Below are positions 1-64,000 of a DNA stretch of 64,000 bases, in pieces. Source of the DNA: Ilumatobacteraceae bacterium (GTDB taxonomy: Bacteria > Actinomycetota > Acidimicrobiia > Acidimicrobiales > Ilumatobacteraceae). The stretch covers positions 59,254 to 123,253 of the forward strand of contig JAGYKR010000005.1 of assembly GCA_018401375.1 (NCBI GenBank). The letters run 5' to 3'. Below the pieces are notes generated by a model that was not told the DNA's origin, did no database searches, and saw only the letters and a list, made by a program, of their open reading frames with translations. Made by a program: the position numbers and the translations under genes. Numbering within the stretch: the first letter of the stretch is position 1; each line of letters begins with the position of its first letter.

Positions 1-425
1 AACAACAAATTTAAGGTGCTGCGGGCGCCACCTTCACTCTGCGCGATCTCCCACGCAGACTTCACCTGTCCGAGGATTTCGCTCTCACCGATCACCACGG
101 AATCAAGCCCCGCAGCCACCTCAAACAGATGTTCAACGGCAGCCTCGTCATGTTGAGCAAACACAAAAGCTGACAGATCCTCAGCGTTCAGTCCGCCGAT
201 ACCACCGAGGAAATCACGGATGTCGTCAAAAGCGCCGTGGAACTTCTCGGTGACCGCATAGATCTCGGTCCGATTACAGGTGCTGAGGACAGCGACCTCA
301 CGGATATTGTCCCGACTCACCAAAGTGTTCACCGCTTTGGGAAGACCATCGCCCGACAAGGTGACCCGTTCGAGCACCGAAAGGGGTCCGCTGCGGTGGT
401 TTACTCCGATCACCAAAATCGACAT
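1..425 (-). CDS. hemA: glutamyl-tRNA reductase, N-terminal part (gene runs off the left edge)
   Basis: Not in the ORF track because there is no stop in the window. My translation from the ATG at 425 gives MSILVIGVNHRSGPLSVLERVTLSGDGLPKAVNTLVSRDNIREVAVLSTCNRTEIYAVTEKF, a canonical HemA N-terminus. It lies directly downstream of rex, as in many actinobacteria. Confidence 0.85.
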   Translation of the reverse strand, partial: MSILVIGVNHRSGPLSVLERVTLSGDGLPKAVNTLVSRDNIREVAVLSTCNRTEIYAVTEKFHGAFDDIRDFLGGIGGLNAEDLSAFVFAQHDEAAVEHLFEVAAGLDSVVIGESEILGQVKSAWEIAQSEGGARSTLNLL

Positions 426-522
426 GCCGAGCCCACCCTAAGCGTTAGCACTCCGCCGCGCCCTCACGGGTAGCGACTGCAGCGAGGCGGCGGCGATATT
501 GGCACGCCGTTGCTCGTGATAG

Positions 523-1137
523 CTAAGGATCTGCAACTCCACAGCGAGATCCACTTTGCGGGCCGACACGCCAATCGGCAGGTTCAACATCACCGGAGCG
601 AAGTTCAAGATGCTCGTCACGCCGGCTGACCAAAAGGTCTGCTGCCACCTGTGCCGCTGCAGCCGGAGTAGCGACCACACCGATGCAGATCTCATAGGCC
701 GACACAATCTCTGAGAGATCATCCACGTGGCGCACCGTCACTCCCGCCACGGTGGAGCCCACCAAGGTCGCATCGATGTCAACGATCCCGCCGATCGGGA
801 AACCACGCTCACCAAATCCGCCATAACCGGCGAGAGCATGACCGAGATTCCCGGCGCCGACGATCACCACCGGCCAATTGTGATCGAGGCCGAGTTCCCG
901 GCGGATCTGAAAGACCAAATAATCCACCTCGTATCCGACGCCTCGGGTGCCGTAACTACCGAGATAGGAGAGATCCTTACGGACCTTGGCCGCATTGACA
1001 CCGGCGAGTTCGGCCATTTGTTCGGAGGAGATGCCGACAGTTCCGTGCTCTGCCTGTTCCGTGAGGATCTGCAGATAGATCGGCAGGCGAGACACCGTGG
1101 CCTCAGGGATACGTCGTCGAGAACGATGGGGGGACAT
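523..1137 (-). CDS. rex: redox-sensing transcriptional repressor Rex
   Basis: 204 aa. N-terminal winged helix (IPEATVSRLPIYLQIL) and Rossmann motif VVIVGAGNLGHALAGY, which are typical of Rex. Confidence 0.9.
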   Translation of the reverse strand: MSPHRSRRRIPEATVSRLPIYLQILTEQAEHGTVGISSEQMAELAGVNAAKVRKDLSYLGSYGTRGVGYEVDYLVFQIRRELGLDHNWPVVIVGAGNLGHALAGYGGFGERGFPIGGIVDIDATLVGSTVAGVTVRHVDDLSEIVSAYEICIGVVATPAAAAQVAADLLVSRRDEHLELRSGDVEPADWRVGPQSGSRCGVADP

Positions 1138-1158
1138 CAGACCTTCACGATATGCCGT

Positions 1159-1176
1159 TTGTGCATTAATTCACAT
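1159..1176. promoter_or_regulatory. candidate Rex operator (ROP-like inverted repeat)
   Basis: TTGTGCATTAATTCACAT compared with the known Rex operator consensus TTGTGAA-N4-TTCACAA. It matches 12 of 14 specified positions and lies 22 nt upstream of the rex start codon. Confidence 0.6.
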
Positions 1177-1396
1177 AGTCCACACCCCCGAGTTGCCCCC
1201 GATGCGACCAAGGTCACCTATCAGGCAACACTCGAATCACCACCCGTTCACAGGTGAATAGCGCACGAACCGCAGGTGTCTACAGGCGCAACAGGGACAA
1301 CACCCCGGCAACCAGGATCGCCGCTAGGAGCAGACCGAGCGAGAGGGTGGTGGCAGGGCGCATGTCTTCAGGCTAACGAGGATCTGCCGGGCCAGA

Positions 1397-2302
1397 TCAG
1401 TTCTTGCTGGATCGCATGCTCACCGGCGTCGTGACCTGTGTGCTGCTGCGAGCCCCTGCGTCATCGGCGGGCAGAAGCACCACCTGATCCCCCGCTTCGA
1501 TCCCGAGTTCTTCACTCGCCGACCTCCGCTGCCCGCACACCGCCATCATCCCGTAGGAGTCCAGAACAAGCCCTAGGCCGCCGGTCCCGATCTGTTCAAA
1601 GTTCGTGGTGCGAGTGACGAATCGCTCAATGACCCCTCCTGGATCTGACTCACGCCCTACCTGGAGCATCGCCGAGGTCACGAAACCTTCAAGGTCCTCT
1701 GGTCCGAGATTGAGTTGGCAGTTTCCGTAGCGATCCACCCACAGCACCTCGGCAAAGATCCGGTCTCCCTCGGTTCGTGGCAACGGCACCGTGGCCGGCA
1801 TCAGCGCTGCGGTATCCACCTCGGGACCAAAGGCTCGAAGGTCCACCCCGTTACACAGATACGCGGCCACTGGAGCGAGGATGTCGCGACCAGCAAACGT
1901 CGCCCCGGGAGCCTCAAGGTGGTACTCCGGATTGGTCAGTTCCACTGCGAACTCGGCCCCGCCGGCCATGGCCACCGCAGGCGCCAAAAGCCCGTTATCC
2001 GGGCCGATCAAAATCCCTTCCCCGTTTGCTACCTGTACTGCGATGGCTCGCCGAGCAGTTCCGACACCGGGATCCACCACCGCCAAAACGATTCCTCGCG
2101 GCACATAGGCGATACTGCGGGCGAGGGCCAAGGATCCAGCCTTAATGTCATAGGGCGGGATCTGATGGGTCAGGTCCACCACCTTGACATGCGGTGCAAT
2201 CTCTCGGACCACTGCGTGGACCACCCCGACGAACTCGTCTATCGAGCCGTAATCAGAGAGGAAGGTGATGGTGTCAAAGGCCGGGGTATTCATAGCGGTC
2301 AT
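1397..2302 (-). CDS. SAM hydrolase / SAM-dependent halogenase family protein (DUF62, S-adenosyl-L-methionine hydroxide adenosyltransferase-like)
   Basis: 301 aa. The N-terminus ITFLSDYGSIDEFVGVVHAVV and VVDPGVGTARR resemble the DUF62 family. Confidence 0.7.
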   Translation of the reverse strand: MTAMNTPAFDTITFLSDYGSIDEFVGVVHAVVREIAPHVKVVDLTHQIPPYDIKAGSLALARSIAYVPRGIVLAVVDPGVGTARRAIAVQVANGEGILIGPDNGLLAPAVAMAGGAEFAVELTNPEYHLEAPGATFAGRDILAPVAAYLCNGVDLRAFGPEVDTAALMPATVPLPRTEGDRIFAEVLWVDRYGNCQLNLGPEDLEGFVTSAMLQVGRESDPGGVIERFVTRTTNFEQIGTGGLGLVLDSYGMMAVCGQRRSASEELGIEAGDQVVLLPADDAGARSSTQVTTPVSMRSSKN

Positions 2303-2573
2303 CGTCCACCCATCCTGCCAAAAGTTCTCACCACAACGAGGCTAACGGCGAGGCTGAGGCTGCGATCCGCCACCTCTGATCCCGAGATCCGATGGGGCTT
2401 CACGCGACGAAGGCCGGCACCAACCCCCCGATGGCACCAGCCCCGTCGGCGCCCCGAACCTCTCGGTGCGACTCAACACTTCACACTCTAGGCGATCTCA
2501 GGTGATGAGAAAAGTGTCACACCCAATTTGTTCAGCCGGACACTCTGCTGCCGGGACTCTCTGCCGGGAAGAT

Positions 2574-3416
2574 TTACCCAAGTTCCCTGCTGCGTTGGGC
2601 TGCGGCCTCAACTGCAGCCTCAATCGCTGCATGAAAGCCGTGGGCTTCTAAGGCCGCGATTCCCGCTGCGGTTGTGCCGCCCGGCGAGGTGACCATGGCC
2701 CGCAAACCCACCGGATCTCCCCGCTGAGCAAGGAGTTCGGCTGATCCTGATAACAACTGGCGGACCATCCGATCAGCCATCTCTGCTTCGATCCCTGCTG
2801 CGCAGGCCGCAGCGGTCAATGCCTCAGCGAACAAAAAGACGTAGGCCGGCCCCGAACCGGTGACGGCGGTGACAGCATCAAAAAGATCCTCGGAGATCCG
2901 AACACAGGACCCGACCCCCATCAGGATGTGTTCGGCCCAACCGAGATCGGCCTCCGTCGCGTGACGTCCACCGGTGATCGCCGCCACCCCTTGGCCAACG
3001 AGTGCTGGCGTGTTGGGCATCGCCCTGATCACCGCAACAGAAACGTCGTGATCACCGAAGTCAGCACCTGCGGCAACATCAATGGCAGCATCAATGGTCG
3101 TCGTGGAGATTCCCGCTGCGATCGACAACAGGCGCCGAGCGCCGGCTCGGGCAGCAGCAACTGCCACTGCGGCGATCTGCGGTGGCTTCACCGCCAGCAC
3201 GGCCCCGTGACAGGCCGGCACCTTGTCGGTCACCACAACCCCGGGAAACTCAGCACGCAACCAGTCGCGACGCTCCGGCGACAGCTCCACCACACCCAAG
3301 GTCTCAGCGGCCGTGCCCGCTGCGAGAAGTCCTCCGATCAGCGCAGCACCCATGTTGCCGCCGCCGATGAACACGAGTTCCCGAGGCGAATCGATGGATT
3401 CAAACTGTTCGGCCAT
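2574..3416 (-). CDS. proC: pyrroline-5-carboxylate reductase
   Basis: 280 aa. Contains FIGGGNMGAALIGGL (NADP-binding), AVKPP, MPNTPALVGQG and the C-terminal SPGGTT motif. Confidence 0.9.
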   Translation of the reverse strand: MAEQFESIDSPRELVFIGGGNMGAALIGGLLAAGTAAETLGVVELSPERRDWLRAEFPGVVVTDKVPACHGAVLAVKPPQIAAVAVAAARAGARRLLSIAAGISTTTIDAAIDVAAGADFGDHDVSVAVIRAMPNTPALVGQGVAAITGGRHATEADLGWAEHILMGVGSCVRISEDLFDAVTAVTGSGPAYVFLFAEALTAAACAAGIEAEMADRMVRQLLSGSAELLAQRGDPVGLRAMVTSPGGTTAAGIAALEAHGFHAAIEAAVEAAAQRSRELG

Positions 3417-3536
3417 GGGGGCTCATGCTAGGAGAACGAAGTGGTCCGGGCGGGATCTGGGTTACGACCTCCCCGATGGGCCCGCCCGGACGCACTCATC
3501 TGTGCGACCAAGACACGGGCCCGGAAGACGCGCGGA

Positions 3537-4013
3537 TCAACCCGTGAAGCGACTGGCGAACCCGATCGAAAGTAACGCCCGAAAACATTGCTCCACTGTG
3601 GCGTACAACGTGCCGAGCAGGCGGTCGAGTTCGGATTCGGAAACCTGGGCTACCGGCATCTCCCCGCGGAGGAAGATCGCATCTTCCATCCCGATCGAGA
3701 AGTGGGCTCCCACCAAACGGTCGTTGCGTCGCAAAAGGTTCTCGTAGAGGGCCTCGGCGTTCTCTTCCGGCGCCGGCATCACATAGGTCTCGTAACGCAA
3801 GGTTCGTTGGCCGAGGGTCAACCAGATCGTGGTGAACTCCTTGTCCTGACCGCGCATGCGCACGTACCAGCGAGGATCGCCAGACGGCGTGTCGTCACTG
3901 GTCCCACGATCGATAGCTGCGATTTCGGGGGTCTCGACGGCGATCTGGTCCAACCATAGAGTCACCTGTTCGGCCAATCCGGCCTGTTCCACGGAGGTGT
4001 AATAGTCGCTCAT
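3537..4013 (-). CDS. YbjN-domain protein (putative sensory transduction regulator family)
   Basis: 158 aa. Overlaps the mshA stop by 4 nt. A YbjN-like gene follows mshA in mycobacteria (Rv0486-Rv0487 synteny, from memory). Confidence 0.55.
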   Translation of the reverse strand: MSDYYTSVEQAGLAEQVTLWLDQIAVETPEIAAIDRGTSDDTPSGDPRWYVRMRGQDKEFTTIWLTLGQRTLRYETYVMPAPEENAEALYENLLRRNDRLVGAHFSIGMEDAIFLRGEMPVAQVSESELDRLLGTLYATVEQCFRALLSIGFASRFTG

Positions 4014-5263
4014 CCACAGACCACCAAACGGTGTTCGCGGTCCTCGGTATCGGTCAGATCCAAATACAACCGGCGCAGGCGCGCCGCTGCGAAACCCCAG
4101 GTGTAACGGCTCGCCCGATCAGCGGCCATGCCTGACATGGCTGCAGCCCGCAGCGGATCAGAAAGAATCTCCACGATCGCCGCAGCGAAATGCTCCGGTC
4201 GGCGATCGGGTACGAGCACCCCGGTGACATCGTGATCCACCAAAGACAACAGGCCGCCCACCGCACTGGCAACCACCGGGATTCCGCAGGCCGCAGCCTC
4301 CAGAGCTACGAGACCGAAACTCTCGCTACGGCTCGGGACCACCACCACGTCAGCGGCTCGGTAGTAGGTGGACAAAATATGATGTGGTTGAGGCGGCACG
4401 AACACCACCTGAGATCCGAGCCCAAGATCGTCTACCAGGCCTTCCACCAAAGCGACCTCAGCATCGCCTTCGGCCCCGCTCGAACCCCCGATGATGTACA
4501 GCACGGCATCGCGACCACTATCGGTCTGGGTCACTAAGTGCAAGGCACGCACCGCCACATCAGGACCCTTGAGCGGCTGGATCCGACCAACGAACACCAG
4601 CATCGGAACCTGAGGATCAATCCCGAGGGCGTCGCGGGCACCGCCGCGATCTCCGGGGGCGAACAACGCGTGCTCCACCCCAGGGGCGATGATCTCCACC
4701 CGGCCGGCCGGATCTCCATAATGATTCCGAAAGAGTTGCTCTTCTTCCTCACAACTCACGCAGATCGCGTCGGAGCACGCAACGATCTGGGCCTCGGCCA
4801 CATCACGGCTGATGGGTTCGGGGTCACCCATCTCGGCTTTGACCCGAGCCATCGTGTGGAAAGTCATGACGAACGGGATGTCGAGGGCGTGTTTAATCCG
4901 ATGACCCACCATCCCGCTCAGCCAGTAGTTGGCATGCACCAGATCAGCGCCACCGATGGACTCCAGATGGGCCAATACGCCCTCGGTGAACTCTTCGATC
5001 ACGTCTCCGAGCGCCTCTTTGGGTAGGTGGTGCGGGCCGGCCTCGATGTGGACCACGCGATGCCCCGGCTCCACCACAACCTCCGGGGCGAGACCCTCGC
5101 GATCGGCGCGGGTGTAGGTCACACAATCGATTCCAGCCTGCGATAACGAGGACACCAACTCGCGGACATAGACGTTCATCCCTCCACTGTCCCCCGACCC
5201 CGGCTGAGTCAGCGGTGAGGTATGGAGCGAGATGATGGCGACGCGCTGCACGGGGTCATTCAA
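4010..5263 (-). CDS. mshA: D-inositol-3-phosphate glycosyltransferase (mycothiol biosynthesis)
   Basis: 417 aa GT4 protein. The N-terminus RVAIISLHTSPLTQPGSGDSGGMNVYVRELV is the MshA signature. Confidence 0.85.
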   Translation of the reverse strand: MNDPVQRVAIISLHTSPLTQPGSGDSGGMNVYVRELVSSLSQAGIDCVTYTRADREGLAPEVVVEPGHRVVHIEAGPHHLPKEALGDVIEEFTEGVLAHLESIGGADLVHANYWLSGMVGHRIKHALDIPFVMTFHTMARVKAEMGDPEPISRDVAEAQIVACSDAICVSCEEEEQLFRNHYGDPAGRVEIIAPGVEHALFAPGDRGGARDALGIDPQVPMLVFVGRIQPLKGPDVAVRALHLVTQTDSGRDAVLYIIGGSSGAEGDAEVALVEGLVDDLGLGSQVVFVPPQPHHILSTYYRAADVVVVPSRSESFGLVALEAAACGIPVVASAVGGLLSLVDHDVTGVLVPDRRPEHFAAAIVEILSDPLRAAAMSGMAADRASRYTWGFAAARLRRLYLDLTDTEDREHRLVVCG

Positions 5264-5940
5264 TCGTCCGAAACCCGACCCGTCGAATCGGGCCTTTGGG
5301 AATCGGCACCTTCAGATCCCCATTCGCCGGGTTCCAGTTCATCTATTTCATCTAGTTCCGGCTCATGGAGTTCCGGCTCATCCCTATCGAGGAGGCTGTC
5401 CACACTGGCCTCGCCGTCGCGGTACCGGCGCACTAGTTCGGCGCTGAGCGCATCGAGAACTTCGTACCGGGACTGGCGGTTCCGTGAGACACCTCGCTCA
5501 AACTCCGTGATCGCAGCGAGAAGAGCCTGTAACTCATCTGTGGTGAGGTTCTCCGCCCGGCTATAGCCATGTTCGGCACAGACACGTTCGAGTTCGTCGA
5601 GCAATGGGTGGCTGTCCACCGGTTCCACCGGCCGCGGCGGCCGGGCCGGACCACCGGTCAGATGGGTGGACAGGATCGCACCCAGATCCCCTGTGATATC
5701 GCCACTGATCTCGCCACTACCCTCGGCGACCACGCTGCGATCGGGATGGATCTCGAGGAAACGAGCCGCCAAAACGTCGCACCGGGCCTGTGCAATCCGG
5801 CGGACGTAGGAAACCACATCATCCTCGGCTTGAAGTCTGCTGCGCAGGCTGCGAAGTTCGCCGAGTTCGAGACCCGGCACGTTGAGATTCGACACATTCA
5901 CATCCAGCAGATGTGGATTCACGTCCTCAAATCCGCCCAT
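5260..5940 (-). CDS. RsiG-like protein (candidate c-di-GMP-binding anti-sigma factor), acidic C-terminal tail
   Basis: 226 aa. Residues 40-55, DDVVSYVRRIAQARCD, fit [DE]x3Sx2Rx3Qx3D. Residues 148-163, ERGVSRNRQSRYEVLD, fit Ex3Sx2Rx3(Y)x3D. The stop codon overlaps the mshA ATG (ATGA). Confidence 0.45.
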   Translation of the reverse strand: MGGFEDVNPHLLDVNVSNLNVPGLELGELRSLRSRLQAEDDVVSYVRRIAQARCDVLAARFLEIHPDRSVVAEGSGEISGDITGDLGAILSTHLTGGPARPPRPVEPVDSHPLLDELERVCAEHGYSRAENLTTDELQALLAAITEFERGVSRNRQSRYEVLDALSAELVRRYRDGEASVDSLLDRDEPELHEPELDEIDELEPGEWGSEGADSQRPDSTGRVSDD

Positions 5941-5982
5941 GGCCCTTGCTCCTCATCTGCCTGTCTCCTCCAACACCCATGA

Positions 5983-6219
5983 TCAACCGCCTGACACCGG
6001 GGGGAGTACCGCAACTTCATCGGTGGCTTTCACCAGTGTCTCCGGGCCGGCAGCCTCACCATTAACCCAGATCCGACAGGTCGCAAGAACGGCCGAAAAC
6101 CCTGCTCCGTATCGGCTCTCCGCCTCGGCCAGCACCTGGCCTACCGAGTCCCCCACCATCTCGTCGCGCCCTGTGCCCGCAGCTTCGCGGGCCGCCGCAA
6201 AAAGACGCAGTATGGCCAT
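5983..6219 (-). CDS. MoaD/ThiS-family sulfur-carrier protein
   Basis: 78 aa ending in ...VAVLPPVSGG, the C-terminal Gly-Gly of ubiquitin-fold sulfur carriers. Confidence 0.7.
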   Translation of the reverse strand: MAILRLFAAAREAAGTGRDEMVGDSVGQVLAEAESRYGAGFSAVLATCRIWVNGEAAGPETLVKATDEVAVLPPVSGG

Positions 6220-6242
6220 GTGCCCAGTGTAATGGCGTTACC

Positions 6243-6869
6243 TTGTTCCTTATGGCCGCCAGATCAGCTCCTCTTTTGCTGATCCGCCATGGCCAGACCG
6301 AATGGAACCTGATGAAGAGATGGCAGGGTCGGGCCGAGTCCCAGCTCACCGACCTCGGTCGGGCGGAAGCAGCGCGCGCTGGCGTGCACCTCGCCGCGAT
6401 GGGTCCCTTCGATGAGATCTGGGCCAGCCCTTTGATCCGAGCTCGCGACACCGCTGAAATCTTGTCCACAACCATTGGGACTACACCAATCCACATCGAC
6501 CTCCGCCTGATCGAAACCGATGTCGGGGCTTGGGAGGGTTTGACCTTGGCGGAACTGGAACGGGGATGGCCCGGGTATCTGGCCCAACGCCGCCAACCGG
6601 AGGGTTTCGAATCCGACGCTGAAGTGATCGGCCGGATCACGTCGTTTAGCGAGGAACGAATCGCTTCTGGTCGACGCTGCTTAGCGGTATGCCACTCCGG
6701 CGTGATGCGCACGCTGCGGCGCCATCTCGGGGTCACCGATCATCGGATCAGCAATCTGGGCGGCTACTGGTTAGACCGCGGCGAGTTGCATCCTTTGCAG
6801 GCCAGCGAACTGTTCTCCTTCGTAACCGCCGCAGCACTCAACGAGTCCTCTCATACCGATAGTCTTTGA
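6243..6869 (+). CDS. histidine phosphatase family protein (phosphoglycerate mutase-like)
   Basis: LLLIRHGQTEWN catalytic RHG motif, with CHSGVMR later. The start may be the Met at 6252. Confidence 0.8.
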   Translation: MFLMAARSAPLLLIRHGQTEWNLMKRWQGRAESQLTDLGRAEAARAGVHLAAMGPFDEIWASPLIRARDTAEILSTTIGTTPIHIDLRLIETDVGAWEGLTLAELERGWPGYLAQRRQPEGFESDAEVIGRITSFSEERIASGRRCLAVCHSGVMRTLRRHLGVTDHRISNLGGYWLDRGELHPLQASELFSFVTAAALNESSHTDSL

Positions 6870-7708
6870 TCTCCGTGGGATCAGACAAAAGAGAACGCCA
6901 AAAAGCTAACCGGGAGTTGCGTCGAGTCTCTGAGGAGCGACGCCAAAAGGCTCAGGCCACCAAAACGCGCGCCCTGCGGGTCGGGGCAGCAGTGGTCGCC
7001 GCTCTTGCTGGCGTGGTGCTCATCGCATTCATCGGTGGGGCCTTTGACTCCGAGACTGCTAGTGCTCCAACGACGACAGCACCCGGCACAAATGAACCCG
7101 GCACAAATGACGCGACAGAGACCACTGCAGTCGATCGCCCAGAGACCGCACCGACGCCGTGCCCGCCTGCCGATGGCAGCACGAGCGTGCGCCGGGAATT
7201 CACTTCTGCTCCGCCGATGTGCATCGATCCGGACGTCACTTACACCGCAGAAATCACCACCAACTTCGGTGACCTGACCATCGCTCTCGATGCGGTCAAG
7301 GCTCCCCAAACCGTCAACAACTTCGTGGTGCTTGCCCGATACGGCTACTTCGACGACACGGTCTGCCACCGGATCATCCCGGACTTCGTGGTTCAATGCG
7401 GTGACCCGACCGCCACCGGTTCCGGTGGTCCTGGCTACCGATTCGCTGATGAACTCCCCGCCGCTGGTGATTATCAGATCGGATCTTTGGCCATGGCGAA
7501 CTCCGGCCCGGACACCAACGGAAGCCAGTTCTTCATCATCTCCGGACCCAATGGGGCCGCTTTGCCGCCCGCCTACTCGCTGTTTGGCGAGGTGACCGAC
7601 GGCCTTGAGACCACAGTTGCCGACATGGATGCCGTAGGCAACCCCGACGGTGGTGTGCCACCTCTCGAAGAGGTCCGCATCGCTCGGGTCCGGATCATCG
7701 AGTCCTGA
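6866..7708 (+). CDS. membrane-anchored cyclophilin-type peptidyl-prolyl cis-trans isomerase
   Basis: A basic N-terminus, one TM helix (AAVVAALAGVVLIAFIGG) and a Thr/Pro-rich linker. The cyclophilin core contains FHRIIPDFVVQCGDP, MANSGPDTNGSQFFI and FGEV. Confidence 0.9.
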   Translation: MISVGSDKRERQKANRELRRVSEERRQKAQATKTRALRVGAAVVAALAGVVLIAFIGGAFDSETASAPTTTAPGTNEPGTNDATETTAVDRPETAPTPCPPADGSTSVRREFTSAPPMCIDPDVTYTAEITTNFGDLTIALDAVKAPQTVNNFVVLARYGYFDDTVCHRIIPDFVVQCGDPTATGSGGPGYRFADELPAAGDYQIGSLAMANSGPDTNGSQFFIISGPNGAALPPAYSLFGEVTDGLETTVADMDAVGNPDGGVPPLEEVRIARVRIIES

Positions 7709-7726
7709 CCGACTCAGAAAAGTGGG

Positions 7727-8368
7727 TTAGCCCGGCAGATCCCCGTGGGCCACAGCCTCACCGGACAATTCCCATCCGGTGGGCCGACGCACCGCTGAGG
7801 AACCCGTCGGGAGTTCCACCACGGTCACATCGGCGAGTTCGCGGGTCCGATGCAGACGCTCTTGAGTCCAGGTCTCGGTCTCGGTGGCTACTGCCATCCC
7901 GGTGATCAATCCGAGGCCGATCGCGAACGCTCCGCCGCGCGGGTCGGTCATCGGGTCACACAGTGCTGCAGCGCTGCCGCCTACCCCGACCACGAGACCT
8001 CCACTCGCCACAACCGAACAAATCGCCTCCCACACCGGGGTGTCGGTGAGCACGCTGCGCAAATGAATCGGAGAATCCCCTACCAGATAGATCGCCCGGG
8101 CCGCAGATATAACTTCGGCGTGGCGTTCCTCAAGGGCATCGGAGCGAGTCATCACCATCAGTGGATGGCTCACTACCCCGAGCCGTTCCGCCCAATGTTG
8201 GGCGGCCTGCACGAGATCCCCGGGGGTTTCGAAAGCGTCAGCGGTAGGTAGGACCACCACCTGATCTGCTCCGACTTCACTCAACAACAACCGGTCCAGA
8301 TCATCGTTGGCGCTAAACGGGCCTCCCCCTTGGAGGGCGATGATTCCTGAAGTCTGCACTGTGGCCAT
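7727..8368 (-). CDS. peptidase S51 / cyanophycinase-like (class I glutamine amidotransferase-like fold) protein
   Basis: The ORF is trimmed to MATVQTSGIIALQGGGPF at 8368 to avoid overlap with mnhG. The family call is by weak resemblance only. Confidence 0.35.
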   Translation of the reverse strand: MATVQTSGIIALQGGGPFSANDDLDRLLLSEVGADQVVVLPTADAFETPGDLVQAAQHWAERLGVVSHPLMVMTRSDALEERHAEVISAARAIYLVGDSPIHLRSVLTDTPVWEAICSVVASGGLVVGVGGSAAALCDPMTDPRGGAFAIGLGLITGMAVATETETWTQERLHRTRELADVTVVELPTGSSAVRRPTGWELSGEAVAHGDLPG

Positions 8369-8378
8369 GGCCCTGATG

Positions 8379-8744
8379 CTAGGACTCGGAGCCCTCCGTG
8401 GTGGGTTCAGAGCTTTCCGCCGCCGCTGCCAGATCGTCGGCGAGTTCGTCCACCTCATCTGCTTGGAGGGGCAAGCTGATGTGAATAGAGCGACCGAGGA
8501 GATGGGCGCCGAGAGGAGCAGCGAGAAACTGCAACACCACCACTAATGCGAGCGCCAGCACCGGTCCTAGCTCGCGCAGTTCGAGAGCCGCGCCGAGCGA
8601 GACCAACAGCAATCCAAGGGTGGGTCCCTTCGCAGCCGGATGCATACGGGCGTACACGTCGCCAAAGCGCAAAGTGCCGATCCCGGCCAGCATCGTGAAC
8701 ACGGCACCGAGGACAATCAGCACGCCTGCAATAAAGGTCAGCAT
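8379..8744 (-). CDS. mnhG: Na+/H+ antiporter subunit G
   Basis: 121 aa. LAGIGTLRFGDVYARMHPAAKGPTLG is the MnhG/PhaG signature. It is the last gene of the mrp operon. Confidence 0.85.
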   Translation of the reverse strand: MLTFIAGVLIVLGAVFTMLAGIGTLRFGDVYARMHPAAKGPTLGLLLVSLGAALELRELGPVLALALVVVLQFLAAPLGAHLLGRSIHISLPLQADEVDELADDLAAAAESSEPTTEGSES

Positions 8745-8995
8745 CAGCTTCCCCTGCGTTCCATGAAGCGGGCTAACACACCGGTGCCGACAAAACCGAC
8801 GAGAGCCACTACTAACACGATGTCGATCTCAAATGCGCTATCGGTACGTGCTGCGGCCACGATCACACCGATGGTCACCGTGGAAGCCAAGCCGTCTAAG
8901 GCCACGATCCGATCGGGCAGGCTCGGGCCCTTTAAGAGGCGCAGCACAAATGCCAAGGCTCCGATCGACAACATTGCCAATGCAATCGTCGTCAT
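8744..8995 (-). CDS. mnhF: Na+/H+ antiporter subunit F
   Basis: 83 aa with 3 TM helices (LRLLKGPSLPDRIVALD), positioned between E and G. Confidence 0.8.
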   Translation of the reverse strand: MTTIALAMLSIGALAFVLRLLKGPSLPDRIVALDGLASTVTIGVIVAAARTDSAFEIDIVLVVALVGFVGTGVLARFMERRGS

Positions 8996-9603
8996 CGTTG
9001 CCTACCTCTGTTATCAGAGTTGCCGGCACCAGAAATACCGGCATCAGAAAACTGGGTGAGGGCTTCGGTGGTGCCGAATGCCCGGATCGCTAACTTGGCC
9101 AATGCCGTCATCTCTGCACGGACCCGTTCGGGATTGTGAAGGTGCAGCACATGCACATAGATCGTGGTCGGGCGGCGCCGAACCTCAATAGTCAATGAGC
9201 CTGGCGTGAGGGTCAAAGCGTTCGCAATCAAGGTCACTACCGCATCGCTGCAATCCCGAAGGTCCAGAGCCAAAATCCCTGGCTTGATCGAGTTCCGTGG
9301 AGTCACCACTTCCCAGGCGAGCATCACATTGGATTGCACCACCTTGACGGCGAAATAGATCAGGAACCACAGTGCCCAGAGCGGGCGGATCCGCACGGCA
9401 CCTTGGGCTTCACGACCCGTCATTGGAAGCCTGGCCACGGTCAACACACCGATCGCTACCGCTACACCACCGAGCAGGTTCGCCCAAGTGAAACTCCCCC
9501 ACAGGGCCGACCACAGCAGCACAAACCACCCGATTAGCACGAGATTACGGGCCGGATGTTTGAACCAATAGGCCCAGATCGAACCCGATATCGGAGCGGT
9601 CAC
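8992..9603 (-). CDS. mnhE: Na+/H+ antiporter subunit E
   Basis: 203 aa. Membrane N-terminus followed by LTPGSLTIEV...IYVHVLH, typical of MnhE. Overlaps both neighbours by 4 nt. Confidence 0.8.
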   Translation of the reverse strand: MTAPISGSIWAYWFKHPARNLVLIGWFVLLWSALWGSFTWANLLGGVAVAIGVLTVARLPMTGREAQGAVRIRPLWALWFLIYFAVKVVQSNVMLAWEVVTPRNSIKPGILALDLRDCSDAVVTLIANALTLTPGSLTIEVRRRPTTIYVHVLHLHNPERVRAEMTALAKLAIRAFGTTEALTQFSDAGISGAGNSDNRGRQR

Positions 9604-11099
9604 GGACGACCTCCCATTACGGCAGAGACATACCTGATCGGCTCCAAAAGATCTTCTGCAGCACGCTCACTGAGCGAGTACAAGGGCCGCGCGAAGATCA
9701 TCACGGCCACACCGATCACCACGACCGCAGCGGTGGAGGCCATCATCAGCGCCGGCCCACCGAGCGTGTCGGAGGTGTCGGGGCGTTGGCGGGGCCGATC
9801 GTCAGGATCTCCCCAAAAAGCCCCGGCCCAGATTTTGGTCATCGAATACAAGGTGAGCAAAGACACGAATGCGGCTACGCCCACCACCACCCACTCAGAA
9901 GACTGCACCCCAGCATCAAACACAGCGAACTTGGCTACGAAACCACCGAACGGGGGCAGTCCGGCCAGGCTGAGCGCCGGTAGAGCAAACATCAGCCCTA
10001 ACAATGGCGCACCCCGGACCAATCCACCCACCTCTGACAGGCGTGAAGACCCGCCACGGCGCTCTACCAGGCCGGTCACCAGCAGTAATGAGGTCTTCAA
10101 GATGATGTTGTTAAAGGTGTAAAACACCGCAGCCGCAAGACCCGCCACAGTGAACAATCCGAGCGCAAAGATCATGTATCCGATCTGGCTGACGATGTGG
10201 AACGACAAGATCCGCTTCATATCGTCCTGTGCGATTGCGCCGAATACACCCACCGCCATGGTCAGCGAGGCAACCACCAGCAATAAGGTTCCGAGTTGCG
10301 CCTCCGCCGGGAACAGCAAGGTTTGGGTGCGGATGATGGCGTACACCCCGACCTTGGTTAACAACCCGGCGAAGATCGCCGTGACTGGTCCCGGGGCTGT
10401 GGGGTAGCTATCGGGCAGCCAAAAAAACAGCGGGAACAAACCGGCTTTGATACCGAACACCACGAGCAGTGCAACCGCAAACATCACCTGTGTGCCCTGC
10501 GGCAACTGGGGAATCCGGCCGGCCAGGTCAGCGAAGTTGACCGTCCCGGTGGCGGTGTACACCAAAGCCAAAACCACGATGAAAAAAGTGGAGGCAACCA
10601 GCGAAATCACCACATAGGTCATCCCGGATCGCACCTGATCAGCGCGACCACCCATGGTGATCAACACATAACTAGCCGCCAACATCATCTCGAAGGCCAC
10701 GAACAAGTTGAACAAGTCCCCGGTGGTCAAACTCGCGGCCACACCTGAGGCGAGCACCAAATACATCGGATGGAAAGCAACGTGTTGGCGTTCCACTCCC
10801 CCTTGGCCGATCGCAAAGATCAGCACCGCCAACAGCATCAACGCTGAGGTGACGAGCATGATCCCCGACAGGCGATCCACCACCAAGGAGATTCCGATCG
10901 GTGCGGGCCATCCTCCCGATTGGGCCACGAGGATGCCATCGCGATCAGCGCCGATCAACAATGCGATGCTGATCGCCGTGGTGCTGGCGAGCGCAACGAG
11001 GCCGATCACTCGTTGGGCTTGCCGTGACCGACCCACGATCACCGAAATCGCTGCTGCGAGGAGCGGAATCGCGATTGGAAGAGGAATCAGTGCTGTCAT
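9600..11099 (-). CDS. mnhD: Na+/H+ antiporter subunit D (NuoN/NuoL-like)
   Basis: 499 aa polytopic protein of the proton-conducting membrane transporter family. Confidence 0.9.
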   Translation of the reverse strand: MTALIPLPIAIPLLAAAISVIVGRSRQAQRVIGLVALASTTAISIALLIGADRDGILVAQSGGWPAPIGISLVVDRLSGIMLVTSALMLLAVLIFAIGQGGVERQHVAFHPMYLVLASGVAASLTTGDLFNLFVAFEMMLAASYVLITMGGRADQVRSGMTYVVISLVASTFFIVVLALVYTATGTVNFADLAGRIPQLPQGTQVMFAVALLVVFGIKAGLFPLFFWLPDSYPTAPGPVTAIFAGLLTKVGVYAIIRTQTLLFPAEAQLGTLLLVVASLTMAVGVFGAIAQDDMKRILSFHIVSQIGYMIFALGLFTVAGLAAAVFYTFNNIILKTSLLLVTGLVERRGGSSRLSEVGGLVRGAPLLGLMFALPALSLAGLPPFGGFVAKFAVFDAGVQSSEWVVVGVAAFVSLLTLYSMTKIWAGAFWGDPDDRPRQRPDTSDTLGGPALMMASTAAVVVIGVAVMIFARPLYSLSERAAEDLLEPIRYVSAVMGGRP

Positions 11100-11515
11100 C
11101 GACGGTCCTCTTCGGCGGCCTGGGCGGCCTCCGCGAGAATTTCATCGGCGATGTCGCGGTCCACGCGCTGTTGACGAGCGATGAAGCGGTCTTCCACGTC
11201 ATCTTCCACCACATCGTCGTTAGTGAGCTGCCATGACCGAAACCCGAGTGCGAGCAGGAACAGGGTGATTCCAAAGGTGATCACGATCGCCGTTAGGGCG
11301 AGGGCTTGAGGCAAAGGGTCACTAAAGCCGGCTGGGTCTCCGGTGCCGATCAACGGAGCCGTGCCGCGCCGACCACCCGAGACCATCAACAACATGTTCC
11401 CGGCGTGGCCGAGTAGACCCACGCCGATGATGATCCGCGACAGGCGGCGCTGCAACAGCAACCAAGTGCCACAGCCCACGAGGACAGCAGCCACAAAAGC
11501 CACCAAGACACTCAT
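11096..11515 (-). CDS. mnhC: Na+/H+ antiporter subunit C (NuoK-like)
   Basis: 139 aa with 3 TM helices (GVGLLGHAGNMLL) and an acidic tail. Confidence 0.85.
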   Translation of the reverse strand: MSVLVAFVAAVLVGCGTWLLLQRRLSRIIIGVGLLGHAGNMLLMVSGGRRGTAPLIGTGDPAGFSDPLPQALALTAIVITFGITLFLLALGFRSWQLTNDDVVEDDVEDRFIARQQRVDRDIADEILAEAAQAAEEDRR

Positions 11516-11537
11516 GAGAGATCCCTCATCTCAGGCC

Positions 11538-12086
11538 TCACAGCTGGTCCCTCCGGCTTCGACGCAACTGCAGTTCGCGAATTTGCTCAAGTTCGAAGAG
11601 GTCAGAGACCACCGAGTCCGCTTCTAAAGCATCGCCACGCACACTGGCTCCCACTGCTTCGTCAATGGCCTCGTCATCACCAAAGGCTTCGAACATCATC
11701 AGGATCAAACCGAGCACCACTAGGTACACCCCGATATCAAACGGCAGAGCAGAGGTGGCCTTGACCGTCCCCAAGATGGCGATATCGGCCTCCCAGGCCG
11801 CATGTTCAAGCAGAGCGTTACCCGACAGGATTGGCAGGATCGCAGTCAGCACACCGATCAGTAATCCGCCACCCATGATCGTCCACGGTCGCAGCGGGAA
11901 GGCGCGGCGCACCTCGGCTACTCCCCCCGCCACGTAACGGAACGAGATCGCCGCCCCAGCGGTCAGCCCGCCAACAAACCCGCCGCCGGGCTGATTGTGA
12001 CCGGCGAACAAGAAGTACAGCGAGAGCACGAGGATGCTGTGGAAGACCACGCGCACCGAGGTGTCCACCACTAACAACCGCTTCAT
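11538..12086 (-). CDS. mnhB: Na+/H+ antiporter subunit B
   Basis: The start is trimmed to MKRLLVVDTSVRVVFHSILVLSLYFLFAGHNQPGGGFVGG, the MnhB domain. Its ATG at 12086 overlaps the mnhA TGA (ATGA). Confidence 0.8.
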   Translation of the reverse strand: MKRLLVVDTSVRVVFHSILVLSLYFLFAGHNQPGGGFVGGLTAGAAISFRYVAGGVAEVRRAFPLRPWTIMGGGLLIGVLTAILPILSGNALLEHAAWEADIAILGTVKATSALPFDIGVYLVVLGLILMMFEAFGDDEAIDEAVGASVRGDALEADSVVSDLFELEQIRELQLRRSRRDQL

Positions 12087-14566
12087 TGATCCATCTCCCC
12101 CGCCACTGGAGCCGCCGATGGAACGGGTTCGTGTTCGCTCCATTCGTAGTCGGCCACCTCATCGGCGGCATCCGAGCCGAGCATCAAACGGCGCCGTCCC
12201 GCACGGGCCAACGCCACCGCACCCACTCCGGAAACCACCAACACGGTGATCTCACCCAAGGTGTCCAAACCGCGGAAGTCCACAAGAATCACGTTGACGA
12301 TGTTGTTGCCTTTGGCCTCAGGGGCACTCCGGGCGATCATCTCCACCGAGATGTTGGCTTCGCTCACCGAGTCACGGCTGCCAGCAGCGACAAGGGCCAG
12401 CACAAATACCGACACCGCCGCAGCCACCGAAACCGTCAACCGGATCGGGCGAGCCACAGCCGGACTGCGGTCGGCCCACCGGGTGGGCAAGAAGCGCAGC
12501 ACCAACACGAAGAGCACCGTGGCCAAGGTTTCGATTACGAGTTGGGTGAGGGCCAAATCCGGCGCTCCCTGAACGATGAAGAATCCCGCCATTGCGTAGC
12601 CGACTGCACCGAGCATCAGCGCCGCTGAGATCCGACGCTTCACGATCGAGGCTCCGAGGCTCGCGGCGATGACCAAAGCAGCCAAGGGCACATGGAGTGG
12701 CACGTCCACAAGCGGGGGCAGGTCCGACCAAGCCGATAGGGCAGGGATCAGCGGTGCGATCGCCACCACGCTGATGATGATCAACAAATAGATCGGGAGC
12801 GACCCGCTTTGCACCACGGCGGTCAATCGCTTGGAACCGTCGGTCACGCTGCGCAAAGCCACCAAGAACCCGCGTTCGGCACTCGGGATCCACGAGATCG
12901 CATCGGAGAACCTTCGCTGCAGCCGAGCCACGGGGGCTCGTTTCCAGACGAGCAACAATCCGACACCAATCACGAGTACCGACAGCCCGAGCGCCGCATT
13001 AAATCCGGCCCAGAGTTTCACGGTAGACGGAGAGGCCGTCGGATCAAGGGCGGTCGTTGCCGCAGCCACCAACGGATCCACGAGTCGGGGTGCGAGTCCG
13101 AGCAGCACAGTGAGCACCGTCAGCACCGCCGCTGGCCCGAGGAACATCGCCGAGGGAGCGTGGGCCTCCGCGCTCCGATTGGGCTTATCTGCCACACCGA
13201 AATGACCGAGCAGGCCGAGCACAAATCGGGCCGAATAGGCGAAGGTCAGCATCGACCCGACCACGATCACACCCAACACCACACCCGAACCGGTGAAGTC
13301 CCCGTATGTGATGTAGGTGTCGAGAGCCTTTTCCTTACCAACGAACCCCAGCAGCGGAGGAAGGCCCGCCATCGACGCCGCCGCCAAAATACCCACGACC
13401 ACCGTTGGGCGCCACGAACTACCAAAGCCGTGAAGTTCACGAATATCGCGGGTACCGACCTCATGGTCCACGATGCCCACCACCATAAACAGGGCCGCCT
13501 TAAACGCACCGTGGGCCAGGATCAGCACCACTGCCGCTTGAGCGATTTTGTACTCGCCGGTCCCAAACATCAGCATCAAGAAACCGAGTTGGCTGATCGT
13601 CCCGTAGGCCAGTAGCAGCTTGAGGTCATATTGGCGCATCGCCCGCAGACCACCGATCACCATGGTCACGGCCCCGACACTCAGCACCAGCACCCTCCAC
13701 TGGCCAGTGGTGGCCAGGATCGGGGCGAGGCGGGCTACCAGATACACACCGGCTTTGACCATCGTCGCCGAGTGCAAGTAGGCGCTAATCGGGGTTGGTG
13801 CCACCATCGCGCCAGGAAGCCAACTGCCAAACGGGGCTTGGGCGGATTTCGTGAACGCCCCGACCAGCACACAGATCACACCGGCGGCGATCACCCCGTC
13901 AGTAGGGGGATTGAGGAGAAGTTCGGAGATCAGATAGGTGCCCGCGCTCTGGCCGATGATGATCAGTCCGACCAACATCACCAGGCCACCGGCCCCCGTG
14001 ATCAGAATGGCCTGCAGCGCCGCAGCCCGGGCCCGCGGGTTGCGGTCATCGTTGCCGATCAGCAGATACGAAGTGATTGAGGTCAGCTCCCAGAACACGA
14101 ACAGCGCCAACAGATGGTCAGAAAGAACCACTCCGAGCATCGCTCCAGCGAACAAGGTCATCAGACCAGCGAGTCGGGCCGTGCCGGGCTTGGGATACGA
14201 GAAATATCCCATCGCATAGATGCAGACCATCAGGCCGATGCCTGAAACCAACGAAACCATCACCAGTCCGAAGCCATCGAGACGCAGGTCCAGTTGGAGG
14301 CCGAGCTGTTCCACCCACATCCAAGAGAAACTCACCGGCACACCGTCACTCATCCCCGAGCCACCACTGCTGGAGCCGATCACCCCGGAGGCCTGAGTGA
14401 TCGCCCAGCCGACTGTGAGAGCAGGAGCGAGCGCCGCCACTGCGAACGCTCGACGCCCCAGACGATCGCCGGACCCCAGAATCGCAACACCGATGGCAAG
14501 GTGAGTGAGGAGGATGAACAACAACATGAGGAAAGGGGTGATGACCAGATACCCAGCGGGAATCAA
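12083..14566 (-). CDS. mnhA: Na+/H+ antiporter subunit A (NuoL-like)
   Basis: 827 aa polytopic protein. It is the first gene of the mnhABCDEFG operon, and all seven genes are contiguous or overlapping. Confidence 0.9.
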   Translation of the reverse strand: MIPAGYLVITPFLMLLFILLTHLAIGVAILGSGDRLGRRAFAVAALAPALTVGWAITQASGVIGSSSGGSGMSDGVPVSFSWMWVEQLGLQLDLRLDGFGLVMVSLVSGIGLMVCIYAMGYFSYPKPGTARLAGLMTLFAGAMLGVVLSDHLLALFVFWELTSITSYLLIGNDDRNPRARAAALQAILITGAGGLVMLVGLIIIGQSAGTYLISELLLNPPTDGVIAAGVICVLVGAFTKSAQAPFGSWLPGAMVAPTPISAYLHSATMVKAGVYLVARLAPILATTGQWRVLVLSVGAVTMVIGGLRAMRQYDLKLLLAYGTISQLGFLMLMFGTGEYKIAQAAVVLILAHGAFKAALFMVVGIVDHEVGTRDIRELHGFGSSWRPTVVVGILAAASMAGLPPLLGFVGKEKALDTYITYGDFTGSGVVLGVIVVGSMLTFAYSARFVLGLLGHFGVADKPNRSAEAHAPSAMFLGPAAVLTVLTVLLGLAPRLVDPLVAAATTALDPTASPSTVKLWAGFNAALGLSVLVIGVGLLLVWKRAPVARLQRRFSDAISWIPSAERGFLVALRSVTDGSKRLTAVVQSGSLPIYLLIIISVVAIAPLIPALSAWSDLPPLVDVPLHVPLAALVIAASLGASIVKRRISAALMLGAVGYAMAGFFIVQGAPDLALTQLVIETLATVLFVLVLRFLPTRWADRSPAVARPIRLTVSVAAAVSVFVLALVAAGSRDSVSEANISVEMIARSAPEAKGNNIVNVILVDFRGLDTLGEITVLVVSGVGAVALARAGRRRLMLGSDAADEVADYEWSEHEPVPSAAPVAGEMDQ

Positions 14567-14661
14567 GGTGTCAAAACGAATCTAGCCCGGCAGATTGCGG
14601 GATGGGAGAACACAATCTGCGCGACCTCCACTTTGCCGAGTTACCCCTGAGTAACTAATAT

Positions 14662-15534
14662 TTGGAGATGACAGCGTCTCCAACCTCGATTCAACGCGTC
14701 GGCATTCTCGGATCCGGCATCATGGGAGCGGGCCTCGCCGAAGTGGTGGCGGCGGCAGGTCTCGATGTGGTTCTGCGCTCCCGGAAGGTCTCGGTAGCCA
14801 CGGAAGCGATCGACGGATTGCGATCCTCGCTGAATAAGCGAGTGGACCGTGGCCGCATGGAGGCCGAACAGCGCGATGCTCTCCTCGCCCGGATCTCGGT
14901 CACGGAGCATCTCACGGATCTCGCTAACTGCGATCTCGTGATCGAGAGCGTGGTGGAGGACCTCGAGATCAAAAAGGCACTGTTCGCGGAGCTCGGCCAA
15001 ATCCTCGGCCCCCACGCGATCATGGCCACCAACACCTCTACCTTGCCGGTGGTGGAGATGGCCGTGGCGAGCGGCGCTCCGGACCGGGTCTGCGGGATCC
15101 ATTTCTTTAACCCTGCGCCGATGATGTCTCTCGTGGAAGTGATCGCCCCGCTCACTGCCGCCGAAACCACAGTCGCCACAGCGATGGCCTTCGTCGCGAC
15201 CTGCGGCAAAGAGGCCGTTGCCGTGAAGGATCGCGCCGGTTTTATCGTTAACGCATTGCTGTTTCCTTATCTGAACAACGCAATCCGGATGTTCGAACTC
15301 GGCACGGCCACTGCAGCCGATATCGATACAGCGATGAAGGGTGGCTGTAACTTCCCGATGGGCCCGTTTGCCCTTTTGGATCTCGTTGGTCTCGACACCT
15401 CGTTATCGATCCTTGACGCGCTGCACGCCGAGTTCGGCGACCCCAACTACGCAGCGGTTCCACTGTTGCGTCGCCTCGTTGCTGCAGGCCATCTTGGCCG
15501 CAAGACTGGTCAAGGCTTCTACAGCTACTCCTGA
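14662..15534 (+). CDS. hbd: 3-hydroxybutyryl-CoA / 3-hydroxyacyl-CoA dehydrogenase
   Basis: 290 aa. VGILGSGIMGAGLAEV is the NAD-binding motif, with ATNTSTLPV and the C-terminal GRKTGQGFYSY. The start is uncertain: TTG at 14662 or ATG at 14668. Confidence 0.88.
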   Translation: MEMTASPTSIQRVGILGSGIMGAGLAEVVAAAGLDVVLRSRKVSVATEAIDGLRSSLNKRVDRGRMEAEQRDALLARISVTEHLTDLANCDLVIESVVEDLEIKKALFAELGQILGPHAIMATNTSTLPVVEMAVASGAPDRVCGIHFFNPAPMMSLVEVIAPLTAAETTVATAMAFVATCGKEAVAVKDRAGFIVNALLFPYLNNAIRMFELGTATAADIDTAMKGGCNFPMGPFALLDLVGLDTSLSILDALHAEFGDPNYAAVPLLRRLVAAGHLGRKTGQGFYSYS

Positions 15535-15612
15535 GCGGGTACCTGATCAACAATGTGATCTGGTTTCCACACAACGAGGGCTGCGGCCCGCACATGACGC
15601 TGATCTCGCCTG

Positions 15613-16338
15613 ATGCCACTCCAGCCTGACTTCTCCCCGTGGGCCTTCACCCAGGACCCTCCGCTCGATGAGCAAGGTCTCGTCTGCGTGGGTGCAGATC
15701 TTGAGCCGGGTACTTTGCTCGCTGCGTACCGAACCGGCCTGTTCCCCATGCCGTTGCCCGCCTCGTTGCTGCGCCGGGGCCAAATCGCTTGGTTCTCTCC
15801 TGATCCGCGCGGCGTCATTCCCCTCGACGGCCTACTCGTCACGAAGTCGCTGCGGCGCAGCCTTCGCCGCTATGAGGTCGTGATGGACCGGGACTTCGAT
15901 GCCGTGGTGGCGGCCTGCGCCGATCCGAATCGGCCCGGAGCTTGGATCAACGCCGCGATCCAAACTGCCTATGGCCGGCTCCACGAGCTTGGCTGGGCCC
16001 ACTCGATGGAGACCTATCTCGATGGGCAACTCGTCGGCGGCTTATACGGGGTGCGGATCAACGGGTTCTTCGCCGGCGAAGCGATGTTCCATCTCGCGAC
16101 CGATGCATCCAAGGTGGCCTTATGGCATCTCGTGACCTGGCTGAACTCCACGGGTGGTCTCCTCCTTGATGTCCAATGGACCACCCCGCATCTCATCTCG
16201 CTCGGCGCCGTGGATCTCCCCCGGACCGAGTACCTCGCTCGCTTGGCCGAAGCAGTCGCCGAACCCCAATCAGGTCCAGAGTCCACCCCCGAGATCTCAG
16301 CGAAAACCATGCCCCTTACTAGCGAAACCACTCCATGA
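15613..16338 (+). CDS. aat: leucyl/phenylalanyl-tRNA--protein transferase
   Basis: 241 aa. Contains YRTGLFPMP, WFSPDPRGVIPLD, HSMETYLDGQLVGGLYGVRINGFFAGEAMFH and PHLISLGA. Confidence 0.85.
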   Translation: MPLQPDFSPWAFTQDPPLDEQGLVCVGADLEPGTLLAAYRTGLFPMPLPASLLRRGQIAWFSPDPRGVIPLDGLLVTKSLRRSLRRYEVVMDRDFDAVVAACADPNRPGAWINAAIQTAYGRLHELGWAHSMETYLDGQLVGGLYGVRINGFFAGEAMFHLATDASKVALWHLVTWLNSTGGLLLDVQWTTPHLISLGAVDLPRTEYLARLAEAVAEPQSGPESTPEISAKTMPLTSETTP

Positions 16339-18338
16339 GAGAGCACACTTCAGTTATGAACGCACCAGATCGTCCGTGGATGATGCGCACCTACTCGGGC
16401 CACTCCACTGCTTCGGCCTCTAATGAGCTCTACCGCACCAACTTGTCCAAGGGACAAACCGGGCTGTCGATCGCGTTCGATCTGCCCACTCAGACCGGTT
16501 ACGACCCCGATTCAATCATGTCCAGTGGCGAGGTAGGCAAGGTCGGGGTCCCCGTGGCTCACCTCGGCCACATGCGCACACTGCTGGATCAGATCCCCCC
16601 GGATCAGATGAACACCTCAATGACCATCAATGCGACAGCTGCTTGGCTATTGGCCCTATATGTAGCTAACGCCGAGGAACAAGGGGTGACGCCGGCCCAG
16701 TTGCGCGGTACCACCCAAAACGACATCGTCAAGGAATACCTGTCTCGGGGCACCTACATTTTCCCGCCCGAGCCCTCCCGTCGATTAATCGTGGACATGA
16801 TCTCGTGGTGTGCGCACAACGCTCCGTTGTGGAACCCGATGAACGTGTGCTCCTATCACCTCCAAGAAGCCGGGGCCACGCCTGTCCAAGAGATCGCCTA
16901 TTCCCTCGCCACTGCGATCGGGGTGCTCGATGCGGTGCGCGATTCAGGCCAAGTCGCTCCGGAACAGTTCGCTCAGGTGTTTGGGTCCATCTCTTTCTTC
17001 GTTAACGCCGGGATCCGATTTGTGGAGGAGGTCTGCAAGATGCGGGCCTTCACGCAGATGTGGGATCAGATCGGCCTTGAGCGCTACGGGGTCACCGATC
17101 CCAAGGCGCGGCGGTTCCGTTACGGGGTGCAGGTCAACTCCCTCGGCCTGACCGAGGCCCAGCCGGAGAACAACGTGCAGCGCATCGTGCTCGAGATGCT
17201 CGGTGTCTCGCTGTCGCGTGACGCCCGTGCCCGCTCCATCCAGTTGCCGGCCTGGAACGAGGCGCTCGGTCTGCCCCGGCCGTGGGATCAGCAATGGTCG
17301 CTGCGCATGCAACAGGTACTGGCCTTTGAAACCGACCTCCTCGAGTACGAGGACATCTTCACCGGGTCGGTGGTAGTGGAAGGCAAGACCGCCCAGTTGA
17401 TCGCCGAGGCTCAAGCCGAACTCGATGACGTATTGGCTCAGGGCGGCGCCTTTGAAGCGGTGGAAGTGCTCAAGACCCGACTCGTCGGATCGATGGCTGA
17501 GCGCACCCGTCGCATCGAGGCCGGTGAGCAAAAAGTGATCGGGGTGAACTCATTTACCGAGACCGCCTCCTCGCCACTAGGTGGGAGTGGATCCATCTTG
17601 CGCGTGGACCCAGCCGTGGAAGCCGAGACCATCGCTGATGTTGATGCGTGGCGGATCAATCGTGACTCGGCAGCCGTGGAAACAGCTCTGGCCGAACTGC
17701 GTCGGGCCGCCCTTGATGGTCTGAACATCATGGAGCCATCGATCACCCTCGCCCGGGTTGGTGGGACCACCGGCGAATGGGGTGCGGTGATGCGCGAGGT
17801 GTTCGGCGAATATCGCGCCCCAACCGGGGTGGCCGGCGCTTCCCGAGGACATAGTTCTGCTCCCGCTGGAGAAGACACCGGCCGGGGCGGCCTCGCTGAG
17901 GTCGCGGCGTACATCCGCAGCTTGCCCGGTGGCCCTCCCCGACTACTCGTAGCCAAACCCGGTCTCGATGGACACTCCAATGGGGCAGAGCAGATCGCTG
18001 TCGCCGCTCGCGACGCCGGAATGGAAGTGATCTATTCGGGGATCCGATTGACCCCTGAGCAGATCGCTGCCTCAGCCCGTGACGAGGACCCCGACGTGAT
18101 CGGCTTGTCGATTCTGTCGGGATCGCACCTCCAACTCGTACCTGACGTGATGGCCCGCCTGGCCGCTTACGGGGTGGAGATCCCGGTGATCGTGGGCGGC
18201 ATCTTGCCCGAGGACGATCAGGCCACGCTTCTGGCCTCAGGCGTGACCGCTGTGTACACGCCCAAGGACTACGACATCTCTCGGATCATGCGTGAGATCG
18301 CCGAGATCGCCGCTGCCCACCGGGTGCCGGTCTCCTGA
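16335..18338 (+). CDS. ecm: ethylmalonyl-CoA mutase-type B12-dependent acyl-CoA mutase (single chain with a C-terminal B12-binding domain)
   Basis: 667 aa. DRPWMMRTYSGHSTASASNELYRTNLSKGQTGLSIAFDLPTQTGYDPD matches the Ecm/MeaA pattern rather than MCM (which has RQYAGFSTAEESN). The C-terminus carries GLDGHSNGAEQ, the DxHxxG-type cobalamin motif. Confidence 0.75.
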   Translation: MREHTSVMNAPDRPWMMRTYSGHSTASASNELYRTNLSKGQTGLSIAFDLPTQTGYDPDSIMSSGEVGKVGVPVAHLGHMRTLLDQIPPDQMNTSMTINATAAWLLALYVANAEEQGVTPAQLRGTTQNDIVKEYLSRGTYIFPPEPSRRLIVDMISWCAHNAPLWNPMNVCSYHLQEAGATPVQEIAYSLATAIGVLDAVRDSGQVAPEQFAQVFGSISFFVNAGIRFVEEVCKMRAFTQMWDQIGLERYGVTDPKARRFRYGVQVNSLGLTEAQPENNVQRIVLEMLGVSLSRDARARSIQLPAWNEALGLPRPWDQQWSLRMQQVLAFETDLLEYEDIFTGSVVVEGKTAQLIAEAQAELDDVLAQGGAFEAVEVLKTRLVGSMAERTRRIEAGEQKVIGVNSFTETASSPLGGSGSILRVDPAVEAETIADVDAWRINRDSAAVETALAELRRAALDGLNIMEPSITLARVGGTTGEWGAVMREVFGEYRAPTGVAGASRGHSSAPAGEDTGRGGLAEVAAYIRSLPGGPPRLLVAKPGLDGHSNGAEQIAVAARDAGMEVIYSGIRLTPEQIAASARDEDPDVIGLSILSGSHLQLVPDVMARLAAYGVEIPVIVGGILPEDDQATLLASGVTAVYTPKDYDISRIMREIAEIAAAHRVPVS

Positions 18339-18393
18339 ACCCCAACTATCGGGTTCTCGGAAGCGAGACGGCCGTCTGACGGCCAGATGCTGC

Positions 18394-19092
18394 TCAGACA
18401 CGGGCGGACAGTTGAGAGCCAATCCAACCCTCAAGTGTCGGACCGGACTCAAGACTGACGATAAGCGCGTAACGCGGAGCGCTACCTGGGTGCACCACCA
18501 CATGCCATAGCCGCTGCGTGTCCACCATGAACCGGGCACCCTTGGTCAAAGGGACGCGACGCTCCGTGGATCGATCGGGGAGGCCGTCAGCGTCGTTATC
18601 CATCAGCAACATGTAACTGTCGGGGTTATCGGTGAGTTCCAGCCACGTCCGGACCACCCATCCCTCATGCTCGGGATTGAAGCGGTTGTTATCGTCACGA
18701 TGGATTGACCGAATCGCTTGCTCACGATCCTGCGGATTGAGCTTGATGATCCGGACCCGGCCAAAGTTAACTCCCACCGATTCCACATAATTTTTGAGCG
18801 TGGGCGCAGCAGCGGCATTGGAGGTCCACAGGGCGTCCTTATCCGTCTTGCCCTTATCCCAGAATCCACGACAATCCAGTTCGCCGTCGGCGGAAGCTAA
18901 CGGGGCGAAGTTCGTATCGCCGCCACTCTTCCAATCCATATATTCGAGCGATTCGTATTCGCTGGCCGGCACCTCAAAAGGGGCCGGAGCCAACTCCACC
19001 AGACCGGTCTCACGCAAAATCTCGAGACGCGGATGCGCAGTGTCCAACGGGATCTTGACGCTCCAGTGTTCCGGTGTGGGCCAAAAGCTCAT
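18394..19092 (-). CDS. hypothetical protein, possibly aspartyl/asparaginyl beta-hydroxylase-like cupin
   Basis: 232 aa. IHRDDNNRF...VVRTWLEL...WHVVVH resembles the HxD...H iron-binding pattern of that family. The call is weak. Confidence 0.3.
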   Translation of the reverse strand: MSFWPTPEHWSVKIPLDTAHPRLEILRETGLVELAPAPFEVPASEYESLEYMDWKSGGDTNFAPLASADGELDCRGFWDKGKTDKDALWTSNAAAAPTLKNYVESVGVNFGRVRIIKLNPQDREQAIRSIHRDDNNRFNPEHEGWVVRTWLELTDNPDSYMLLMDNDADGLPDRSTERRVPLTKGARFMVDTQRLWHVVVHPGSAPRYALIVSLESGPTLEGWIGSQLSARV

Positions 19093-19125
19093 AACCCAAA
19101 GTGTATGCCTGTGCGACTGCCCGAA

Positions 19126-19455
19126 TCAGGGCACCTGAGCCTGACCCGGGATCTCGAGTGTGACACCGGCCTCAATCCGATCAGGGTCGGTAATCCGGTT
19201 GAGGTCCACAAGCGCCGCCACCGACACCCCGTAACGTTCGGCGATCACCGACAGCGTCTCCCCGCTTTGGACCTCATGAAACTGGCGTTGGGAGACCAAG
19301 GTGGTGGTGGTTGTGGAAGAGGTCGTGGTGGTGGAGCGAATCGGGGGCAGCGTGGTCAACGCACCTTCGGATTCCCCACAGGCCACGAGCCCTGTCGTGG
19401 CCGAGCACAGCAGGCAGATGAGGACATTCCTGATCCGCACCGGCCGCGCCCTCAT
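19126..19455 (-). CDS. LysM-domain lipoprotein
   Basis: The start is trimmed to MRARPVRIRNVLICLLCSATTGLVAC, which has a lipobox. A Thr/Ser linker follows, then a C-terminal LysM domain (HEVQSGETLSVIAERYGVSVAALVDLN). Confidence 0.75.
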   Translation of the reverse strand: MRARPVRIRNVLICLLCSATTGLVACGESEGALTTLPPIRSTTTTSSTTTTTLVSQRQFHEVQSGETLSVIAERYGVSVAALVDLNRITDPDRIEAGVTLEIPGQAQVP

Positions 19456-19587
19456 ATCCGCTGTCCGGCGGAAGGAAAGAAGACGGGGAGAAATGGGATG
19501 AAGAGGAGAAGCGGCAGGAGAAAACATCGGTCAAGGCAGTAATCAGAATCGGAGATAACCGATCTCTCACCGTAGTCTGGCCACAGC

Positions 19588-20541
19588 ATGGACCACAGTG
19601 CAGAACCTAAGCATCGCACGCCTCCCGTGCCAATCCGCGCCTATTCGGGAGCGCGGTCTCCTGATCGCCACTACCGAGTGGACTCCGACGGCGTGTCGAT
19701 CGCAGTCCACGAGTGGGGCCAAGAGTCGGATCCGATTTTGATCCTCGTGCACGGTGGCTTTGACTTCGCTCGGACGTTTGACGGATTCGCCCCGCGGCTC
19801 GCGGCTCGCGGTTGGCGGGTCGTGGCCTGGGATCACCGTGGTCACGGGGATTCACAACACGCCGCTCTGTATTCCTGGGATGCCGATCTCCGCGATGCGA
19901 TCGCCGTGATGACCCATGTCAGCCCTCACTCAGCGGTGCCGGTGATCGGTCATTCCAAAGGCGGCGCACTGATGATCCAACTCGCCGACGCCCAGCCCTA
20001 CCGGATCGCAGCGCTGGTCAATATCGACGGGATTCCCTCCAAGCGGCCGATCCCCGATGTGGCCGAGCATGAACGGACCAAGATGCTGGCGGGAGAGGTG
20101 GCCGGCTGGCTGGACCACCGTCGCAGCACCGCCACCAACCAGCGCAAGCCCGGCACAATCGCTGAACTCGCCACCCGGCGCGGTCGGATGAACCCCCGTC
20201 TTGATCGGGAGTGGCTGGAGTATCTGGTGACCGTCGGAGCTTTTGAATCAGAGGACGGTTGGCGATGGAAGATCGATCCGTCCATGCGGTTCGGTGGATT
20301 CGGGCCATGGCGGCCGGAGTGGGCGCTCGCCCGCCTGCCTGGTTTAGCGATGCCGTTTCTTGGGGTCCTCGTCTCAGAGGTGGAGGAGATGGGATGGGGC
20401 ACGCTCCCTCATCACGTCACCCCGTATCTTCCTGTGGATGGCCGTCTGGAGTTTGTGGAGGGGGCCGGACATTTCGTGCACATCGAACAGCCCGACATGA
20501 TGGTGGACATGGTTCTCGAGCTGTTTGAGCGAGTGGCCTGA
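19588..20541 (+). CDS. alpha/beta hydrolase
   Basis: 317 aa. Contains ILVHGGFDFAR, the nucleophile elbow GHSKGG, and a C-terminal GAGHFVHIEQP. Confidence 0.8.
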   Translation: MDHSAEPKHRTPPVPIRAYSGARSPDRHYRVDSDGVSIAVHEWGQESDPILILVHGGFDFARTFDGFAPRLAARGWRVVAWDHRGHGDSQHAALYSWDADLRDAIAVMTHVSPHSAVPVIGHSKGGALMIQLADAQPYRIAALVNIDGIPSKRPIPDVAEHERTKMLAGEVAGWLDHRRSTATNQRKPGTIAELATRRGRMNPRLDREWLEYLVTVGAFESEDGWRWKIDPSMRFGGFGPWRPEWALARLPGLAMPFLGVLVSEVEEMGWGTLPHHVTPYLPVDGRLEFVEGAGHFVHIEQPDMMVDMVLELFERVA

Positions 20542-21236
20542 TGCCTACCGAGTTTCTGACCCACAACAAGATCCGTCTTGCTCTGCATCACTTGCGCAGC
20601 CTCGATCAGGCTCCCGATCCGCAGTGTCGGCCTCTGCTGTTGCTGCACGGTCTCGGAGAACGGTCCCCCGACACCGTGCCCAGTTGGGCGGTGGCGTGGC
20701 CCGGGCCGATCGCCGCATTGGACTTCACCGGACATGGGGCATCGACGGTGCCTCGCGGCGGCGGCTACTCATCGGAGATGTTGCTGGCCGATGCCGATGC
20801 GGCCCTCGAAGCGCTGACCGGGCCTGATCACACATCATCGAGTACCGGTATCACGGTGCTCGGTCGAGGTCTCGGCGCATACATCGGGCTCCAGCTCGCG
20901 GGCGCCCGCGCCCCACAGGTGTACGGCACGATCCTGTGCGACGGTCCAGGCCTCGCCGGTGGCGCCACCGAGCCAACCTCGATGAACTTCTTCGCTCTCG
21001 CCAACGACGGCCTACCGCCCGACCCTTACGCGCTGGTGGAACTGGGCCGTGATCTGCGGCCCCCGGACTATGCGACCTCGTTCGTCCGACTCGCGGTCAC
21101 CGGATCCCCGTTAGATCAGCCGATCACGGTCTGCGCCGTGTTCCATCCCGCATGGCTTGAGGCCGCCCTCGGAGAACATGGTGTGGCCGAATCCACTTTG
21201 GGGGACGCCCTCTCCTCTTACGCCGCTCTCGGGTAG
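20541..21236 (+). CDS. alpha/beta-hydrolase-fold protein lacking the nucleophile serine
   Basis: 231 aa. Has LLLLHGLGERS, but the elbow reads GRGLG instead of GxSxG. Its start overlaps the upstream stop (TGATG). Confidence 0.6.
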   Translation: MPTEFLTHNKIRLALHHLRSLDQAPDPQCRPLLLLHGLGERSPDTVPSWAVAWPGPIAALDFTGHGASTVPRGGGYSSEMLLADADAALEALTGPDHTSSSTGITVLGRGLGAYIGLQLAGARAPQVYGTILCDGPGLAGGATEPTSMNFFALANDGLPPDPYALVELGRDLRPPDYATSFVRLAVTGSPLDQPITVCAVFHPAWLEAALGEHGVAESTLGDALSSYAALG

Positions 21237-21246
21237 CGTCTGTGTC

Positions 21247-21735
21247 ATGTCCGCAACGCTGATTGCGATCGGAGCGTTCCTGATCATGGAGCCGATCACC
21301 GCTGCTACCCATCGCTGGGTGATGCACGGTCTCGGATGGTTTCTGCACCGTGGCCATCATCAAGTCGGCCGTGGCCGTTTGGAGGCCAACGACGCCTTCC
21401 CAGTGATCTTTGCAGCCATCGTGTGTGTGGGGCTGTGGCTCGGTTTTAATCAGCCGGGTTGGTCCACCCTGGTTCCGATCGGTGTCGGGATCACCGCCTA
21501 CGGTGCGGCCTATGCGACCGTGCACGATGTGTATATCCACGGCCGCGTCCGGATTTTTGGTGACCGCAAGATCGCACTGTTCGAGTACCTCGCAGACTGC
21601 CACCGGATTCATCACTTATATAACGGTGCTCCCTACGGGATGCTGGTGCCGGTAGTTCCCGCTGAGTTGCGCGAGCGTGCCGCTCGCACCTCTCGCGATC
21701 CGCTGTCACGCACACCCGTGGCCCGCAACCTGTGA
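21247..21735 (+). CDS. crtZ: beta-carotene hydroxylase
   Basis: Trimmed to MSATLIAIGAFLIMEP. His boxes HRWVMHGLGWFLHRGHH, VHDVYIHGR and HRIHH, plus NDAFPVIFA and GITAYGAAY, align with Pantoea CrtZ as I remember it. Confidence 0.85.
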   Translation: MSATLIAIGAFLIMEPITAATHRWVMHGLGWFLHRGHHQVGRGRLEANDAFPVIFAAIVCVGLWLGFNQPGWSTLVPIGVGITAYGAAYATVHDVYIHGRVRIFGDRKIALFEYLADCHRIHHLYNGAPYGMLVPVVPAELRERAARTSRDPLSRTPVARNL

Positions 21736-21748
21736 TCAGGCCGGGAAG

Positions 21749-22438
21749 TTAGCCAAGCGGATTCCGACCGCCCCACAGGCCCTCGGATGCGTAGGGCTCA
21801 AATCGGGCGAAAAGTTCTTCCCCGTACCAGTTCTCGTCGCGGGTGCGACGCACCACCTCACGATGTTCGGGGCCCTGAAGCGCAAAGGCACGGGCCGCAG
21901 CGAGAGACTCCCACAGGCTGAACGTGCCCAAGCGGCCAACCGGCGCCTCACCGATTCCCACCACGGCCAATAGGCCCGATGCCGCCGCCAGTTCCTCGCT
22001 CACCGGATGACCAGCGGCACTGAAGGTCCTCCAAGATCGCAGGCGCACATCGGCGCGAGTGATGATCGCCACGGCTCCCGTCTTGTCACCTTCCACCATC
22101 GCTTCGAGCGGATCTACCTTGCGCCAGGTGCCGTGACCGCCCACACGCCGCAATCGGCACTGCCAGAATTCCTCGGCCTCGGACCAGCGGCGCACGATCG
22201 GCGAGTCCGCCAAAAAGGCCTCAAGGTGTTCTTCGCTCTCCCAGACCGCGAACAATGCGGTGCGCCGGAAATCCGCTGACGGTCCGGTGTCAGAACCCTG
22301 CCCGGTGCCGAGCAGGCGCCAAAACCGCAGACCCGGGATGGAGTTCATCCGCAAGCGGTCGGTGCCGAGCCGAGCCATGGCCAGCATCGCTCGGCCGGGT
22401 CGTTCTCGGATCAGATGGAACGAGGCGATGCGATTCAT
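21749..22438 (-). CDS. spheroidene monooxygenase (CrtA)-like protein
   Basis: About 229 aa. IPGLRFWRLLGTGQG...ALFAVWESEEHLEAFL resembles CrtA family N-termini (PGLRFWKL.G.G). The call is from memory only. Confidence 0.45.
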   Translation of the reverse strand: MNRIASFHLIRERPGRAMLAMARLGTDRLRMNSIPGLRFWRLLGTGQGSDTGPSADFRRTALFAVWESEEHLEAFLADSPIVRRWSEAEEFWQCRLRRVGGHGTWRKVDPLEAMVEGDKTGAVAIITRADVRLRSWRTFSAAGHPVSEELAAASGLLAVVGIGEAPVGRLGTFSLWESLAAARAFALQGPEHREVVRRTRDENWYGEELFARFEPYASEGLWGGRNPLG

Positions 22439-22462
22439 GCGGAGACGGACCATGCTAGGGGG

Positions 22463-23140
22463 GTGAGCAACACCAGCACTGTTGTCATCTTTGGCATCCT
22501 CGCACTGTCTGGCCTGCTCGGCTACCTGATCGGGTCAATCCCTGTGGCAAACCTCGTTGCACATCGGTCCGCCGGAGTGGACCTGCGGACCGTTGGCGAT
22601 CAGAACCCCGGATTTTGGAATGCGATGCAGACCCTGGGAGGTCGCGCCTCCACTTTGGTGTTTATCGGCGATGCCGCCAAGGGTCTGATTGCGGCGTTGA
22701 TTCCGACAATCATCGTCATGCCTCTCGGCACCACGGTAGTGACCGGCGTGTCGGTCGATGGCGATGACCGGTTGTGGTGGATTGGCTACGCCGCAGTCGG
22801 GGCGGCGATGGTCGGCCATGCGTTTCCGGTGTTCGCCGGGTTTCGCGGAGGGCGCAGCGTGTTGACCTTCGCCGGAGGGATGATGCTGCTCGCTCCGCTG
22901 CCAACCGCCGGGGCGATTGCCGTGGTCGGACTCTATGCAGCGACCAGCCGTCGGGTCCCCCAAGCGATCCGCATCGGTGTCGCTGCGTTTCCGGTGATTC
23001 AGATCCTGATCGAAGGCCCATACCCCACAGCGGCCACCGGGGTCCTGATGACCTTCATTGGCCTGCGGTTTGCGATGGCGGCGCGGAGTACGCCCGCCCC
23101 TTCCACATCTGACGCGGCCGAAGAATCCCCCGAGCGATAG
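22463..23140 (+). CDS. plsY: PlsY-family (glycerol-3-phosphate/acyl-phosphate) acyltransferase
   Basis: GYLIGSIPVANLV...DLRTVGDQNPGFWNA...GDAAKG...HAFPVFAGFRGGRSV. The GTG start at 22463 was chosen to avoid overlap with the divergent gene. Confidence 0.72.
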   Translation: MSNTSTVVIFGILALSGLLGYLIGSIPVANLVAHRSAGVDLRTVGDQNPGFWNAMQTLGGRASTLVFIGDAAKGLIAALIPTIIVMPLGTTVVTGVSVDGDDRLWWIGYAAVGAAMVGHAFPVFAGFRGGRSVLTFAGGMMLLAPLPTAGAIAVVGLYAATSRRVPQAIRIGVAAFPVIQILIEGPYPTAATGVLMTFIGLRFAMAARSTPAPSTSDAAEESPER

Positions 23141-24206
23141 CGAGAACGGCGATCGGATCAGCCAATGGTGAGGCCCAATAGGCCACCCGATGGGTGAGGT
23201 CACGATGCGCCGTGTATGCCCGCCGGGTACCGGCCAAGGTGCCAAGGCGCAGAGCGAGCAACACCACATCCACTACGTCGCCGCGACCGCTCACAATCCG
23301 CGGTAGGGGAAGCGCCTGAGCTATCGCGACCACGGCCAGGTCACGCCATTGCCGGGCCTGAGGCTCCACCCCTGGGAGTGCGATCGAACGACCCCAGCCC
23401 CGCCACGTGTCGGGGGCGTCCTCATACATCCGCACGGTCAACATCTCCGAGGCATCCAAAAAGCCCACCTGATAGCCGCGCCGAGCGAGACGTCGGGCGA
23501 GTGCAACATCTTCCACGAGTTCACCCGCCACTGCAGCCATCACGCCCTCTGACTTCCAGGTCGCGGTCTGCCCCACCATGCATTGGCCGTTTGCCATCAT
23601 CCGATCGGGCGGAACCCCGGGGACTCCCGGCGGCCCAAACCGGTACACCAAGGTGGTCAAAAAGGCTGGGTGTAACCACTGGGCACCCGGGCTCGGGCAG
23701 TAGAAACGTCCGCCGACGGTCATCAACGCATAGCCCTCCGCTTCGGCTCGGGCCACGAGCGCCACGGGGAGTCGTGGATCGGGCGCGGTATCGGCATCGA
23801 GGGTTACCACCCAGGGCGTCCCGACCGCCGACACCCCCTGCTGAAGCGCCCAGGCCTTTCCGGCCCAACCCTGCTTCAACGGCTCGCCAGTGATCACCCG
23901 AGCTCCAGCCATCCGCGCAATCTCCGCGGTCTGATCGGTGGAGTTGTCGTCTACCACGATCACCTCCGCTACCCCGGGCGCCCCGACCATCGCTGCGAGC
24001 ACCGGGCCGATCCGCGCCGCTTCGTCACGGGCCGGAATGACCACCGTGATCAAGCCCGCAACCCCAGATATTCCGGTCCCAGTTATTACGGCCCCCGGTA
24101 CCGGAGTGACCGCTGGGACCTGGCGGGCGGCACCGCTCAACTGCCGGATCGCCCAGACCCCCGCTCCGGCGCGAATCAGCATCCACACCGCAGATCGGAT
24201 TCTCAT
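23055..24206 (-). CDS. family 2 glycosyltransferase with membrane domain (CrtQ/CruC/CrtX-like carotenoid glycosyltransferase candidate)
   Basis: 383 aa. VVIPARDEAARIG...VIVVDDNSTDQTAEIA is a GT2 DxD-type motif. It is the last gene of the crt operon, and its start overlaps the crtD stop. Confidence 0.75.
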   Translation of the reverse strand: MRIRSAVWMLIRAGAGVWAIRQLSGAARQVPAVTPVPGAVITGTGISGVAGLITVVIPARDEAARIGPVLAAMVGAPGVAEVIVVDDNSTDQTAEIARMAGARVITGEPLKQGWAGKAWALQQGVSAVGTPWVVTLDADTAPDPRLPVALVARAEAEGYALMTVGGRFYCPSPGAQWLHPAFLTTLVYRFGPPGVPGVPPDRMMANGQCMVGQTATWKSEGVMAAVAGELVEDVALARRLARRGYQVGFLDASEMLTVRMYEDAPDTWRGWGRSIALPGVEPQARQWRDLAVVAIAQALPLPRIVSGRGDVVDVVLLALRLGTLAGTRRAYTAHRDLTHRVAYWASPLADPIAVLAIARGILRPRQMWKGRAYSAPPSQTAGQ

Positions 24207-25738
24207 GATCCAGAACTCTTCTTATTGGATCTCGTTGATGCGGAGGGCGCACCCACTAACTCGGCCACGATCCGGGCGCTCATCGTCACCAAAGGCAAGC
24301 CACCACCGGGATGGCTGGACCCACCTACGAGGAACAGATTCCGATAGTCGGTGGTGTTGGAGGGCCGCGAGAATGCTGCCCGACGGCCGTTGGAGGAGGT
24401 GCCGTAGATTGCTCCTCCCGGTGCCCGGTAGCGCTCAGCAAGATCGGTGGGGGTCAACGTGTGCAGCACCTCAATCCGGTCTCTCAGATCCACGCCACGC
24501 CGGGCCAGGCCGCTGAGTACCCGCTCGGTGGCCACGGAACGGTCCACACCGGAGCCTGCACCATCTGGAGCGGGTGCCGTGTTGATCAACAGGAACCAGT
24601 TTTCGTTGCCAGCTGGGGCTTGGCTTGGATCGGTCACCGAGGAGACACAGGCGTAGATGGTCGGGTCATCAGGAATCTCACCCGCTGCGATCTGGGCAAA
24701 CTCGGTCCGATACTCCTCGGAGAACCACACGTTGTGATGGGTGAGTCCCGGGGTCTGTCCCTTCACCCCGGCACAGATCACAAAACCGCTCGAGGAACGA
24801 TCGGCACGCTGCACTTTGCGCAAGGCGGCCGCATCACCCAACAGGTCGCGGTAGAGGTGTTCGGCATCAGCGTTGGCGATCACGATGTCAGCAGTGAGGA
24901 GTTCGCTCGCTTGTGCGGTGGGGTCGGGTTCCACTGCTCGTAACTCGGCCGCAGTGATCCGGCCACCTGAGGTCCGCAGAGCGGTGACCTCGGTGGAGGT
25001 GCGGATCTCCACACCGACGCGGCGAGCTAAGGCCTCAATGGCCGATGCCAGCACCCCGAGACCACCCATTGGATACCAGCACCCATACTTCGCTTCGATG
25101 TGGCTGATACAAGCCAAGGTGGCCGGCGCCCGATACGGCGAAGACCCCGAATAGGTCGCGTAGCGATCTACGAGTTGGACCAGTCGCGGATCACTAAAGG
25201 CCCGGGAGGCGCTGCGATGCAGACTGCGGAGGGAATCGATCGCCCACAGATCTAGCGGTGAACGCATCCGCTTCACCATCTCCCACGGATGACCCATCGG
25301 CCCCGCGAAAAAGGTCCGTTCGCTGACCTCCCAGATCCGCTCGGCGCGATCTGCGTAGCGCTCCCACTCCGCCCCGGATCCGGGGGCCAAACCCTCCACC
25401 GCGGCCGTCGTGGCGCCCGGGTCATCATGAATCAACAACTCCGATCCATCGGTCCAGCGATAACTGAACTGCGGATCGAGACGAACCAGGTCCATCTCAG
25501 CGTTAAGGCTCGTGCCTGCTAGGGCGCAGAGTTCCTCAAACACCGCCGGCAGGGTCATCAACGAGGGCCCGATATCAAATGAGTAACCGCCGTCGGTGAG
25601 CACGGCCAACTTGCCACCCACCTGCGCATTGCGTTCCACCAACGTCACCTGATGGCCGAGCACCTGAAGTCGGATCGCGGTCGCGAGGCCACCCACTCCC
25701 CCACCGATCACCAAGACCGTGGACTGTTCAACCGTCAT
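24203..25738 (-). CDS. crtD: phytoene-desaturase-family carotenoid desaturase (CrtD-like 3,4-desaturase candidate)
   Basis: Trimmed to MTVEQSTVLVIGGGVGGLATAIRL (FAD-binding motif). About 511 aa, with C-terminal LVGGSSHPGGGLP. It is the second CrtI paralog in the cluster. Confidence 0.7.
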   Translation of the reverse strand: MTVEQSTVLVIGGGVGGLATAIRLQVLGHQVTLVERNAQVGGKLAVLTDGGYSFDIGPSLMTLPAVFEELCALAGTSLNAEMDLVRLDPQFSYRWTDGSELLIHDDPGATTAAVEGLAPGSGAEWERYADRAERIWEVSERTFFAGPMGHPWEMVKRMRSPLDLWAIDSLRSLHRSASRAFSDPRLVQLVDRYATYSGSSPYRAPATLACISHIEAKYGCWYPMGGLGVLASAIEALARRVGVEIRTSTEVTALRTSGGRITAAELRAVEPDPTAQASELLTADIVIANADAEHLYRDLLGDAAALRKVQRADRSSSGFVICAGVKGQTPGLTHHNVWFSEEYRTEFAQIAAGEIPDDPTIYACVSSVTDPSQAPAGNENWFLLINTAPAPDGAGSGVDRSVATERVLSGLARRGVDLRDRIEVLHTLTPTDLAERYRAPGGAIYGTSSNGRRAAFSRPSNTTDYRNLFLVGGSSHPGGGLPLVTMSARIVAELVGAPSASTRSNKKSSGS

Positions 25739-25748
25739 CGAGGCTCCC

Positions 25749-26540
25749 CTACTCACGAGCCTGGGCTCGCCGATGGGACCTGAACCGAGACCACACAGCA
25801 GCGATCGCAATCGGCAGCATGGTGGACCCACCCGCTGTAGCCACCACACGGTCTTTAAAGAAGGCTGCGAAACCCACCGTCTCCATCACGCCCATGTAGG
25901 CGTATTGGCCCACGAGATAGCCATCGCCGCCTACTGAGCGATGACCCTTACGTCCCGCCCCCGTTGGCATCAGCACCTCAAGGACTGCCATCACTGCGAT
26001 CCCAGTCAGGAACCAGCCGACATAGTTCGTCAACGGGATCCCTCGATACCGGCCGGGCTGCTCCCACTCCCAGTACCCCTCTGTGGTCATCTGCGGATCA
26101 AGGAACAGATCCCACGCGGTGAGAGCCGCCGATCCGAGCAGCACTCTGCGCAGTCCTGTGGACCGTGATCCGAGTGCGGCATGGGCGGCCTCGCGGGCCG
26201 GAACCGCCATCGCAAACCATGCCGCCGGAACGATGACCGGCACCCCCGATACTTGCGGCTGCAGGGCCTCGGTGTAGTGATAACGACCGAACGGCTTTCC
26301 GGTGCGTGGACCCACATGTTCGATCACCGTGGTCCCGGCAGCCACCACCGCCGCAGCGGTCACCGCAGGGAACCGACCCCACCGAGCGATACTGCGGGTC
26401 AGGGTGCTCGCAAACAATCCGCCTACCGTGACCGATGACAGGATCCGCCGGAGTGGCCCACGTACCGGGGCCAGTGGGGTCGCGATCATGGCGGCCACCG
26501 TGGCCGCTGCGGGCAAGAGGAGCGATCGGACCGGTTTCAT
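25749..26540 (-). CDS. cruF: carotenoid biosynthesis membrane protein (CruF-like 1,2-hydratase family)
   Basis: Trimmed to MKPVRSLLLP. TGKPFGRYHYTE...GVPVIVPAAWF...WDLFLDPQMTTEGYWEWE...GIPLTNYVGWF matches the carotenoid-synthesis (COG2324) family. Confidence 0.7.
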   Translation of the reverse strand: MKPVRSLLLPAAATVAAMIATPLAPVRGPLRRILSSVTVGGLFASTLTRSIARWGRFPAVTAAAVVAAGTTVIEHVGPRTGKPFGRYHYTEALQPQVSGVPVIVPAAWFAMAVPAREAAHAALGSRSTGLRRVLLGSAALTAWDLFLDPQMTTEGYWEWEQPGRYRGIPLTNYVGWFLTGIAVMAVLEVLMPTGAGRKGHRSVGGDGYLVGQYAYMGVMETVGFAAFFKDRVVATAGGSTMLPIAIAAVWSRFRSHRRAQARE

Positions 26541-26550
26541 TGATCCGGTT

Positions 26551-27561
26551 TCATCGGTTCGGGGCGCGCCGCCAGCGCACGGCATCCATTTTGGCGAAGG
26601 CCTTGGAGAGAGCGGGCGGGGTGACCATCTGCCCCACCACCACCGCTTTGGAGGCGGTAGATACCGTGGCTCGCGACCCAAACACATCACAGCCCTGAGA
26701 TTCGATCTGGGTCAGAATTCGGCTATACAGCGTGTGCGCAGCACGGATGCACCGAGCCGAGCGCTCCGGCAACATCGAGATGCCGATATCGGCTGATGCG
26801 TACAACTCCCGACACCGTGCGATCTCAAACTTCATCATCTCCGCAAACTCGGCGGTGCAGCGCCGATCGGTCAGATCCACGCCGAACCGACGGAGATCCT
26901 CTTGGGGGACGTACTGCCGGTTGCGGTCCAGATCCTCTGCGATATCACGCAGAAAGTTGGTGAGTTGGAAGGCGTTGCCGAGGTCTTGGGCGTGAGGAGT
27001 GGCCGCCTCCACATCGGTGGGCTCAAGGATTGGGAGCATCATCTCCCCGATAACCGCTGCGGAGCCATCCATGTACCCGAGCAAATCCTCCCAGGTTTCA
27101 TAGGACTCCACCGTCAGGTCCATGGTCATTGACCTCAGAAACCTACGAAATGCGTCAGGATTGAGATCGAAGGCCCGCACTGTGTGGACCACCGCTTTGA
27201 GGACTGGATCCTCCGAACTGCCAGCGGCAAGGTCCGCGAAGAATTTATCGCCAAATGCGGCCAGAGCCGCGGCACGCTGCTCGACCGGGATCTCGCCGTG
27301 ACCGCCCTCGGGGATCTCGTCCACGATGTCATCGGCATACCGAGCAAACCCGTACAGCGCATGCACATGAGGCCGCTTGAGCGGGGGCAACACCAAGGTG
27401 GACCAGTAGTAGGTGGTGCCGTGCCGCTTATTGAACTCCCGGCACAGTTCATAGGACTCATCGAGACTGACCGGGCCTGTGGGTAACAACTGGGTGGTGG
27501 GAATCGGGGCCGCTGATCCTTTGCCGCGGAGCCGTGCGGTCAACTTCTTCGATGTCACCAC
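26551..27561 (-). CDS. crtB: phytoene synthase
   Basis: 336 aa. Contains YELCREFNKRHGTTYYWS, YGFARYADDIVDE and FQLTNFLRDIAEDLDRNRQYVPQEDL. Confidence 0.9.
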   Translation of the reverse strand: MVTSKKLTARLRGKGSAAPIPTTQLLPTGPVSLDESYELCREFNKRHGTTYYWSTLVLPPLKRPHVHALYGFARYADDIVDEIPEGGHGEIPVEQRAAALAAFGDKFFADLAAGSSEDPVLKAVVHTVRAFDLNPDAFRRFLRSMTMDLTVESYETWEDLLGYMDGSAAVIGEMMLPILEPTDVEAATPHAQDLGNAFQLTNFLRDIAEDLDRNRQYVPQEDLRRFGVDLTDRRCTAEFAEMMKFEIARCRELYASADIGISMLPERSARCIRAAHTLYSRILTQIESQGCDVFGSRATVSTASKAVVVGQMVTPPALSKAFAKMDAVRWRRAPNR

Positions 27562-27579
27562 GCCATTATCACCACTTTG

Positions 27580-27614
27580 GATTCACTGCGTCCGATTCAC
27601 TGCGTCCGATTCAC
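27580..27614. repeat. 14-nt tandem repeat (2.5 copies) in the crtI-crtB junction
   Basis: GATTCACTGCGTCC appears twice, followed by GATTCAC. The third copy contains the crtI stop codon (27611-27613). Confidence 0.9.
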
Positions 27615-29098
27615 CACTTGACGATGGCGGTGTCTCGGGCATAGCGGTCGATGCGTTGGGCGGCGAGTTTGCCTGAGACGAGCACCATCGGCACACCCAC
27701 ACCGGGCAGGGTGGACGATCCGGTGAACGCCAATCCGGGAACCTTGGAGTTGATGTTGTTCGGCCGGAATGGTCCGGTCTGCAAGAAGGTGTGTGCGAGC
27801 GCAAACGGGGTGCCGCGCTCCATACCCATCGCCTCCCAGTCCAATGGGTCATACATCTGTTCCACCACGACCTCGGTGGGATATCCGAGATCAGCTACCT
27901 GTCGCCGCAGACGATCAGTTAAGCGGTCGCGCTGGCGAGACCAGTCGATCTTGCCGTCGAGGTTCGGGGTGGGCTCGAGCACATAGATCGAACTGTGGCC
28001 CTCGGGAGCGAGGCTCGAATCATCGAGGGAGTGCAAGGTCACCAAAATCGAAGGGTCGCTCATCATGACCCCTTTGTTAATCAGTTCCTTAAACGATCCC
28101 ACCCAGTCGGCTCCGAAGTGGATGTTGTGATGGGTGGCTTCTGGAGGAGGCGTACCCTTCACTCCCGCTACCCACAACAGACATGACGGCGAGTACAAGC
28201 CGCGCCGCGCCACTCGCGGGGCCTCCACTCCACCGAGCAGGGTCCGATACGCCACGGGGAGATCGAGGTTGCAGACCACCGCATCGGCCTCGAGACGATC
28301 CGAACCACCTAACTCCACGCCCGAAACCGCTCCCGATCCGGTGCGCAGGATCCGAGTGACCGGGGTGTTGTAGCGAAAGGTGACACCTTTAGCCACGAGT
28401 GCATCAGCGAGACCAGCGGCCATTTGATGCATCCCACCCTCGGGGACGTACACGCCTTCCACCGAGTCCATATAGGTGATGACGGCGTAGAGGGCGAGAG
28501 CCTGATACGGGGCAAGACCGGCATACATGGACTGAAAACTGAAGATCTGCTGCAGTCGCGGGTCAGAGAAGAACGAGGCCACCTTCTTGTCCAACTTGCC
28601 GAACCCACCCATTTTCACGAGTTCCAGACCGGCGCGCCAAGGCTTCAACAAATCCAGCGGGGAGTTGAAGTTAGCGTCGATGAAGTTGTCCATCTCTAAC
28701 CGATACAAATCGGTCAGCCATGCACAAAACTTTTCAAAGGCCGCAGCTTCGGTGGAGTTAGAGAACCTTCGGATCTCCTCGGTCATGGCCTCGCGACCGT
28801 GCCGCACCATCAGGGTGGAGCCGTCGGCGTAGACGGCCCGGTACATCGGGTCCACCTTGTTGATCTTCACGTAATCCGACATCTCCACGCCGAGGGCCGT
28901 AAAGGACTCCTCGAGCAGTTGGGGCATGGTCAGCACCGTCGGTCCATTGTCCAGACGGAAACCATCGGACTCGATCATCCCGGCGCGCCCACCGGGGATG
29001 GCCTCGCGCTCGATGATGATCACCTCGTGTCCGCTGCGATGGAGATGCGCTGCGGCCGACAGACCTCCAAGGCCTGCGCCGATCACCACTACTTTCAT
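27611..29098 (-). CDS. crtI: phytoene desaturase
   Basis: 495 aa. MKVVVIGAGLGGLSAAAHL is the FAD-binding motif, with C-terminal FTGSSTLPGVGVPMV. Confidence 0.9.
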   Translation of the reverse strand: MKVVVIGAGLGGLSAAAHLHRSGHEVIIIEREAIPGGRAGMIESDGFRLDNGPTVLTMPQLLEESFTALGVEMSDYVKINKVDPMYRAVYADGSTLMVRHGREAMTEEIRRFSNSTEAAAFEKFCAWLTDLYRLEMDNFIDANFNSPLDLLKPWRAGLELVKMGGFGKLDKKVASFFSDPRLQQIFSFQSMYAGLAPYQALALYAVITYMDSVEGVYVPEGGMHQMAAGLADALVAKGVTFRYNTPVTRILRTGSGAVSGVELGGSDRLEADAVVCNLDLPVAYRTLLGGVEAPRVARRGLYSPSCLLWVAGVKGTPPPEATHHNIHFGADWVGSFKELINKGVMMSDPSILVTLHSLDDSSLAPEGHSSIYVLEPTPNLDGKIDWSRQRDRLTDRLRRQVADLGYPTEVVVEQMYDPLDWEAMGMERGTPFALAHTFLQTGPFRPNNINSKVPGLAFTGSSTLPGVGVPMVLVSGKLAAQRIDRYARDTAIVKW

Positions 29099-30159
29099 CA
29101 GATCTCCCTCCAGGACACATACTGCGCCATCAGTTCCAATTCATGCACAGCTTCTGGGTCCAGGTCCATCTGTCGGAGAGATGTCACAGCCTGTTCGGTC
29201 AAAGAGGTGATGTGAGATTCAAGTTCGGCGAGGGCCCCGGTGTCCACGATCACCTGTTGGATCGACGACACCTCGGCTTCGCCCAGATCTGGCGCACCCA
29301 CTCGTTCGAGCACAGCGAGTTGAGCGGGACTGGCATTCGCGACCGCACGAGCGAGCAGCGGGGTGGGCTTTCCTTCGCGCAGGTCGCCGCCCACCGGTTT
29401 ACCGGTGACGGCCTCATCACCAAAGGCACCCATCACGTCATCGCGCATTTGGAATGCATCACCGAGGGGAAGTCCGTAGCCACTCAATCCATCGAGCAGT
29501 GCGCCATGTCCAGCGGGATCAGCAATCGCAGCGCCGAGATGGAGGGGCCGTTCAATGGTGTACTTACCACTTTTGTATCTGCAGATCCGCTCGGCGGAGA
29601 CCACGTCACGCACCCGCTGCACCGAACCGGCCACATCTAAGAACTGGCCAATGTTGAGCTCCACGCGCAGTTCGTTCCAGATTCGCCACGCCTCAGGCGG
29701 AGCGGTTTCAAGCAACAGATCGGCATACACGAAAGCGAGATCACCTACGAGGATCGCCACCCCTTCACCGAAGCGGCGGGACTCGCCGGCCCAACCGGCC
29801 TCAGCGTGTTCCTTAGCGAACACCGTATGTGTGGTGGGTGCGCCGCGACGGCTGTCCGCATCGTCCATCACATCGTCGTGAAATAACGCGAATGCGTGCA
29901 TGAGCTCAAAGGCGGCACCTGCATCGACGATGCGTTGATCTGCGGGGTCCCCACCAGCGCCGATAAAACCCCAGTGACAAAAGGCGGGACGTAGACGTTT
30001 GCCTCCCGCCATCACCAATCTGCGGATCTCGGTAATCGGTCGAATCAGATCCGCCGACATCTCCCCCCAACGTTGCTCCTCGGCGGCCAGTAAGGCGTCG
30101 AGGCGCTGATCCACCCGATGGGCGATCCCTCGAAGGCTCTGTGGTGGTTCGGCGGGCAC
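29098..30159 (-). CDS. crtE: polyprenyl (geranylgeranyl) diphosphate synthase
   Basis: 353 aa. FARM is FHDDVMDDADSRRG and SARM is FQMRDDVMG. GTG start. The stop overlaps the crtI start. Confidence 0.85.
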   Translation of the reverse strand: MPAEPPQSLRGIAHRVDQRLDALLAAEEQRWGEMSADLIRPITEIRRLVMAGGKRLRPAFCHWGFIGAGGDPADQRIVDAGAAFELMHAFALFHDDVMDDADSRRGAPTTHTVFAKEHAEAGWAGESRRFGEGVAILVGDLAFVYADLLLETAPPEAWRIWNELRVELNIGQFLDVAGSVQRVRDVVSAERICRYKSGKYTIERPLHLGAAIADPAGHGALLDGLSGYGLPLGDAFQMRDDVMGAFGDEAVTGKPVGGDLREGKPTPLLARAVANASPAQLAVLERVGAPDLGEAEVSSIQQVIVDTGALAELESHITSLTEQAVTSLRQMDLDPEAVHELELMAQYVSWREI

Positions 30160-30198
30160 GCTCAGAGACTAGGCGGATCCGGCCAAGACACCTCGCCA

Positions 30199-30282
30199 TC
30201 CGGGTTGACGTCCGGGTTGACGTCCGGGTTGAAGTCCGGGTTGTAATCAGGGTTGCGGCCCGGGTTGTAATCAGGGTGTGAG
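30199..30282. repeat. 12-nt tandem repeat array, 7 degenerate units
   Basis: Units are TCCGGGTTGACG x2, TCCGGGTTGAAG, TCCGGGTTGTAA, TCAGGGTTGCGG, CCCGGGTTGTAA and TCAGGGTGTGAG. The array fills most of the xseB-crtE spacer, and the last unit includes the xseB stop. Confidence 0.9.
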
Positions 30283-30486
30283 TTCGGTGCCCGTGAGATC
30301 CTGAATCTGCAATCGGGCAGCCTCGATCCGCTCCCGACAGGCCAGGATCAACAGGTTCGCTCGAGCGACCCGTTCGGCGAGGCGATCCACATCCACATCG
30401 GCTGAATCCAGTTCACGCAGAATCTGATCGAGTTCGGCGAGCGCTTCGGCGTAACCGATGGGAGCGCTATCGGGATTCTCAGCCAT
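30271..30486 (-). CDS. xseB: exodeoxyribonuclease VII small subunit
   Basis: 71 aa. YAEALAELDQILRELDS...RLAERVARANLLILACRERIE. Confidence 0.9.
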   Translation of the reverse strand: MAENPDSAPIGYAEALAELDQILRELDSADVDVDRLAERVARANLLILACRERIEAARLQIQDLTGTELTP

Positions 30487-31723
30487 CTCTTGACTCCTTT
30501 TGTGTTGCGGGCCCTACAGCGGTCACCGTGGACCCGATCTGTCCATCAGCCAGAATTGTGAGCAATTCATCACCAGTTGTGACCTGATCCACCGATCGCA
30601 CAGCCCGGCCATCGGAACCCCGTGTGATGGACCAGCCCCGAGCCAACATGACGGCGGGGTCATGGGACCGAATCCGTGCCTCCACGGTGTCGAGTCGTAG
30701 ACCGGTCCGCTCGATGATCCGTTGGGAACGGTTCCGCAGTTCGATCTCAGCGGCATCCACCCGAGTGGAAACGGTCAGGGCACGGTCTGCAGCGAGCAGA
30801 ATCCGCCTCCACCGATCCTCCATCGCACCGACAAATTCCTGCACCCGTTGGATCAAAAAGCCCGCGCAGGCGGTCGGCGTCTTGAGCGCCGTATGCGCTA
30901 CCTCATCGGCCACCGACCGGTCCACCTCGTGTCCGATCCCGGTGATCACCGGATGCTGGCAATGCGCGATCGCTAGGGCGATCTCGCGTTCGTCAAAGGT
31001 GGCGAGCTCATTGCGGGCGCCACCACCGCGCATCACGAGGACCACATCGATGTCGGTGCGCTCTGAGAGTTCAGCGATCGCCGCAGTCACCATCGGCACC
31101 GCATCTTCGCCCTGGACCCGGGCGTCCACTGCGGTCACCACAAAGCCGAGGCCTGATCGATCGAGTTCGGAAATGAAGTCGTGCCAGGCCGCTGAGCCCA
31201 CACTGGTTACCACCCCGAGCCGTAAGGGGACCGGAGACAGTGGTCGCTTGGCGTTTGCGTCGAGTAATCCGGCCACCGTGAGATCACGGATCACCGCATC
31301 GCGAGCGAGAGCGATTTCTCCGAGGGTAAACCGTGGATCGAGATCAGACATCTTCAGTCCGAGTCGGCCCCCTTGAGCCCAAAAGTCCAGTTGCCCGCAG
31401 ATCCGAACCCCGATCCCGTCAGCTAAAGCCAACCGGTTTGATTCCAGCATCGGCCGGAGCCGGTTCCGCACGGGTGCGAACAACTGCACGCTGAGCACCG
31501 CCGGGTTCGGGCCTGAAGTGTCCGCCAGCGTGAAGTAGGCGTGGGCTCCCGATACTCGATATCCCTGGATCTCGCCGCGCACCCAAACCTGATCGCCGAG
31601 TCCGCTGCGCAGTGCCCGATTAATCCGAGCGGCCAGTTCTGTGACGGTGTAGGTGACCTGTTCGTTCTGTCCCTCAGCGTCACCGTTCATACGTGCGGCG
31701 CTATCAGACCCACGGTCGATCAC
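30479..31723 (-). CDS. xseA: exodeoxyribonuclease VII large subunit
   Basis: 414 aa. OB-fold N-terminus (VWVRGEIQGYRVSGAHAYFTLAD) followed by VVTSVGSAAWHDF and RGGGARNELATFD. Confidence 0.9.
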   Translation of the reverse strand: MIDRGSDSAARMNGDAEGQNEQVTYTVTELAARINRALRSGLGDQVWVRGEIQGYRVSGAHAYFTLADTSGPNPAVLSVQLFAPVRNRLRPMLESNRLALADGIGVRICGQLDFWAQGGRLGLKMSDLDPRFTLGEIALARDAVIRDLTVAGLLDANAKRPLSPVPLRLGVVTSVGSAAWHDFISELDRSGLGFVVTAVDARVQGEDAVPMVTAAIAELSERTDIDVVLVMRGGGARNELATFDEREIALAIAHCQHPVITGIGHEVDRSVADEVAHTALKTPTACAGFLIQRVQEFVGAMEDRWRRILLAADRALTVSTRVDAAEIELRNRSQRIIERTGLRLDTVEARIRSHDPAVMLARGWSITRGSDGRAVRSVDQVTTGDELLTILADGQIGSTVTAVGPATQKESRDG

Positions 31724-31901
31724 GACGGACCGGCAGCGGCACTGACCACCAACGCCCCGAGAACCTCCATGAGGATCGCCGTGCCGGGGTGGTAACGGCC
31801 CGCACCATCGGACGGGGCCACAACGCCTCGGTGGCCGCGACGATGGCGGCGGCCTCTGCGTCTGTGGGGGCCGGACTGATATGTAGGTTCTCGGTGCTCA
31901 T
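31704..31901 (-). CDS. acyl-CoA carboxylase epsilon subunit
   Basis: 65 aa. [17 protein letters not shown]...[11 protein letters not shown] is typical of actinobacterial AccE/PccE. Its ATG overlaps the pccB TGA. Confidence 0.7.
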
Positions 31902-33475
31902 AGCGGCATGTTTCCGTGCTTACGGCGCGGCAACTCTTCGCGCTTGGTCCGCAACATCTCCAGACCCGCAATGATCTTGATCCGGGTCTCGGCCGGGTCA
32001 ATCACGTCGTCCACGTAACCGCGCTCCGCAGCCGCGTAGGGATTCGCATACTTGTCGGTGTACTCCGCTACCAGTTCGGCTCTGCGGGCGGCCGGATCAT
32101 TGGCTTCGGCGAGCTCACGGCGGTACACGATCTCCACCGCACCTTGAGGACCCATCACCGCAAGCTCAGCTGTGGGCCAGGCAAAGGCCAGGTCCGCACC
32201 GATGGACTTGGAGTTCATCACCACATACGCCCCGCCGTAGGCCTTGCGGGTGATGATCTGGATCCGCGGCACCGTTGCCTCACAAAACGCATACAACAAT
32301 TTGGCGCCGTGGCGGATGATTCCGCCGTACTCCTGATCCACGCCGGGCAGGAAGCCAGGAACGTCCACGAAGGTGATCAGCGGGATGTTGAAAGCGTCGC
32401 AGGTCCGCACAAAGCGGGCCGCCTTTTCAGCGGATTCGATGTCGAGTACTCCGGCCAAAATCATCGGCTGGTTACCCACCACACCGACGGGACGACCATC
32501 TATCCGGGCAAAACCGCAGACGATGGACTTCGCCCAATACGGGAAGTACTCGAAGAACTCTCCGTCATCCACCACAGCCGAGATGACCTTGTGCATGTCA
32601 TAGGGCATGTTCGGGCTCGCCGGCAACAGGTCGCGCAGCTCCGGGCAGAGACGGGCGGGGTCGTCATCGCTCTCCACCACCGGCGGCTCCTCCAAGTTGT
32701 TGGAGGGCAGATAGGACAAAAGGAACCGAACCTCATCGAGGCAGGTCTTTTCGTCGGGGGCCACGAAGGTGGCCACACCGGACTTGGAGGCGTGGCTCAT
32801 GGCGCCGCCGAGTTCCTCCAAGGTCACGTCTTCACCGGTCACGGTTTTGACCACGTCGGGCCCTGTGATGAACATGTGCGAGGACTCCGCCACCATGAAG
32901 ATGAAGTCGGTCATCGCCGGGGAGTAGACCGCACCTCCGGCGCAGGGTCCAAGGATCACCGAGATCTGTGGCACGACCCCAGAGGACCTGACGTTGCGGT
33001 GGAAGATGCCGCCGTAACTCGCGAGTGAAACCACACCTTCTTGGATGCGCGCTCCGGCCCCATCGTTGAGACCGACCACCGGGGCGCCCACCTTGAGGGC
33101 GAGATCCATCATCTTGTGGATCTTCTCGGCAAACACCTCGCCGAGCGCTCCACCAAACACGGTGAAGTCTTGGGAGAACACGAACACCTTGCGGCCGTCC
33201 ACCGTTCCCCACCCGGTAATCACACCGTCGGTGTAGGGGCGCTCTTCAAGTCCGGAGACATGAGCCCGATGCCGGGCGAGCAGATCGAGTTCGTGGAAAC
33301 TCCCCGGATCCAGCAGATAGTCGATCCGCTCGCGGGCCAGCATCTTGCCTTTGGCATGCTGGCGCTCCACCGAGCGCGCAGAGCCCGCATTGTGGGCCTG
33401 TTCACGCCGGGCCTGCAGATCGTCAAGTTTGTCCTGCATCGGATTCGTCACGGTTAAGGACGCTAGTGGGTCCAC
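31898..33475 (-). CDS. pccB: propionyl-/acyl-CoA carboxylase carboxyltransferase (beta) subunit
   Basis: 525 aa. Contains [44 protein letters not shown] and [13 protein letters not shown]. Confidence 0.9.
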
Positions 33476-33506
33476 CCCGGTCCGGGCTCAATCCCGGCAG
33501 ATCCTC

Positions 33507-35357
33507 TCAGTCGGCCGGTTCGGCTACGAGGAATGTGGTGGTGGCCTCGCTCAGTGTTCCTGCCCGGGTGATCCCACTCAACTGCAGGGTCCACTGCCCG
33601 GCCACATCAAAGGGCAAGCCATCGCTCTGATCGAGCAATGCCACCCCGACACCGCTGAGCGGGATCGCCTGTTCGATGATCCGGGCCTCGGTCCCGGGAG
33701 GCGGAATGAACACCAACCGCAGATCGCTGATCCCGATGGCCGGGGCGGTGACGAGCACCCGAATCCCATTCGGCCCCACCTCGGCAGGCCGGATCAGCAC
33801 CCGCACATCAAGTTCGGATCCCCGGTCCACGAACTGCCGCTCCACGGCGTAGGTGATCTGTGGAACCAACTGAGGTGGGGTGAGGCTGACCAGCCATCCG
33901 CTCATCGCCAGCACGAACACCCCAACCGTCGCCTCCACCCCGAATGCTCGGCGGAAACGGGCCGCATGACCCACCGTGAGACCGCGGGCGCGCCGCAACC
34001 GCGCTGCGACCACCTGACGGGTGGCGATCGCTAGGAACACCATCGCCGCCACAGCAGCCGTCTTGGCTAAGAGCACCTGGCCGTGGCCCGAAGTGAACAG
34101 TTGGCCACCGTCAAGACGAACCATCTGGGCCACGCCGGTCACGATCGTCACCAAAATCGCCGGCATCGACACCTTGTTAAAAGCCCGAATCGCATCCACA
34201 AGATCGGAGTCGCCCGGCCCTGAAGCCACCACCCGAGTGATGATCAAGGCCCCGCCAAACCACACTGCAGCGGCCGCCGCATGCGTGATTGACAGCACGA
34301 TCCCGATCGGGGCCAAACTGCCACCAATACGACTAAGCCCCACCATCACCAACGCCAAAGTTGGGAGTGCCACAGCCACCAACTGCGTGGCCGGATCGAT
34401 GAGTCGTTCCGGACGCCAGATCGCCCACACGCTGGCGGCCACCAATACGAGACGCATCAATGCGAAACGATCGGTCCACCCACCTTCGGCCAGGTCCAGC
34501 CAGGTGGCCGGATTCAGCGCAGCCCCAAACGATATTTCGGTCGCAGCGGCCACGGTGGAGACAACAAAGATCACGGTCCCAACCAGCGCCACTAGCCACA
34601 ATGACTGTAGGTAGCGCCGGGTCAGCACATATTCCGGACCCTCTGGCCACGCCAGACCAATCACGGCGATCGCTCCGAATAAGGCCAGGATCGCAGTGGT
34701 GGAGATCACCCGTCCGAACCACGACGCCCCCGCCACACCGCCAGAGGAATCCTGCGCCTGCGCTCTGGCACCCGTGGGCAAGTTGCTGGAGTCTGTCGCT
34801 GTGCCACCACCGGTAGGGGCGGTGGGTTGACTCACCGGCGAAGAGGACACCGAAAAGGTGATCAATCCCCCTGCCACCGGCTGATTGAGGCCGTCTCGCA
34901 GCCCCCATGAGATGGTGCAGGCTCCGCGGGGGAAGGGGGTCAACACGTCCACGGTCACGCTCAGACGATCAGCGGACACCTCGGGGACCCCGATGCGCTG
35001 TGGCACCGAGCCACAGGCCACCGGGGCGGTCAACGTGTCGTCGTTACCCAGACGCTCAGCGAAAGTGAAAACCATTTCCACTGGCGAGGTAGCCAGAGTG
35101 GCGCCGTCTGTCGGCTCAGAATCCACAAGCGAATTGCTCGGCAGCGATTGGGCAGCAGCCGTGGATGACCCGAACAGCGAGAATCCGGACCCCGAAGAGC
35201 TGCCCCCCGAAAGACCCACCCATGCGAGCCCGGCTATCGCACACCCGGCCACTGCGATGACGGCCTTCATGAGGACGGCGACGGGGGGTTTGGTCGCGGC
35301 GGAACCCCGCTGCGTAGGGCTCGTCATCGCCCCGAGAAGCCGTCGATTAAGAATCAT
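33507..35357 (-). CDS. CopC-CopD fusion family membrane protein (copper resistance-like)
   Basis: A signal/TM segment, then a CopC-like Ig domain (LVDSEPTDGATLATSPVEMVFTF), about 8 TM helices (CopD) and a C-terminal beta-domain. The start is trimmed to MILNRRLL to avoid overlapping the dnaX start. No His precedes the CopC motif. Confidence 0.7.
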   Translation of the reverse strand: MILNRRLLGAMTSPTQRGSAATKPPVAVLMKAVIAVAGCAIAGLAWVGLSGGSSSGSGFSLFGSSTAAAQSLPSNSLVDSEPTDGATLATSPVEMVFTFAERLGNDDTLTAPVACGSVPQRIGVPEVSADRLSVTVDVLTPFPRGACTISWGLRDGLNQPVAGGLITFSVSSSPVSQPTAPTGGGTATDSSNLPTGARAQAQDSSGGVAGASWFGRVISTTAILALFGAIAVIGLAWPEGPEYVLTRRYLQSLWLVALVGTVIFVVSTVAAATEISFGAALNPATWLDLAEGGWTDRFALMRLVLVAASVWAIWRPERLIDPATQLVAVALPTLALVMVGLSRIGGSLAPIGIVLSITHAAAAAVWFGGALIITRVVASGPGDSDLVDAIRAFNKVSMPAILVTIVTGVAQMVRLDGGQLFTSGHGQVLLAKTAAVAAMVFLAIATRQVVAARLRRARGLTVGHAARFRRAFGVEATVGVFVLAMSGWLVSLTPPQLVPQITYAVERQFVDRGSELDVRVLIRPAEVGPNGIRVLVTAPAIGISDLRLVFIPPPGTEARIIEQAIPLSGVGVALLDQSDGLPFDVAGQWTLQLSGITRAGTLSEATTTFLVAEPAD

Positions 35358-35415
35358 CTTTCCCCACGGTAGCCAGCGACATGCCCACCGAAGGAGGATC
35401 GCTAGGCTGAGCCCA

Positions 35416-37314
35416 ATGGCCACCCAGTCCCTTTACCGTCGCTACCGACCGCGACGGTTCTCCGAATTGAAGGGTCAGGACCACATCGTGCGAGCGTTGC
35501 GCGATGCAGTCCGCTCCGGGCGCGAGGGTCAGGCCTACCTTTTCTCCGGGCCCCGCGGTACCGGTAAGACCTCCTCGGCGCGGATTTTGGCCAAGGTACT
35601 CAACTGCGAGGCACCCGAAGATGGCGAGCCCTGTTGCACCTGCGGGTCATGTCTGGCTGTGGAACAAGGCACGAGTTACGACGTCCACGAACTCGACGCC
35701 GCCAGTAACAACGGCGTGGATGCGATCCGCGACCTCGTAGAGAAGGCCTCGCTCGGGACCCCCGGCCGCCACAAGGTGTACATCTTGGACGAGGCCCACA
35801 TGCTCTCCAAGGCGGCCTCAGCCGCACTGCTCAAAACCCTCGAGGAGCCGCCCTCTCACGTGGTCTTCGTGTTAGCCACCACCGACCCGCAAAAGATTTC
35901 TGACACCATTCGATCGCGCACCCAGCATTTGCAGTTCCACCTGCTGCCCGCCGACACTCTGGGCGAGCATGTGCGCTGGGTGGCAGCGGATGCTGGGCTC
36001 GAACTTTCCGAACAGGCCATCGATGCCGTCATCGTCCAGGGTGCGGGTTCGGCTCGCGACACTTTGAGCGCCCTGGAGCTGATGGCAGCAACGGGCGGTG
36101 AGGTCACAGATCATCTCGATCTGGGTCCGATCCTGCGAGCGCTCACCGACTCCGAACCCGGGGTGGCATTGACTGCGGTGGCCGAAGCGGTGCGCGCCGG
36201 ATACGAGCCACGCTCAATCGCTGAATCCTTAATCGCCCATCTACGCGACTGCTTCTTAGCGTTGATGGCACCCGATCTCGTGATGCTGCCGCGCCAACGA
36301 GTGGACGAGATCGTGGCGGTGGCCGAACAGATGGGGGTGGCAACCATCGTGCGCGCCATCGAACGTCTCGGCACGGCGCTGATGGAACTCCGCCACGCCC
36401 CCGACCCACGGGTCCTCCTCGAGGTGGCGCTCGTTCATCTCACCCATCCCCATTCCGGGGATGACCTCGGTGCGGTGGTCTCACGGCTGGAAAGACTCGA
36501 GCAGGCGGTGCGCACCGGTGCTGGATCTGCCGGTGCTGGATCTACGAGCCAGGCAGCCCGGCCGAACCTCCCTCCGGCCAAGGTGAACCCCGAAACCGGT
36601 AGAGCGGTGGTCGGAGGACGAGCTCGCGCCACAGCCGCTGCCCCAGCACCGGTCAGCGAGCAGGATTCGGTCATTGGGCAGGACGCAACGATTACCGACA
36701 CCGCGTTGGACATCAATGAAGGCGACAAAAACCCGGCAGATGTTAGGGAGCCAGCCACGCAGGTTGAGTCGGCACCGATCTCTCCTCCCGCCGAAGGAGT
36801 GCGCACTGATACTCCCGACGAAATCTGGGAACAGCAGGTCCGACCACACCTCAAGCCCTTTGTCCGAGCGCTCTATTCCGCCGGAACTTTCACCCGTCAC
36901 GACATCGCCGCCGATCGCACCAGTGATTGGCATTTCTCGGTGCCCAATCCCCAACACGGGGACAAGTGTGAAGAGCACCGTTTGGCAGTGGAGGCTGCGC
37001 TCAGCGCGGCCTGGGGTGCATCGGTGCGGGTGACGATCAGCGTCGGTGGCACGCAGCGTGGCGGTCGTGATGTCACCGGTCAGATCCCACGTTCCCCATT
37101 CACGGACAACGAATCCTCCGATGACTCCCGAGGTGCGCCGAGGAAAGCCCCCGGTGACTCGCCCAAGACCGCAAAGGCAAACACCGAGGCCGAAGAGGCG
37201 GAGATTGATCTCAGTGACCTTGTGGACGCCCCTCCGGAATCGGTAGTGAGTCCCGTGGATCGTTTAGCTCAAGCCTTTCCCGGTGCCGAACTCATCGAGG
37301 ATCCTGACCGTTGA
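35416..37314 (+). CDS. dnaX: DNA polymerase III subunits gamma/tau
   Basis: Trimmed to MATQSLYRRYRPRRFSELKGQDHIV. Walker A is GPRGTGKTS, the zinc module is CCTCGSC, followed by YILDEAHMLS. The C-terminus is low-complexity. Confidence 0.9.
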   Translation: MATQSLYRRYRPRRFSELKGQDHIVRALRDAVRSGREGQAYLFSGPRGTGKTSSARILAKVLNCEAPEDGEPCCTCGSCLAVEQGTSYDVHELDAASNNGVDAIRDLVEKASLGTPGRHKVYILDEAHMLSKAASAALLKTLEEPPSHVVFVLATTDPQKISDTIRSRTQHLQFHLLPADTLGEHVRWVAADAGLELSEQAIDAVIVQGAGSARDTLSALELMAATGGEVTDHLDLGPILRALTDSEPGVALTAVAEAVRAGYEPRSIAESLIAHLRDCFLALMAPDLVMLPRQRVDEIVAVAEQMGVATIVRAIERLGTALMELRHAPDPRVLLEVALVHLTHPHSGDDLGAVVSRLERLEQAVRTGAGSAGAGSTSQAARPNLPPAKVNPETGRAVVGGRARATAAAPAPVSEQDSVIGQDATITDTALDINEGDKNPADVREPATQVESAPISPPAEGVRTDTPDEIWEQQVRPHLKPFVRALYSAGTFTRHDIAADRTSDWHFSVPNPQHGDKCEEHRLAVEAALSAAWGASVRVTISVGGTQRGGRDVTGQIPRSPFTDNESSDDSRGAPRKAPGDSPKTAKANTEAEEAEIDLSDLVDAPPESVVSPVDRLAQAFPGAELIEDPDR

Positions 37315-37338
37315 TCGTGACCGTTGATCGTGACTGAT
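37306..37338. repeat. 13-nt direct duplication at the dnaX 3' end
   Basis: GACCGTTGATCGT appears twice, followed by GACTGAT. The first copy contains the dnaX TGA. Confidence 0.85.
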
Positions 37339-37362
37339 GCAGACAAGGGGACGTGACCCGCA

Positions 37363-37980
37363 ATGAGTTTTGGTTCCTCCCATTACACCCCGGCGATGCA
37401 GAGCCTGATTGACGAGTTCGGCAAACTGCCGGGCATCGGCCCAAAGTCGGCCCAACGGATCGCCTTTCACCTTTTGAAACTTCCCGCAGAGGATGTGGGC
37501 AGACTCGCTCAGTCGATCACCCACGCCAAGGCCACGGTCCGGTTCTGCGAGCGTTGTTTCAATATCGCCGCTGATGTGCTGTGCCCGATCTGCGCCGATG
37601 ACCGTCGCGACTCCACAATGATCTGCGTGGTGGAAGAGTCCCGAGACATCGTGGCCATCGAACGCACCGGAGAGTTTAAGGGTCGCTATCACGTGCTACT
37701 CGGAGCGATGAACCCCCTCGAAGGAATCGGTCCTGAGCAACTCAAAATCCGTGAGTTGGTGGCCCGCCTCGGACCCGAAGCGGTCGAGGAGGTGATCTTG
37801 TGCACCAACCCCAACACCGAAGGGGAGGTGACGGCGATGTATCTGGCGCGGATGCTTAGTCCGCTCGGACTTCGCGTGACCCGGATCGCTTCGGGACTTC
37901 CGGTTGGTGGAGACCTTGAGTACGCCGACGAGTTAACTCTCGGCCGAGCGCTCGAGGGCCGCCGAACGCTCGAGACCTGA
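37363..37980 (+). CDS. recR: recombination protein RecR
   Basis: 205 aa. [24 protein letters not shown] is the HhH motif, the C4 zinc finger is [16 protein letters not shown], followed by a Toprim domain. Confidence 0.95.
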
Positions 37981-37995
37981 TCAGCCCCCGAGCAA

Positions 37996-39177
37996 TCAGA
38001 GCGTGCGGACGATCAGGGCGTCGCCCTGTCCACCGCCACCACACAGAGCAGCAGCACCCATTCCTCCACCGCGGCGACGCAATTCGTGGAGCAGGGTTAA
38101 GGCCAAGCGGTTACCGCTCATGCCGATCGGATGGCCAAGCGCAATCGCTCCACCATTCACGTTGACTACGTCATCGGAGATCCCGAGGTCTGCCATCGAG
38201 GCCAGCCCCACTGCGGCGAAAGCTTCGTTGATCTCGAACAGATCAATTTCGTTGAGGCTTCGACCGGCTCGCTCAAGGGCCCGCATGATGGCCCGGCTGG
38301 GCTGCTGCAGCAGCGAGGCGGAATCGGGGCCCGCCACCATGCCGTAGCCAAGGACCTCACCGAGCGGGGTCACGCCACGGGCCTCAGCGGCCGCCTTGGA
38401 CATCACCACGACCGCCGAGGCGCCGTCGCTGAGCTGTGAGGCGTTACCTGCAGTCACCGTGCCCGAAGGATCGAAAGCCGGCTTCAAACCCGACAAGCTG
38501 TCCGCTGTCGTCCCGGGGCGGACACCCTCATCGGTCTCCACGAGCAATGGATCACCCTTGCGTTGCGGGATTTTCACCGGCACGATCTCATCGACAAAAC
38601 GGCCCTCCTTGATCGCATTGGCGGCCCGCTCATGAGAGGTTGCGGCCAACGTGTCTTGAGCCTCCCGGGAAATGGCGCCCGCTGCGTAACGCTCGGTTCC
38701 TAGACCCATCAAACACGCGTCAAACGCACACCACAGACCGTCTGCGATGATCGCATCCTGCAGTTCGGTGTTCCCGTAGCGGAAACCACTGCGAGCACCA
38801 TTAGCGATGTAGGGCGCATTGGACATGGACTCCATGCCGCCGGCCACCACTATGTCGGCCTCACCTGAAGCGATCATCTGATCGGCGAGATAGATCGTGT
38901 TCAGACCGGACAAACAGACTTTGTTGATGTTGACCGAAGGGACGCTCATCGGAATCCCGGCCTTCACTGCGGCCTGCCGGCTCGGCACTTGGCCCTGCCC
39001 GGCCATCAGCACCTGACCCATCAGCACGTGCTCCACTTCTTCGGGACGGACCCCAGCGCGAGCGAGCGCCTCGGCGATCGCGATTCCTCCGAGGTCCGCG
39101 GCCGAGAGTGACGCGAGCGCCCCACTCATCTTGCCGATCGGGGTCCGGGCGCCTGCAACGATGTATGAACCAGCCAT
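37996..39177 (-). CDS. acetyl-CoA C-acetyltransferase (thiolase II)
   Basis: 393 aa. NKVCLSGL holds the active Cys, with [17 protein letters not shown] and ALCGGGGQG. Confidence 0.9.
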
Positions 39178-39277
39178 GGCCTAACGCTACTCCACCTCAC
39201 CCACTGCGCCGAAGCGACGGTCGGATTGCCCCAGCTTCGAAATACTGTTCAGTAACTTCGGCCAGTATCATCGGCGA

Positions 39278-40618
39278 ATGCAAGAAGTACTTGACGCCCT
39301 AGCGGCGGGTGCCTCCTCTGAGGATTTCGCCGCCATCACCATCCCTGAATCGTTTCGAGCGGCCTTCGTCAAACGTGACGAGGTTGACATGTTTGAGGGT
39401 GTGGCCTCGGCCGATAAGGATCCGGAGAAGAGCCTCCACGTAGACGAGGTCCCGACCCCCGAACTCGCCCCCGACGAGGTGTACCTCGCAGTGATGGCCT
39501 CAAGCATCAACTTCAACACTGTGTGGACCTCGATCTTTGAGCCGCTCCCCACCTTCGGTTTCCTCGATCGACTCGGCCGTGAAAGCGAGTGGGCCCGGCG
39601 CCATGCACTGCCCTATCACGTGATCGGCTCCGATGCGTCGGGTGTGGTGCTCAAGGTTGGCTCGGCGGTGCGCAACTGGAAGCCCGGGGATCAGGTCACC
39701 GTGCATTGCAACTATGTGGACGATCAGGACCCGACCGCGCATAACGACTCGATGCTGGCCGTGAACCAAAAAATCTGGGGCTTTGAGACCAACTTTGGCG
39801 GTCTCGCTGACCTCAGCGTGGTCAAAGCCAATCAGTTGATGCCCAAGCCCGCGCACCTGAGCTGGGAGGAAGCTGCCGTCAACGCGCTGTGCTCGGCCAC
39901 CTCGTATCGGATGCTGGTCTCTGATAACGGCGCCCGCATGAAACAGGGCGACAAGGTTCTCGTATGGGGGGCCACAGGCGGTATCGGCGGTTATGCCGTG
40001 CAGTATGTGCTGAACGGTGGAGGCACTCCGATCGGCGTGGTCTCGTCCCCTGAGCGCGCTGCGATTTTGAATGAGATGGGCTGCGAAGCGGTCATCGACC
40101 GTGCGGCAGAGGGCTACCGCTTCTGGTCCGATGAGCACACCCAAGATGAGTCCGAATGGCGCCGTTTCGGTAAGACGATTCGCGGCCTCGTCGGTGAGGA
40201 TCCCGACATCGTGTTTGAGCACCCAGGACGTTCCACGATGGGCGCCTCCATCTTTGCTGTGCGCCGCGGTGGCACCGTGGTCACCTGCGCCGCCACCTCT
40301 GGCTACATGGTCGAGTTTGATAATCGGCACTTCTGGATGAAGTTGAAGAAGCTGCTCTCCTCGCACTTCGCGAACTACTCCGAGGCGTGGGCCTCCAACA
40401 AACTGCTCAACGAAGGTCGGATCCAGCCGCTGCTCTCCAAAACCTTCACCCTTGAGGAGGTAGGTGTTGCGTCTCGGGCCGTGCACCGCAATGAGGCCGA
40501 AGGCAAAATCGGGGTTCTGTGCCTCGCCCCTGCCAAGGGGATGGGAATCACCGACCCCGAAAAGCGGGAGCGGATCGGCGAAGACAAGATCACTCTTTTC
40601 CAACGTCACACAGGATGA
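39278..40618 (+). CDS. ccr: crotonyl-CoA carboxylase/reductase
   Basis: 446 aa MDR-family protein. The Ccr-type N-terminus is ...ITIPESFRAAFVKRDEVDMFEGV...KSLHVDEVPTPELAPDEV, with VWGATGGIGGYAVQ. Confidence 0.85.
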   Translation: MQEVLDALAAGASSEDFAAITIPESFRAAFVKRDEVDMFEGVASADKDPEKSLHVDEVPTPELAPDEVYLAVMASSINFNTVWTSIFEPLPTFGFLDRLGRESEWARRHALPYHVIGSDASGVVLKVGSAVRNWKPGDQVTVHCNYVDDQDPTAHNDSMLAVNQKIWGFETNFGGLADLSVVKANQLMPKPAHLSWEEAAVNALCSATSYRMLVSDNGARMKQGDKVLVWGATGGIGGYAVQYVLNGGGTPIGVVSSPERAAILNEMGCEAVIDRAAEGYRFWSDEHTQDESEWRRFGKTIRGLVGEDPDIVFEHPGRSTMGASIFAVRRGGTVVTCAATSGYMVEFDNRHFWMKLKKLLSSHFANYSEAWASNKLLNEGRIQPLLSKTFTLEEVGVASRAVHRNEAEGKIGVLCLAPAKGMGITDPEKRERIGEDKITLFQRHTG

Positions 40619-40632
40619 GGCAGAATAGAACC

Positions 40633-41034
40633 ATGTTGTTGACAGAGATCGACCATGTCGCAATCGCCGTCTCGGATCTCGAGGCCGCGATCGATTATTA
40701 CCAGCGGGCCTTCGGCGCAACCGTGGACCATCGTGAGATCGTGGAGAGCGATGGCGTGGAAGAGGCCTTGCTCAAGGTGGCCGAAAGCTACGTGCAGTTG
40801 CTGACTCCTACCCGTCCCGACTCCCCGGTGGCCAAGTCCATTGAGAAGCGCGGTGAGGGTTTGCACCACATCGGTTACCGCGTCGCTAACTGCGCTGAAG
40901 CGCTCGAGTCGATGAAGGCTGCGGGAGCCACCGCTATCGATCAGGCTCCCCGCCCGGGCAGCCGCGGTACCACCGTGGCATTCGTGCATCCCAAGGGCAG
41001 CTTCGGCACCCTCATCGAACTAGTCCAGGAGTAA
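40633..41034 (+). CDS. mce: methylmalonyl-CoA (ethylmalonyl-CoA) epimerase
   Basis: Trimmed to MLLTEIDHVAIAVSDLEAAIDYY. GEGLHHIGYRV and AFVHPKGSFGTLIELVQ indicate a VOC-fold epimerase. Confidence 0.85.
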   Translation: MLLTEIDHVAIAVSDLEAAIDYYQRAFGATVDHREIVESDGVEEALLKVAESYVQLLTPTRPDSPVAKSIEKRGEGLHHIGYRVANCAEALESMKAAGATAIDQAPRPGSRGTTVAFVHPKGSFGTLIELVQE

Positions 41035-41042
41035 CTCCAGCG

Positions 41043-42914
41043 GTGCCTCGCACCCGACCAGCGGCCGTCCTGTGGGATATGGACGGCACGCTGATCGACA
41101 CCGAGCCCTATTGGATGGCCTCGGAACGTGACCTCGTTGCTGACTTTGGTGGCACCTGGTCCGAGGAACATGCGCGGGCAATCGTCGGCTTCGACCTCTT
41201 GGACGCGGCGCGCTACATCGTCGCTCACTCGGAGGTGGATCTCGCTCCGGCAGCGATCGTGGAGAGATTGCTCGACGGGGTGATCAGCCGGCTGGCGCTC
41301 GGGATCCCTTGGAGGCCAGGCGCCCGAGAGCTCCTCGAAGAGCTCAACAAGCTTGAGATTCCCTGTGCTTTGGTGACGATGTCGTGGCGACGATTCGTAG
41401 AACCCGTGCTGGCACAGCTCCCACCTCACACCTTCGCAGCGGTGATCACCGGCGATGAGGTCACCATGGGTAAGCCGCATCCCGAGCCCTACCTGCGAGC
41501 CGCCGAACTGCTCGGTGTACCTGCTGATCGGTGCGTGGCTATCGAGGACTCTCCTACCGGTGTGGCCTCGGCCCTCGCCGCTCAGTGTGCGGTGGTGGGT
41601 GTCCCTAATGTCCGTGAGATTGAAGATCAGCCTGGGGTCTGGATCCGCGATTCGCTGACCCAAGTCAGTGCTCAGGATCTGGCAGGTCTCAGCCGTGACA
41701 GCCTGAGCCGTGGCAGTTTGAATAGAGACAATCTGAATCGCAACGGACTGCGGCGTGACCGGCCTCGGCGCCCGCCGTTGCTCTTCGCCCTAGGAGCCCT
41801 CGCCGTCCTCGCTATTGGGATCGGTCTGGCTCGCGAGCTGAACCAAGGGGCCCCACCCGGGGTCCCGGCGATCGAGCTCGATGTGTGGGCTCCCTATTGG
41901 ACTCTCAACGATTCGGCGCCCGAGCTTCCCGGCCGGATCACACAGATGCGTGAGGTGTCTCCGTTCTGGTTTCGAGCGCTCGGGGTGACATCGATCCAGA
42001 TCGACCCCAATGTGAATCGTCGATTAGCCGAGGAGTTCATGGAGGTAGCCCGCAAATCTCGGGCCTTGCTGATCCCCTCGGTGGTGGATGCGATGCCCGC
42101 CGGACAGATGGCCTCCATCCTCGCTGATCCAGTCACCCGCAGCCGGCACGTGAACGCGCTCGTGGAGTTCACTACTGAAGGCAACTACGACGGCCTTGAC
42201 ATTGACTACGAACAGTTCGCCTTCGCTGATGGCCGCGCCTCTTGGGAGACCACCCGACCCAACTGGGTTGCCTTCATCACCGAACTGGCTGCAGCCCTTC
42301 AAGAACGTGACCTGATCCTCGTGGTCAGCATCCCTCCGGTCTACGACGCCGGTCGCACCGCTGCGAGTGGGTATTGGGTCTATGACCACGGAGCGATCGC
42401 AGAGGTGGTGGACCGGATCCGCCTGATGGTCTATGACTTCTCCACTTCGCGTGCGGGGCCGATCGCACCGTTTGACTTCGTGCAACGTTCGATTGACGGC
42501 ACTTTGTCGGTGGTCAAGGATCCCTCCAAACTGGTGCTCGGGATCCCGGCCTACGGATACAACTGGCCGATCTCCACTACCGGTGTGTGCCCAGGGCCGG
42601 TAGAAGGCCGCACCACGGTGACCACCCGTTCCATCCACGACCTGCTCGCTCGCCGGGGCGGCACACCGGAATATCAACCCTTGACCGGTGAATGGAACCT
42701 GCTCTACGAACTTGAATATCGAGAGGGAGATGTCAGCTGTGTCCAGACCCGTCAAGTCATTTACGTGGACGGAGACGGCCTCGCTGAACGGATCATGATG
42801 GCCCGGGAGGCTGGCCTCGGCGGCGTGGCGCTGTGGGCGCTCGGTTACGAAGATGACATCGTCTGGGATCAGATCCGCAGCGCGCTCTCAACGCTCAGCG
42901 AGGAAGGGCAGTAG
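41043..42914 (+). CDS. fusion protein: HAD-IA phosphatase domain, basic pentapeptide-repeat linker, TM helix, glycoside hydrolase family 18 domain
   Basis: HAD motifs are LWDMDGTLIDTE, VTMS, GKPHPEPY and IEDSPTG. Residues 216-240 form (L[SNR]R[DGN]x) x5. The TM helix is LLFALGALAVLAIGIGLA. The GH18 catalytic motif DGLDIDYE lies at residues 383-390, with MVYDF and LGIPAYGYNW. Confidence 0.7.
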   Translation: MPRTRPAAVLWDMDGTLIDTEPYWMASERDLVADFGGTWSEEHARAIVGFDLLDAARYIVAHSEVDLAPAAIVERLLDGVISRLALGIPWRPGARELLEELNKLEIPCALVTMSWRRFVEPVLAQLPPHTFAAVITGDEVTMGKPHPEPYLRAAELLGVPADRCVAIEDSPTGVASALAAQCAVVGVPNVREIEDQPGVWIRDSLTQVSAQDLAGLSRDSLSRGSLNRDNLNRNGLRRDRPRRPPLLFALGALAVLAIGIGLARELNQGAPPGVPAIELDVWAPYWTLNDSAPELPGRITQMREVSPFWFRALGVTSIQIDPNVNRRLAEEFMEVARKSRALLIPSVVDAMPAGQMASILADPVTRSRHVNALVEFTTEGNYDGLDIDYEQFAFADGRASWETTRPNWVAFITELAAALQERDLILVVSIPPVYDAGRTAASGYWVYDHGAIAEVVDRIRLMVYDFSTSRAGPIAPFDFVQRSIDGTLSVVKDPSKLVLGIPAYGYNWPISTTGVCPGPVEGRTTVTTRSIHDLLARRGGTPEYQPLTGEWNLLYELEYREGDVSCVQTRQVIYVDGDGLAERIMMAREAGLGGVALWALGYEDDIVWDQIRSALSTLSEEGQ

Positions 42915-43643
42915 GAACGGTCGGCAACGATGCGCAAACTCACTCATCTCGCGCAGACCGAGCACCTGCAGCCCGTGGAGTTTTAGTTCTCCAAGCAGTT
43001 GGGTTCGATAGTTCTTGATCGTGTTCACACTCAGCCCCGAATGTTGGGCCACCTCGACGTAGGTCGGTACCTCGATAATTTCGATCAAGGCTGTCCACAG
43101 TTTCGCGTGGCCCCGGTGGGCCACCAGTCGAGCGAAGTTATGCGGGGTTCTCCACGGGTTACGTTCGGCCGGCAGCAGCATCCCAAACACAGGATCCACC
43201 TCTGCGTATCCCCGTTTGAGTACCGAGCTGATCTGAGCGATCTGATAGTTCAGCGCAGCTCCCTTGGATAACACCAGTTTGATCGGCAATAGATCCCATG
43301 CGTCGCGCAAGATTGCCTCCGTCCAGCCGTCTCCCTGGGTCAAGATACCCAAGGTTGTGTGCGGCCAACGGCGATGAATCTCGTAGAGGGCGCTCAGCCC
43401 AGTGTCGTGCTCAGCCGGAAAGGCGAGGTCAACGATCGCAAGATCGAAAGGAGCCAGATTGTGCTCCCCTGACACGTCCACCGGATTGGCTGTGTCCACT
43501 GAATCAGCCGTAACGATGAGTGTTCGAACCTCAGCGATCGATCCCGCCACTGTCACCTCGTGACCGAGTTTGGAGGCGATCGCTTGAGCGAACAATTCAA
43601 TCAAGGAGGTGGCGTCGTCCACAAGAAGAACTCTGGCCATCAT
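42888..43643 (-). CDS. response regulator with LuxR/GerE-like C-terminal HTH (atypical long linker)
   Basis: REC features are LLVDD, IVDLAFP, GILTQ and LSKG. The C-terminal TYVEVAQHSGLSVNTIKNYRTQLLGEL is the HTH. The ATG at 43643 overlaps the kinase TGA. Confidence 0.7.
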   Translation of the reverse strand: MMARVLLVDDATSLIELFAQAIASKLGHEVTVAGSIAEVRTLIVTADSVDTANPVDVSGEHNLAPFDLAIVDLAFPAEHDTGLSALYEIHRRWPHTTLGILTQGDGWTEAILRDAWDLLPIKLVLSKGAALNYQIAQISSVLKRGYAEVDPVFGMLLPAERNPWRTPHNFARLVAHRGHAKLWTALIEIIEVPTYVEVAQHSGLSVNTIKNYRTQLLGELKLHGLQVLGLREMSEFAHRCRPFLLPFLAER

Positions 43644-44953
43644 CTGCTCCACCGCCGCAGGCCGAAGCCCGCTACCGGCACTAACTCCGGCTCTATCACC
43701 TCAAGGATCAACCGATGCGGAACGACCACCTTCATCAAGGACCCACCGGGCACCGGCTCCCGACTCACGCCGGTCCTACCAAGTATCGAGATCAGATCTT
43801 CGAGGCCTCGCCCTGCCGGAACCGTGTGTAAATCAAATCCACCCGCGTCATCGCTCACCCGGATCTCTACCCCCGCTGGCTCCACACGAACATCGAGTCC
43901 GATCTCCTGGGCACCAGCATTCATCGCATTAGAGAACAAAGTGGATAACACCCGATTGATTAACCGCCCTGTGTCGGTGTCCACCATCACATCCACCTGA
44001 TCGAACTGAGGGATCGGGGACACCGTCACTCCGAGGTGTACCGAGCGTCGGATGTGGAGTTGGATCAGCGATGCGATTCGTGTCGGGCCCGACTCGATCA
44101 GATCACCGATCTGTTCCACTCGTAGTCGATGGTCTAGGTCCCGCAACCTGCCCAAGGCCCATTCATCAATCTGCGGACGCGACTCAAGTTCCATGATCAT
44201 GAAACTGACCTCCGACAACAACTGGTCATGTACCCACTGGGCTCGCTGCTGCAGATGTGCGCGACGCACACCAACGAGATAACCCACTGCCTCCTTCGCC
44301 ATCTTGTGGCCGAGGTAACACAAACCGCCGTGTACTGCCGCTGCGGTGACCCCTGCGATCACGACCAGAGCACCACTGCGCACGACCCCAGTAATCGCAA
44401 TCCCTAGAGCCGGGAGAAGCAATATCGCAGACACATAACCCACCCGCAGCGCATGTTCGGTTCTGCGCGCTTTCGGAGGCTTCGGATGGATCCGACCGCC
44501 TCGTCGGATCGTCAACTCAGCACCGATCACCGCACCGAGCGGTACCACCCCAAGCAGGTTCCAAGATGGCAACAGCAGCAACATGGCGGTTGCCACGGTG
44601 AAGATTGCGATGGAACGCAAGGTGGGACTTCCAGCGATCACGTGTGGGTGTTGAGGTGAAACGAGGCGATGTCGAAGACACATCAACTCTGCGATCAACA
44701 GCATCGCCGCCCCGATCGTGGCCGCTAGGGCCCATGGCCACATCGCGTGTTGCCCACCCAGAGCACCAAGAGCACCCAGAGCACCATGATCACCAAGATC
44801 ACCGTGATCACGGGGACCCCCGAAGCCACCGACGTGAACGGTCCACACCATGATCATCGTGAAGAGCACCGCAGTCACCACAGTCAGCGAGCCGAGCACG
44901 CCAAGCAGCCACCGTTCGGCCAGCGCAGGCGCCGTTTTTAGATCATCCTTCAT
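43640..44953 (-). CDS. membrane sensor histidine kinase (HisKA_3/NarX-class)
   Basis: 437 aa with about 6 TM segments. The H-box is WVHDQLLSEVSF, the N-box is FSNAMNAGA, G1 is VSDDAGGF and G2 is GRGLEDL. Confidence 0.7.
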   Translation of the reverse strand: MKDDLKTAPALAERWLLGVLGSLTVVTAVLFTMIMVWTVHVGGFGGPRDHGDLGDHGALGALGALGGQHAMWPWALAATIGAAMLLIAELMCLRHRLVSPQHPHVIAGSPTLRSIAIFTVATAMLLLLPSWNLLGVVPLGAVIGAELTIRRGGRIHPKPPKARRTEHALRVGYVSAILLLPALGIAITGVVRSGALVVIAGVTAAAVHGGLCYLGHKMAKEAVGYLVGVRRAHLQQRAQWVHDQLLSEVSFMIMELESRPQIDEWALGRLRDLDHRLRVEQIGDLIESGPTRIASLIQLHIRRSVHLGVTVSPIPQFDQVDVMVDTDTGRLINRVLSTLFSNAMNAGAQEIGLDVRVEPAGVEIRVSDDAGGFDLHTVPAGRGLEDLISILGRTGVSREPVPGGSLMKVVVPHRLILEVIEPELVPVAGFGLRRWSR

Positions 44954-45024
44954 TCGGATGTATTCCTCCCTGATCTGGATGATTTCAAATTGCCCGATCG
45001 GAATCAGGAAGGTGAGATCCCTCG

Positions 45025-45081
45025 GTACATGACCCTAGGCACACGTACGTAAGTACATGTACGTAAGGACATGTACTTACG
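45025..45081. promoter_or_regulatory. AT-rich array of GTACATGTAC-type palindromic boxes (candidate operator)
   Basis: GTACATGAC at 45025, the perfect 10-bp palindrome GTACATGTAC at 45053-45062, and GACATGTAC at 45068. A perfect 13-bp inverted repeat pairs CGTAAGTACATGT (45048-45060) with ACATGTACTTACG (45069-45081). Confidence 0.5.
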
Positions 45082-45162
45082 CACACATCCAAAGAGCCTT
45101 TGACCAAGACGTGAAGACCCGGAAGTAATGCTGGCTCATCTGATCGTCAGTAACCTGCAGCC

Positions 45163-46473
45163 GTGGCTGATAATGCGTCCAGAGATACCGCCCTCAACAA
45201 AATTGCCGATCGCACCGCACGGGTGGTCGTGGTGGGTCAGGGCTATGTGGGGCTTCCCGTTGCGATGCGAGCCGTTGAGATGGGCTTCACAGTGATCGGT
45301 TACGACGCCTCAATCCAAAGGGTTGCGGCGTTAGCCGCCGGACAGAGCTACGTCGGCGATGTCTCCGATGCCGAACTCGCTGCGGCACTCGCTCAGGGCT
45401 ACCTCCCCACCGCTGACCCGAGCCATCTCGAGGGATTCGATGTGGCTGTGATTTCGGTTCCTACGCCCTTGCGTGAAGGGTTACCTGATCTCAGTTTCAT
45501 TGAGGCCGCCGGTCGCGATCTCGCGCGGCATCTGCGCCCCGGCGGTGTGGTCGTGTTGGAATCCACCACCTATCCGGGCACCACCACAGAACTGCTCGGC
45601 CCGATCCTCGCTGAGGGCTCGGGGCTTCGTCCCGAGGAGTTTTACCTCGGGTATTCCCCCGAGCGCATCGATCCGGGCAACACCACCCACGGGCTCGTCA
45701 ACACCCCGAAGGTGGTGTCTGGATCATCGCCTGACGGACTCAAGGTGGTGGATGCCTTCTTCTCGGCCCTCGTGGATCAGACCGTGCCCGTTGGTTCTTG
45801 CGCCGAAGCCGAACTGGTCAAACTGCTGGAGAACACCTTCCGCCATGTCAACATCGCGCTGGTCAATGAACTTGCGATGTTCGCCCGTGAACTTGATGTA
45901 GATGTGTGGCGGGCCATTGATGCGGCGGCTACCAAACCCTTCGGGTTCATGAAGTTCACTCCGGGCCCCGGTGTGGGTGGACATTGTCTGCCAATCGATC
46001 CGAGTTATCTCGCCTGGAGGGTCAAGCAGCATCTCGGCCATACCTTCCGCTTCGTGGAGTTAGCTAACGATGTCAACGAGCACATGCCCGACTACGTCCA
46101 CGATCGGGTCACCGCCTTACTCAACCGTGACCGCAAGGCAGTGAATGGTTCCAAGGTTTTGCTCCTCGGTCTCGCCTATAAGCGCGGCACCAGCGACTGG
46201 CGCGAGAGCCCCTCAGTACATGTGGCCGAACGGCTCGCCGCGAGCGGAGCCGAGATCCGCGTCTGTGATCCCTACATCCCTGAAGTCAACGCCGGAGCGT
46301 TCCCTCATCCGATCGTGCCGTTCAGCAGTAAGGAACTCAGCGAATGCGATCTTGCGATCGTGCTCGTCGATCACCACGAGTTTGATCCGCAGTTGATCGC
46401 CACGCACGCCCCAATGGTGTTTGACACCAAGAACCTGATGCGCGGGCAAAGTTTCAGCGGCGAGATTCTTTAA
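45163..46473 (+). CDS. nucleotide-sugar dehydrogenase (UDP-glucose/UDP-N-acetyl-hexosamine 6-dehydrogenase family)
   Basis: 436 aa with a GTG start. VVVVGQGYVGLPVA is the NAD-binding motif and GPGVGGHCLPIDP holds the catalytic Cys. Confidence 0.85.
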   Translation: MADNASRDTALNKIADRTARVVVVGQGYVGLPVAMRAVEMGFTVIGYDASIQRVAALAAGQSYVGDVSDAELAAALAQGYLPTADPSHLEGFDVAVISVPTPLREGLPDLSFIEAAGRDLARHLRPGGVVVLESTTYPGTTTELLGPILAEGSGLRPEEFYLGYSPERIDPGNTTHGLVNTPKVVSGSSPDGLKVVDAFFSALVDQTVPVGSCAEAELVKLLENTFRHVNIALVNELAMFARELDVDVWRAIDAAATKPFGFMKFTPGPGVGGHCLPIDPSYLAWRVKQHLGHTFRFVELANDVNEHMPDYVHDRVTALLNRDRKAVNGSKVLLLGLAYKRGTSDWRESPSVHVAERLAASGAEIRVCDPYIPEVNAGAFPHPIVPFSSKELSECDLAIVLVDHHEFDPQLIATHAPMVFDTKNLMRGQSFSGEIL

Positions 46474-47426
46474 GAATCAGAGTCTTTGAGGTATCCGCGC
46501 ATCCACTCCACGGTGGCAGCGAGGCCTTGCGCTAATGGCACCGGGGTGATCCCACCAAACACCGAACGCAATAGCGAGTTATCGGCCTGCGAATGCGGAA
46601 CGTCACCGGGACGCACCTCGGTGTGGATCCGTTCCAAAGAGATGCCGAGTTGTGACTCAAGCATGTCGATCACTTCAAGCAGGCTGACCCTGGTTCCAAA
46701 GGCCAGATTGATCGGGGTCGGGTGGGAGATCTGTTCAATCACCGCTGTGGTGATCACTTCGGCCACCGTCCCAACATAAGTGAAATCGCGGCTTTGGGTT
46801 CCGTCGCCGTGCACTGTGAGCGGATCGCCTGTGAGGGCTGCGTGCACGAACGCCGGAATCACCGCTGCATAAGCGTGACCGGGCGCCTGACGCGGACCAA
46901 AGACGTTAAAGAATCTGAAGGCCAGACTGCGCTGCCCGTAACTGTGCTGCCAGGCCATGGTGTACTGCTCGGTGGCCATCTTGGAGACCGCATAGGGGCT
47001 GAGTGGAGCGAGCATCAAACCCTCATGTTTGGGGAGGGCTGGGTTCGCTCCATACACCGAGGAGGAAGAGGCCACGATGACCAAAGGGTCCCCGATCCTG
47101 CGAGCAGCCTCGAGGACTCGCAGTGTTCCGGTGGCGTTGGCCTCATGGGTGGCCACCGGATCCTGAATGGATCGCGGCACCGATGGCCGAGCTGCGAGAT
47201 GAACGATCGAATCTGCTCCGTGGCAGGCCTCAGCCAGCGCCGCAGGATCAAGAATCGAACCCTCCACAAAGGTCATCTCCGGGCCGTTCACCCCGAGGTC
47301 CTCAAGATTGTCTCGACTCCCCGTGGACAAATCATCGATCCCGCATACCTCGGCACCTACCTCAAGCAGATGTCGCACCACGTGTGAACCGATGAATCCG
47401 GCCGCACCGGTCACGCAGACTCGCAT
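46470..47426 (-). CDS. NAD-dependent nucleotide-sugar epimerase/dehydratase (SDR)
   Basis: 318 aa. Contains VTGAAGFIGSHV and YAVSKMATE (YxxxK). Confidence 0.85.
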   Translation of the reverse strand: MRVCVTGAAGFIGSHVVRHLLEVGAEVCGIDDLSTGSRDNLEDLGVNGPEMTFVEGSILDPAALAEACHGADSIVHLAARPSVPRSIQDPVATHEANATGTLRVLEAARRIGDPLVIVASSSSVYGANPALPKHEGLMLAPLSPYAVSKMATEQYTMAWQHSYGQRSLAFRFFNVFGPRQAPGHAYAAVIPAFVHAALTGDPLTVHGDGTQSRDFTYVGTVAEVITTAVIEQISHPTPINLAFGTRVSLLEVIDMLESQLGISLERIHTEVRPGDVPHSQADNSLLRSVFGGITPVPLAQGLAATVEWMRGYLKDSDS

Positions 47427-47449
47427 CGGTGTCAGGCTAGCGGGGTCGC

Positions 47450-48457
47450 TCAGCGCAGTCCGCCGAGAAATTCAACCAGAGCGGCATTGACCTCAGTGGC
47501 TCGTTCCTGCTGGGTCCAGTGGCCGCATCCCTCGAGGATGATCGAACGGGTCAAGCGAGGCAGCGTCATTTCAAAGCGTTCGATCGCTGCGCGGCCCCAG
47601 ATGGTCGGCCCATCTCGATCTCCACCGATGAACAATGCCGGCACCTCAATGGGCCGACCGGCGAGATGGGCCTGATCCTCCCAGTCCCGATCCACGTTCC
47701 GATAGCGATTGAGGCCACCAGTAAAACCCGTCCGCTCAAACTCGGCGGCATAAAAATCAAGGTCCGCTTCCGTCATCCATTCGGGCCATGTGCCGGTGTC
47801 GGGATAGACGAATCGCTCCCTCATCTGGCTGCCCCACGGGATAGAACCAACGGTCCCACCCCCGACGAACTGGGTGGGTGCCGTGCCCGAGATCGAGTAG
47901 TAGAACCCGAGCAGCCAGTTGCGCACATCAGCCTCAAGTTCGCGCTCAGCGCGGCCGGGTTCTTGGAAGTACTCGATATAAAACTCCTCTTCGCCGCCCA
48001 TCGCCCGGAATCCAGCGGTCGGACGGGTGGGACCGCGACCAGCGAAAGGTACCGATAAGCCCGCTACCGCCGTAAACACATCGGGGCGCATCCAGGCCGA
48101 ACTCCAAGCGATCGGTGCGCCCCAGTCGTGACCGATAATGACCGCGGTCTCCTCACCGAGGGCCTGCACGACACCGATGTTGTCGGCTACGAGTTGGGTC
48201 ATGCGGTAGTCCTCTACCCGAGGAGGAGCCGAGGATCGGCCGTAACCGCGAACATCGATCGCGACTGCCCGGTATCCGGCCGCTGACAGTGCCGTGAGTT
48301 GGTGGCGCCATGAGTACCAAGACTCAGGAAAGCCGTGCACCAGCAGGACCATCTGCCCTGATCCCGGTCCAGATGAGCCGTCCGCCTCCACCGCATGAAT
48401 ACGAACTCCATTCACATTAAGTATGCGCGATGGCCATCTGTCCATAGTGGCGTTCAT
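47450..48457 (-). CDS. epoxide hydrolase-type alpha/beta hydrolase
   Basis: 335 aa. Contains VLLVHGFPESWYSWRHQL and IGHDWGAPIAW (Asp nucleophile), with a C-terminal GCGHWTQQE. Confidence 0.8.
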   Translation of the reverse strand: MNATMDRWPSRILNVNGVRIHAVEADGSSGPGSGQMVLLVHGFPESWYSWRHQLTALSAAGYRAVAIDVRGYGRSSAPPRVEDYRMTQLVADNIGVVQALGEETAVIIGHDWGAPIAWSSAWMRPDVFTAVAGLSVPFAGRGPTRPTAGFRAMGGEEEFYIEYFQEPGRAERELEADVRNWLLGFYYSISGTAPTQFVGGGTVGSIPWGSQMRERFVYPDTGTWPEWMTEADLDFYAAEFERTGFTGGLNRYRNVDRDWEDQAHLAGRPIEVPALFIGGDRDGPTIWGRAAIERFEMTLPRLTRSIILEGCGHWTQQERATEVNAALVEFLGGLR

Positions 48458-48518
48458 TACAAGAGCCTGACAGGTCTACGCACCAAATCTCCGTAGCGGA
48501 AGCGGTAGCGTCCGTTCG

Positions 48519-49172
48519 ATGGCTCGTACCGCAAAGGCCGATTATCGGGCGCTGATGACCCAGGTGGCCCGCAGGCGCCTGGAGAACGGCGAGGAGGTTG
48601 CTGTGACGAGCATTGCCTCAGAACTTGACGTCAGTCCGGGGCTCGTGCATTTCTACTTCGGTGATCGCCAGTCACTCGTCAATGCCGCTTGGCATGAGAT
48701 CTTGATGGCGCACGTTACTGACGATCTCGCCGCCGTTGACCAACTCACCGAGGAGGCGAACTGGTCAGGTTTGCGATCACTCACCGATCAGGTCTTTCAC
48801 TCTTCACGAGATGCCATCCATCTCGCTCACTTGCGGGCCTCGGTGGATTCCCAGCAGAACGCTGAGTTAGCCCAAATCTTTGATGCCGTGACCGACGTGA
48901 CTACTCGCTTCTGGAAAGATCAGATCTCGGCTGGGGTTGCAGTCGGGGTAGCTCGCACACCCCTCGACCCTCACGCGTTAGCGATCTTGATCATGTCGGT
49001 CCCACTTGGGGTATCCGTAGCCAAACCTCGACTCACGGAGGATGAGCGGATGGCTCTCAGCGAGGCCTGGTCCGTCATGTTGCGAGCGGTGCTAGAGCCA
49101 GGGTTCTCCATGGATGCGGTCACGACCTCCGCCACAGAGAACCCCAGCTCCTCACACATCACATCCGCCTAG
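48519..49172 (+). CDS. TetR-family transcriptional regulator
   Basis: 217 aa. The N-terminal HTH is VTSIASELDVSPGLVHFYFGDRQSLV. Confidence 0.8.
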   Translation: MARTAKADYRALMTQVARRRLENGEEVAVTSIASELDVSPGLVHFYFGDRQSLVNAAWHEILMAHVTDDLAAVDQLTEEANWSGLRSLTDQVFHSSRDAIHLAHLRASVDSQQNAELAQIFDAVTDVTTRFWKDQISAGVAVGVARTPLDPHALAILIMSVPLGVSVAKPRLTEDERMALSEAWSVMLRAVLEPGFSMDAVTTSATENPSSSHITSA

Positions 49173-49531
49173 TTCAGCATCGAAGCCGAACAAGGTGAAT
49201 CGAGGATCTCAAGCAGGGTTCCGTTTGCATTTACATGGAACTTTGTTGAGACCCGGTTTATATATCCACCCGTCACAAGCGTCTGAAGCCGGGCAGGACC
49301 TGTTGCTCCATCAATTGCCTCTAGTCCGGTTTCCGCAAAGTACGCAGAGACCGCGGTTTCAAGTGCTCGCCCGTCGGCCCTGCAGGCCGCTGTGGTACCC
49401 CGGTCGGTGATTCCACCCACCGCAAAGACCACCACAGTGGACAACACGCCCAACAACACGATGACGATTAAGAGTTCAATCAATGTGAACCCTGCGTCGT
49501 CCCCTCCGCCAAGAGTTGATCGCTTCTTCAT
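49169..49531 (-). CDS. prepilin-type N-terminal cleavage/methylation domain protein (type IV pilin/pseudopilin)
   Basis: 120 aa. The leader MKKRSTLGGGDDAG is followed by FTLIELLIVIVLLGVL, giving G-1, F+1 and E+5. There is one Cys. The gene looks visibly AT-richer than its surroundings. Confidence 0.8.
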   Translation of the reverse strand: MKKRSTLGGGDDAGFTLIELLIVIVLLGVLSTVVVFAVGGITDRGTTAACRADGRALETAVSAYFAETGLEAIDGATGPARLQTLVTGGYINRVSTKFHVNANGTLLEILDSPCSASMLN

Positions 49532-49579
49532 ATTTTCCTTCCGCCGTTAGTCCCCCTGTGCGGTATCTAAACAGGGCTG

Positions 49580-50647
49580 TCAAGACCCCGGATCCAGACC
49601 ACTTTGCCCGCCAAGCCCACCGAGCACCCCGTACACCGCAGACACCAAACCGAGCGCCACGAGTCCCACCACAAGGCCCACGCCAAGGATCATGACCGGC
49701 TCAATCACCGTGGTCATGCGTGCGATCCGAGTCTCGAGTCGTCGCGAGAAGTACTGGCCGGCAGTCTCTAACTGTTCCGCCAGAGTGCCGGTCTCCTCCC
49801 CCACCCTCAACATCAATCGCACCGGCGCCGGAAACAAGCCTGTTGCCATCATTGGTTCGGTGAATCCCCCGCCCTTCCACATCTCATCGCGAGCCTGATC
49901 CAAACGAAGCCGATGACCCACCAGTCCGGTGGCCCCAGTGGTCATCCACATCGCTTCGGCCATCGGCACTCCGGCCCGCACTCCGAGGGCCAACACCCGA
50001 CAAAACCGCTCTAACGCAGCCGCTGACAAGATCGGTCCGAGCATCGGTGTGCGCAAAGCAATCCGTTCGCGCAGTCCTCGAGCCCGCTTCCCGGTGAGCA
50101 CCGTCGATACCGCCAACAGAACGATCACAGCACTGAGACTCACCCACCACAGGTCTCCGGCCAGTCGCGAGAGCCACAACACGCCTCGGGTGGCGAGGGG
50201 CATCTCTGCTCCGACCTCCTCAAACAGCGGAACGAACTGCGGCACCACATACAGGGTCAGCACTGCGAGGGTCAATGCCGCGAAGACCATCACCACAATC
50301 GGATACGTGGCTGCACGCCAGATCGCAGCCCGTGAGGTCACCTCGCGTTCGAGTTGGAGAGCGATCGCTGCGAGTGCTGTCCCGAAGGATCCACTCACCT
50401 CAGCGGCGCGAATCACCCCGACGAAATATCCGGGTAACACAGCGCGCCGGGTGTAGAGCGCTGCCGACAGTGAGAGGCCTCCCTCGAGGTCACGAGCCAC
50501 ATCATTGAGCAACACGCGTAAGGCTCGGTCGTCGGTTTCGGTGGCGATGATCCGTACCGCATCGGTGATCGGAATCCCCGCCACCACAAATAGTTCTAAC
50601 TGTCGTGTGGCCTCGGCGAGATGCCGCAGTGATACCTCAGATCCCAT
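49580..50647 (-). CDS. pilC: type II secretion system F-family platform protein (PilC/ComGB-like)
   Basis: 355 aa with two T2SSF repeats (LSAALYTRRAVLPGYFVGVIRAAEVSG and FTEPMMATGLFPAPVRLMLRVGEETG). Confidence 0.85.
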   Translation of the reverse strand: MGSEVSLRHLAEATRQLELFVVAGIPITDAVRIIATETDDRALRVLLNDVARDLEGGLSLSAALYTRRAVLPGYFVGVIRAAEVSGSFGTALAAIALQLEREVTSRAAIWRAATYPIVVMVFAALTLAVLTLYVVPQFVPLFEEVGAEMPLATRGVLWLSRLAGDLWWVSLSAVIVLLAVSTVLTGKRARGLRERIALRTPMLGPILSAAALERFCRVLALGVRAGVPMAEAMWMTTGATGLVGHRLRLDQARDEMWKGGGFTEPMMATGLFPAPVRLMLRVGEETGTLAEQLETAGQYFSRRLETRIARMTTVIEPVMILGVGLVVGLVALGLVSAVYGVLGGLGGQSGLDPGS

Positions 50648-52452
50648 CAGGGGCTCTCCTCACTCGTGTGGTTTTCGGCGCGGAGATGAAACACCTCGCT
50701 GACTTCGGCAACGCTGCTGTGGCCGTGGGCTGCGAGAGCCAGTGCTGAGGTGGCCATGGTGGTCATCCCCTCAGATATCGCTTGCCCACGGACCTCCATC
50801 GCCGTGGCCCCAGCAAGGATGAGATCGCGGATCCCGGCACTGGTCACCAGCAATTCATAGACCCCAACGCGACCGTGAAACCCGGTACCCAGACATTCCT
50901 CGCAGCCATCGCCAGACCAGAGCTGAGCCGGAATCTCCCCAACTCCATGGCTACGAAACAGGGTGATCTCTGAGCGGTCTGGCTCACGGGAGCGCGTGCA
51001 GGCCGAACAGTTGAGGCGGACTAGACGTTGAGCCATCACCGCTCGCACCGCTGAGGCCACGAGATAGGGCGCAATGCCCATGTCGATCAGGCGATACAGC
51101 CCAGTGACCGCATCGGTGCCATGCACCGAGGACAGCACCAGATGGCCCGTCAAAGCCGCCTGCATTGCGATCGATGCTGTTTCACGGTCCCGGATCTCCC
51201 CTACGAGCAGCACGTCCGGGTCTTGACGTAACAAGGCCCGTAACCCGTTAGCAAAGCCGAGCCCGGCCCGTTCGTTGGTCTGGACCTGGGTGACTCCAGC
51301 GAGCAGATATTCCACGGGGTCTTCGATGGTGATGATGTTGCGGGAGGGATGGTTAATGGCTGCAAGGCTCGCAAACAAACTGGTGGTCTTACCCGCTCCC
51401 GTAGGACCAGCGCACAGGATCACTCCATCGTGAGCCTCGAGCGCATTGCGATACCGAGCCAAGGTCACAGATGCCATCCCGAGTTCCTCTAGATCTTTGA
51501 CCGCCATCTCTGCAGGCAAGAGTCGCAACACCAGTTTCTCCCCCAGGACGGTGGGCAGGCTGGCCACTCGAATGTCGAGGTGTTCGCCATCCACCTCAAC
51601 GGCACAGGTGCCGTCTTGGGGGATGCGACGTTCCACAATGTCCATTTGCGCCATCACTTTCAGTCGGCTCACCACCGCTGGATGCGCTCCCATCGGCACC
51701 TCAAACAGGTCCTTCAGATGTCCGTCCACCCGGACTCGGATCCGACAGTGATCCCGCCCCGGCTCGATGTGAAGATCGCTGGCCCGGTCTCTCACCGCTT
51801 GAGTGATCACAAGATCCACCAGCTCCACAACCTCGGGTGCGAGACCCTTGCGCAGATCCTGAGCGATCGCTGTGATCGCTGCGTGAATCAGGCGATCACA
51901 GCGCCAGAGCCGGTCGATCACGGAGATCACAGTGAGTGGGTCACCGGCCGCCCAACAGATCGGTGCGGTCAGCACCGACTGGGCCTGATGGCGGGCGCGG
52001 CTGCGGGCCTCCGCCGTCATCACAACCCATTGGCCAGAGTCCCGGCCGATCGGCACGGCCCGGTGATGCAACGCCCAGGCCCTAGTGAGACCGTCGCGTT
52101 CCAGATCACGAACTGACTCACTGGACACGAGGAGCTCGTCCATCGTCTCGGTCACAGCGGTGAGACCGAGCCCCGTCACCTGAGAGAGCGCTTCCACCCA
52201 GGTCCGCCGATTGAGGTGATGGCGGATGACTAACTCCGTTGCACAGCGCACCGGATCAGGTTCGTGACGCGCCAGCACCTCGAGCATGGCTGCGGCACTG
52301 ACCGCACCCAGACCCACCAGCACCCGTCCGATCTCTTCACAGATGACGAGGTCATCATGAAAGGAACCGTCAAAAAAATCCTCTTTACTCGACAACGCCC
52401 AAGGTCCGCCCCCGGGCAGGCTTGCGCCGCGCATCATCGACTCCCGCATCAT
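50647..52452 (-). CDS. pilB: GspE/PilB-family secretion ATPase
   Basis: 601 aa. Walker A is GPTGAGKTT, Walker B is VLLVGEIRD, the His box is SSVHG, and the tetracysteine motif is CSAC...CEEC. It has an N-terminal T2SSE_N-like region. Confidence 0.9.
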   Translation of the reverse strand: MMRESMMRGASLPGGGPWALSSKEDFFDGSFHDDLVICEEIGRVLVGLGAVSAAAMLEVLARHEPDPVRCATELVIRHHLNRRTWVEALSQVTGLGLTAVTETMDELLVSSESVRDLERDGLTRAWALHHRAVPIGRDSGQWVVMTAEARSRARHQAQSVLTAPICWAAGDPLTVISVIDRLWRCDRLIHAAITAIAQDLRKGLAPEVVELVDLVITQAVRDRASDLHIEPGRDHCRIRVRVDGHLKDLFEVPMGAHPAVVSRLKVMAQMDIVERRIPQDGTCAVEVDGEHLDIRVASLPTVLGEKLVLRLLPAEMAVKDLEELGMASVTLARYRNALEAHDGVILCAGPTGAGKTTSLFASLAAINHPSRNIITIEDPVEYLLAGVTQVQTNERAGLGFANGLRALLRQDPDVLLVGEIRDRETASIAMQAALTGHLVLSSVHGTDAVTGLYRLIDMGIAPYLVASAVRAVMAQRLVRLNCSACTRSREPDRSEITLFRSHGVGEIPAQLWSGDGCEECLGTGFHGRVGVYELLVTSAGIRDLILAGATAMEVRGQAISEGMTTMATSALALAAHGHSSVAEVSEVFHLRAENHTSEESP

Positions 52453-52504
52453 GGACCCCTTCCGCCGGGTCTCTCCACCTGCGCCTCACAGTAGCGCAGG
52501 CCCC

Positions 52505-53468
52505 ATGTGCAGAAAACGGCCCCCGATCGGCGACGATAGGGAGGTGAAAGTCCATCTCGTCGACGGCACCTACGAACTGTTCCGCCAGCATTTTGGTGCG
52601 GCCCGACGACCGGGAAGCAGCACCGGACGCGAACCCTCATCGAATCCGTTTGCCGCCACTATCGGGGTGGTGGCCTCCACGATTGCGGTGATCGCCGATG
52701 CGATCTCAGCCTCTGGCGCAGCGTGGGTGGGAGTGGCAACCGATCATGAGATCCGCAGTTTTCGTAACGAACTCTGGGCTGGCTATAAGACCGGTGACGA
52801 GACCCCACCTGAACTCTTGACCCAGATTCCGATGATGAAAGAAACCCTCGGGGCCCTCGGAGTGACGGTGTGGCCGATGATTGAGTGGGAGGCCGATGAT
52901 GCGATGGCCTCGGCCGCCCACGTCGCCTCGCAAGATCCCGCTGTGACCCAGGTGATCTTGATTACCCCTGATAAGGATCTCGCCCAATGCGTCACCGGTG
53001 ACCGGGTCGTGCTCTATGACCGGCGCAAAGGCGAGTTCACTAACCACGATGGAGTGATCGAGAAGTTTGGGGTCTCGCCTTGGTCAATCCCGGATTATCT
53101 CGGCCTTGTGGGTGATTCCTCCGATGGTTTCCCGGGGCTTGTTCCGTGTTAAACGAGCCTTCTGGCGTGTTTCCAAGAGTGCGGCAGCCGTGCTCGCCCG
53201 CTACGAGCATCTTGAAGCCATCCCTGATGATGTGAATGAGTGGGACGTACCGGGCCTCCGAGGCGCCGCCCGACTAGCCGAAACACTGAGCGGTCAACGC
53301 GAACTGGCCGAGCTATTCCGCAGGATTGCGACTGTGGTCCGCACTGTGGAGGTGGGTCAGGTGGCCGACTGGAAGTGGCAAGGCCCCACCGCCGATTTCC
53401 GTGAGATCATGACCGATCTCGGGGCGCCCGAACTCGTTGATCGGGCGGAGCGGCTGTCCGCTGACTGA
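52505..53468 (+). pseudogene. 5'-3' exonuclease (FEN/Pol I N-terminal-like) split into two frames
   Basis: Frame A ends at ...VGDSSDGFPGLVPC* (stop at 53150-53152). The H3TH part, ...SKSAAAVLARYEHLEAIPDD..., continues in the +1 frame. About 19 nt (GTTCCGTGTTAAACGAGCC) look extra relative to the usual GxPG-x5-K[ST]AA spacing. Confidence 0.6.
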
Positions 53469-53641
53469 GGTGACGACCAGGCGATCTGCGGCACACAGAC
53501 GATGCCGATGAAGGCTGCTCCCTTCCGGGCCTGACCTGGTTCACGGGCGCCCGTTGCACAGGACCCGGTCGTCACCTCACTCAGCGAAGCCATGGAGATG
53601 TGTCTCTAGCCTACCGGAGCGCTACCCTGTCGCTCACCCCA

Positions 53642-53729
53642 GGAGGGGTGCGAGAGCGGCCGAATCGGCACGCTTGGAAAGCGTGTGTGGGGAAACTCAC
53701 CGTGGGTTCGAATCCCACCCCCTCCGCCA
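53642..53729 (+). tRNA. tRNA-Ser (anticodon GGA)
   Basis: Manual cloverleaf. The acceptor stem pairs GGAGGGG with CCCCTCC. The anticodon stem-loop is CACGC-TTGGAAA-GCGTG. It has a long variable arm, T-arm GTGGG-TTCGAAT-CCCAC, discriminator G and an encoded CCA. Confidence 0.92.
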
Positions 53730-53740
53730 ATCGTGGCCGT

Positions 53741-54616
53741 ATGGTTCACGTTATGAACGATCTCAACGTCACCGGAGAATCGGGTGCGGCTGTGACCGCC
53801 TTCTCCGAGATGCTCGCCGGCCTGCGCCGCACCGACACAAACTCAGATACAAACTCAAACGGTGATGAGTACGTGATCACCCTCCCCACCGACTGGTTAC
53901 AGGGTCGTACCTCCTATGGCGGACTGACGGCAGCGATCTCGTTGGAGGCCGCTCAGCGTTCATTCCCCGATCTCCCACCTTTGCGATCGGCGCAGTTCGC
54001 CTTCATCGGCCCGGCCTCCGGAGAGCTACACCTTCGCCCGCAAGTCCTGCGCCAAGGTAAATCCACCGTTTTCGCCAGCGTGGATCTCTACGGGGATTCG
54101 GGTCTTGCGGTGCGCAGCCTGTTCTGTTGTGGGACCGACCGTCGTTCATCTCCCGATTTCACTCGGTGGCAGATGCCCGATGTCTCGGAGCCACGCAACT
54201 GCCCCGCATTCTTTTCTTGGCCAAATAGACCCAACTTCATGGAGCATTTTGACGGTCACCTCGCCGGCGGACAGTTCCCGCTCTCTGGTCACACCCCACC
54301 GGAGATGCTGGTCTGGGTCCGTCACCGAGACCAGTCCGCTCCCGATGATTTCGTGCGTCTGATCGCCGCCGCCGATGCCTTACCACCCACCGCTTTCGCG
54401 GCTTTTGATGAGGCCGTGCCGATCAGCACAATGACCTGGGCGATCGACATTTTGGAGCCAGACCTCCGCAACGACACCGGCTGGTGGCTGATTCACAATG
54501 TGGCCGAGACGATCCGCGATGGCTACTCCGCTCAGACCACCCTCATCTGGAGTCCCGACGGCCGACCGGTGCTGTCCGCTCGCCAAAACGTAGCGATCTT
54601 CGGCCCCCAACCATGA
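53741..54616 (+). CDS. acyl-CoA thioesterase-like (double hot-dog) protein
   Basis: The ORF is trimmed at MVHVMNDLN so it does not overlap the tRNA. GRTSYGGLTAAISLEAA and WLIHNVAETIRDGYS resemble TesB-like thioesterases. Confidence 0.5.
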   Translation: MVHVMNDLNVTGESGAAVTAFSEMLAGLRRTDTNSDTNSNGDEYVITLPTDWLQGRTSYGGLTAAISLEAAQRSFPDLPPLRSAQFAFIGPASGELHLRPQVLRQGKSTVFASVDLYGDSGLAVRSLFCCGTDRRSSPDFTRWQMPDVSEPRNCPAFFSWPNRPNFMEHFDGHLAGGQFPLSGHTPPEMLVWVRHRDQSAPDDFVRLIAAADALPPTAFAAFDEAVPISTMTWAIDILEPDLRNDTGWWLIHNVAETIRDGYSAQTTLIWSPDGRPVLSARQNVAIFGPQP

Positions 54617-55089
54617 TCGAGCAGTCCACCACCCCCCACCTAGAGATCTGGATGCGCGCCGCATTGGCCGAGGCCCGCTGCGCTCTGGATCACGACGACG
54701 TCCCGGTGGGTGCCGTAGTGGTCCGGGACGGACAGGTCATCGCGGCGCGACACAACGAACGCGAACTGACCGGGGATCCGACCGCCCACGCCGAAATCCT
54801 TGCTCTGCGTGACGCAGCCGCCGTAGTGGGCCATTGGCGACTCGACGACTGCATTTTGGTGGTCACCCTTGAGCCCTGTGCGATGTGTGCCGGGGCGATC
54901 GTCAATGCTCGGGTCGGTCAGTTGATCTATGGGGCTACCGATCCCAAGGCAGGTGCCGCTGGCAGTGTGTTCGATCTCGTGGACTCTGAGGTCCTGAATC
55001 ATCGGACCCCACGAACCACGGGAATTCTCGCTGAGGAGTGCGGGCAGATCCTCAAGGACTTCTTCGCGGTTCGCCGATCCCGGCGCTAG
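54613..55089 (+). CDS. tadA: tRNA adenosine(34) deaminase
   Basis: Trimmed to MIEQSTTPHLEIWMRAAL, with an ATGA overlap. Contains HAEILALRDAA and the zinc motifs TLEPCAMCAGAI. Confidence 0.9.
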   Translation: MIEQSTTPHLEIWMRAALAEARCALDHDDVPVGAVVVRDGQVIAARHNERELTGDPTAHAEILALRDAAAVVGHWRLDDCILVVTLEPCAMCAGAIVNARVGQLIYGATDPKAGAAGSVFDLVDSEVLNHRTPRTTGILAEECGQILKDFFAVRRSRR

Positions 55090-55101
55090 CCTCGCTTCCA
55101 C

Positions 55102-55191
55102 GGAAGGGTGCCAGAGTGGACGAATGGGACGGCCTCGAAAGCCGTTGAGGTCTTCGGGCCTCCGTGGGTTCGAATCCCACCCCTTCCGCCA
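55102..55191 (+). tRNA. tRNA-Ser (anticodon CGA)
   Basis: Manual cloverleaf. The acceptor stem pairs GGAAGGG with CCCTTCC. The anticodon stem-loop is ACGGC-CTCGAAA-GCCGT. It has a long variable arm, T-arm GTGGG-TTCGAAT-CCCAC, discriminator G and an encoded CCA. Confidence 0.92.
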
Positions 55192-55243
55192 TTCGCTCGA
55201 CACTCCGTGTTGACGGCGTGTTGAAGGCGTGACCCCCCTGCCG

Positions 55244-56803
55244 TTAACAGCGGGTGTTGGGGGTGGGGACGATGAGATTCACGAGGTACGCGCTGATCAC
55301 ATCGTTGATACAACGGTTCACGTTGTAACCGGTGTGTTGTTCAGCTTCGACGATCACCAGCACACCTTGTTCCAAGGTGGATGCCATCCGGCGGGTGCTC
55401 TCAAAGGGTGTGGATGGATCTCCGGTGGTACCCACCACCACGATCGGACCAGCACCATTACCGGTGATCGTTGCTCGCGGTTCGATGGAATCGGGGAAGA
55501 AACTACAAAACACCCCAACCGGTGAATCAGCGGGCACGAGCCGAGGGGCAGCGTCCACAAACAACTGCCGTTCGGATTCCAACTGGGAGATCGTTGGGCG
55601 TTCGCTCTGATCAGCACAGCGGATCGTTTGGAACGCTTCGAGTTCGTTACCCCAGGTCCCATCGGTGCGCCGTTGGTAATAACTGTCGTGGAGAGCGAGC
55701 AATCCTGCGCCGTCACCGTTGCGGGCCTGCACCAGCGCCTGCTCCAAAGCCGGCCATGACCGCTCGGAATACATGGCCATGATCACCGCATCGGTGGCGA
55801 TGGAGCGTCCCACCACCGGCCGGCCCCCCACGCTAGGCAGCGGCCTCACCGAGAGGTCGCGCATGAGTTGATCGAAAAACCCTTCGGCATCGCCGCCGTT
55901 ATGGAAGGCGCACGTGTTGTCGGCACTGCAGGCCGCTAGGAATCGCGTCACTGAAGCCTCAAAGCCGGTGATTTGTTGGAGCGATGACTGCACCCGATCG
56001 GCGTTCGGATCAGAGGCACCATCGAGCACGGCGGCGCGCACCGTCTCCGGAAACAGTGTGGCCCATGTGGCCCCGAGTTCGGAGCCGTAACTAAACCCGA
56101 AATAGCTGAGCTGTTCCTCTCCGAGGGCCTGGCGAATCGCATCGATGTCGCGGGCCGAGTTATTCGTGCCCACATGGGTGATGATCTGGGCGTTGTTGCG
56201 CCTACACGCCTGAGCGAACTCGAGCGATAGCGCGACCGCTGCGGATTCAGGATCCTCAGCGCTATCGAGAGCACCGAAGATCGAGTCGTAGTCATCTATG
56301 CAATCGATAGCCGGAGAGCTGATCCCGGTCCCGCGCGGGTCCCATCCAATGATGTCGAATCTTTCCACCAGCGCCGGCTCGTAGATCCGTGGTGCAGACA
56401 AGGCGAGATATGAGCCACCAAATCCAGGGCCACCCGGGTTGACCAACAATGCGCCGATCCGATTGGCCGGGTCTGTGGCGCGATGGCGAGCGAGATAGAT
56501 CTCAAAGCTGCCGGCCTCGGGATTTTCGTAATCGATCGGCACGGCCAGCACTGCGGTATCGGTTTGGGCGCCTGCTGACTCCCAGACGAGCGGGGCTGGC
56601 ACATAGCCCTGCTCGGCATCGATCTGGATTGGCGCCGCAGTGGGGACCGGGGCCACCGTGGTCGGTGGCGTCACCCCATTAACAGCGGGGCGATCCGGCG
56701 ATCCACCCGTCGCAGCACAGGCGCTGAGCACCACACTTACAGCGAGGATCGGCGCGAACCTCTGGGCTCGACGGTTGCGGCGATCGGTACGAGGGGCCCT
56801 CAT
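55244..56803 (-). CDS. secreted/lipoprotein alpha/beta hydrolase, tripeptidyl aminopeptidase (S33) type
   Basis: 519 aa. The lipobox is VLSACA, with NPGGPGFGG and the nucleophile elbow GFSYGS. Confidence 0.75.
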   Translation of the reverse strand: MRAPRTDRRNRRAQRFAPILAVSVVLSACAATGGSPDRPAVNGVTPPTTVAPVPTAAPIQIDAEQGYVPAPLVWESAGAQTDTAVLAVPIDYENPEAGSFEIYLARHRATDPANRIGALLVNPGGPGFGGSYLALSAPRIYEPALVERFDIIGWDPRGTGISSPAIDCIDDYDSIFGALDSAEDPESAAVALSLEFAQACRRNNAQIITHVGTNNSARDIDAIRQALGEEQLSYFGFSYGSELGATWATLFPETVRAAVLDGASDPNADRVQSSLQQITGFEASVTRFLAACSADNTCAFHNGGDAEGFFDQLMRDLSVRPLPSVGGRPVVGRSIATDAVIMAMYSERSWPALEQALVQARNGDGAGLLALHDSYYQRRTDGTWGNELEAFQTIRCADQSERPTISQLESERQLFVDAAPRLVPADSPVGVFCSFFPDSIEPRATITGNGAGPIVVVGTTGDPSTPFESTRRMASTLEQGVLVIVEAEQHTGYNVNRCINDVISAYLVNLIVPTPNTRC

Positions 56804-56862
56804 CGCTCCAAGGCTAAACCGCTCCCGGCGGGTTCAACCGGTTACCTCGTAGCCTTAGCAGG

Positions 56863-58773
56863 GTGCGGATGCCCCCTCATTCAATGATGCCCCGCGACAC
56901 CTCAGCTTTTGAGGGTTCCTCGGTCAGGTCAGGAACCACTCGTCGGGTGGGCACCTTCGCAAAGCCCTACCAGGGCACGATCATCGTGTTCCTCGCTGCG
57001 ATCCTCGTGGCTGCGCTCCTTGCGCTCGTACCACCGCTCGTCGTGCGGGCGATCCTCGACACGGCGATTCCCAATGCTGACCGTCGGCTGATCGCGATTC
57101 TGGCGGGGTTCGCTGTTCTCGCCGCACTTGGTGACGCCGGACTGCAGATCCTGCAGCGCTGGTGTAGCGCTCGCGTTGGTGAGGGCCTGATCGCTGATCT
57201 GCGGATCGCGCTATTCACCAAGGTGCAGCGCTTACCGGTTGCGTTTTTCACCCGCACTCCGACCGGGGCGATCACCAGCCGGTTAAACAACGATGTGGTC
57301 GGCGCTCAAACAGCGGTGACTTCCACTCTCGGCAGTGTGGTTTCCAACGTGGTGGTCCTCGTCACCACATTGATCGCAATGTTGGCACTCGAATGGCGTC
57401 TCACCTTGTTAGCCCTCGTGGTGCTGCCGGTGTTTGTGGTGCCGGCCCGGCGTGTCGGCCACCGCCTGCAGGCGATCTCGCGTCAACAGATGCATCACAA
57501 CGCTCAGATGAACACTCAGATGACCGAACGCTTCAACGTCTCGGGGGCGATCTTGGTCAAACTGTTCGGGAATCTCACCACCGAACGTGACAAGTTCTCG
57601 CATCGCGCCGGTGCGGTGCGTGATGCCGGGGTGAAGGCCGCGATGTTGGGGCGGATCTTTTTTGTGGCTCTCGGTCTCGTGGGTGCTGTTGGCGCTGCTG
57701 CGATCTACGGGATTGGCGCAATCTTCGTGGTTGACGGCGATATCACCTCGGGCACCTTGGTGGCGCTCGCTGCATTGGTGACCCGGGTGTACCAACCCCT
57801 CACCGGCCTGACCAACGCCCGGGTGGATCTGATGACCTCCATGGTCAGTTTTGAGCGGGTCTTTGAAGTGCTCGACGCCCCCGAGGTGATCACCGAACGG
57901 CCCGGTGCGGTGGATCTCAACGAGCCTCAGGGAGCGGTCAGTCTTGACCATGTCCGCTTTCGGTATCCACCAGCGGCCACCACGGCGATTGCGTCCATGG
58001 AGCAAAACGCTCTGTCTGAAGCAGATCCCGATCGCGATGTGCTCGACGACATCACCTTGGAGATCTCAGCCGGTGAGACCTTGGCTCTCGTCGGTGCCTC
58101 GGGAGCCGGCAAAAGCACCCTCGCCTCACTGATCCCTCGGCTCTATGACGTGACCGAGGGGACCATTCGGATCGATGGGATCGATGTCCGTGATCTGCGC
58201 CTCGATTCGCTACGCAGTGCAGTCGGTGTGGTCTCTCAGGACCCACATTTGTTCCATGAATCAATTGGCGACAACCTGCGCTACGCCCAGCCTGATGCAA
58301 CCCCCGAGGATCTGATTACAGCCTGTCGCGCCGCGCGTATCCACGAAACGATCGCGGCCCTCCCCGATGGCTATGACACCGTGGTCGGTGAGCGTGGTTA
58401 CCGCCTGAGCGGTGGCGAGAAACAACGTTTAGCGATCGCCCGGCTCCTACTTAAGAACCCGGCAGTGATGATTCTCGATGAGGCCACCAGCCATCTCGAT
58501 AACGAAAACGAGGCCCATGTCCAAGCCGCACTTGAAGCCGCTTTACATGGCCGTACGGCGATCATCATCGCCCATCGACTCTCCACGGTGCGCAGCGCCG
58601 ATCGCATCGCGGTCTTAGATCAGGGACGCATCGTTGAGGTGGGTACCCACGATGCACTGCTCGCAGCCGGCGGCATTTATGCGATGCAACTCCAGGCCGG
58701 CGAACTGCTCACCACATCACCGGAGCCCGGCGCAACCGGCTCGGTAAGTGCCGCGTCTAGTTTGGGTGCGTGA
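56863..58773 (+). CDS. ABC transporter, fused permease/ATP-binding exporter
   Basis: 636 aa. A 6-TM domain followed by an NBD with GASGAGKST, LSGGEKQRLAIAR and ILDEATSHLD. Confidence 0.9.
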   Translation: MRMPPHSMMPRDTSAFEGSSVRSGTTRRVGTFAKPYQGTIIVFLAAILVAALLALVPPLVVRAILDTAIPNADRRLIAILAGFAVLAALGDAGLQILQRWCSARVGEGLIADLRIALFTKVQRLPVAFFTRTPTGAITSRLNNDVVGAQTAVTSTLGSVVSNVVVLVTTLIAMLALEWRLTLLALVVLPVFVVPARRVGHRLQAISRQQMHHNAQMNTQMTERFNVSGAILVKLFGNLTTERDKFSHRAGAVRDAGVKAAMLGRIFFVALGLVGAVGAAAIYGIGAIFVVDGDITSGTLVALAALVTRVYQPLTGLTNARVDLMTSMVSFERVFEVLDAPEVITERPGAVDLNEPQGAVSLDHVRFRYPPAATTAIASMEQNALSEADPDRDVLDDITLEISAGETLALVGASGAGKSTLASLIPRLYDVTEGTIRIDGIDVRDLRLDSLRSAVGVVSQDPHLFHESIGDNLRYAQPDATPEDLITACRAARIHETIAALPDGYDTVVGERGYRLSGGEKQRLAIARLLLKNPAVMILDEATSHLDNENEAHVQAALEAALHGRTAIIIAHRLSTVRSADRIAVLDQGRIVEVGTHDALLAAGGIYAMQLQAGELLTTSPEPGATGSVSAASSLGA

Positions 58774-59948
58774 GCCAACGCAGCGATCGAGTCCCGGCCT
58801 TTCACGCAATGGCGATGAGTCGCCTCGCATCCGAACGTGAACTTGCCGGCCAACCTGTACTGCACCTCGAAGTGGGTCAGCCCTCAACGGGTGCGCCTGC
58901 TCTGGCTCGCACTGCAGTGTCGGAAGCTCTCAGCAGACCAGACCACACCCTCGGATACACCGGGGCCACCGGGCTTTATTCGCTGCGGCGCCGGATCGCC
59001 GAGCAGTACCTCAGCGATCATCGGGTGAATGTGGATCCCGAACAGATCACAATCGTTTCTGGGGCTTCGGCCGGGTTCACTCTGGCCTTCCTCGCCGCGT
59101 TTGAGCCCGGGGCGCGAGTGGGCGTCTTAGAGCCCGGCTACCCCTGTTATCGCAACACCTTGTGGGCTCTTGATATGGAACCGGTCATGATCCCGGTCGG
59201 ATCAGACACCCGCTGGGCCCCCACTCCCGAGATCCTCGATCGCGCCGCACACGAGCACGGTGCGCTCGATGGCCTGATCATTGCGTCGCCTTCTAATCCC
59301 ACCGGCACGGTGCTCAGTGCCGCAGCGCTCACCGAGATTGCCACCTACTGCACGGCGCGGGGGATCCGTTTGATCGCTGATGAGATCTATCACGGGATCA
59401 CCTACACCGGGCCCGCTCCAAGTGCAGTGGGATTGTCACCGGATGCGATCGTGATCAACAGTTTCTCTAAGTACTACTCGATGACCGGATGGCGGGTCGG
59501 ATGGATGGTCACCCCGCCGGATCTGGTGGCCGCCGTGGAACGCCTCCAACAAAATCTCTACATCTGCGCCCCTCATGTTTCTCAGGTGGCAGCGCTCGCT
59601 GCGATGGATGCCCGCGCTGAACTCGACACCCATCTCGTTCGCTACCGCGAAAACCGTGAGATTCTGCTCGATGGGTTGGCGCAGGCCGGGATCACCAAGG
59701 TGGCCGATGCCGACGGTGCGTTCTATGTCTACGCCGATGTGCGTCACCTCACCACCGAACGTGCCTCCGGACCGATCGATGCGATGGGCTTATGTCTGTA
59801 TTGGCTCGACACCATCGGTGTGGCCTGCACCCCTGGGGTGGATTTTGATCTTCAGCGCGGTGACCATCATGTGCGATTCTCCTACGCCGGCCCCACCGCT
59901 GAGATCTCTGAAGCAGCGAGCCGCCTGACACACTGGGCCACATCATGA
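58770..59948 (+). CDS. PLP-dependent aminotransferase (class I/II)
   Basis: 392 aa. NSFSKYYSMTGWRVGW holds the PLP lysine, with ASPSNPTG. Confidence 0.85.
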   Translation: MSQRSDRVPAFHAMAMSRLASERELAGQPVLHLEVGQPSTGAPALARTAVSEALSRPDHTLGYTGATGLYSLRRRIAEQYLSDHRVNVDPEQITIVSGASAGFTLAFLAAFEPGARVGVLEPGYPCYRNTLWALDMEPVMIPVGSDTRWAPTPEILDRAAHEHGALDGLIIASPSNPTGTVLSAAALTEIATYCTARGIRLIADEIYHGITYTGPAPSAVGLSPDAIVINSFSKYYSMTGWRVGWMVTPPDLVAAVERLQQNLYICAPHVSQVAALAAMDARAELDTHLVRYRENREILLDGLAQAGITKVADADGAFYVYADVRHLTTERASGPIDAMGLCLYWLDTIGVACTPGVDFDLQRGDHHVRFSYAGPTAEISEAASRLTHWATS

Positions 59949-61081
59949 CCGGATCTGATGCACCCGAGACCAGACTGCCTTTGGCAGATCTCAAAGTGGT
60001 AGACCTGTCCAGCGTCCTCGCAGGGCCGAACTGCGCTCGCTATCTCGCTGATTTTGGCGCTGACGTGATCAAGGTGGAGCGTCCCGGTGGGGACAGTCTG
60101 CGACGCATGGCCTGGCGTGACCCGCGTGATGATGAGGGCTTGTGGTGGAAGCTCGTCAACCGCAATAAGCGTTGCGTGGTGCTTGATCTCAAAGATCCCG
60201 CCGATCTTGATCTGTTGCGCGACCTGCTCGCCGAAGCTGACGTACTCGTCGAGAATCTGCGTCCAGGTGGCCTCGAGAAACTCGGCCTCAGCCCGGCCAG
60301 TTTGCATGCCCGCAACCCTTCGCTTGTGATCACCCGCATCTCCGGGTTCGGTCAGGTGGGCCCGTATGCGGCGCGACCCGGCTTTGCGACAGTGGCGGAA
60401 GGGATGTCAGGTTTCGCTGCCCTCAATGGTGATCCTGACGGCCCGCCGCTTCCGCCACCGATCGCGCTCACCGATGAGGTGACCGGTCTCGCCGCCGCGT
60501 TTGCGACGATGGTCGCGCTGCGATCGGGTGTGGGACAAGAAGTAGACGTCAATCTCTTGGATGCGATGTTGCAGATCATGGGCCCGCTGCTGAGCGTGTA
60601 CGCGGTCACCGGTGAACAACAACCCCGTCTCGGCGCCGGCCTGCCCTACACCGTGCCGCGAGGTACCTATCGCTGTAGCGATGGCGGCTGGGTGGCGATC
60701 TCCACGAGCAGTGACAATGTGGCGGCCCGCGTGATGACCCTGCTCGGGGTTGGTGATGATGAGCGCTACACGAGCTTTGGAGGCCGAGCCGCTCATCGCG
60801 AGGAACTCGAAGCGGTCATGGCCGCCTGGTGCGCTAGCCGCACCCGTGATCAGGTGGTGGCCGAAATGGGGGCGATTGAGGCTGCCGTTGGACCGGTGCT
60901 CGATATGGCCGAAATCGCCATCGATCCCCACATTGTGGCTCGCGGCACGATCACCACCGTCGGTGACACACCAATGCAGTCATTGATCGCCCAACTCTCC
61001 GCCACGCCTGGTCTATTGCGTCATCCCGGCCGCACCCTTGACGCCGACGGAGAACAGATCCGCGATAAGGGTTGGAGTTGA
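59945..61081 (+). CDS. family III CoA-transferase (CaiB/BaiF)
   Basis: 378 aa. Contains LKVVDLSSVLAGPNCARYLADFGADVIKVERP and VLVENLRPG. Confidence 0.85.
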   Translation: MTGSDAPETRLPLADLKVVDLSSVLAGPNCARYLADFGADVIKVERPGGDSLRRMAWRDPRDDEGLWWKLVNRNKRCVVLDLKDPADLDLLRDLLAEADVLVENLRPGGLEKLGLSPASLHARNPSLVITRISGFGQVGPYAARPGFATVAEGMSGFAALNGDPDGPPLPPPIALTDEVTGLAAAFATMVALRSGVGQEVDVNLLDAMLQIMGPLLSVYAVTGEQQPRLGAGLPYTVPRGTYRCSDGGWVAISTSSDNVAARVMTLLGVGDDERYTSFGGRAAHREELEAVMAAWCASRTRDQVVAEMGAIEAAVGPVLDMAEIAIDPHIVARGTITTVGDTPMQSLIAQLSATPGLLRHPGRTLDADGEQIRDKGWS

Positions 61082-61108
61082 CCACCATCACGCTGCGGGC
61101 CTGAGGAG

Positions 61109-62092
61109 TCACACAGGGTCAGGGCGCAGGCGGACCAGTACCTTGCCCACTGCTTGGCGGGTGTCGAGCAGTCGGTAGGCCTCAGCGGCCTGTTCAAAAT
61201 CAAGGATCTGGCCGATTGGCGGCCGGATATAACCGGTTGCGATCTGTTCCAGTAGCTCCGAGTGGATCTGCAACGCGAGAGGTGGATCCATGGCGATCGC
61301 TTCACCCCAAGCCGCGCCGATGATGCTGACGTTGCGCAACAACAACCGATTCACTTTGATGCTCGGGATCTCACCGGCGGCGAAACCCACCACCACGAGA
61401 CGCCCGAAGCGGGCCAAGGCACGCACCCCGTCTAAGAATCGGTCACCACCCACCGGGTCATAGGTCATATCCACTCCGCGTCCGCCGGTGAGCGCAATCA
61501 CTTGGTCCTTCCAGTCATCGGCGATGATCACTACCTCATCGGCTCCGGCATCGCGGGCTACCGCCGCCTTGTCTTCACTTGAGACCAGGCCGATCACCAG
61601 TGATGCCCCGACCGCTTTCGCGACTTGGATCGCAGAGGTCCCAACCCCACCGGATGCACCGAGGATCAGAATCGATTCACCGGCGCGGAACCCTCCGCGA
61701 TGCACCATACAAAACTGCGCCGTTTGATAGTTCAGAACAAAGGCTGCTCCCTCTTCAAAGCTGAACTCATCAGGCAACAAAAACACGTTCTCCGGAGCGG
61801 CGGCTGCGACATCGGCCAGACATCCACGGCTCCACACCGCGACCCGGTCCCCGGGAGCCACACCTGCGCCGGCCGGGGCCGAACGCACCACACCGGCGGC
61901 CTCAAATCCGGGTCGAAACGGCGGGTCCGGACGTAGCTGGTACATCCCTTTGGATTGCAAGAGATCGGGGAACGACACCCCGGCACAGACCACATCAACG
62001 ATCACCTGACGGCCATCATCGGTGGGTTCGGGGGCATCCACCACCGCCACTCCATCGGGGCCGGTCAAAGACTGAATCTCAAGCGCACGCAT
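61109..62092 (-). CDS. NADPH:quinone oxidoreductase / zinc-type alcohol dehydrogenase-like (MDR)
   Basis: 327 aa. Contains ILILGASGGVGTSAIQVAK and AGVSFPD. Confidence 0.85.
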   Translation of the reverse strand: MRALEIQSLTGPDGVAVVDAPEPTDDGRQVIVDVVCAGVSFPDLLQSKGMYQLRPDPPFRPGFEAAGVVRSAPAGAGVAPGDRVAVWSRGCLADVAAAAPENVFLLPDEFSFEEGAAFVLNYQTAQFCMVHRGGFRAGESILILGASGGVGTSAIQVAKAVGASLVIGLVSSEDKAAVARDAGADEVVIIADDWKDQVIALTGGRGVDMTYDPVGGDRFLDGVRALARFGRLVVVGFAAGEIPSIKVNRLLLRNVSIIGAAWGEAIAMDPPLALQIHSELLEQIATGYIRPPIGQILDFEQAAEAYRLLDTRQAVGKVLVRLRPDPV

Positions 62093-62154
62093 GTGCCCAG
62101 ATTGTCACATCGCACCCGATCACCACGGGGCGCAGTGGTGTTCGTCTGCTCGAT

Positions 62155-62802
62155 CTACGAAACCAGCCCCACCGGACATGTCACGCCGGTGCCGCCGATC
62201 CCGCAATAGCCGTTGGGGTTTTTCCCGAGGTACTGCTGGTGGTACGGCTCGGCGTAATACAACGCACCGGCCGGTGTGATTTCGGTGGTGATCTCTGCGA
62301 AGCCAGCAGCGCTGAGGCGGGTCTGGAACAGCTCGCGTGTGGCGATCGCAACATCAAACTGCGCGTCCGTGGTGGTGTAAATCGCGCTGCGGTATTGGGT
62401 GCCCACATCGTTACCTTGACGCATCCCTTGGGTGGGATCGTGGCCCTCCCAAAACACCGCCAGGATTTGCTCGGAAGAAATCACCGTCGGGTCATAGACC
62501 ACACCAACGATCTCGGTGTGTCCGGTCTGGCCAGAGCAGACCTCTTCATAGGTGGGGTTGGGTGTAAAGCCACCGGCGTATCCGACAAAGGTGGTGAAGA
62601 CCCCCGGGATCTGCCAGAACATGCGCTCAGCACCCCAGAAACATCCCATCCCGACGTAGATCACCTCGGAGCCTTCTGGCCACGGCCCGGTGAGCGGTTG
62701 GCCGTTCACGTAGTGCTGATCGGGCACCGTCATCACCGCATCGGTGCGGCCCGGCAAGGCTGTTGACTCGTCCACCATCTGCACTGACTTTTGGAACCAC
62801 AT
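62155..62802 (-). CDS. msrA: peptide-methionine (S)-S-oxide reductase
   Basis: Trimmed to [19 protein letters not shown] is the active site, with GYAGG and HDPTQ. Confidence 0.9.
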
Positions 62803-62827
62803 GTCCCAAGCGTAGGTGAGATCGCGC

Positions 62828-63661
62828 TTACTTGAGGAGCAGTGCTCGCAAACGTCGAGAGGTGATCCCAAGACCGATCATCGCGATCCCGAGCAGCACC
62901 GCGATGTGGCCGATCGCTGACCAGGACCACTGGTTAAAGGCTGCCATCCGCACCAGCACCACCCCGTGATAGAGCGGGGAGATCTGCACCGCCCAGGCCC
63001 AGGATCCGTATTGGGATACCGGGAAGAAGGTGGCCGAAAACAACAGCAATGGCACCTGAACCGCCGGGATGTAATCAAAGTCTGACCAGCTCCGTAGGAA
63101 GGTGGTCACCGCCATTCCCAAAGAGGCGAATGCGAAACCGATCAGCACGCAGATTGGCACGGCGAGCACAATCCACAACGAACTCGTTAACCCGAGCGCC
63201 CACATCACCACCACAAAGGCTGTGGAGTACAACGCCCCGCGCAGCATCGCCCATGAGATCTCCCCGAGCGCCACATCGGCGACGCCCATTGGGGTGGCGA
63301 GCACCGAGTCATACAGCCGGGCGTGAACCAGCTTGTAATAGACGTTCGCTGTGGAATCAAAGATCGCCCCGTTCATCGCGGCCGCCGCCATCAACGCCGG
63401 TGCCACAAACTCTGCGTAGCCAATCACCTGCCCATCAAAGTTCAGATCACCGATCAATGCGGCGAAACCGATCCGTACCGACATCAAGTAGACGAACGGC
63501 TCCACGAACCCTGATAACAGCACCATCCAACTGCGTCGATACACCATGGCGCTGCGTTCCACCATGCGTTGGGGCCGGCGTACTCGTAACAGTTCGGTAG
63601 GCCACAATGAGGCCGGGATAATCCTGAGCAGTCCGCCCACACTCCTGTTAATCGTCGTCAC
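62828..63661 (-). CDS. ABC-2 type transporter permease
   Basis: A polytopic membrane protein. The GTG at 63661 overlaps the TGA of the upstream permease (GTGA). [19 protein letters not shown] is typical of ABC-2/NodJ-like proteins. Confidence 0.7.
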
Positions 63662-64000
63662 GGTGTCAGCCTGCGGGTGAAGGTCTGCGTGCATGCGAGG
63701 AATCCGATGCCCACCCAAACGAGCAGGATCGCAATGTGGATGGCTGCCATTGCCGGGTCAAGACCGCCGATCACCGCACCGCGTGAAAGTTCCACCCCAT
63801 GCCATAACGGCACCGCCCAGACGATGAGCGGGATCGGGTCAGGGAGTTGATCCACCGGAAAGAACACCCCGGCGAAAAGAAACATCGGCAGGATAAAGAA
63901 TCTCAGGATCACCGGGAACGAGGTATCTGATTCTCGGGTGGCGGTCCATGCGCTGATCGCAAGGCCGTAGGCGAGACCGGTCACGATCCCTGCCGGGATT
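63658..64000 (-). CDS. ABC-2 type transporter permease, C-terminal part (5' end outside the window)
   Basis: A hydrophobic ORF that stays open to the window edge. It is a tandem paralog of the downstream permease. Confidence 0.6.
   Translation of the reverse strand, partial: IPAGIVTGLAYGLAISAWTATRESDTSFPVILRFFILPMFLFAGVFFPVDQLPDPIPLIVWAVPLWHGVELSRGAVIGGLDPAMAAIHIAILLVWVGIGFLACTQTFTRRLTP

Follow-up and report, generated by a model that had tools for sequence, protein, structure and literature searches.

Genes at the locus

The DNA analysed, referred to here as the window, is a 64-kb stretch from an actinobacterium of the class Acidimicrobiia, with a gene set defined by a map of longest open reading frames. 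The rsiG gene occupies positions 5260..5940 of the minus strand, stop codon included. In the ORF map it is an ATG-to-TGA open reading frame of 226 aa, as the earlier note had placed it, and its product is a twin-motif protein with matches to Pfam PF22802 and to 6pfj_T. The adjoining genes lie on the same strand. Upstream of rsiG is a gene for a small ThiS/MoaD-like protein ending in GG (5983..6219; 50.7 bits for Pfam ThiS, below cut-off for NCBIfam moaD). Downstream are, in order, genes for an MshA-like GT4 glycosyltransferase (4010..5251), a YbjN-family protein (3537..4013; Pfam YbjN, 54 bits) and ProC, or pyrroline-5-carboxylate reductase (2574..3416). The last of these forms the end of a conserved block, and its homologues at the same position have P5CR_dimer and F420_oxidored domains. 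The thiS-like gene and rsiG are 42 nt apart, rsiG and the mshA-like gene 8 nt, and ybjN overlaps the mshA-like stop by 4 nt. Judged from this spacing only, the string of thiS-like, rsiG, mshA-like and ybjN genes is probably co-transcribed. A scan of positions 2400-6500 for sigma-70 promoters and terminators gave no informative signal.

The downstream glycosyltransferase is MshA-like and, by its sequence matches and its overlapping YbjN neighbour, probably MshA itself. The best model is TIGR03449 (MshA, D-inositol-3-phosphate glycosyltransferase) at 389.2 bits, which is below the equivalog cut-off of 462.5; the next best model scores 126 bits. The best PDB matches are 3C48, 3C4Q and 3C4V (E 1e-81, residues 6-407), which carry the depositors' name 'predicted glycosyltransferases' and which we take to be C. 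glutamicum MshA. The earlier note had read an ATGA overlap between the rsiG stop and the mshA start, with translational coupling of the two genes. This reading fails: the ATG directly past the rsiG TGA does not share the reading frame of the glycosyltransferase, and in the two closest loci it reads ATA. In-frame candidates are TTG 5263, which would form a TTGA overlap and is out of frame in locus L090, and GTG 5251, which both of the closest loci retain. The gene starts three codons ahead of the sequence VA[VI]ISLHTSP in dozens of relatives, and C. glutamicum MshA begins at the residue equivalent to GTG 5251. Thus the mshA-like gene most likely starts at GTG 5251, with its first codon 8 nt past the rsiG stop, an arrangement of tight packing and no overlap.

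Membership in the RsiG family

The Pfam RsiG model (PF22802) matches the rsiG product over two stretches with 58.9 bits (E 4e-16; gathering cut-off 27). This bears out the family assignment of the earlier note, which had proposed such a profile search; among NCBIfam models the protein had no match. By phmmer, residues 22-184 align to residues 23-175 of S. venezuelae RsiG (6pfj_T) with E 3e-12 and with both motifs in register. The single-motif RsiGs of Rubrobacter radiotolerans match over alpha1 only (residues 21-63, E about 0.009). Homologues number 1118, and PF22802 is present in all 120 of the best listed among them; matches in a set of 1.84 billion proteins amount to 1220 representatives at 50% identity. 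Within the window, the rsiG product alone carries the motif among 62 predicted proteins (20,467 residues). Shuffled versions of the protein contain the strict motif in 0.1% of cases, and two relaxed copies in 0 of 20,000.

The 80 best genome loci are almost all titled Ilumatobacter, Ilumatobacteraceae, Acidimicrobiales or Actinomycetota MAGs, and over these loci the homologues display the actinobacteria-restricted distribution of the RsiG family. Two exceptions, titled Gammaproteobacteria and Azotimanducaceae, have the same synteny and are probably mis-binned contigs. The nearest genome relatives of the protein are found in Ilumatobacter and in Ilumatobacteraceae MAGs, at 46-58% identity.

A structure prediction, also suggested by the earlier note, yielded two long and confident helices that carry the motifs. 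The AlphaFold2 model has a pTM of 0.62, with both motif helices at pLDDT about 90 or above. Helix alpha1, the first arm of the predicted coiled coil (residues 26-64, 5749..5865, minus strand), lies in a block with pLDDT about 90 and aligns to alpha1 of S. venezuelae RsiG. Helix alpha5, the second arm (residues 134-174, 5419..5541, minus strand), has pLDDT 90-95 and corresponds in the alignment to the second motif-bearing helix of 6PFJ. When the model was compared with the PDB by Foldseek, three matches were found at E <1e-3, all of them RsiG chains of 6PFV (probability 1.00, TM 0.59-0.61, 32% identity). The face-to-face placement of the motifs comes from this superposition, which has an rmsd of about 7.5 A over about 170 columns. 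The predicted fold is consistent with an antiparallel two-helix coiled coil carrying both motifs. By profile, sequence alignment and predicted fold, the rsiG product is a twin-motif protein of the RsiG family.

Between the helices is a conserved segment, HLTGGPARPPRP (residues 93-104, 5629..5664, minus strand). Its columns are invariant or nearly so in the two alignments of homologues (A1 and A2), and its pLDDT is low in the single-chain model. Perhaps the segment contacts the sigma factor or shields the ligand, as may be suggested by analogy with the S. venezuelae linker.

Signature motifs and proposed mode of action

Motif 1, D40-x3-S44-x2-R47-x3-Q51-x3-D55, is DDVVSYVRRIAQARCD (residues 40-55, 5776..5823, minus strand) and is a full match to the published c-di-GMP signature, as had been noted earlier. 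None of its five positions varies among the 120 closest homologues; the first, acidic position is D here and E in S. venezuelae. Motif 2, E148-x3-S152-x2-R155-x3-Y159-x3-D163, is ERGVSRNRQSRYEVLD (residues 148-163, 5452..5499, minus strand). It lies 108 residues from motif 1 and has the same spacing, with Y in place of Q at the guanine-stacking position, again in agreement with what had been read from the sequence.

A mode of action may be proposed by analogy with the solved structures from S. venezuelae and R. radiotolerans. Helices alpha1 and alpha5 would lie antiparallel and form a clamp on a c-di-GMP dimer that is partly intercalated, with stacking residues contributed by Q on alpha1 and by the aromatic Y/F, fixed in the clade, on alpha5. 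[quoted passage not shown] Since the second motif helix is on the same chain as the first, the protein is expected to be monomeric. We consider it probable, with a good measure of confidence, that the product of the open reading frame is a monomeric RsiG with two motifs, from an uncultured Ilumatobacteraceae-related actinobacterium of the Acidimicrobiia, this being taken jointly with the clamp and sigma factor model and with the co-transcribed gene string.

According to the literature, every reference genome with RsiG also has WhiG. A tblastn search with S. venezuelae WhiG (residues 31-273, taken from the PDB alignment) found no WhiG/sigma-28 gene in the 64-kb window, nor within 10 kb of rsiG in 84 related loci, and a literature search on Ilumatobacter with WhiG or FliA returned nothing relevant. 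A regex screen of the window for GGDEF, EAL, HD-GYP, PilZ and sigma motifs gave just a pilin signal, along with EAL-like strings that are not specific; in the six-frame translation there was no GGDEF motif. Genes for a pilin, PilC and PilB are present in the window. The exact sigma-28/WhiG promoter consensus has 0 matches in the window. With two mismatches allowed there are 8 matches against 8.7 expected, and a relaxed WhiG2 promoter pattern from a 2026 preprint has 16 against 12.5 expected, both at chance level; no sigma-28/WhiG-type match lies ahead of the pilus genes or of the rsiG operon.

Comparison with known systems

The closest characterised counterpart is S. venezuelae RsiG (vnz_19430; 6PFJ/6PFV), the c-di-GMP-armed anti-sigma factor of sigma-WhiG. 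The two proteins align over their full length, share the two-helix core and a conserved C-terminal segment, SAE[LI].RRYR.GEA.VD.LL, and RsiG is the only significant fold match. They differ in several respects. Identity is about 37% over aligned columns, and the alpha5 Gln of S. venezuelae corresponds to Tyr in the window protein. The window protein has about 25 aa before alpha1, as against about 60 aa in P0274, and has an additional acidic tail of 42 aa. The window organism is most likely unicellular and non-sporulating, and therefore the regulon must differ from that of S. venezuelae. Published regulon precedents in unicellular actinobacteria are type IV pili, motility and c-di-GMP enzymes.

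One of these unicellular hosts is R. radiotolerans, in which a single-motif homodimeric RsiG (7LQ2-7LQ4) controls type IV pili. Alpha1 and motif 1 of the two proteins align. In contrast to the R. radiotolerans protein, the window protein has its second motif helix on the same chain, and the pilus genes of the window are without a detected WhiG-type promoter. FlgM, the classical anti-sigma-28 factor, targets the same sigma family (FliA/SigD/WhiG). Unlike the window protein, it is of unrelated sequence and fold and has no nucleotide ligand; no similarity between the two was seen in the searches made.

Twin-motif RsiGs were reported in three of four Acidimicrobiales species, with entries for Ilumatobacter coccineus YM304_37910, Acidithrix ferrooxidans AXFE_25810 and Ferrithrix thermotolerans (Schumacher et al., PNAS 2021). 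The window protein is of the same class and has the same twin-motif architecture, a likeness drawn from the catalogue entries and not from direct comparison of sequences. It differs in belonging to a distinct sub-clade with the acidic tail and with at most 58% identity to any of the 80 best species-representative loci. The novelty implied by the earlier note is not upheld, given the 2021 entry for I. coccineus: the rsiG product is an ordinary further member of a family already catalogued in Acidimicrobiales. Its contribution as one more RsiG is small; publications of 2020-2021 had already described the family, the twin-motif form and the occurrence of RsiG in Acidimicrobiales.

Conserved linkage with thiol and redox genes

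The placement of rsiG next to a gene of mycothiol synthesis is genuine and is conserved among relatives. All 80 Ilumatobacteraceae genome loci have a ThiS-like gene upstream of rsiG, and in L002-L004 the two genes overlap at the rsiG start. Downstream, 78 of the 80 have an MshA-like gene: in 54 of them it lies no more than 200 nt away, in 17 an XRE gene intervenes, and in 7 the distance is greater. In nearly all loci ybjN follows the GT4 gene. The recurrent order is thus ThiS-like, rsiG, (XRE), MshA-like GT4, YbjN and ProC in about 78 of 80 Ilumatobacteraceae genomes. The order rsiG, (xre), GT4, ybjN, proC is also found in other Acidimicrobiales, some of which have RsiG as a fusion with an S26 peptidase of SodX type, next to sodN. 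These SodX-RsiG proteins are intact on three independent contigs (both domains in L086 and L087), and the architecture recurs in about 20 clusters. ThiS-RsiG fusion proteins occur as well (P0155, P0138, P0422 and P0424). The 80 loci come from one profile search of genome contigs, for which the alignment was a mixed one with S. venezuelae RsiG among its sequences; the search returned only Acidimicrobiia-type loci. Outside the Acidimicrobiia the synteny was checked in S. venezuelae alone, where neither an mshA nor a ThiS gene is found within 10 kb of rsiG.

In the literature, no description of an rsiG-mshA linkage was found. One unrelated paper mentions both RsiG and mycothiol, and in two papers on RsiG evolution mshA appears only as the Vibrio MSHA pilus. 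The earlier note's suggestion of an undescribed linkage therefore stands as regards rsiG directly upstream of an MshA-like gene, but not as regards the ATGA coupling.

This raises the question of whether the RsiG fold of Acidimicrobiia was recruited to redox and thiol homeostasis through its ties to mshA-like/ybjN genes, ThiS/MoaD-like proteins and SodX fusions (Ni-superoxide dismutase maturation), in which case the operon would connect oxidative-stress defence with c-di-GMP or WhiG signalling. The constancy of both flanking genes, the recurrence of the gene order with a SodX-type fusion beside sodN, the ThiS-RsiG fusions and the operon-like spacing in the window all speak for it. On the other hand, the region (rex, hem genes, proC, ybjN and mshA) is a conserved housekeeping block, and the linkage may be plain inherited gene order; the S. 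venezuelae gene has no such neighbours. In addition, every c-di-GMP motif residue is kept, so that the canonical function need not have changed. Some of the fusions could be effects of gene calling or assembly, but this applies less readily to those intact on independent contigs. That the RsiG module of Acidimicrobiia is physically wired into oxidative-stress and thiol genes, being co-operonic with mshA/ybjN, preceded by or fused to ThiS/MoaD-like sequences and, in sister lineages, fused to SodX beside sodN, we regard as a tentative and rather unlikely proposal; recruitment of the fold to redox homeostasis we regard as somewhat less likely again.

If functional, the arrangement would be an undescribed link from second-messenger and sigma-WhiG signalling to redox defence, and SodX-RsiG would represent a domain architecture new to anti-sigma factors. 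The placement of rsiG directly upstream of mshA-like and ybjN genes, class-wide in the Acidimicrobiia, gives a testable hypothesis on what the switch controls in a group that is abundant and almost unstudied. The existence of SodX-RsiG and ThiS-RsiG fusions may likewise be useful to the field.

The aromatic residue of motif 2

The preferred reading, a monomeric twin-motif RsiG, differs from that of the earlier note, in which motif 2 is degenerate and could mark an evolutionary intermediate. [quoted passage not shown] Motif 2 does depart from the strict published pattern E(x)3S(x)2R(x)3[Q/H](x)3D at one of five positions, Y159 being neither Q nor H, and the Acidimicrobiia are an early branch within the Actinobacteria; both points might speak for an intermediate. 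But in the 119 close homologues that could be scored, position 159 is occupied by Y in 82 and by F in 37, and never by Q; counted over the 120 closest, Y is present in 82-83. The E, S, R and D of motif 2 are invariant. Fixation of this kind indicates purifying selection for an aromatic ring and not decay. The same trend is seen more widely: in 98 diverse representatives with an intact alpha5 motif, H takes the stacking position in 56 and F in 37, Y is found there in 3, and Q and L in 1 each, so that H, F or Y is the rule (96 of 98), and only the Streptomyces sequences (n=119) have a uniform Q. Alignment A1 has 33 invariant columns, which cover every motif residue except this one.

In published RsiG structures Gln stacks on the guanine, and His is already an accepted substitute. 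Stacking on guanine is a role that aromatic rings perform well, and Y159 would accordingly be a functional equivalent of Q or H, to judge from the sequences. The full-length alignment with the monomeric S. venezuelae protein also weighs against an intermediate, which we consider very improbable. Judged from the alignments, the Tyr of motif 2 is not a degeneracy; it belongs to an aromatic Y/F position fixed across the clade. A wider consensus, E-x3-S-x2-R-x3-[Q/H/F/Y]-x3-D, should be adopted for the second motif, as motif searches with a strict Q would miss most RsiG members outside Streptomyces.

A chance open reading frame or motif coincidence in GC-rich DNA, for which one might cite the 137-aa antisense ORF that overlaps rsiG at 5569-5982 (plus strand) and the frequency of long spurious ORFs at 61.6% G+C, is refuted by more than 1000 homologues of conserved length and motifs, together with the Pfam match, the conserved synteny and the confident helical model, and its probability is negligible.

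The acidic C-terminal tail

The C-terminal tail (residues 185-226, 5263..5388, minus strand) is lineage-specific and probably disordered, with pLDDT about 51. The description of it as very acidic is accurate: its 42 residues include 17 D/E against 3 K/R. That the tail might be left over from the XRE gene found in some relatives between rsiG and mshA was considered and rejected, there being no tblastn similarity to the XRE protein anywhere in the window. Most relatives of the protein stop 1-3 residues past the LL motif. The tail is confined to the sub-clade P0001-P0006, and shorter forms of it are found in P0012 and P0014.

RsiG family membership and predicted fold

The open reading frame at 5260–5940 (minus strand, ATG to TGA, 226 codons) encodes a member of the RsiG family. 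The Pfam RsiG-like model PF22802 matches the product in two stretches with 58.9 bits (cut-off 27), and a phmmer search of all PDB sequences finds S. venezuelae RsiG (6PFJ/6PFV, deposited under the name 'AmfC protein'), which aligns with residues 22–184 (E 3e-12) and keeps both motifs in register. The match to the single-motif Rubrobacter RsiGs is confined to helix 1. An AlphaFold2 model, for which 59 homologues were used (pTM 0.62), displays two long helices, alpha1 (residues 26–64) and alpha5 (134–174), with pLDDT of at least 90 and one motif on each; confidence is low for the linker and the tail. In the PDB, Foldseek finds three significant matches, each of them an RsiG chain of 6PFV (probability 1.00, TM 0.59–0.61, 32% identity), and all other matches have E > 0.5. 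Profile, phmmer and predicted fold thus agree with the family assignment of an earlier note. There are 1118 homologues in the 90%-clustered database, clustering at 50% identity gives 1220 representatives, and PF22802 is present in all 120 of the homologue matches listed.

Motif 1, DDVVSYVRRIAQARCD (residues 40–55, nt 5776–5823, minus strand), matches the published signature. Motif 2, ERGVSRNRQSRYEVLD (residues 148–163, nt 5452–5499, minus strand), has Tyr159 where the signature has Gln. The open reading frame, both motif positions and their 108-residue spacing are as the earlier note had them. None of the 61 other predicted proteins of the window has the motif. The strict motif arises in 0.1% of shuffles of the product and two relaxed copies in none of 20,000; it is no chance pattern.

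Almost all of the best 80 genome loci come from Ilumatobacter, Ilumatobacteraceae or Acidimicrobiales MAGs (46–58% identity), and relatives at 69–97% identity are found on metagenome contigs only. Twin-motif RsiGs were reported in three of four Acidimicrobiales species (Schumacher et al., PNAS 2021, PMC8325347), with Ilumatobacter coccineus YM304_37910, Acidithrix ferrooxidans and Ferrithrix thermotolerans in the table. The window protein therefore adds to a known kind, in a clade from which that kind had already been reported. Two RsiG contigs, L009 and L035, belong to MAGs titled 'Candidatus Azotimanducaceae' and 'Gammaproteobacteria' and have typical Ilumatobacteraceae synteny; most likely they are mis-binned and are no evidence for RsiG beyond Actinobacteria.

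The guanine-stacking position

Published RsiG structures show the motif Gln stacked on a guanine, and His at the alpha1 stacking position is explicitly counted as equivalent. Among the 120 closest homologues (119 scorable), alpha1 has Gln in 119, and alpha5 has Tyr in 82, Phe in 37 and Gln in none; the remaining four motif positions do not vary. By this comparison Tyr159 is a clade-fixed planar residue at the presumed stacking position. The earlier note had regarded motif 2 as degenerate and possibly an evolutionary intermediate. Fixation of Tyr/Phe together with the four invariant residues argues against both decay and a transitional state linking single-motif to twin-motif forms.

The family-wide tabulation compares diverse representatives (P0125–P0273) with Streptomyces (P0274–P0393). 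In 150 representatives at 50% identity, alpha1 has Gln in 127 and His in six; the 98 with an intact alpha5 have His (56), Phe (37), Tyr (3), Gln (1) or Leu (1) there. The 120 Streptomyces sequences all have Gln in alpha1, as do all 119 scorable in alpha5. The prevalence of His, Phe and Tyr in alpha5 of the diverse representatives departs from the published statement that the sole common exception to the motif is His in alpha1 (PMC8325347). The alpha5 consensus is better written [Q/H/F/Y], and the strict published motif would overlook most members outside Streptomyces.

The acidic tail

The last 42 residues (185–226) contain 17 Asp/Glu and three Arg/Lys, which bears out the very acidic tail noted earlier; pLDDT here is ∼51. 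Most relatives stop 1–3 residues past a conserved ...VDSLL, as does S. venezuelae RsiG. Only the sub-clade of the window protein continues for 20–42 further residues, through a spacer that is intergenic elsewhere, as far as the mshA start. The final 16 residues are conserved in the related locus L090 as well, and coincide with the region just upstream of that start. Conservation may therefore act on DNA or RNA and not on the peptide.

Proposed mechanism and possible partners

By analogy with the solved complexes, alpha1 and alpha5 would form an antiparallel pair that clamps a c-di-GMP dimer; RsiG so loaded would sequester a WhiG2-type sigma factor, and a fall in c-di-GMP would release it. According to the literature, RsiG is never without a WhiG homologue in a set of 673 reference genomes, and its partners are of the WhiG2 clade. 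No sigma-28 gene is found in the 64-kb window or in 84 related loci; within the window, a regex screen detects no GGDEF motif, and WhiG-type promoters show no excess.

A type IV pilus-like cluster lies 44 kb from rsiG (49169–52452, minus strand). It encodes a prepilin with an N-terminal methylation motif (49169–49531), a PilC-like T2SSF protein (49580–50647) and a PilB-like T2SSE ATPase (50647–52452), all on the minus strand. The ATPase has a sub-threshold match (20 bits, cut-off 23.1) to MshEN, a c-di-GMP-binding domain. The cluster recalls the Rubrobacter regulon; no WhiG-type promoter was found upstream of it. At 42888–44953 (minus strand), a 254-aa protein with a weak receiver-domain match (22.6 bits, below cut-off) follows a 437-aa protein without a Pfam match; these could be a divergent two-component pair.

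Linkage of rsiG and mshA

Residual interest lies in a class-wide rsiG-mshA linkage and in RsiG fusion proteins. On the minus strand, a ThiS/MoaD-like gene (5983–6219), whose product ends in GG, is followed after a 42-nt spacer by rsiG, and after a further 8 nt by an MshA-like GT4 gene (4010–5251), which overlaps ybjN (3537–4013) by 4 nt; proC (2574–3416) comes next. The GT4 product scores 389 bits against the MshA equivalog model, below the cut-off of 462.5 yet far ahead of other models. Its best PDB match is 3C48/3C4Q (E 1e-81), which we take to be C. glutamicum MshA. Sequence similarity thus makes it a probable MshA.

The earlier note had rsiG and mshA overlap in an ATGA, but the ATG after the rsiG TGA is out of frame with the glycosyltransferase. 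The mechanical open reading frame begins at TTG 5263, in a TTGA overlap with the rsiG stop. Dozens of relatives have their start codon three codons ahead of a conserved VA[VI]ISLHTSP, and the first residue of C. glutamicum MshA is equivalent to the start so placed. In the two closest loci, L089 and L090, the GTG is conserved and the ATG is ATA; in L090 the TTG is out of frame. GTG 5251, 8 nt past the rsiG stop, is therefore the most likely start of the gene. A public gene call in the related locus L001 (389 aa) uses an internal Met and loses the N-terminal VAIISLHTSP...GG motif.

Across 80 species-representative loci, the ThiS-like gene is upstream of rsiG in all. The MshA-like gene is <200 nt downstream in 54, behind an inserted XRE-family HTH gene in 17 and further downstream in seven; the other two contigs are truncated. 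In gene-called relatives (L002–L004) the stop of the ThiS-like gene overlaps the start of rsiG. Outside Ilumatobacteraceae, the linkage is also present in other Acidimicrobiales contigs (L086–L088), with the order sodN (divergent), RsiG-domain gene, optional xre, GT4, ybjN and proC; L086 is without ybjN. Neither mshA nor a ThiS gene is found within 10 kb of S. venezuelae rsiG. No description of the linkage was found in the literature, so the earlier impression that it is undescribed seems right. Since housekeeping genes in conserved order make up the whole region (rex, hem genes, proC, ybjN and mshA), the linkage may reflect no more than inherited gene order.

About one in four Ilumatobacteraceae loci (L002–L008 and others, e.g. 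L003 10491–10883) carry the XRE-family gene (HTH_31/HTH_3, 106–160 aa) between rsiG and the MshA-like gene, as do L087 and L088. The window lacks this gene and gives no tblastn match to it. A Mrp/Mnh-type multisubunit cation/proton antiporter operon adjoins the block (8379–14566, minus strand), the domains (MnhB, MNHE, MrpF, PhaG, Proton_antipo_M) having been identified in the syntenic L089 and L090. The window and these two loci share the order Mrp, cyclophilin, His_Phos, ThiS, rsiG, mshA, ybjN, proC and rex.

RsiG fusion proteins

In L086–L088 the RsiG domain makes up the C-terminal half of a 290–340-aa protein; over all such Acidimicrobiales proteins the length is about 270–340 aa. The N-terminal half in L086 and L087 is an S26 peptidase, annotated at source as nickel-type superoxide dismutase maturation protease (SodX). 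Both domains are matched in L086 (398–1288) and L087 (8001–8993), and RsiG only in L088 (8001–8864). Homologues P0231 and P0394–P0410 are SodX-RsiG proteins with an S26/S24 peptidase half. The gene is divergent from sodN and upstream of the MshA-like gene, with ybjN next in L087 and L088. This architecture, of which no description was found, recurs in about 20 clusters. In addition, ThiS/MoaD-like and RsiG domains are fused in a few metagenome proteins (P0155, P0138, P0422 and P0424), where the ...PPVSGG end runs directly on into RsiG. For a role as sulfur carrier, such a fused C-terminal GG would first have to be freed by cleavage.
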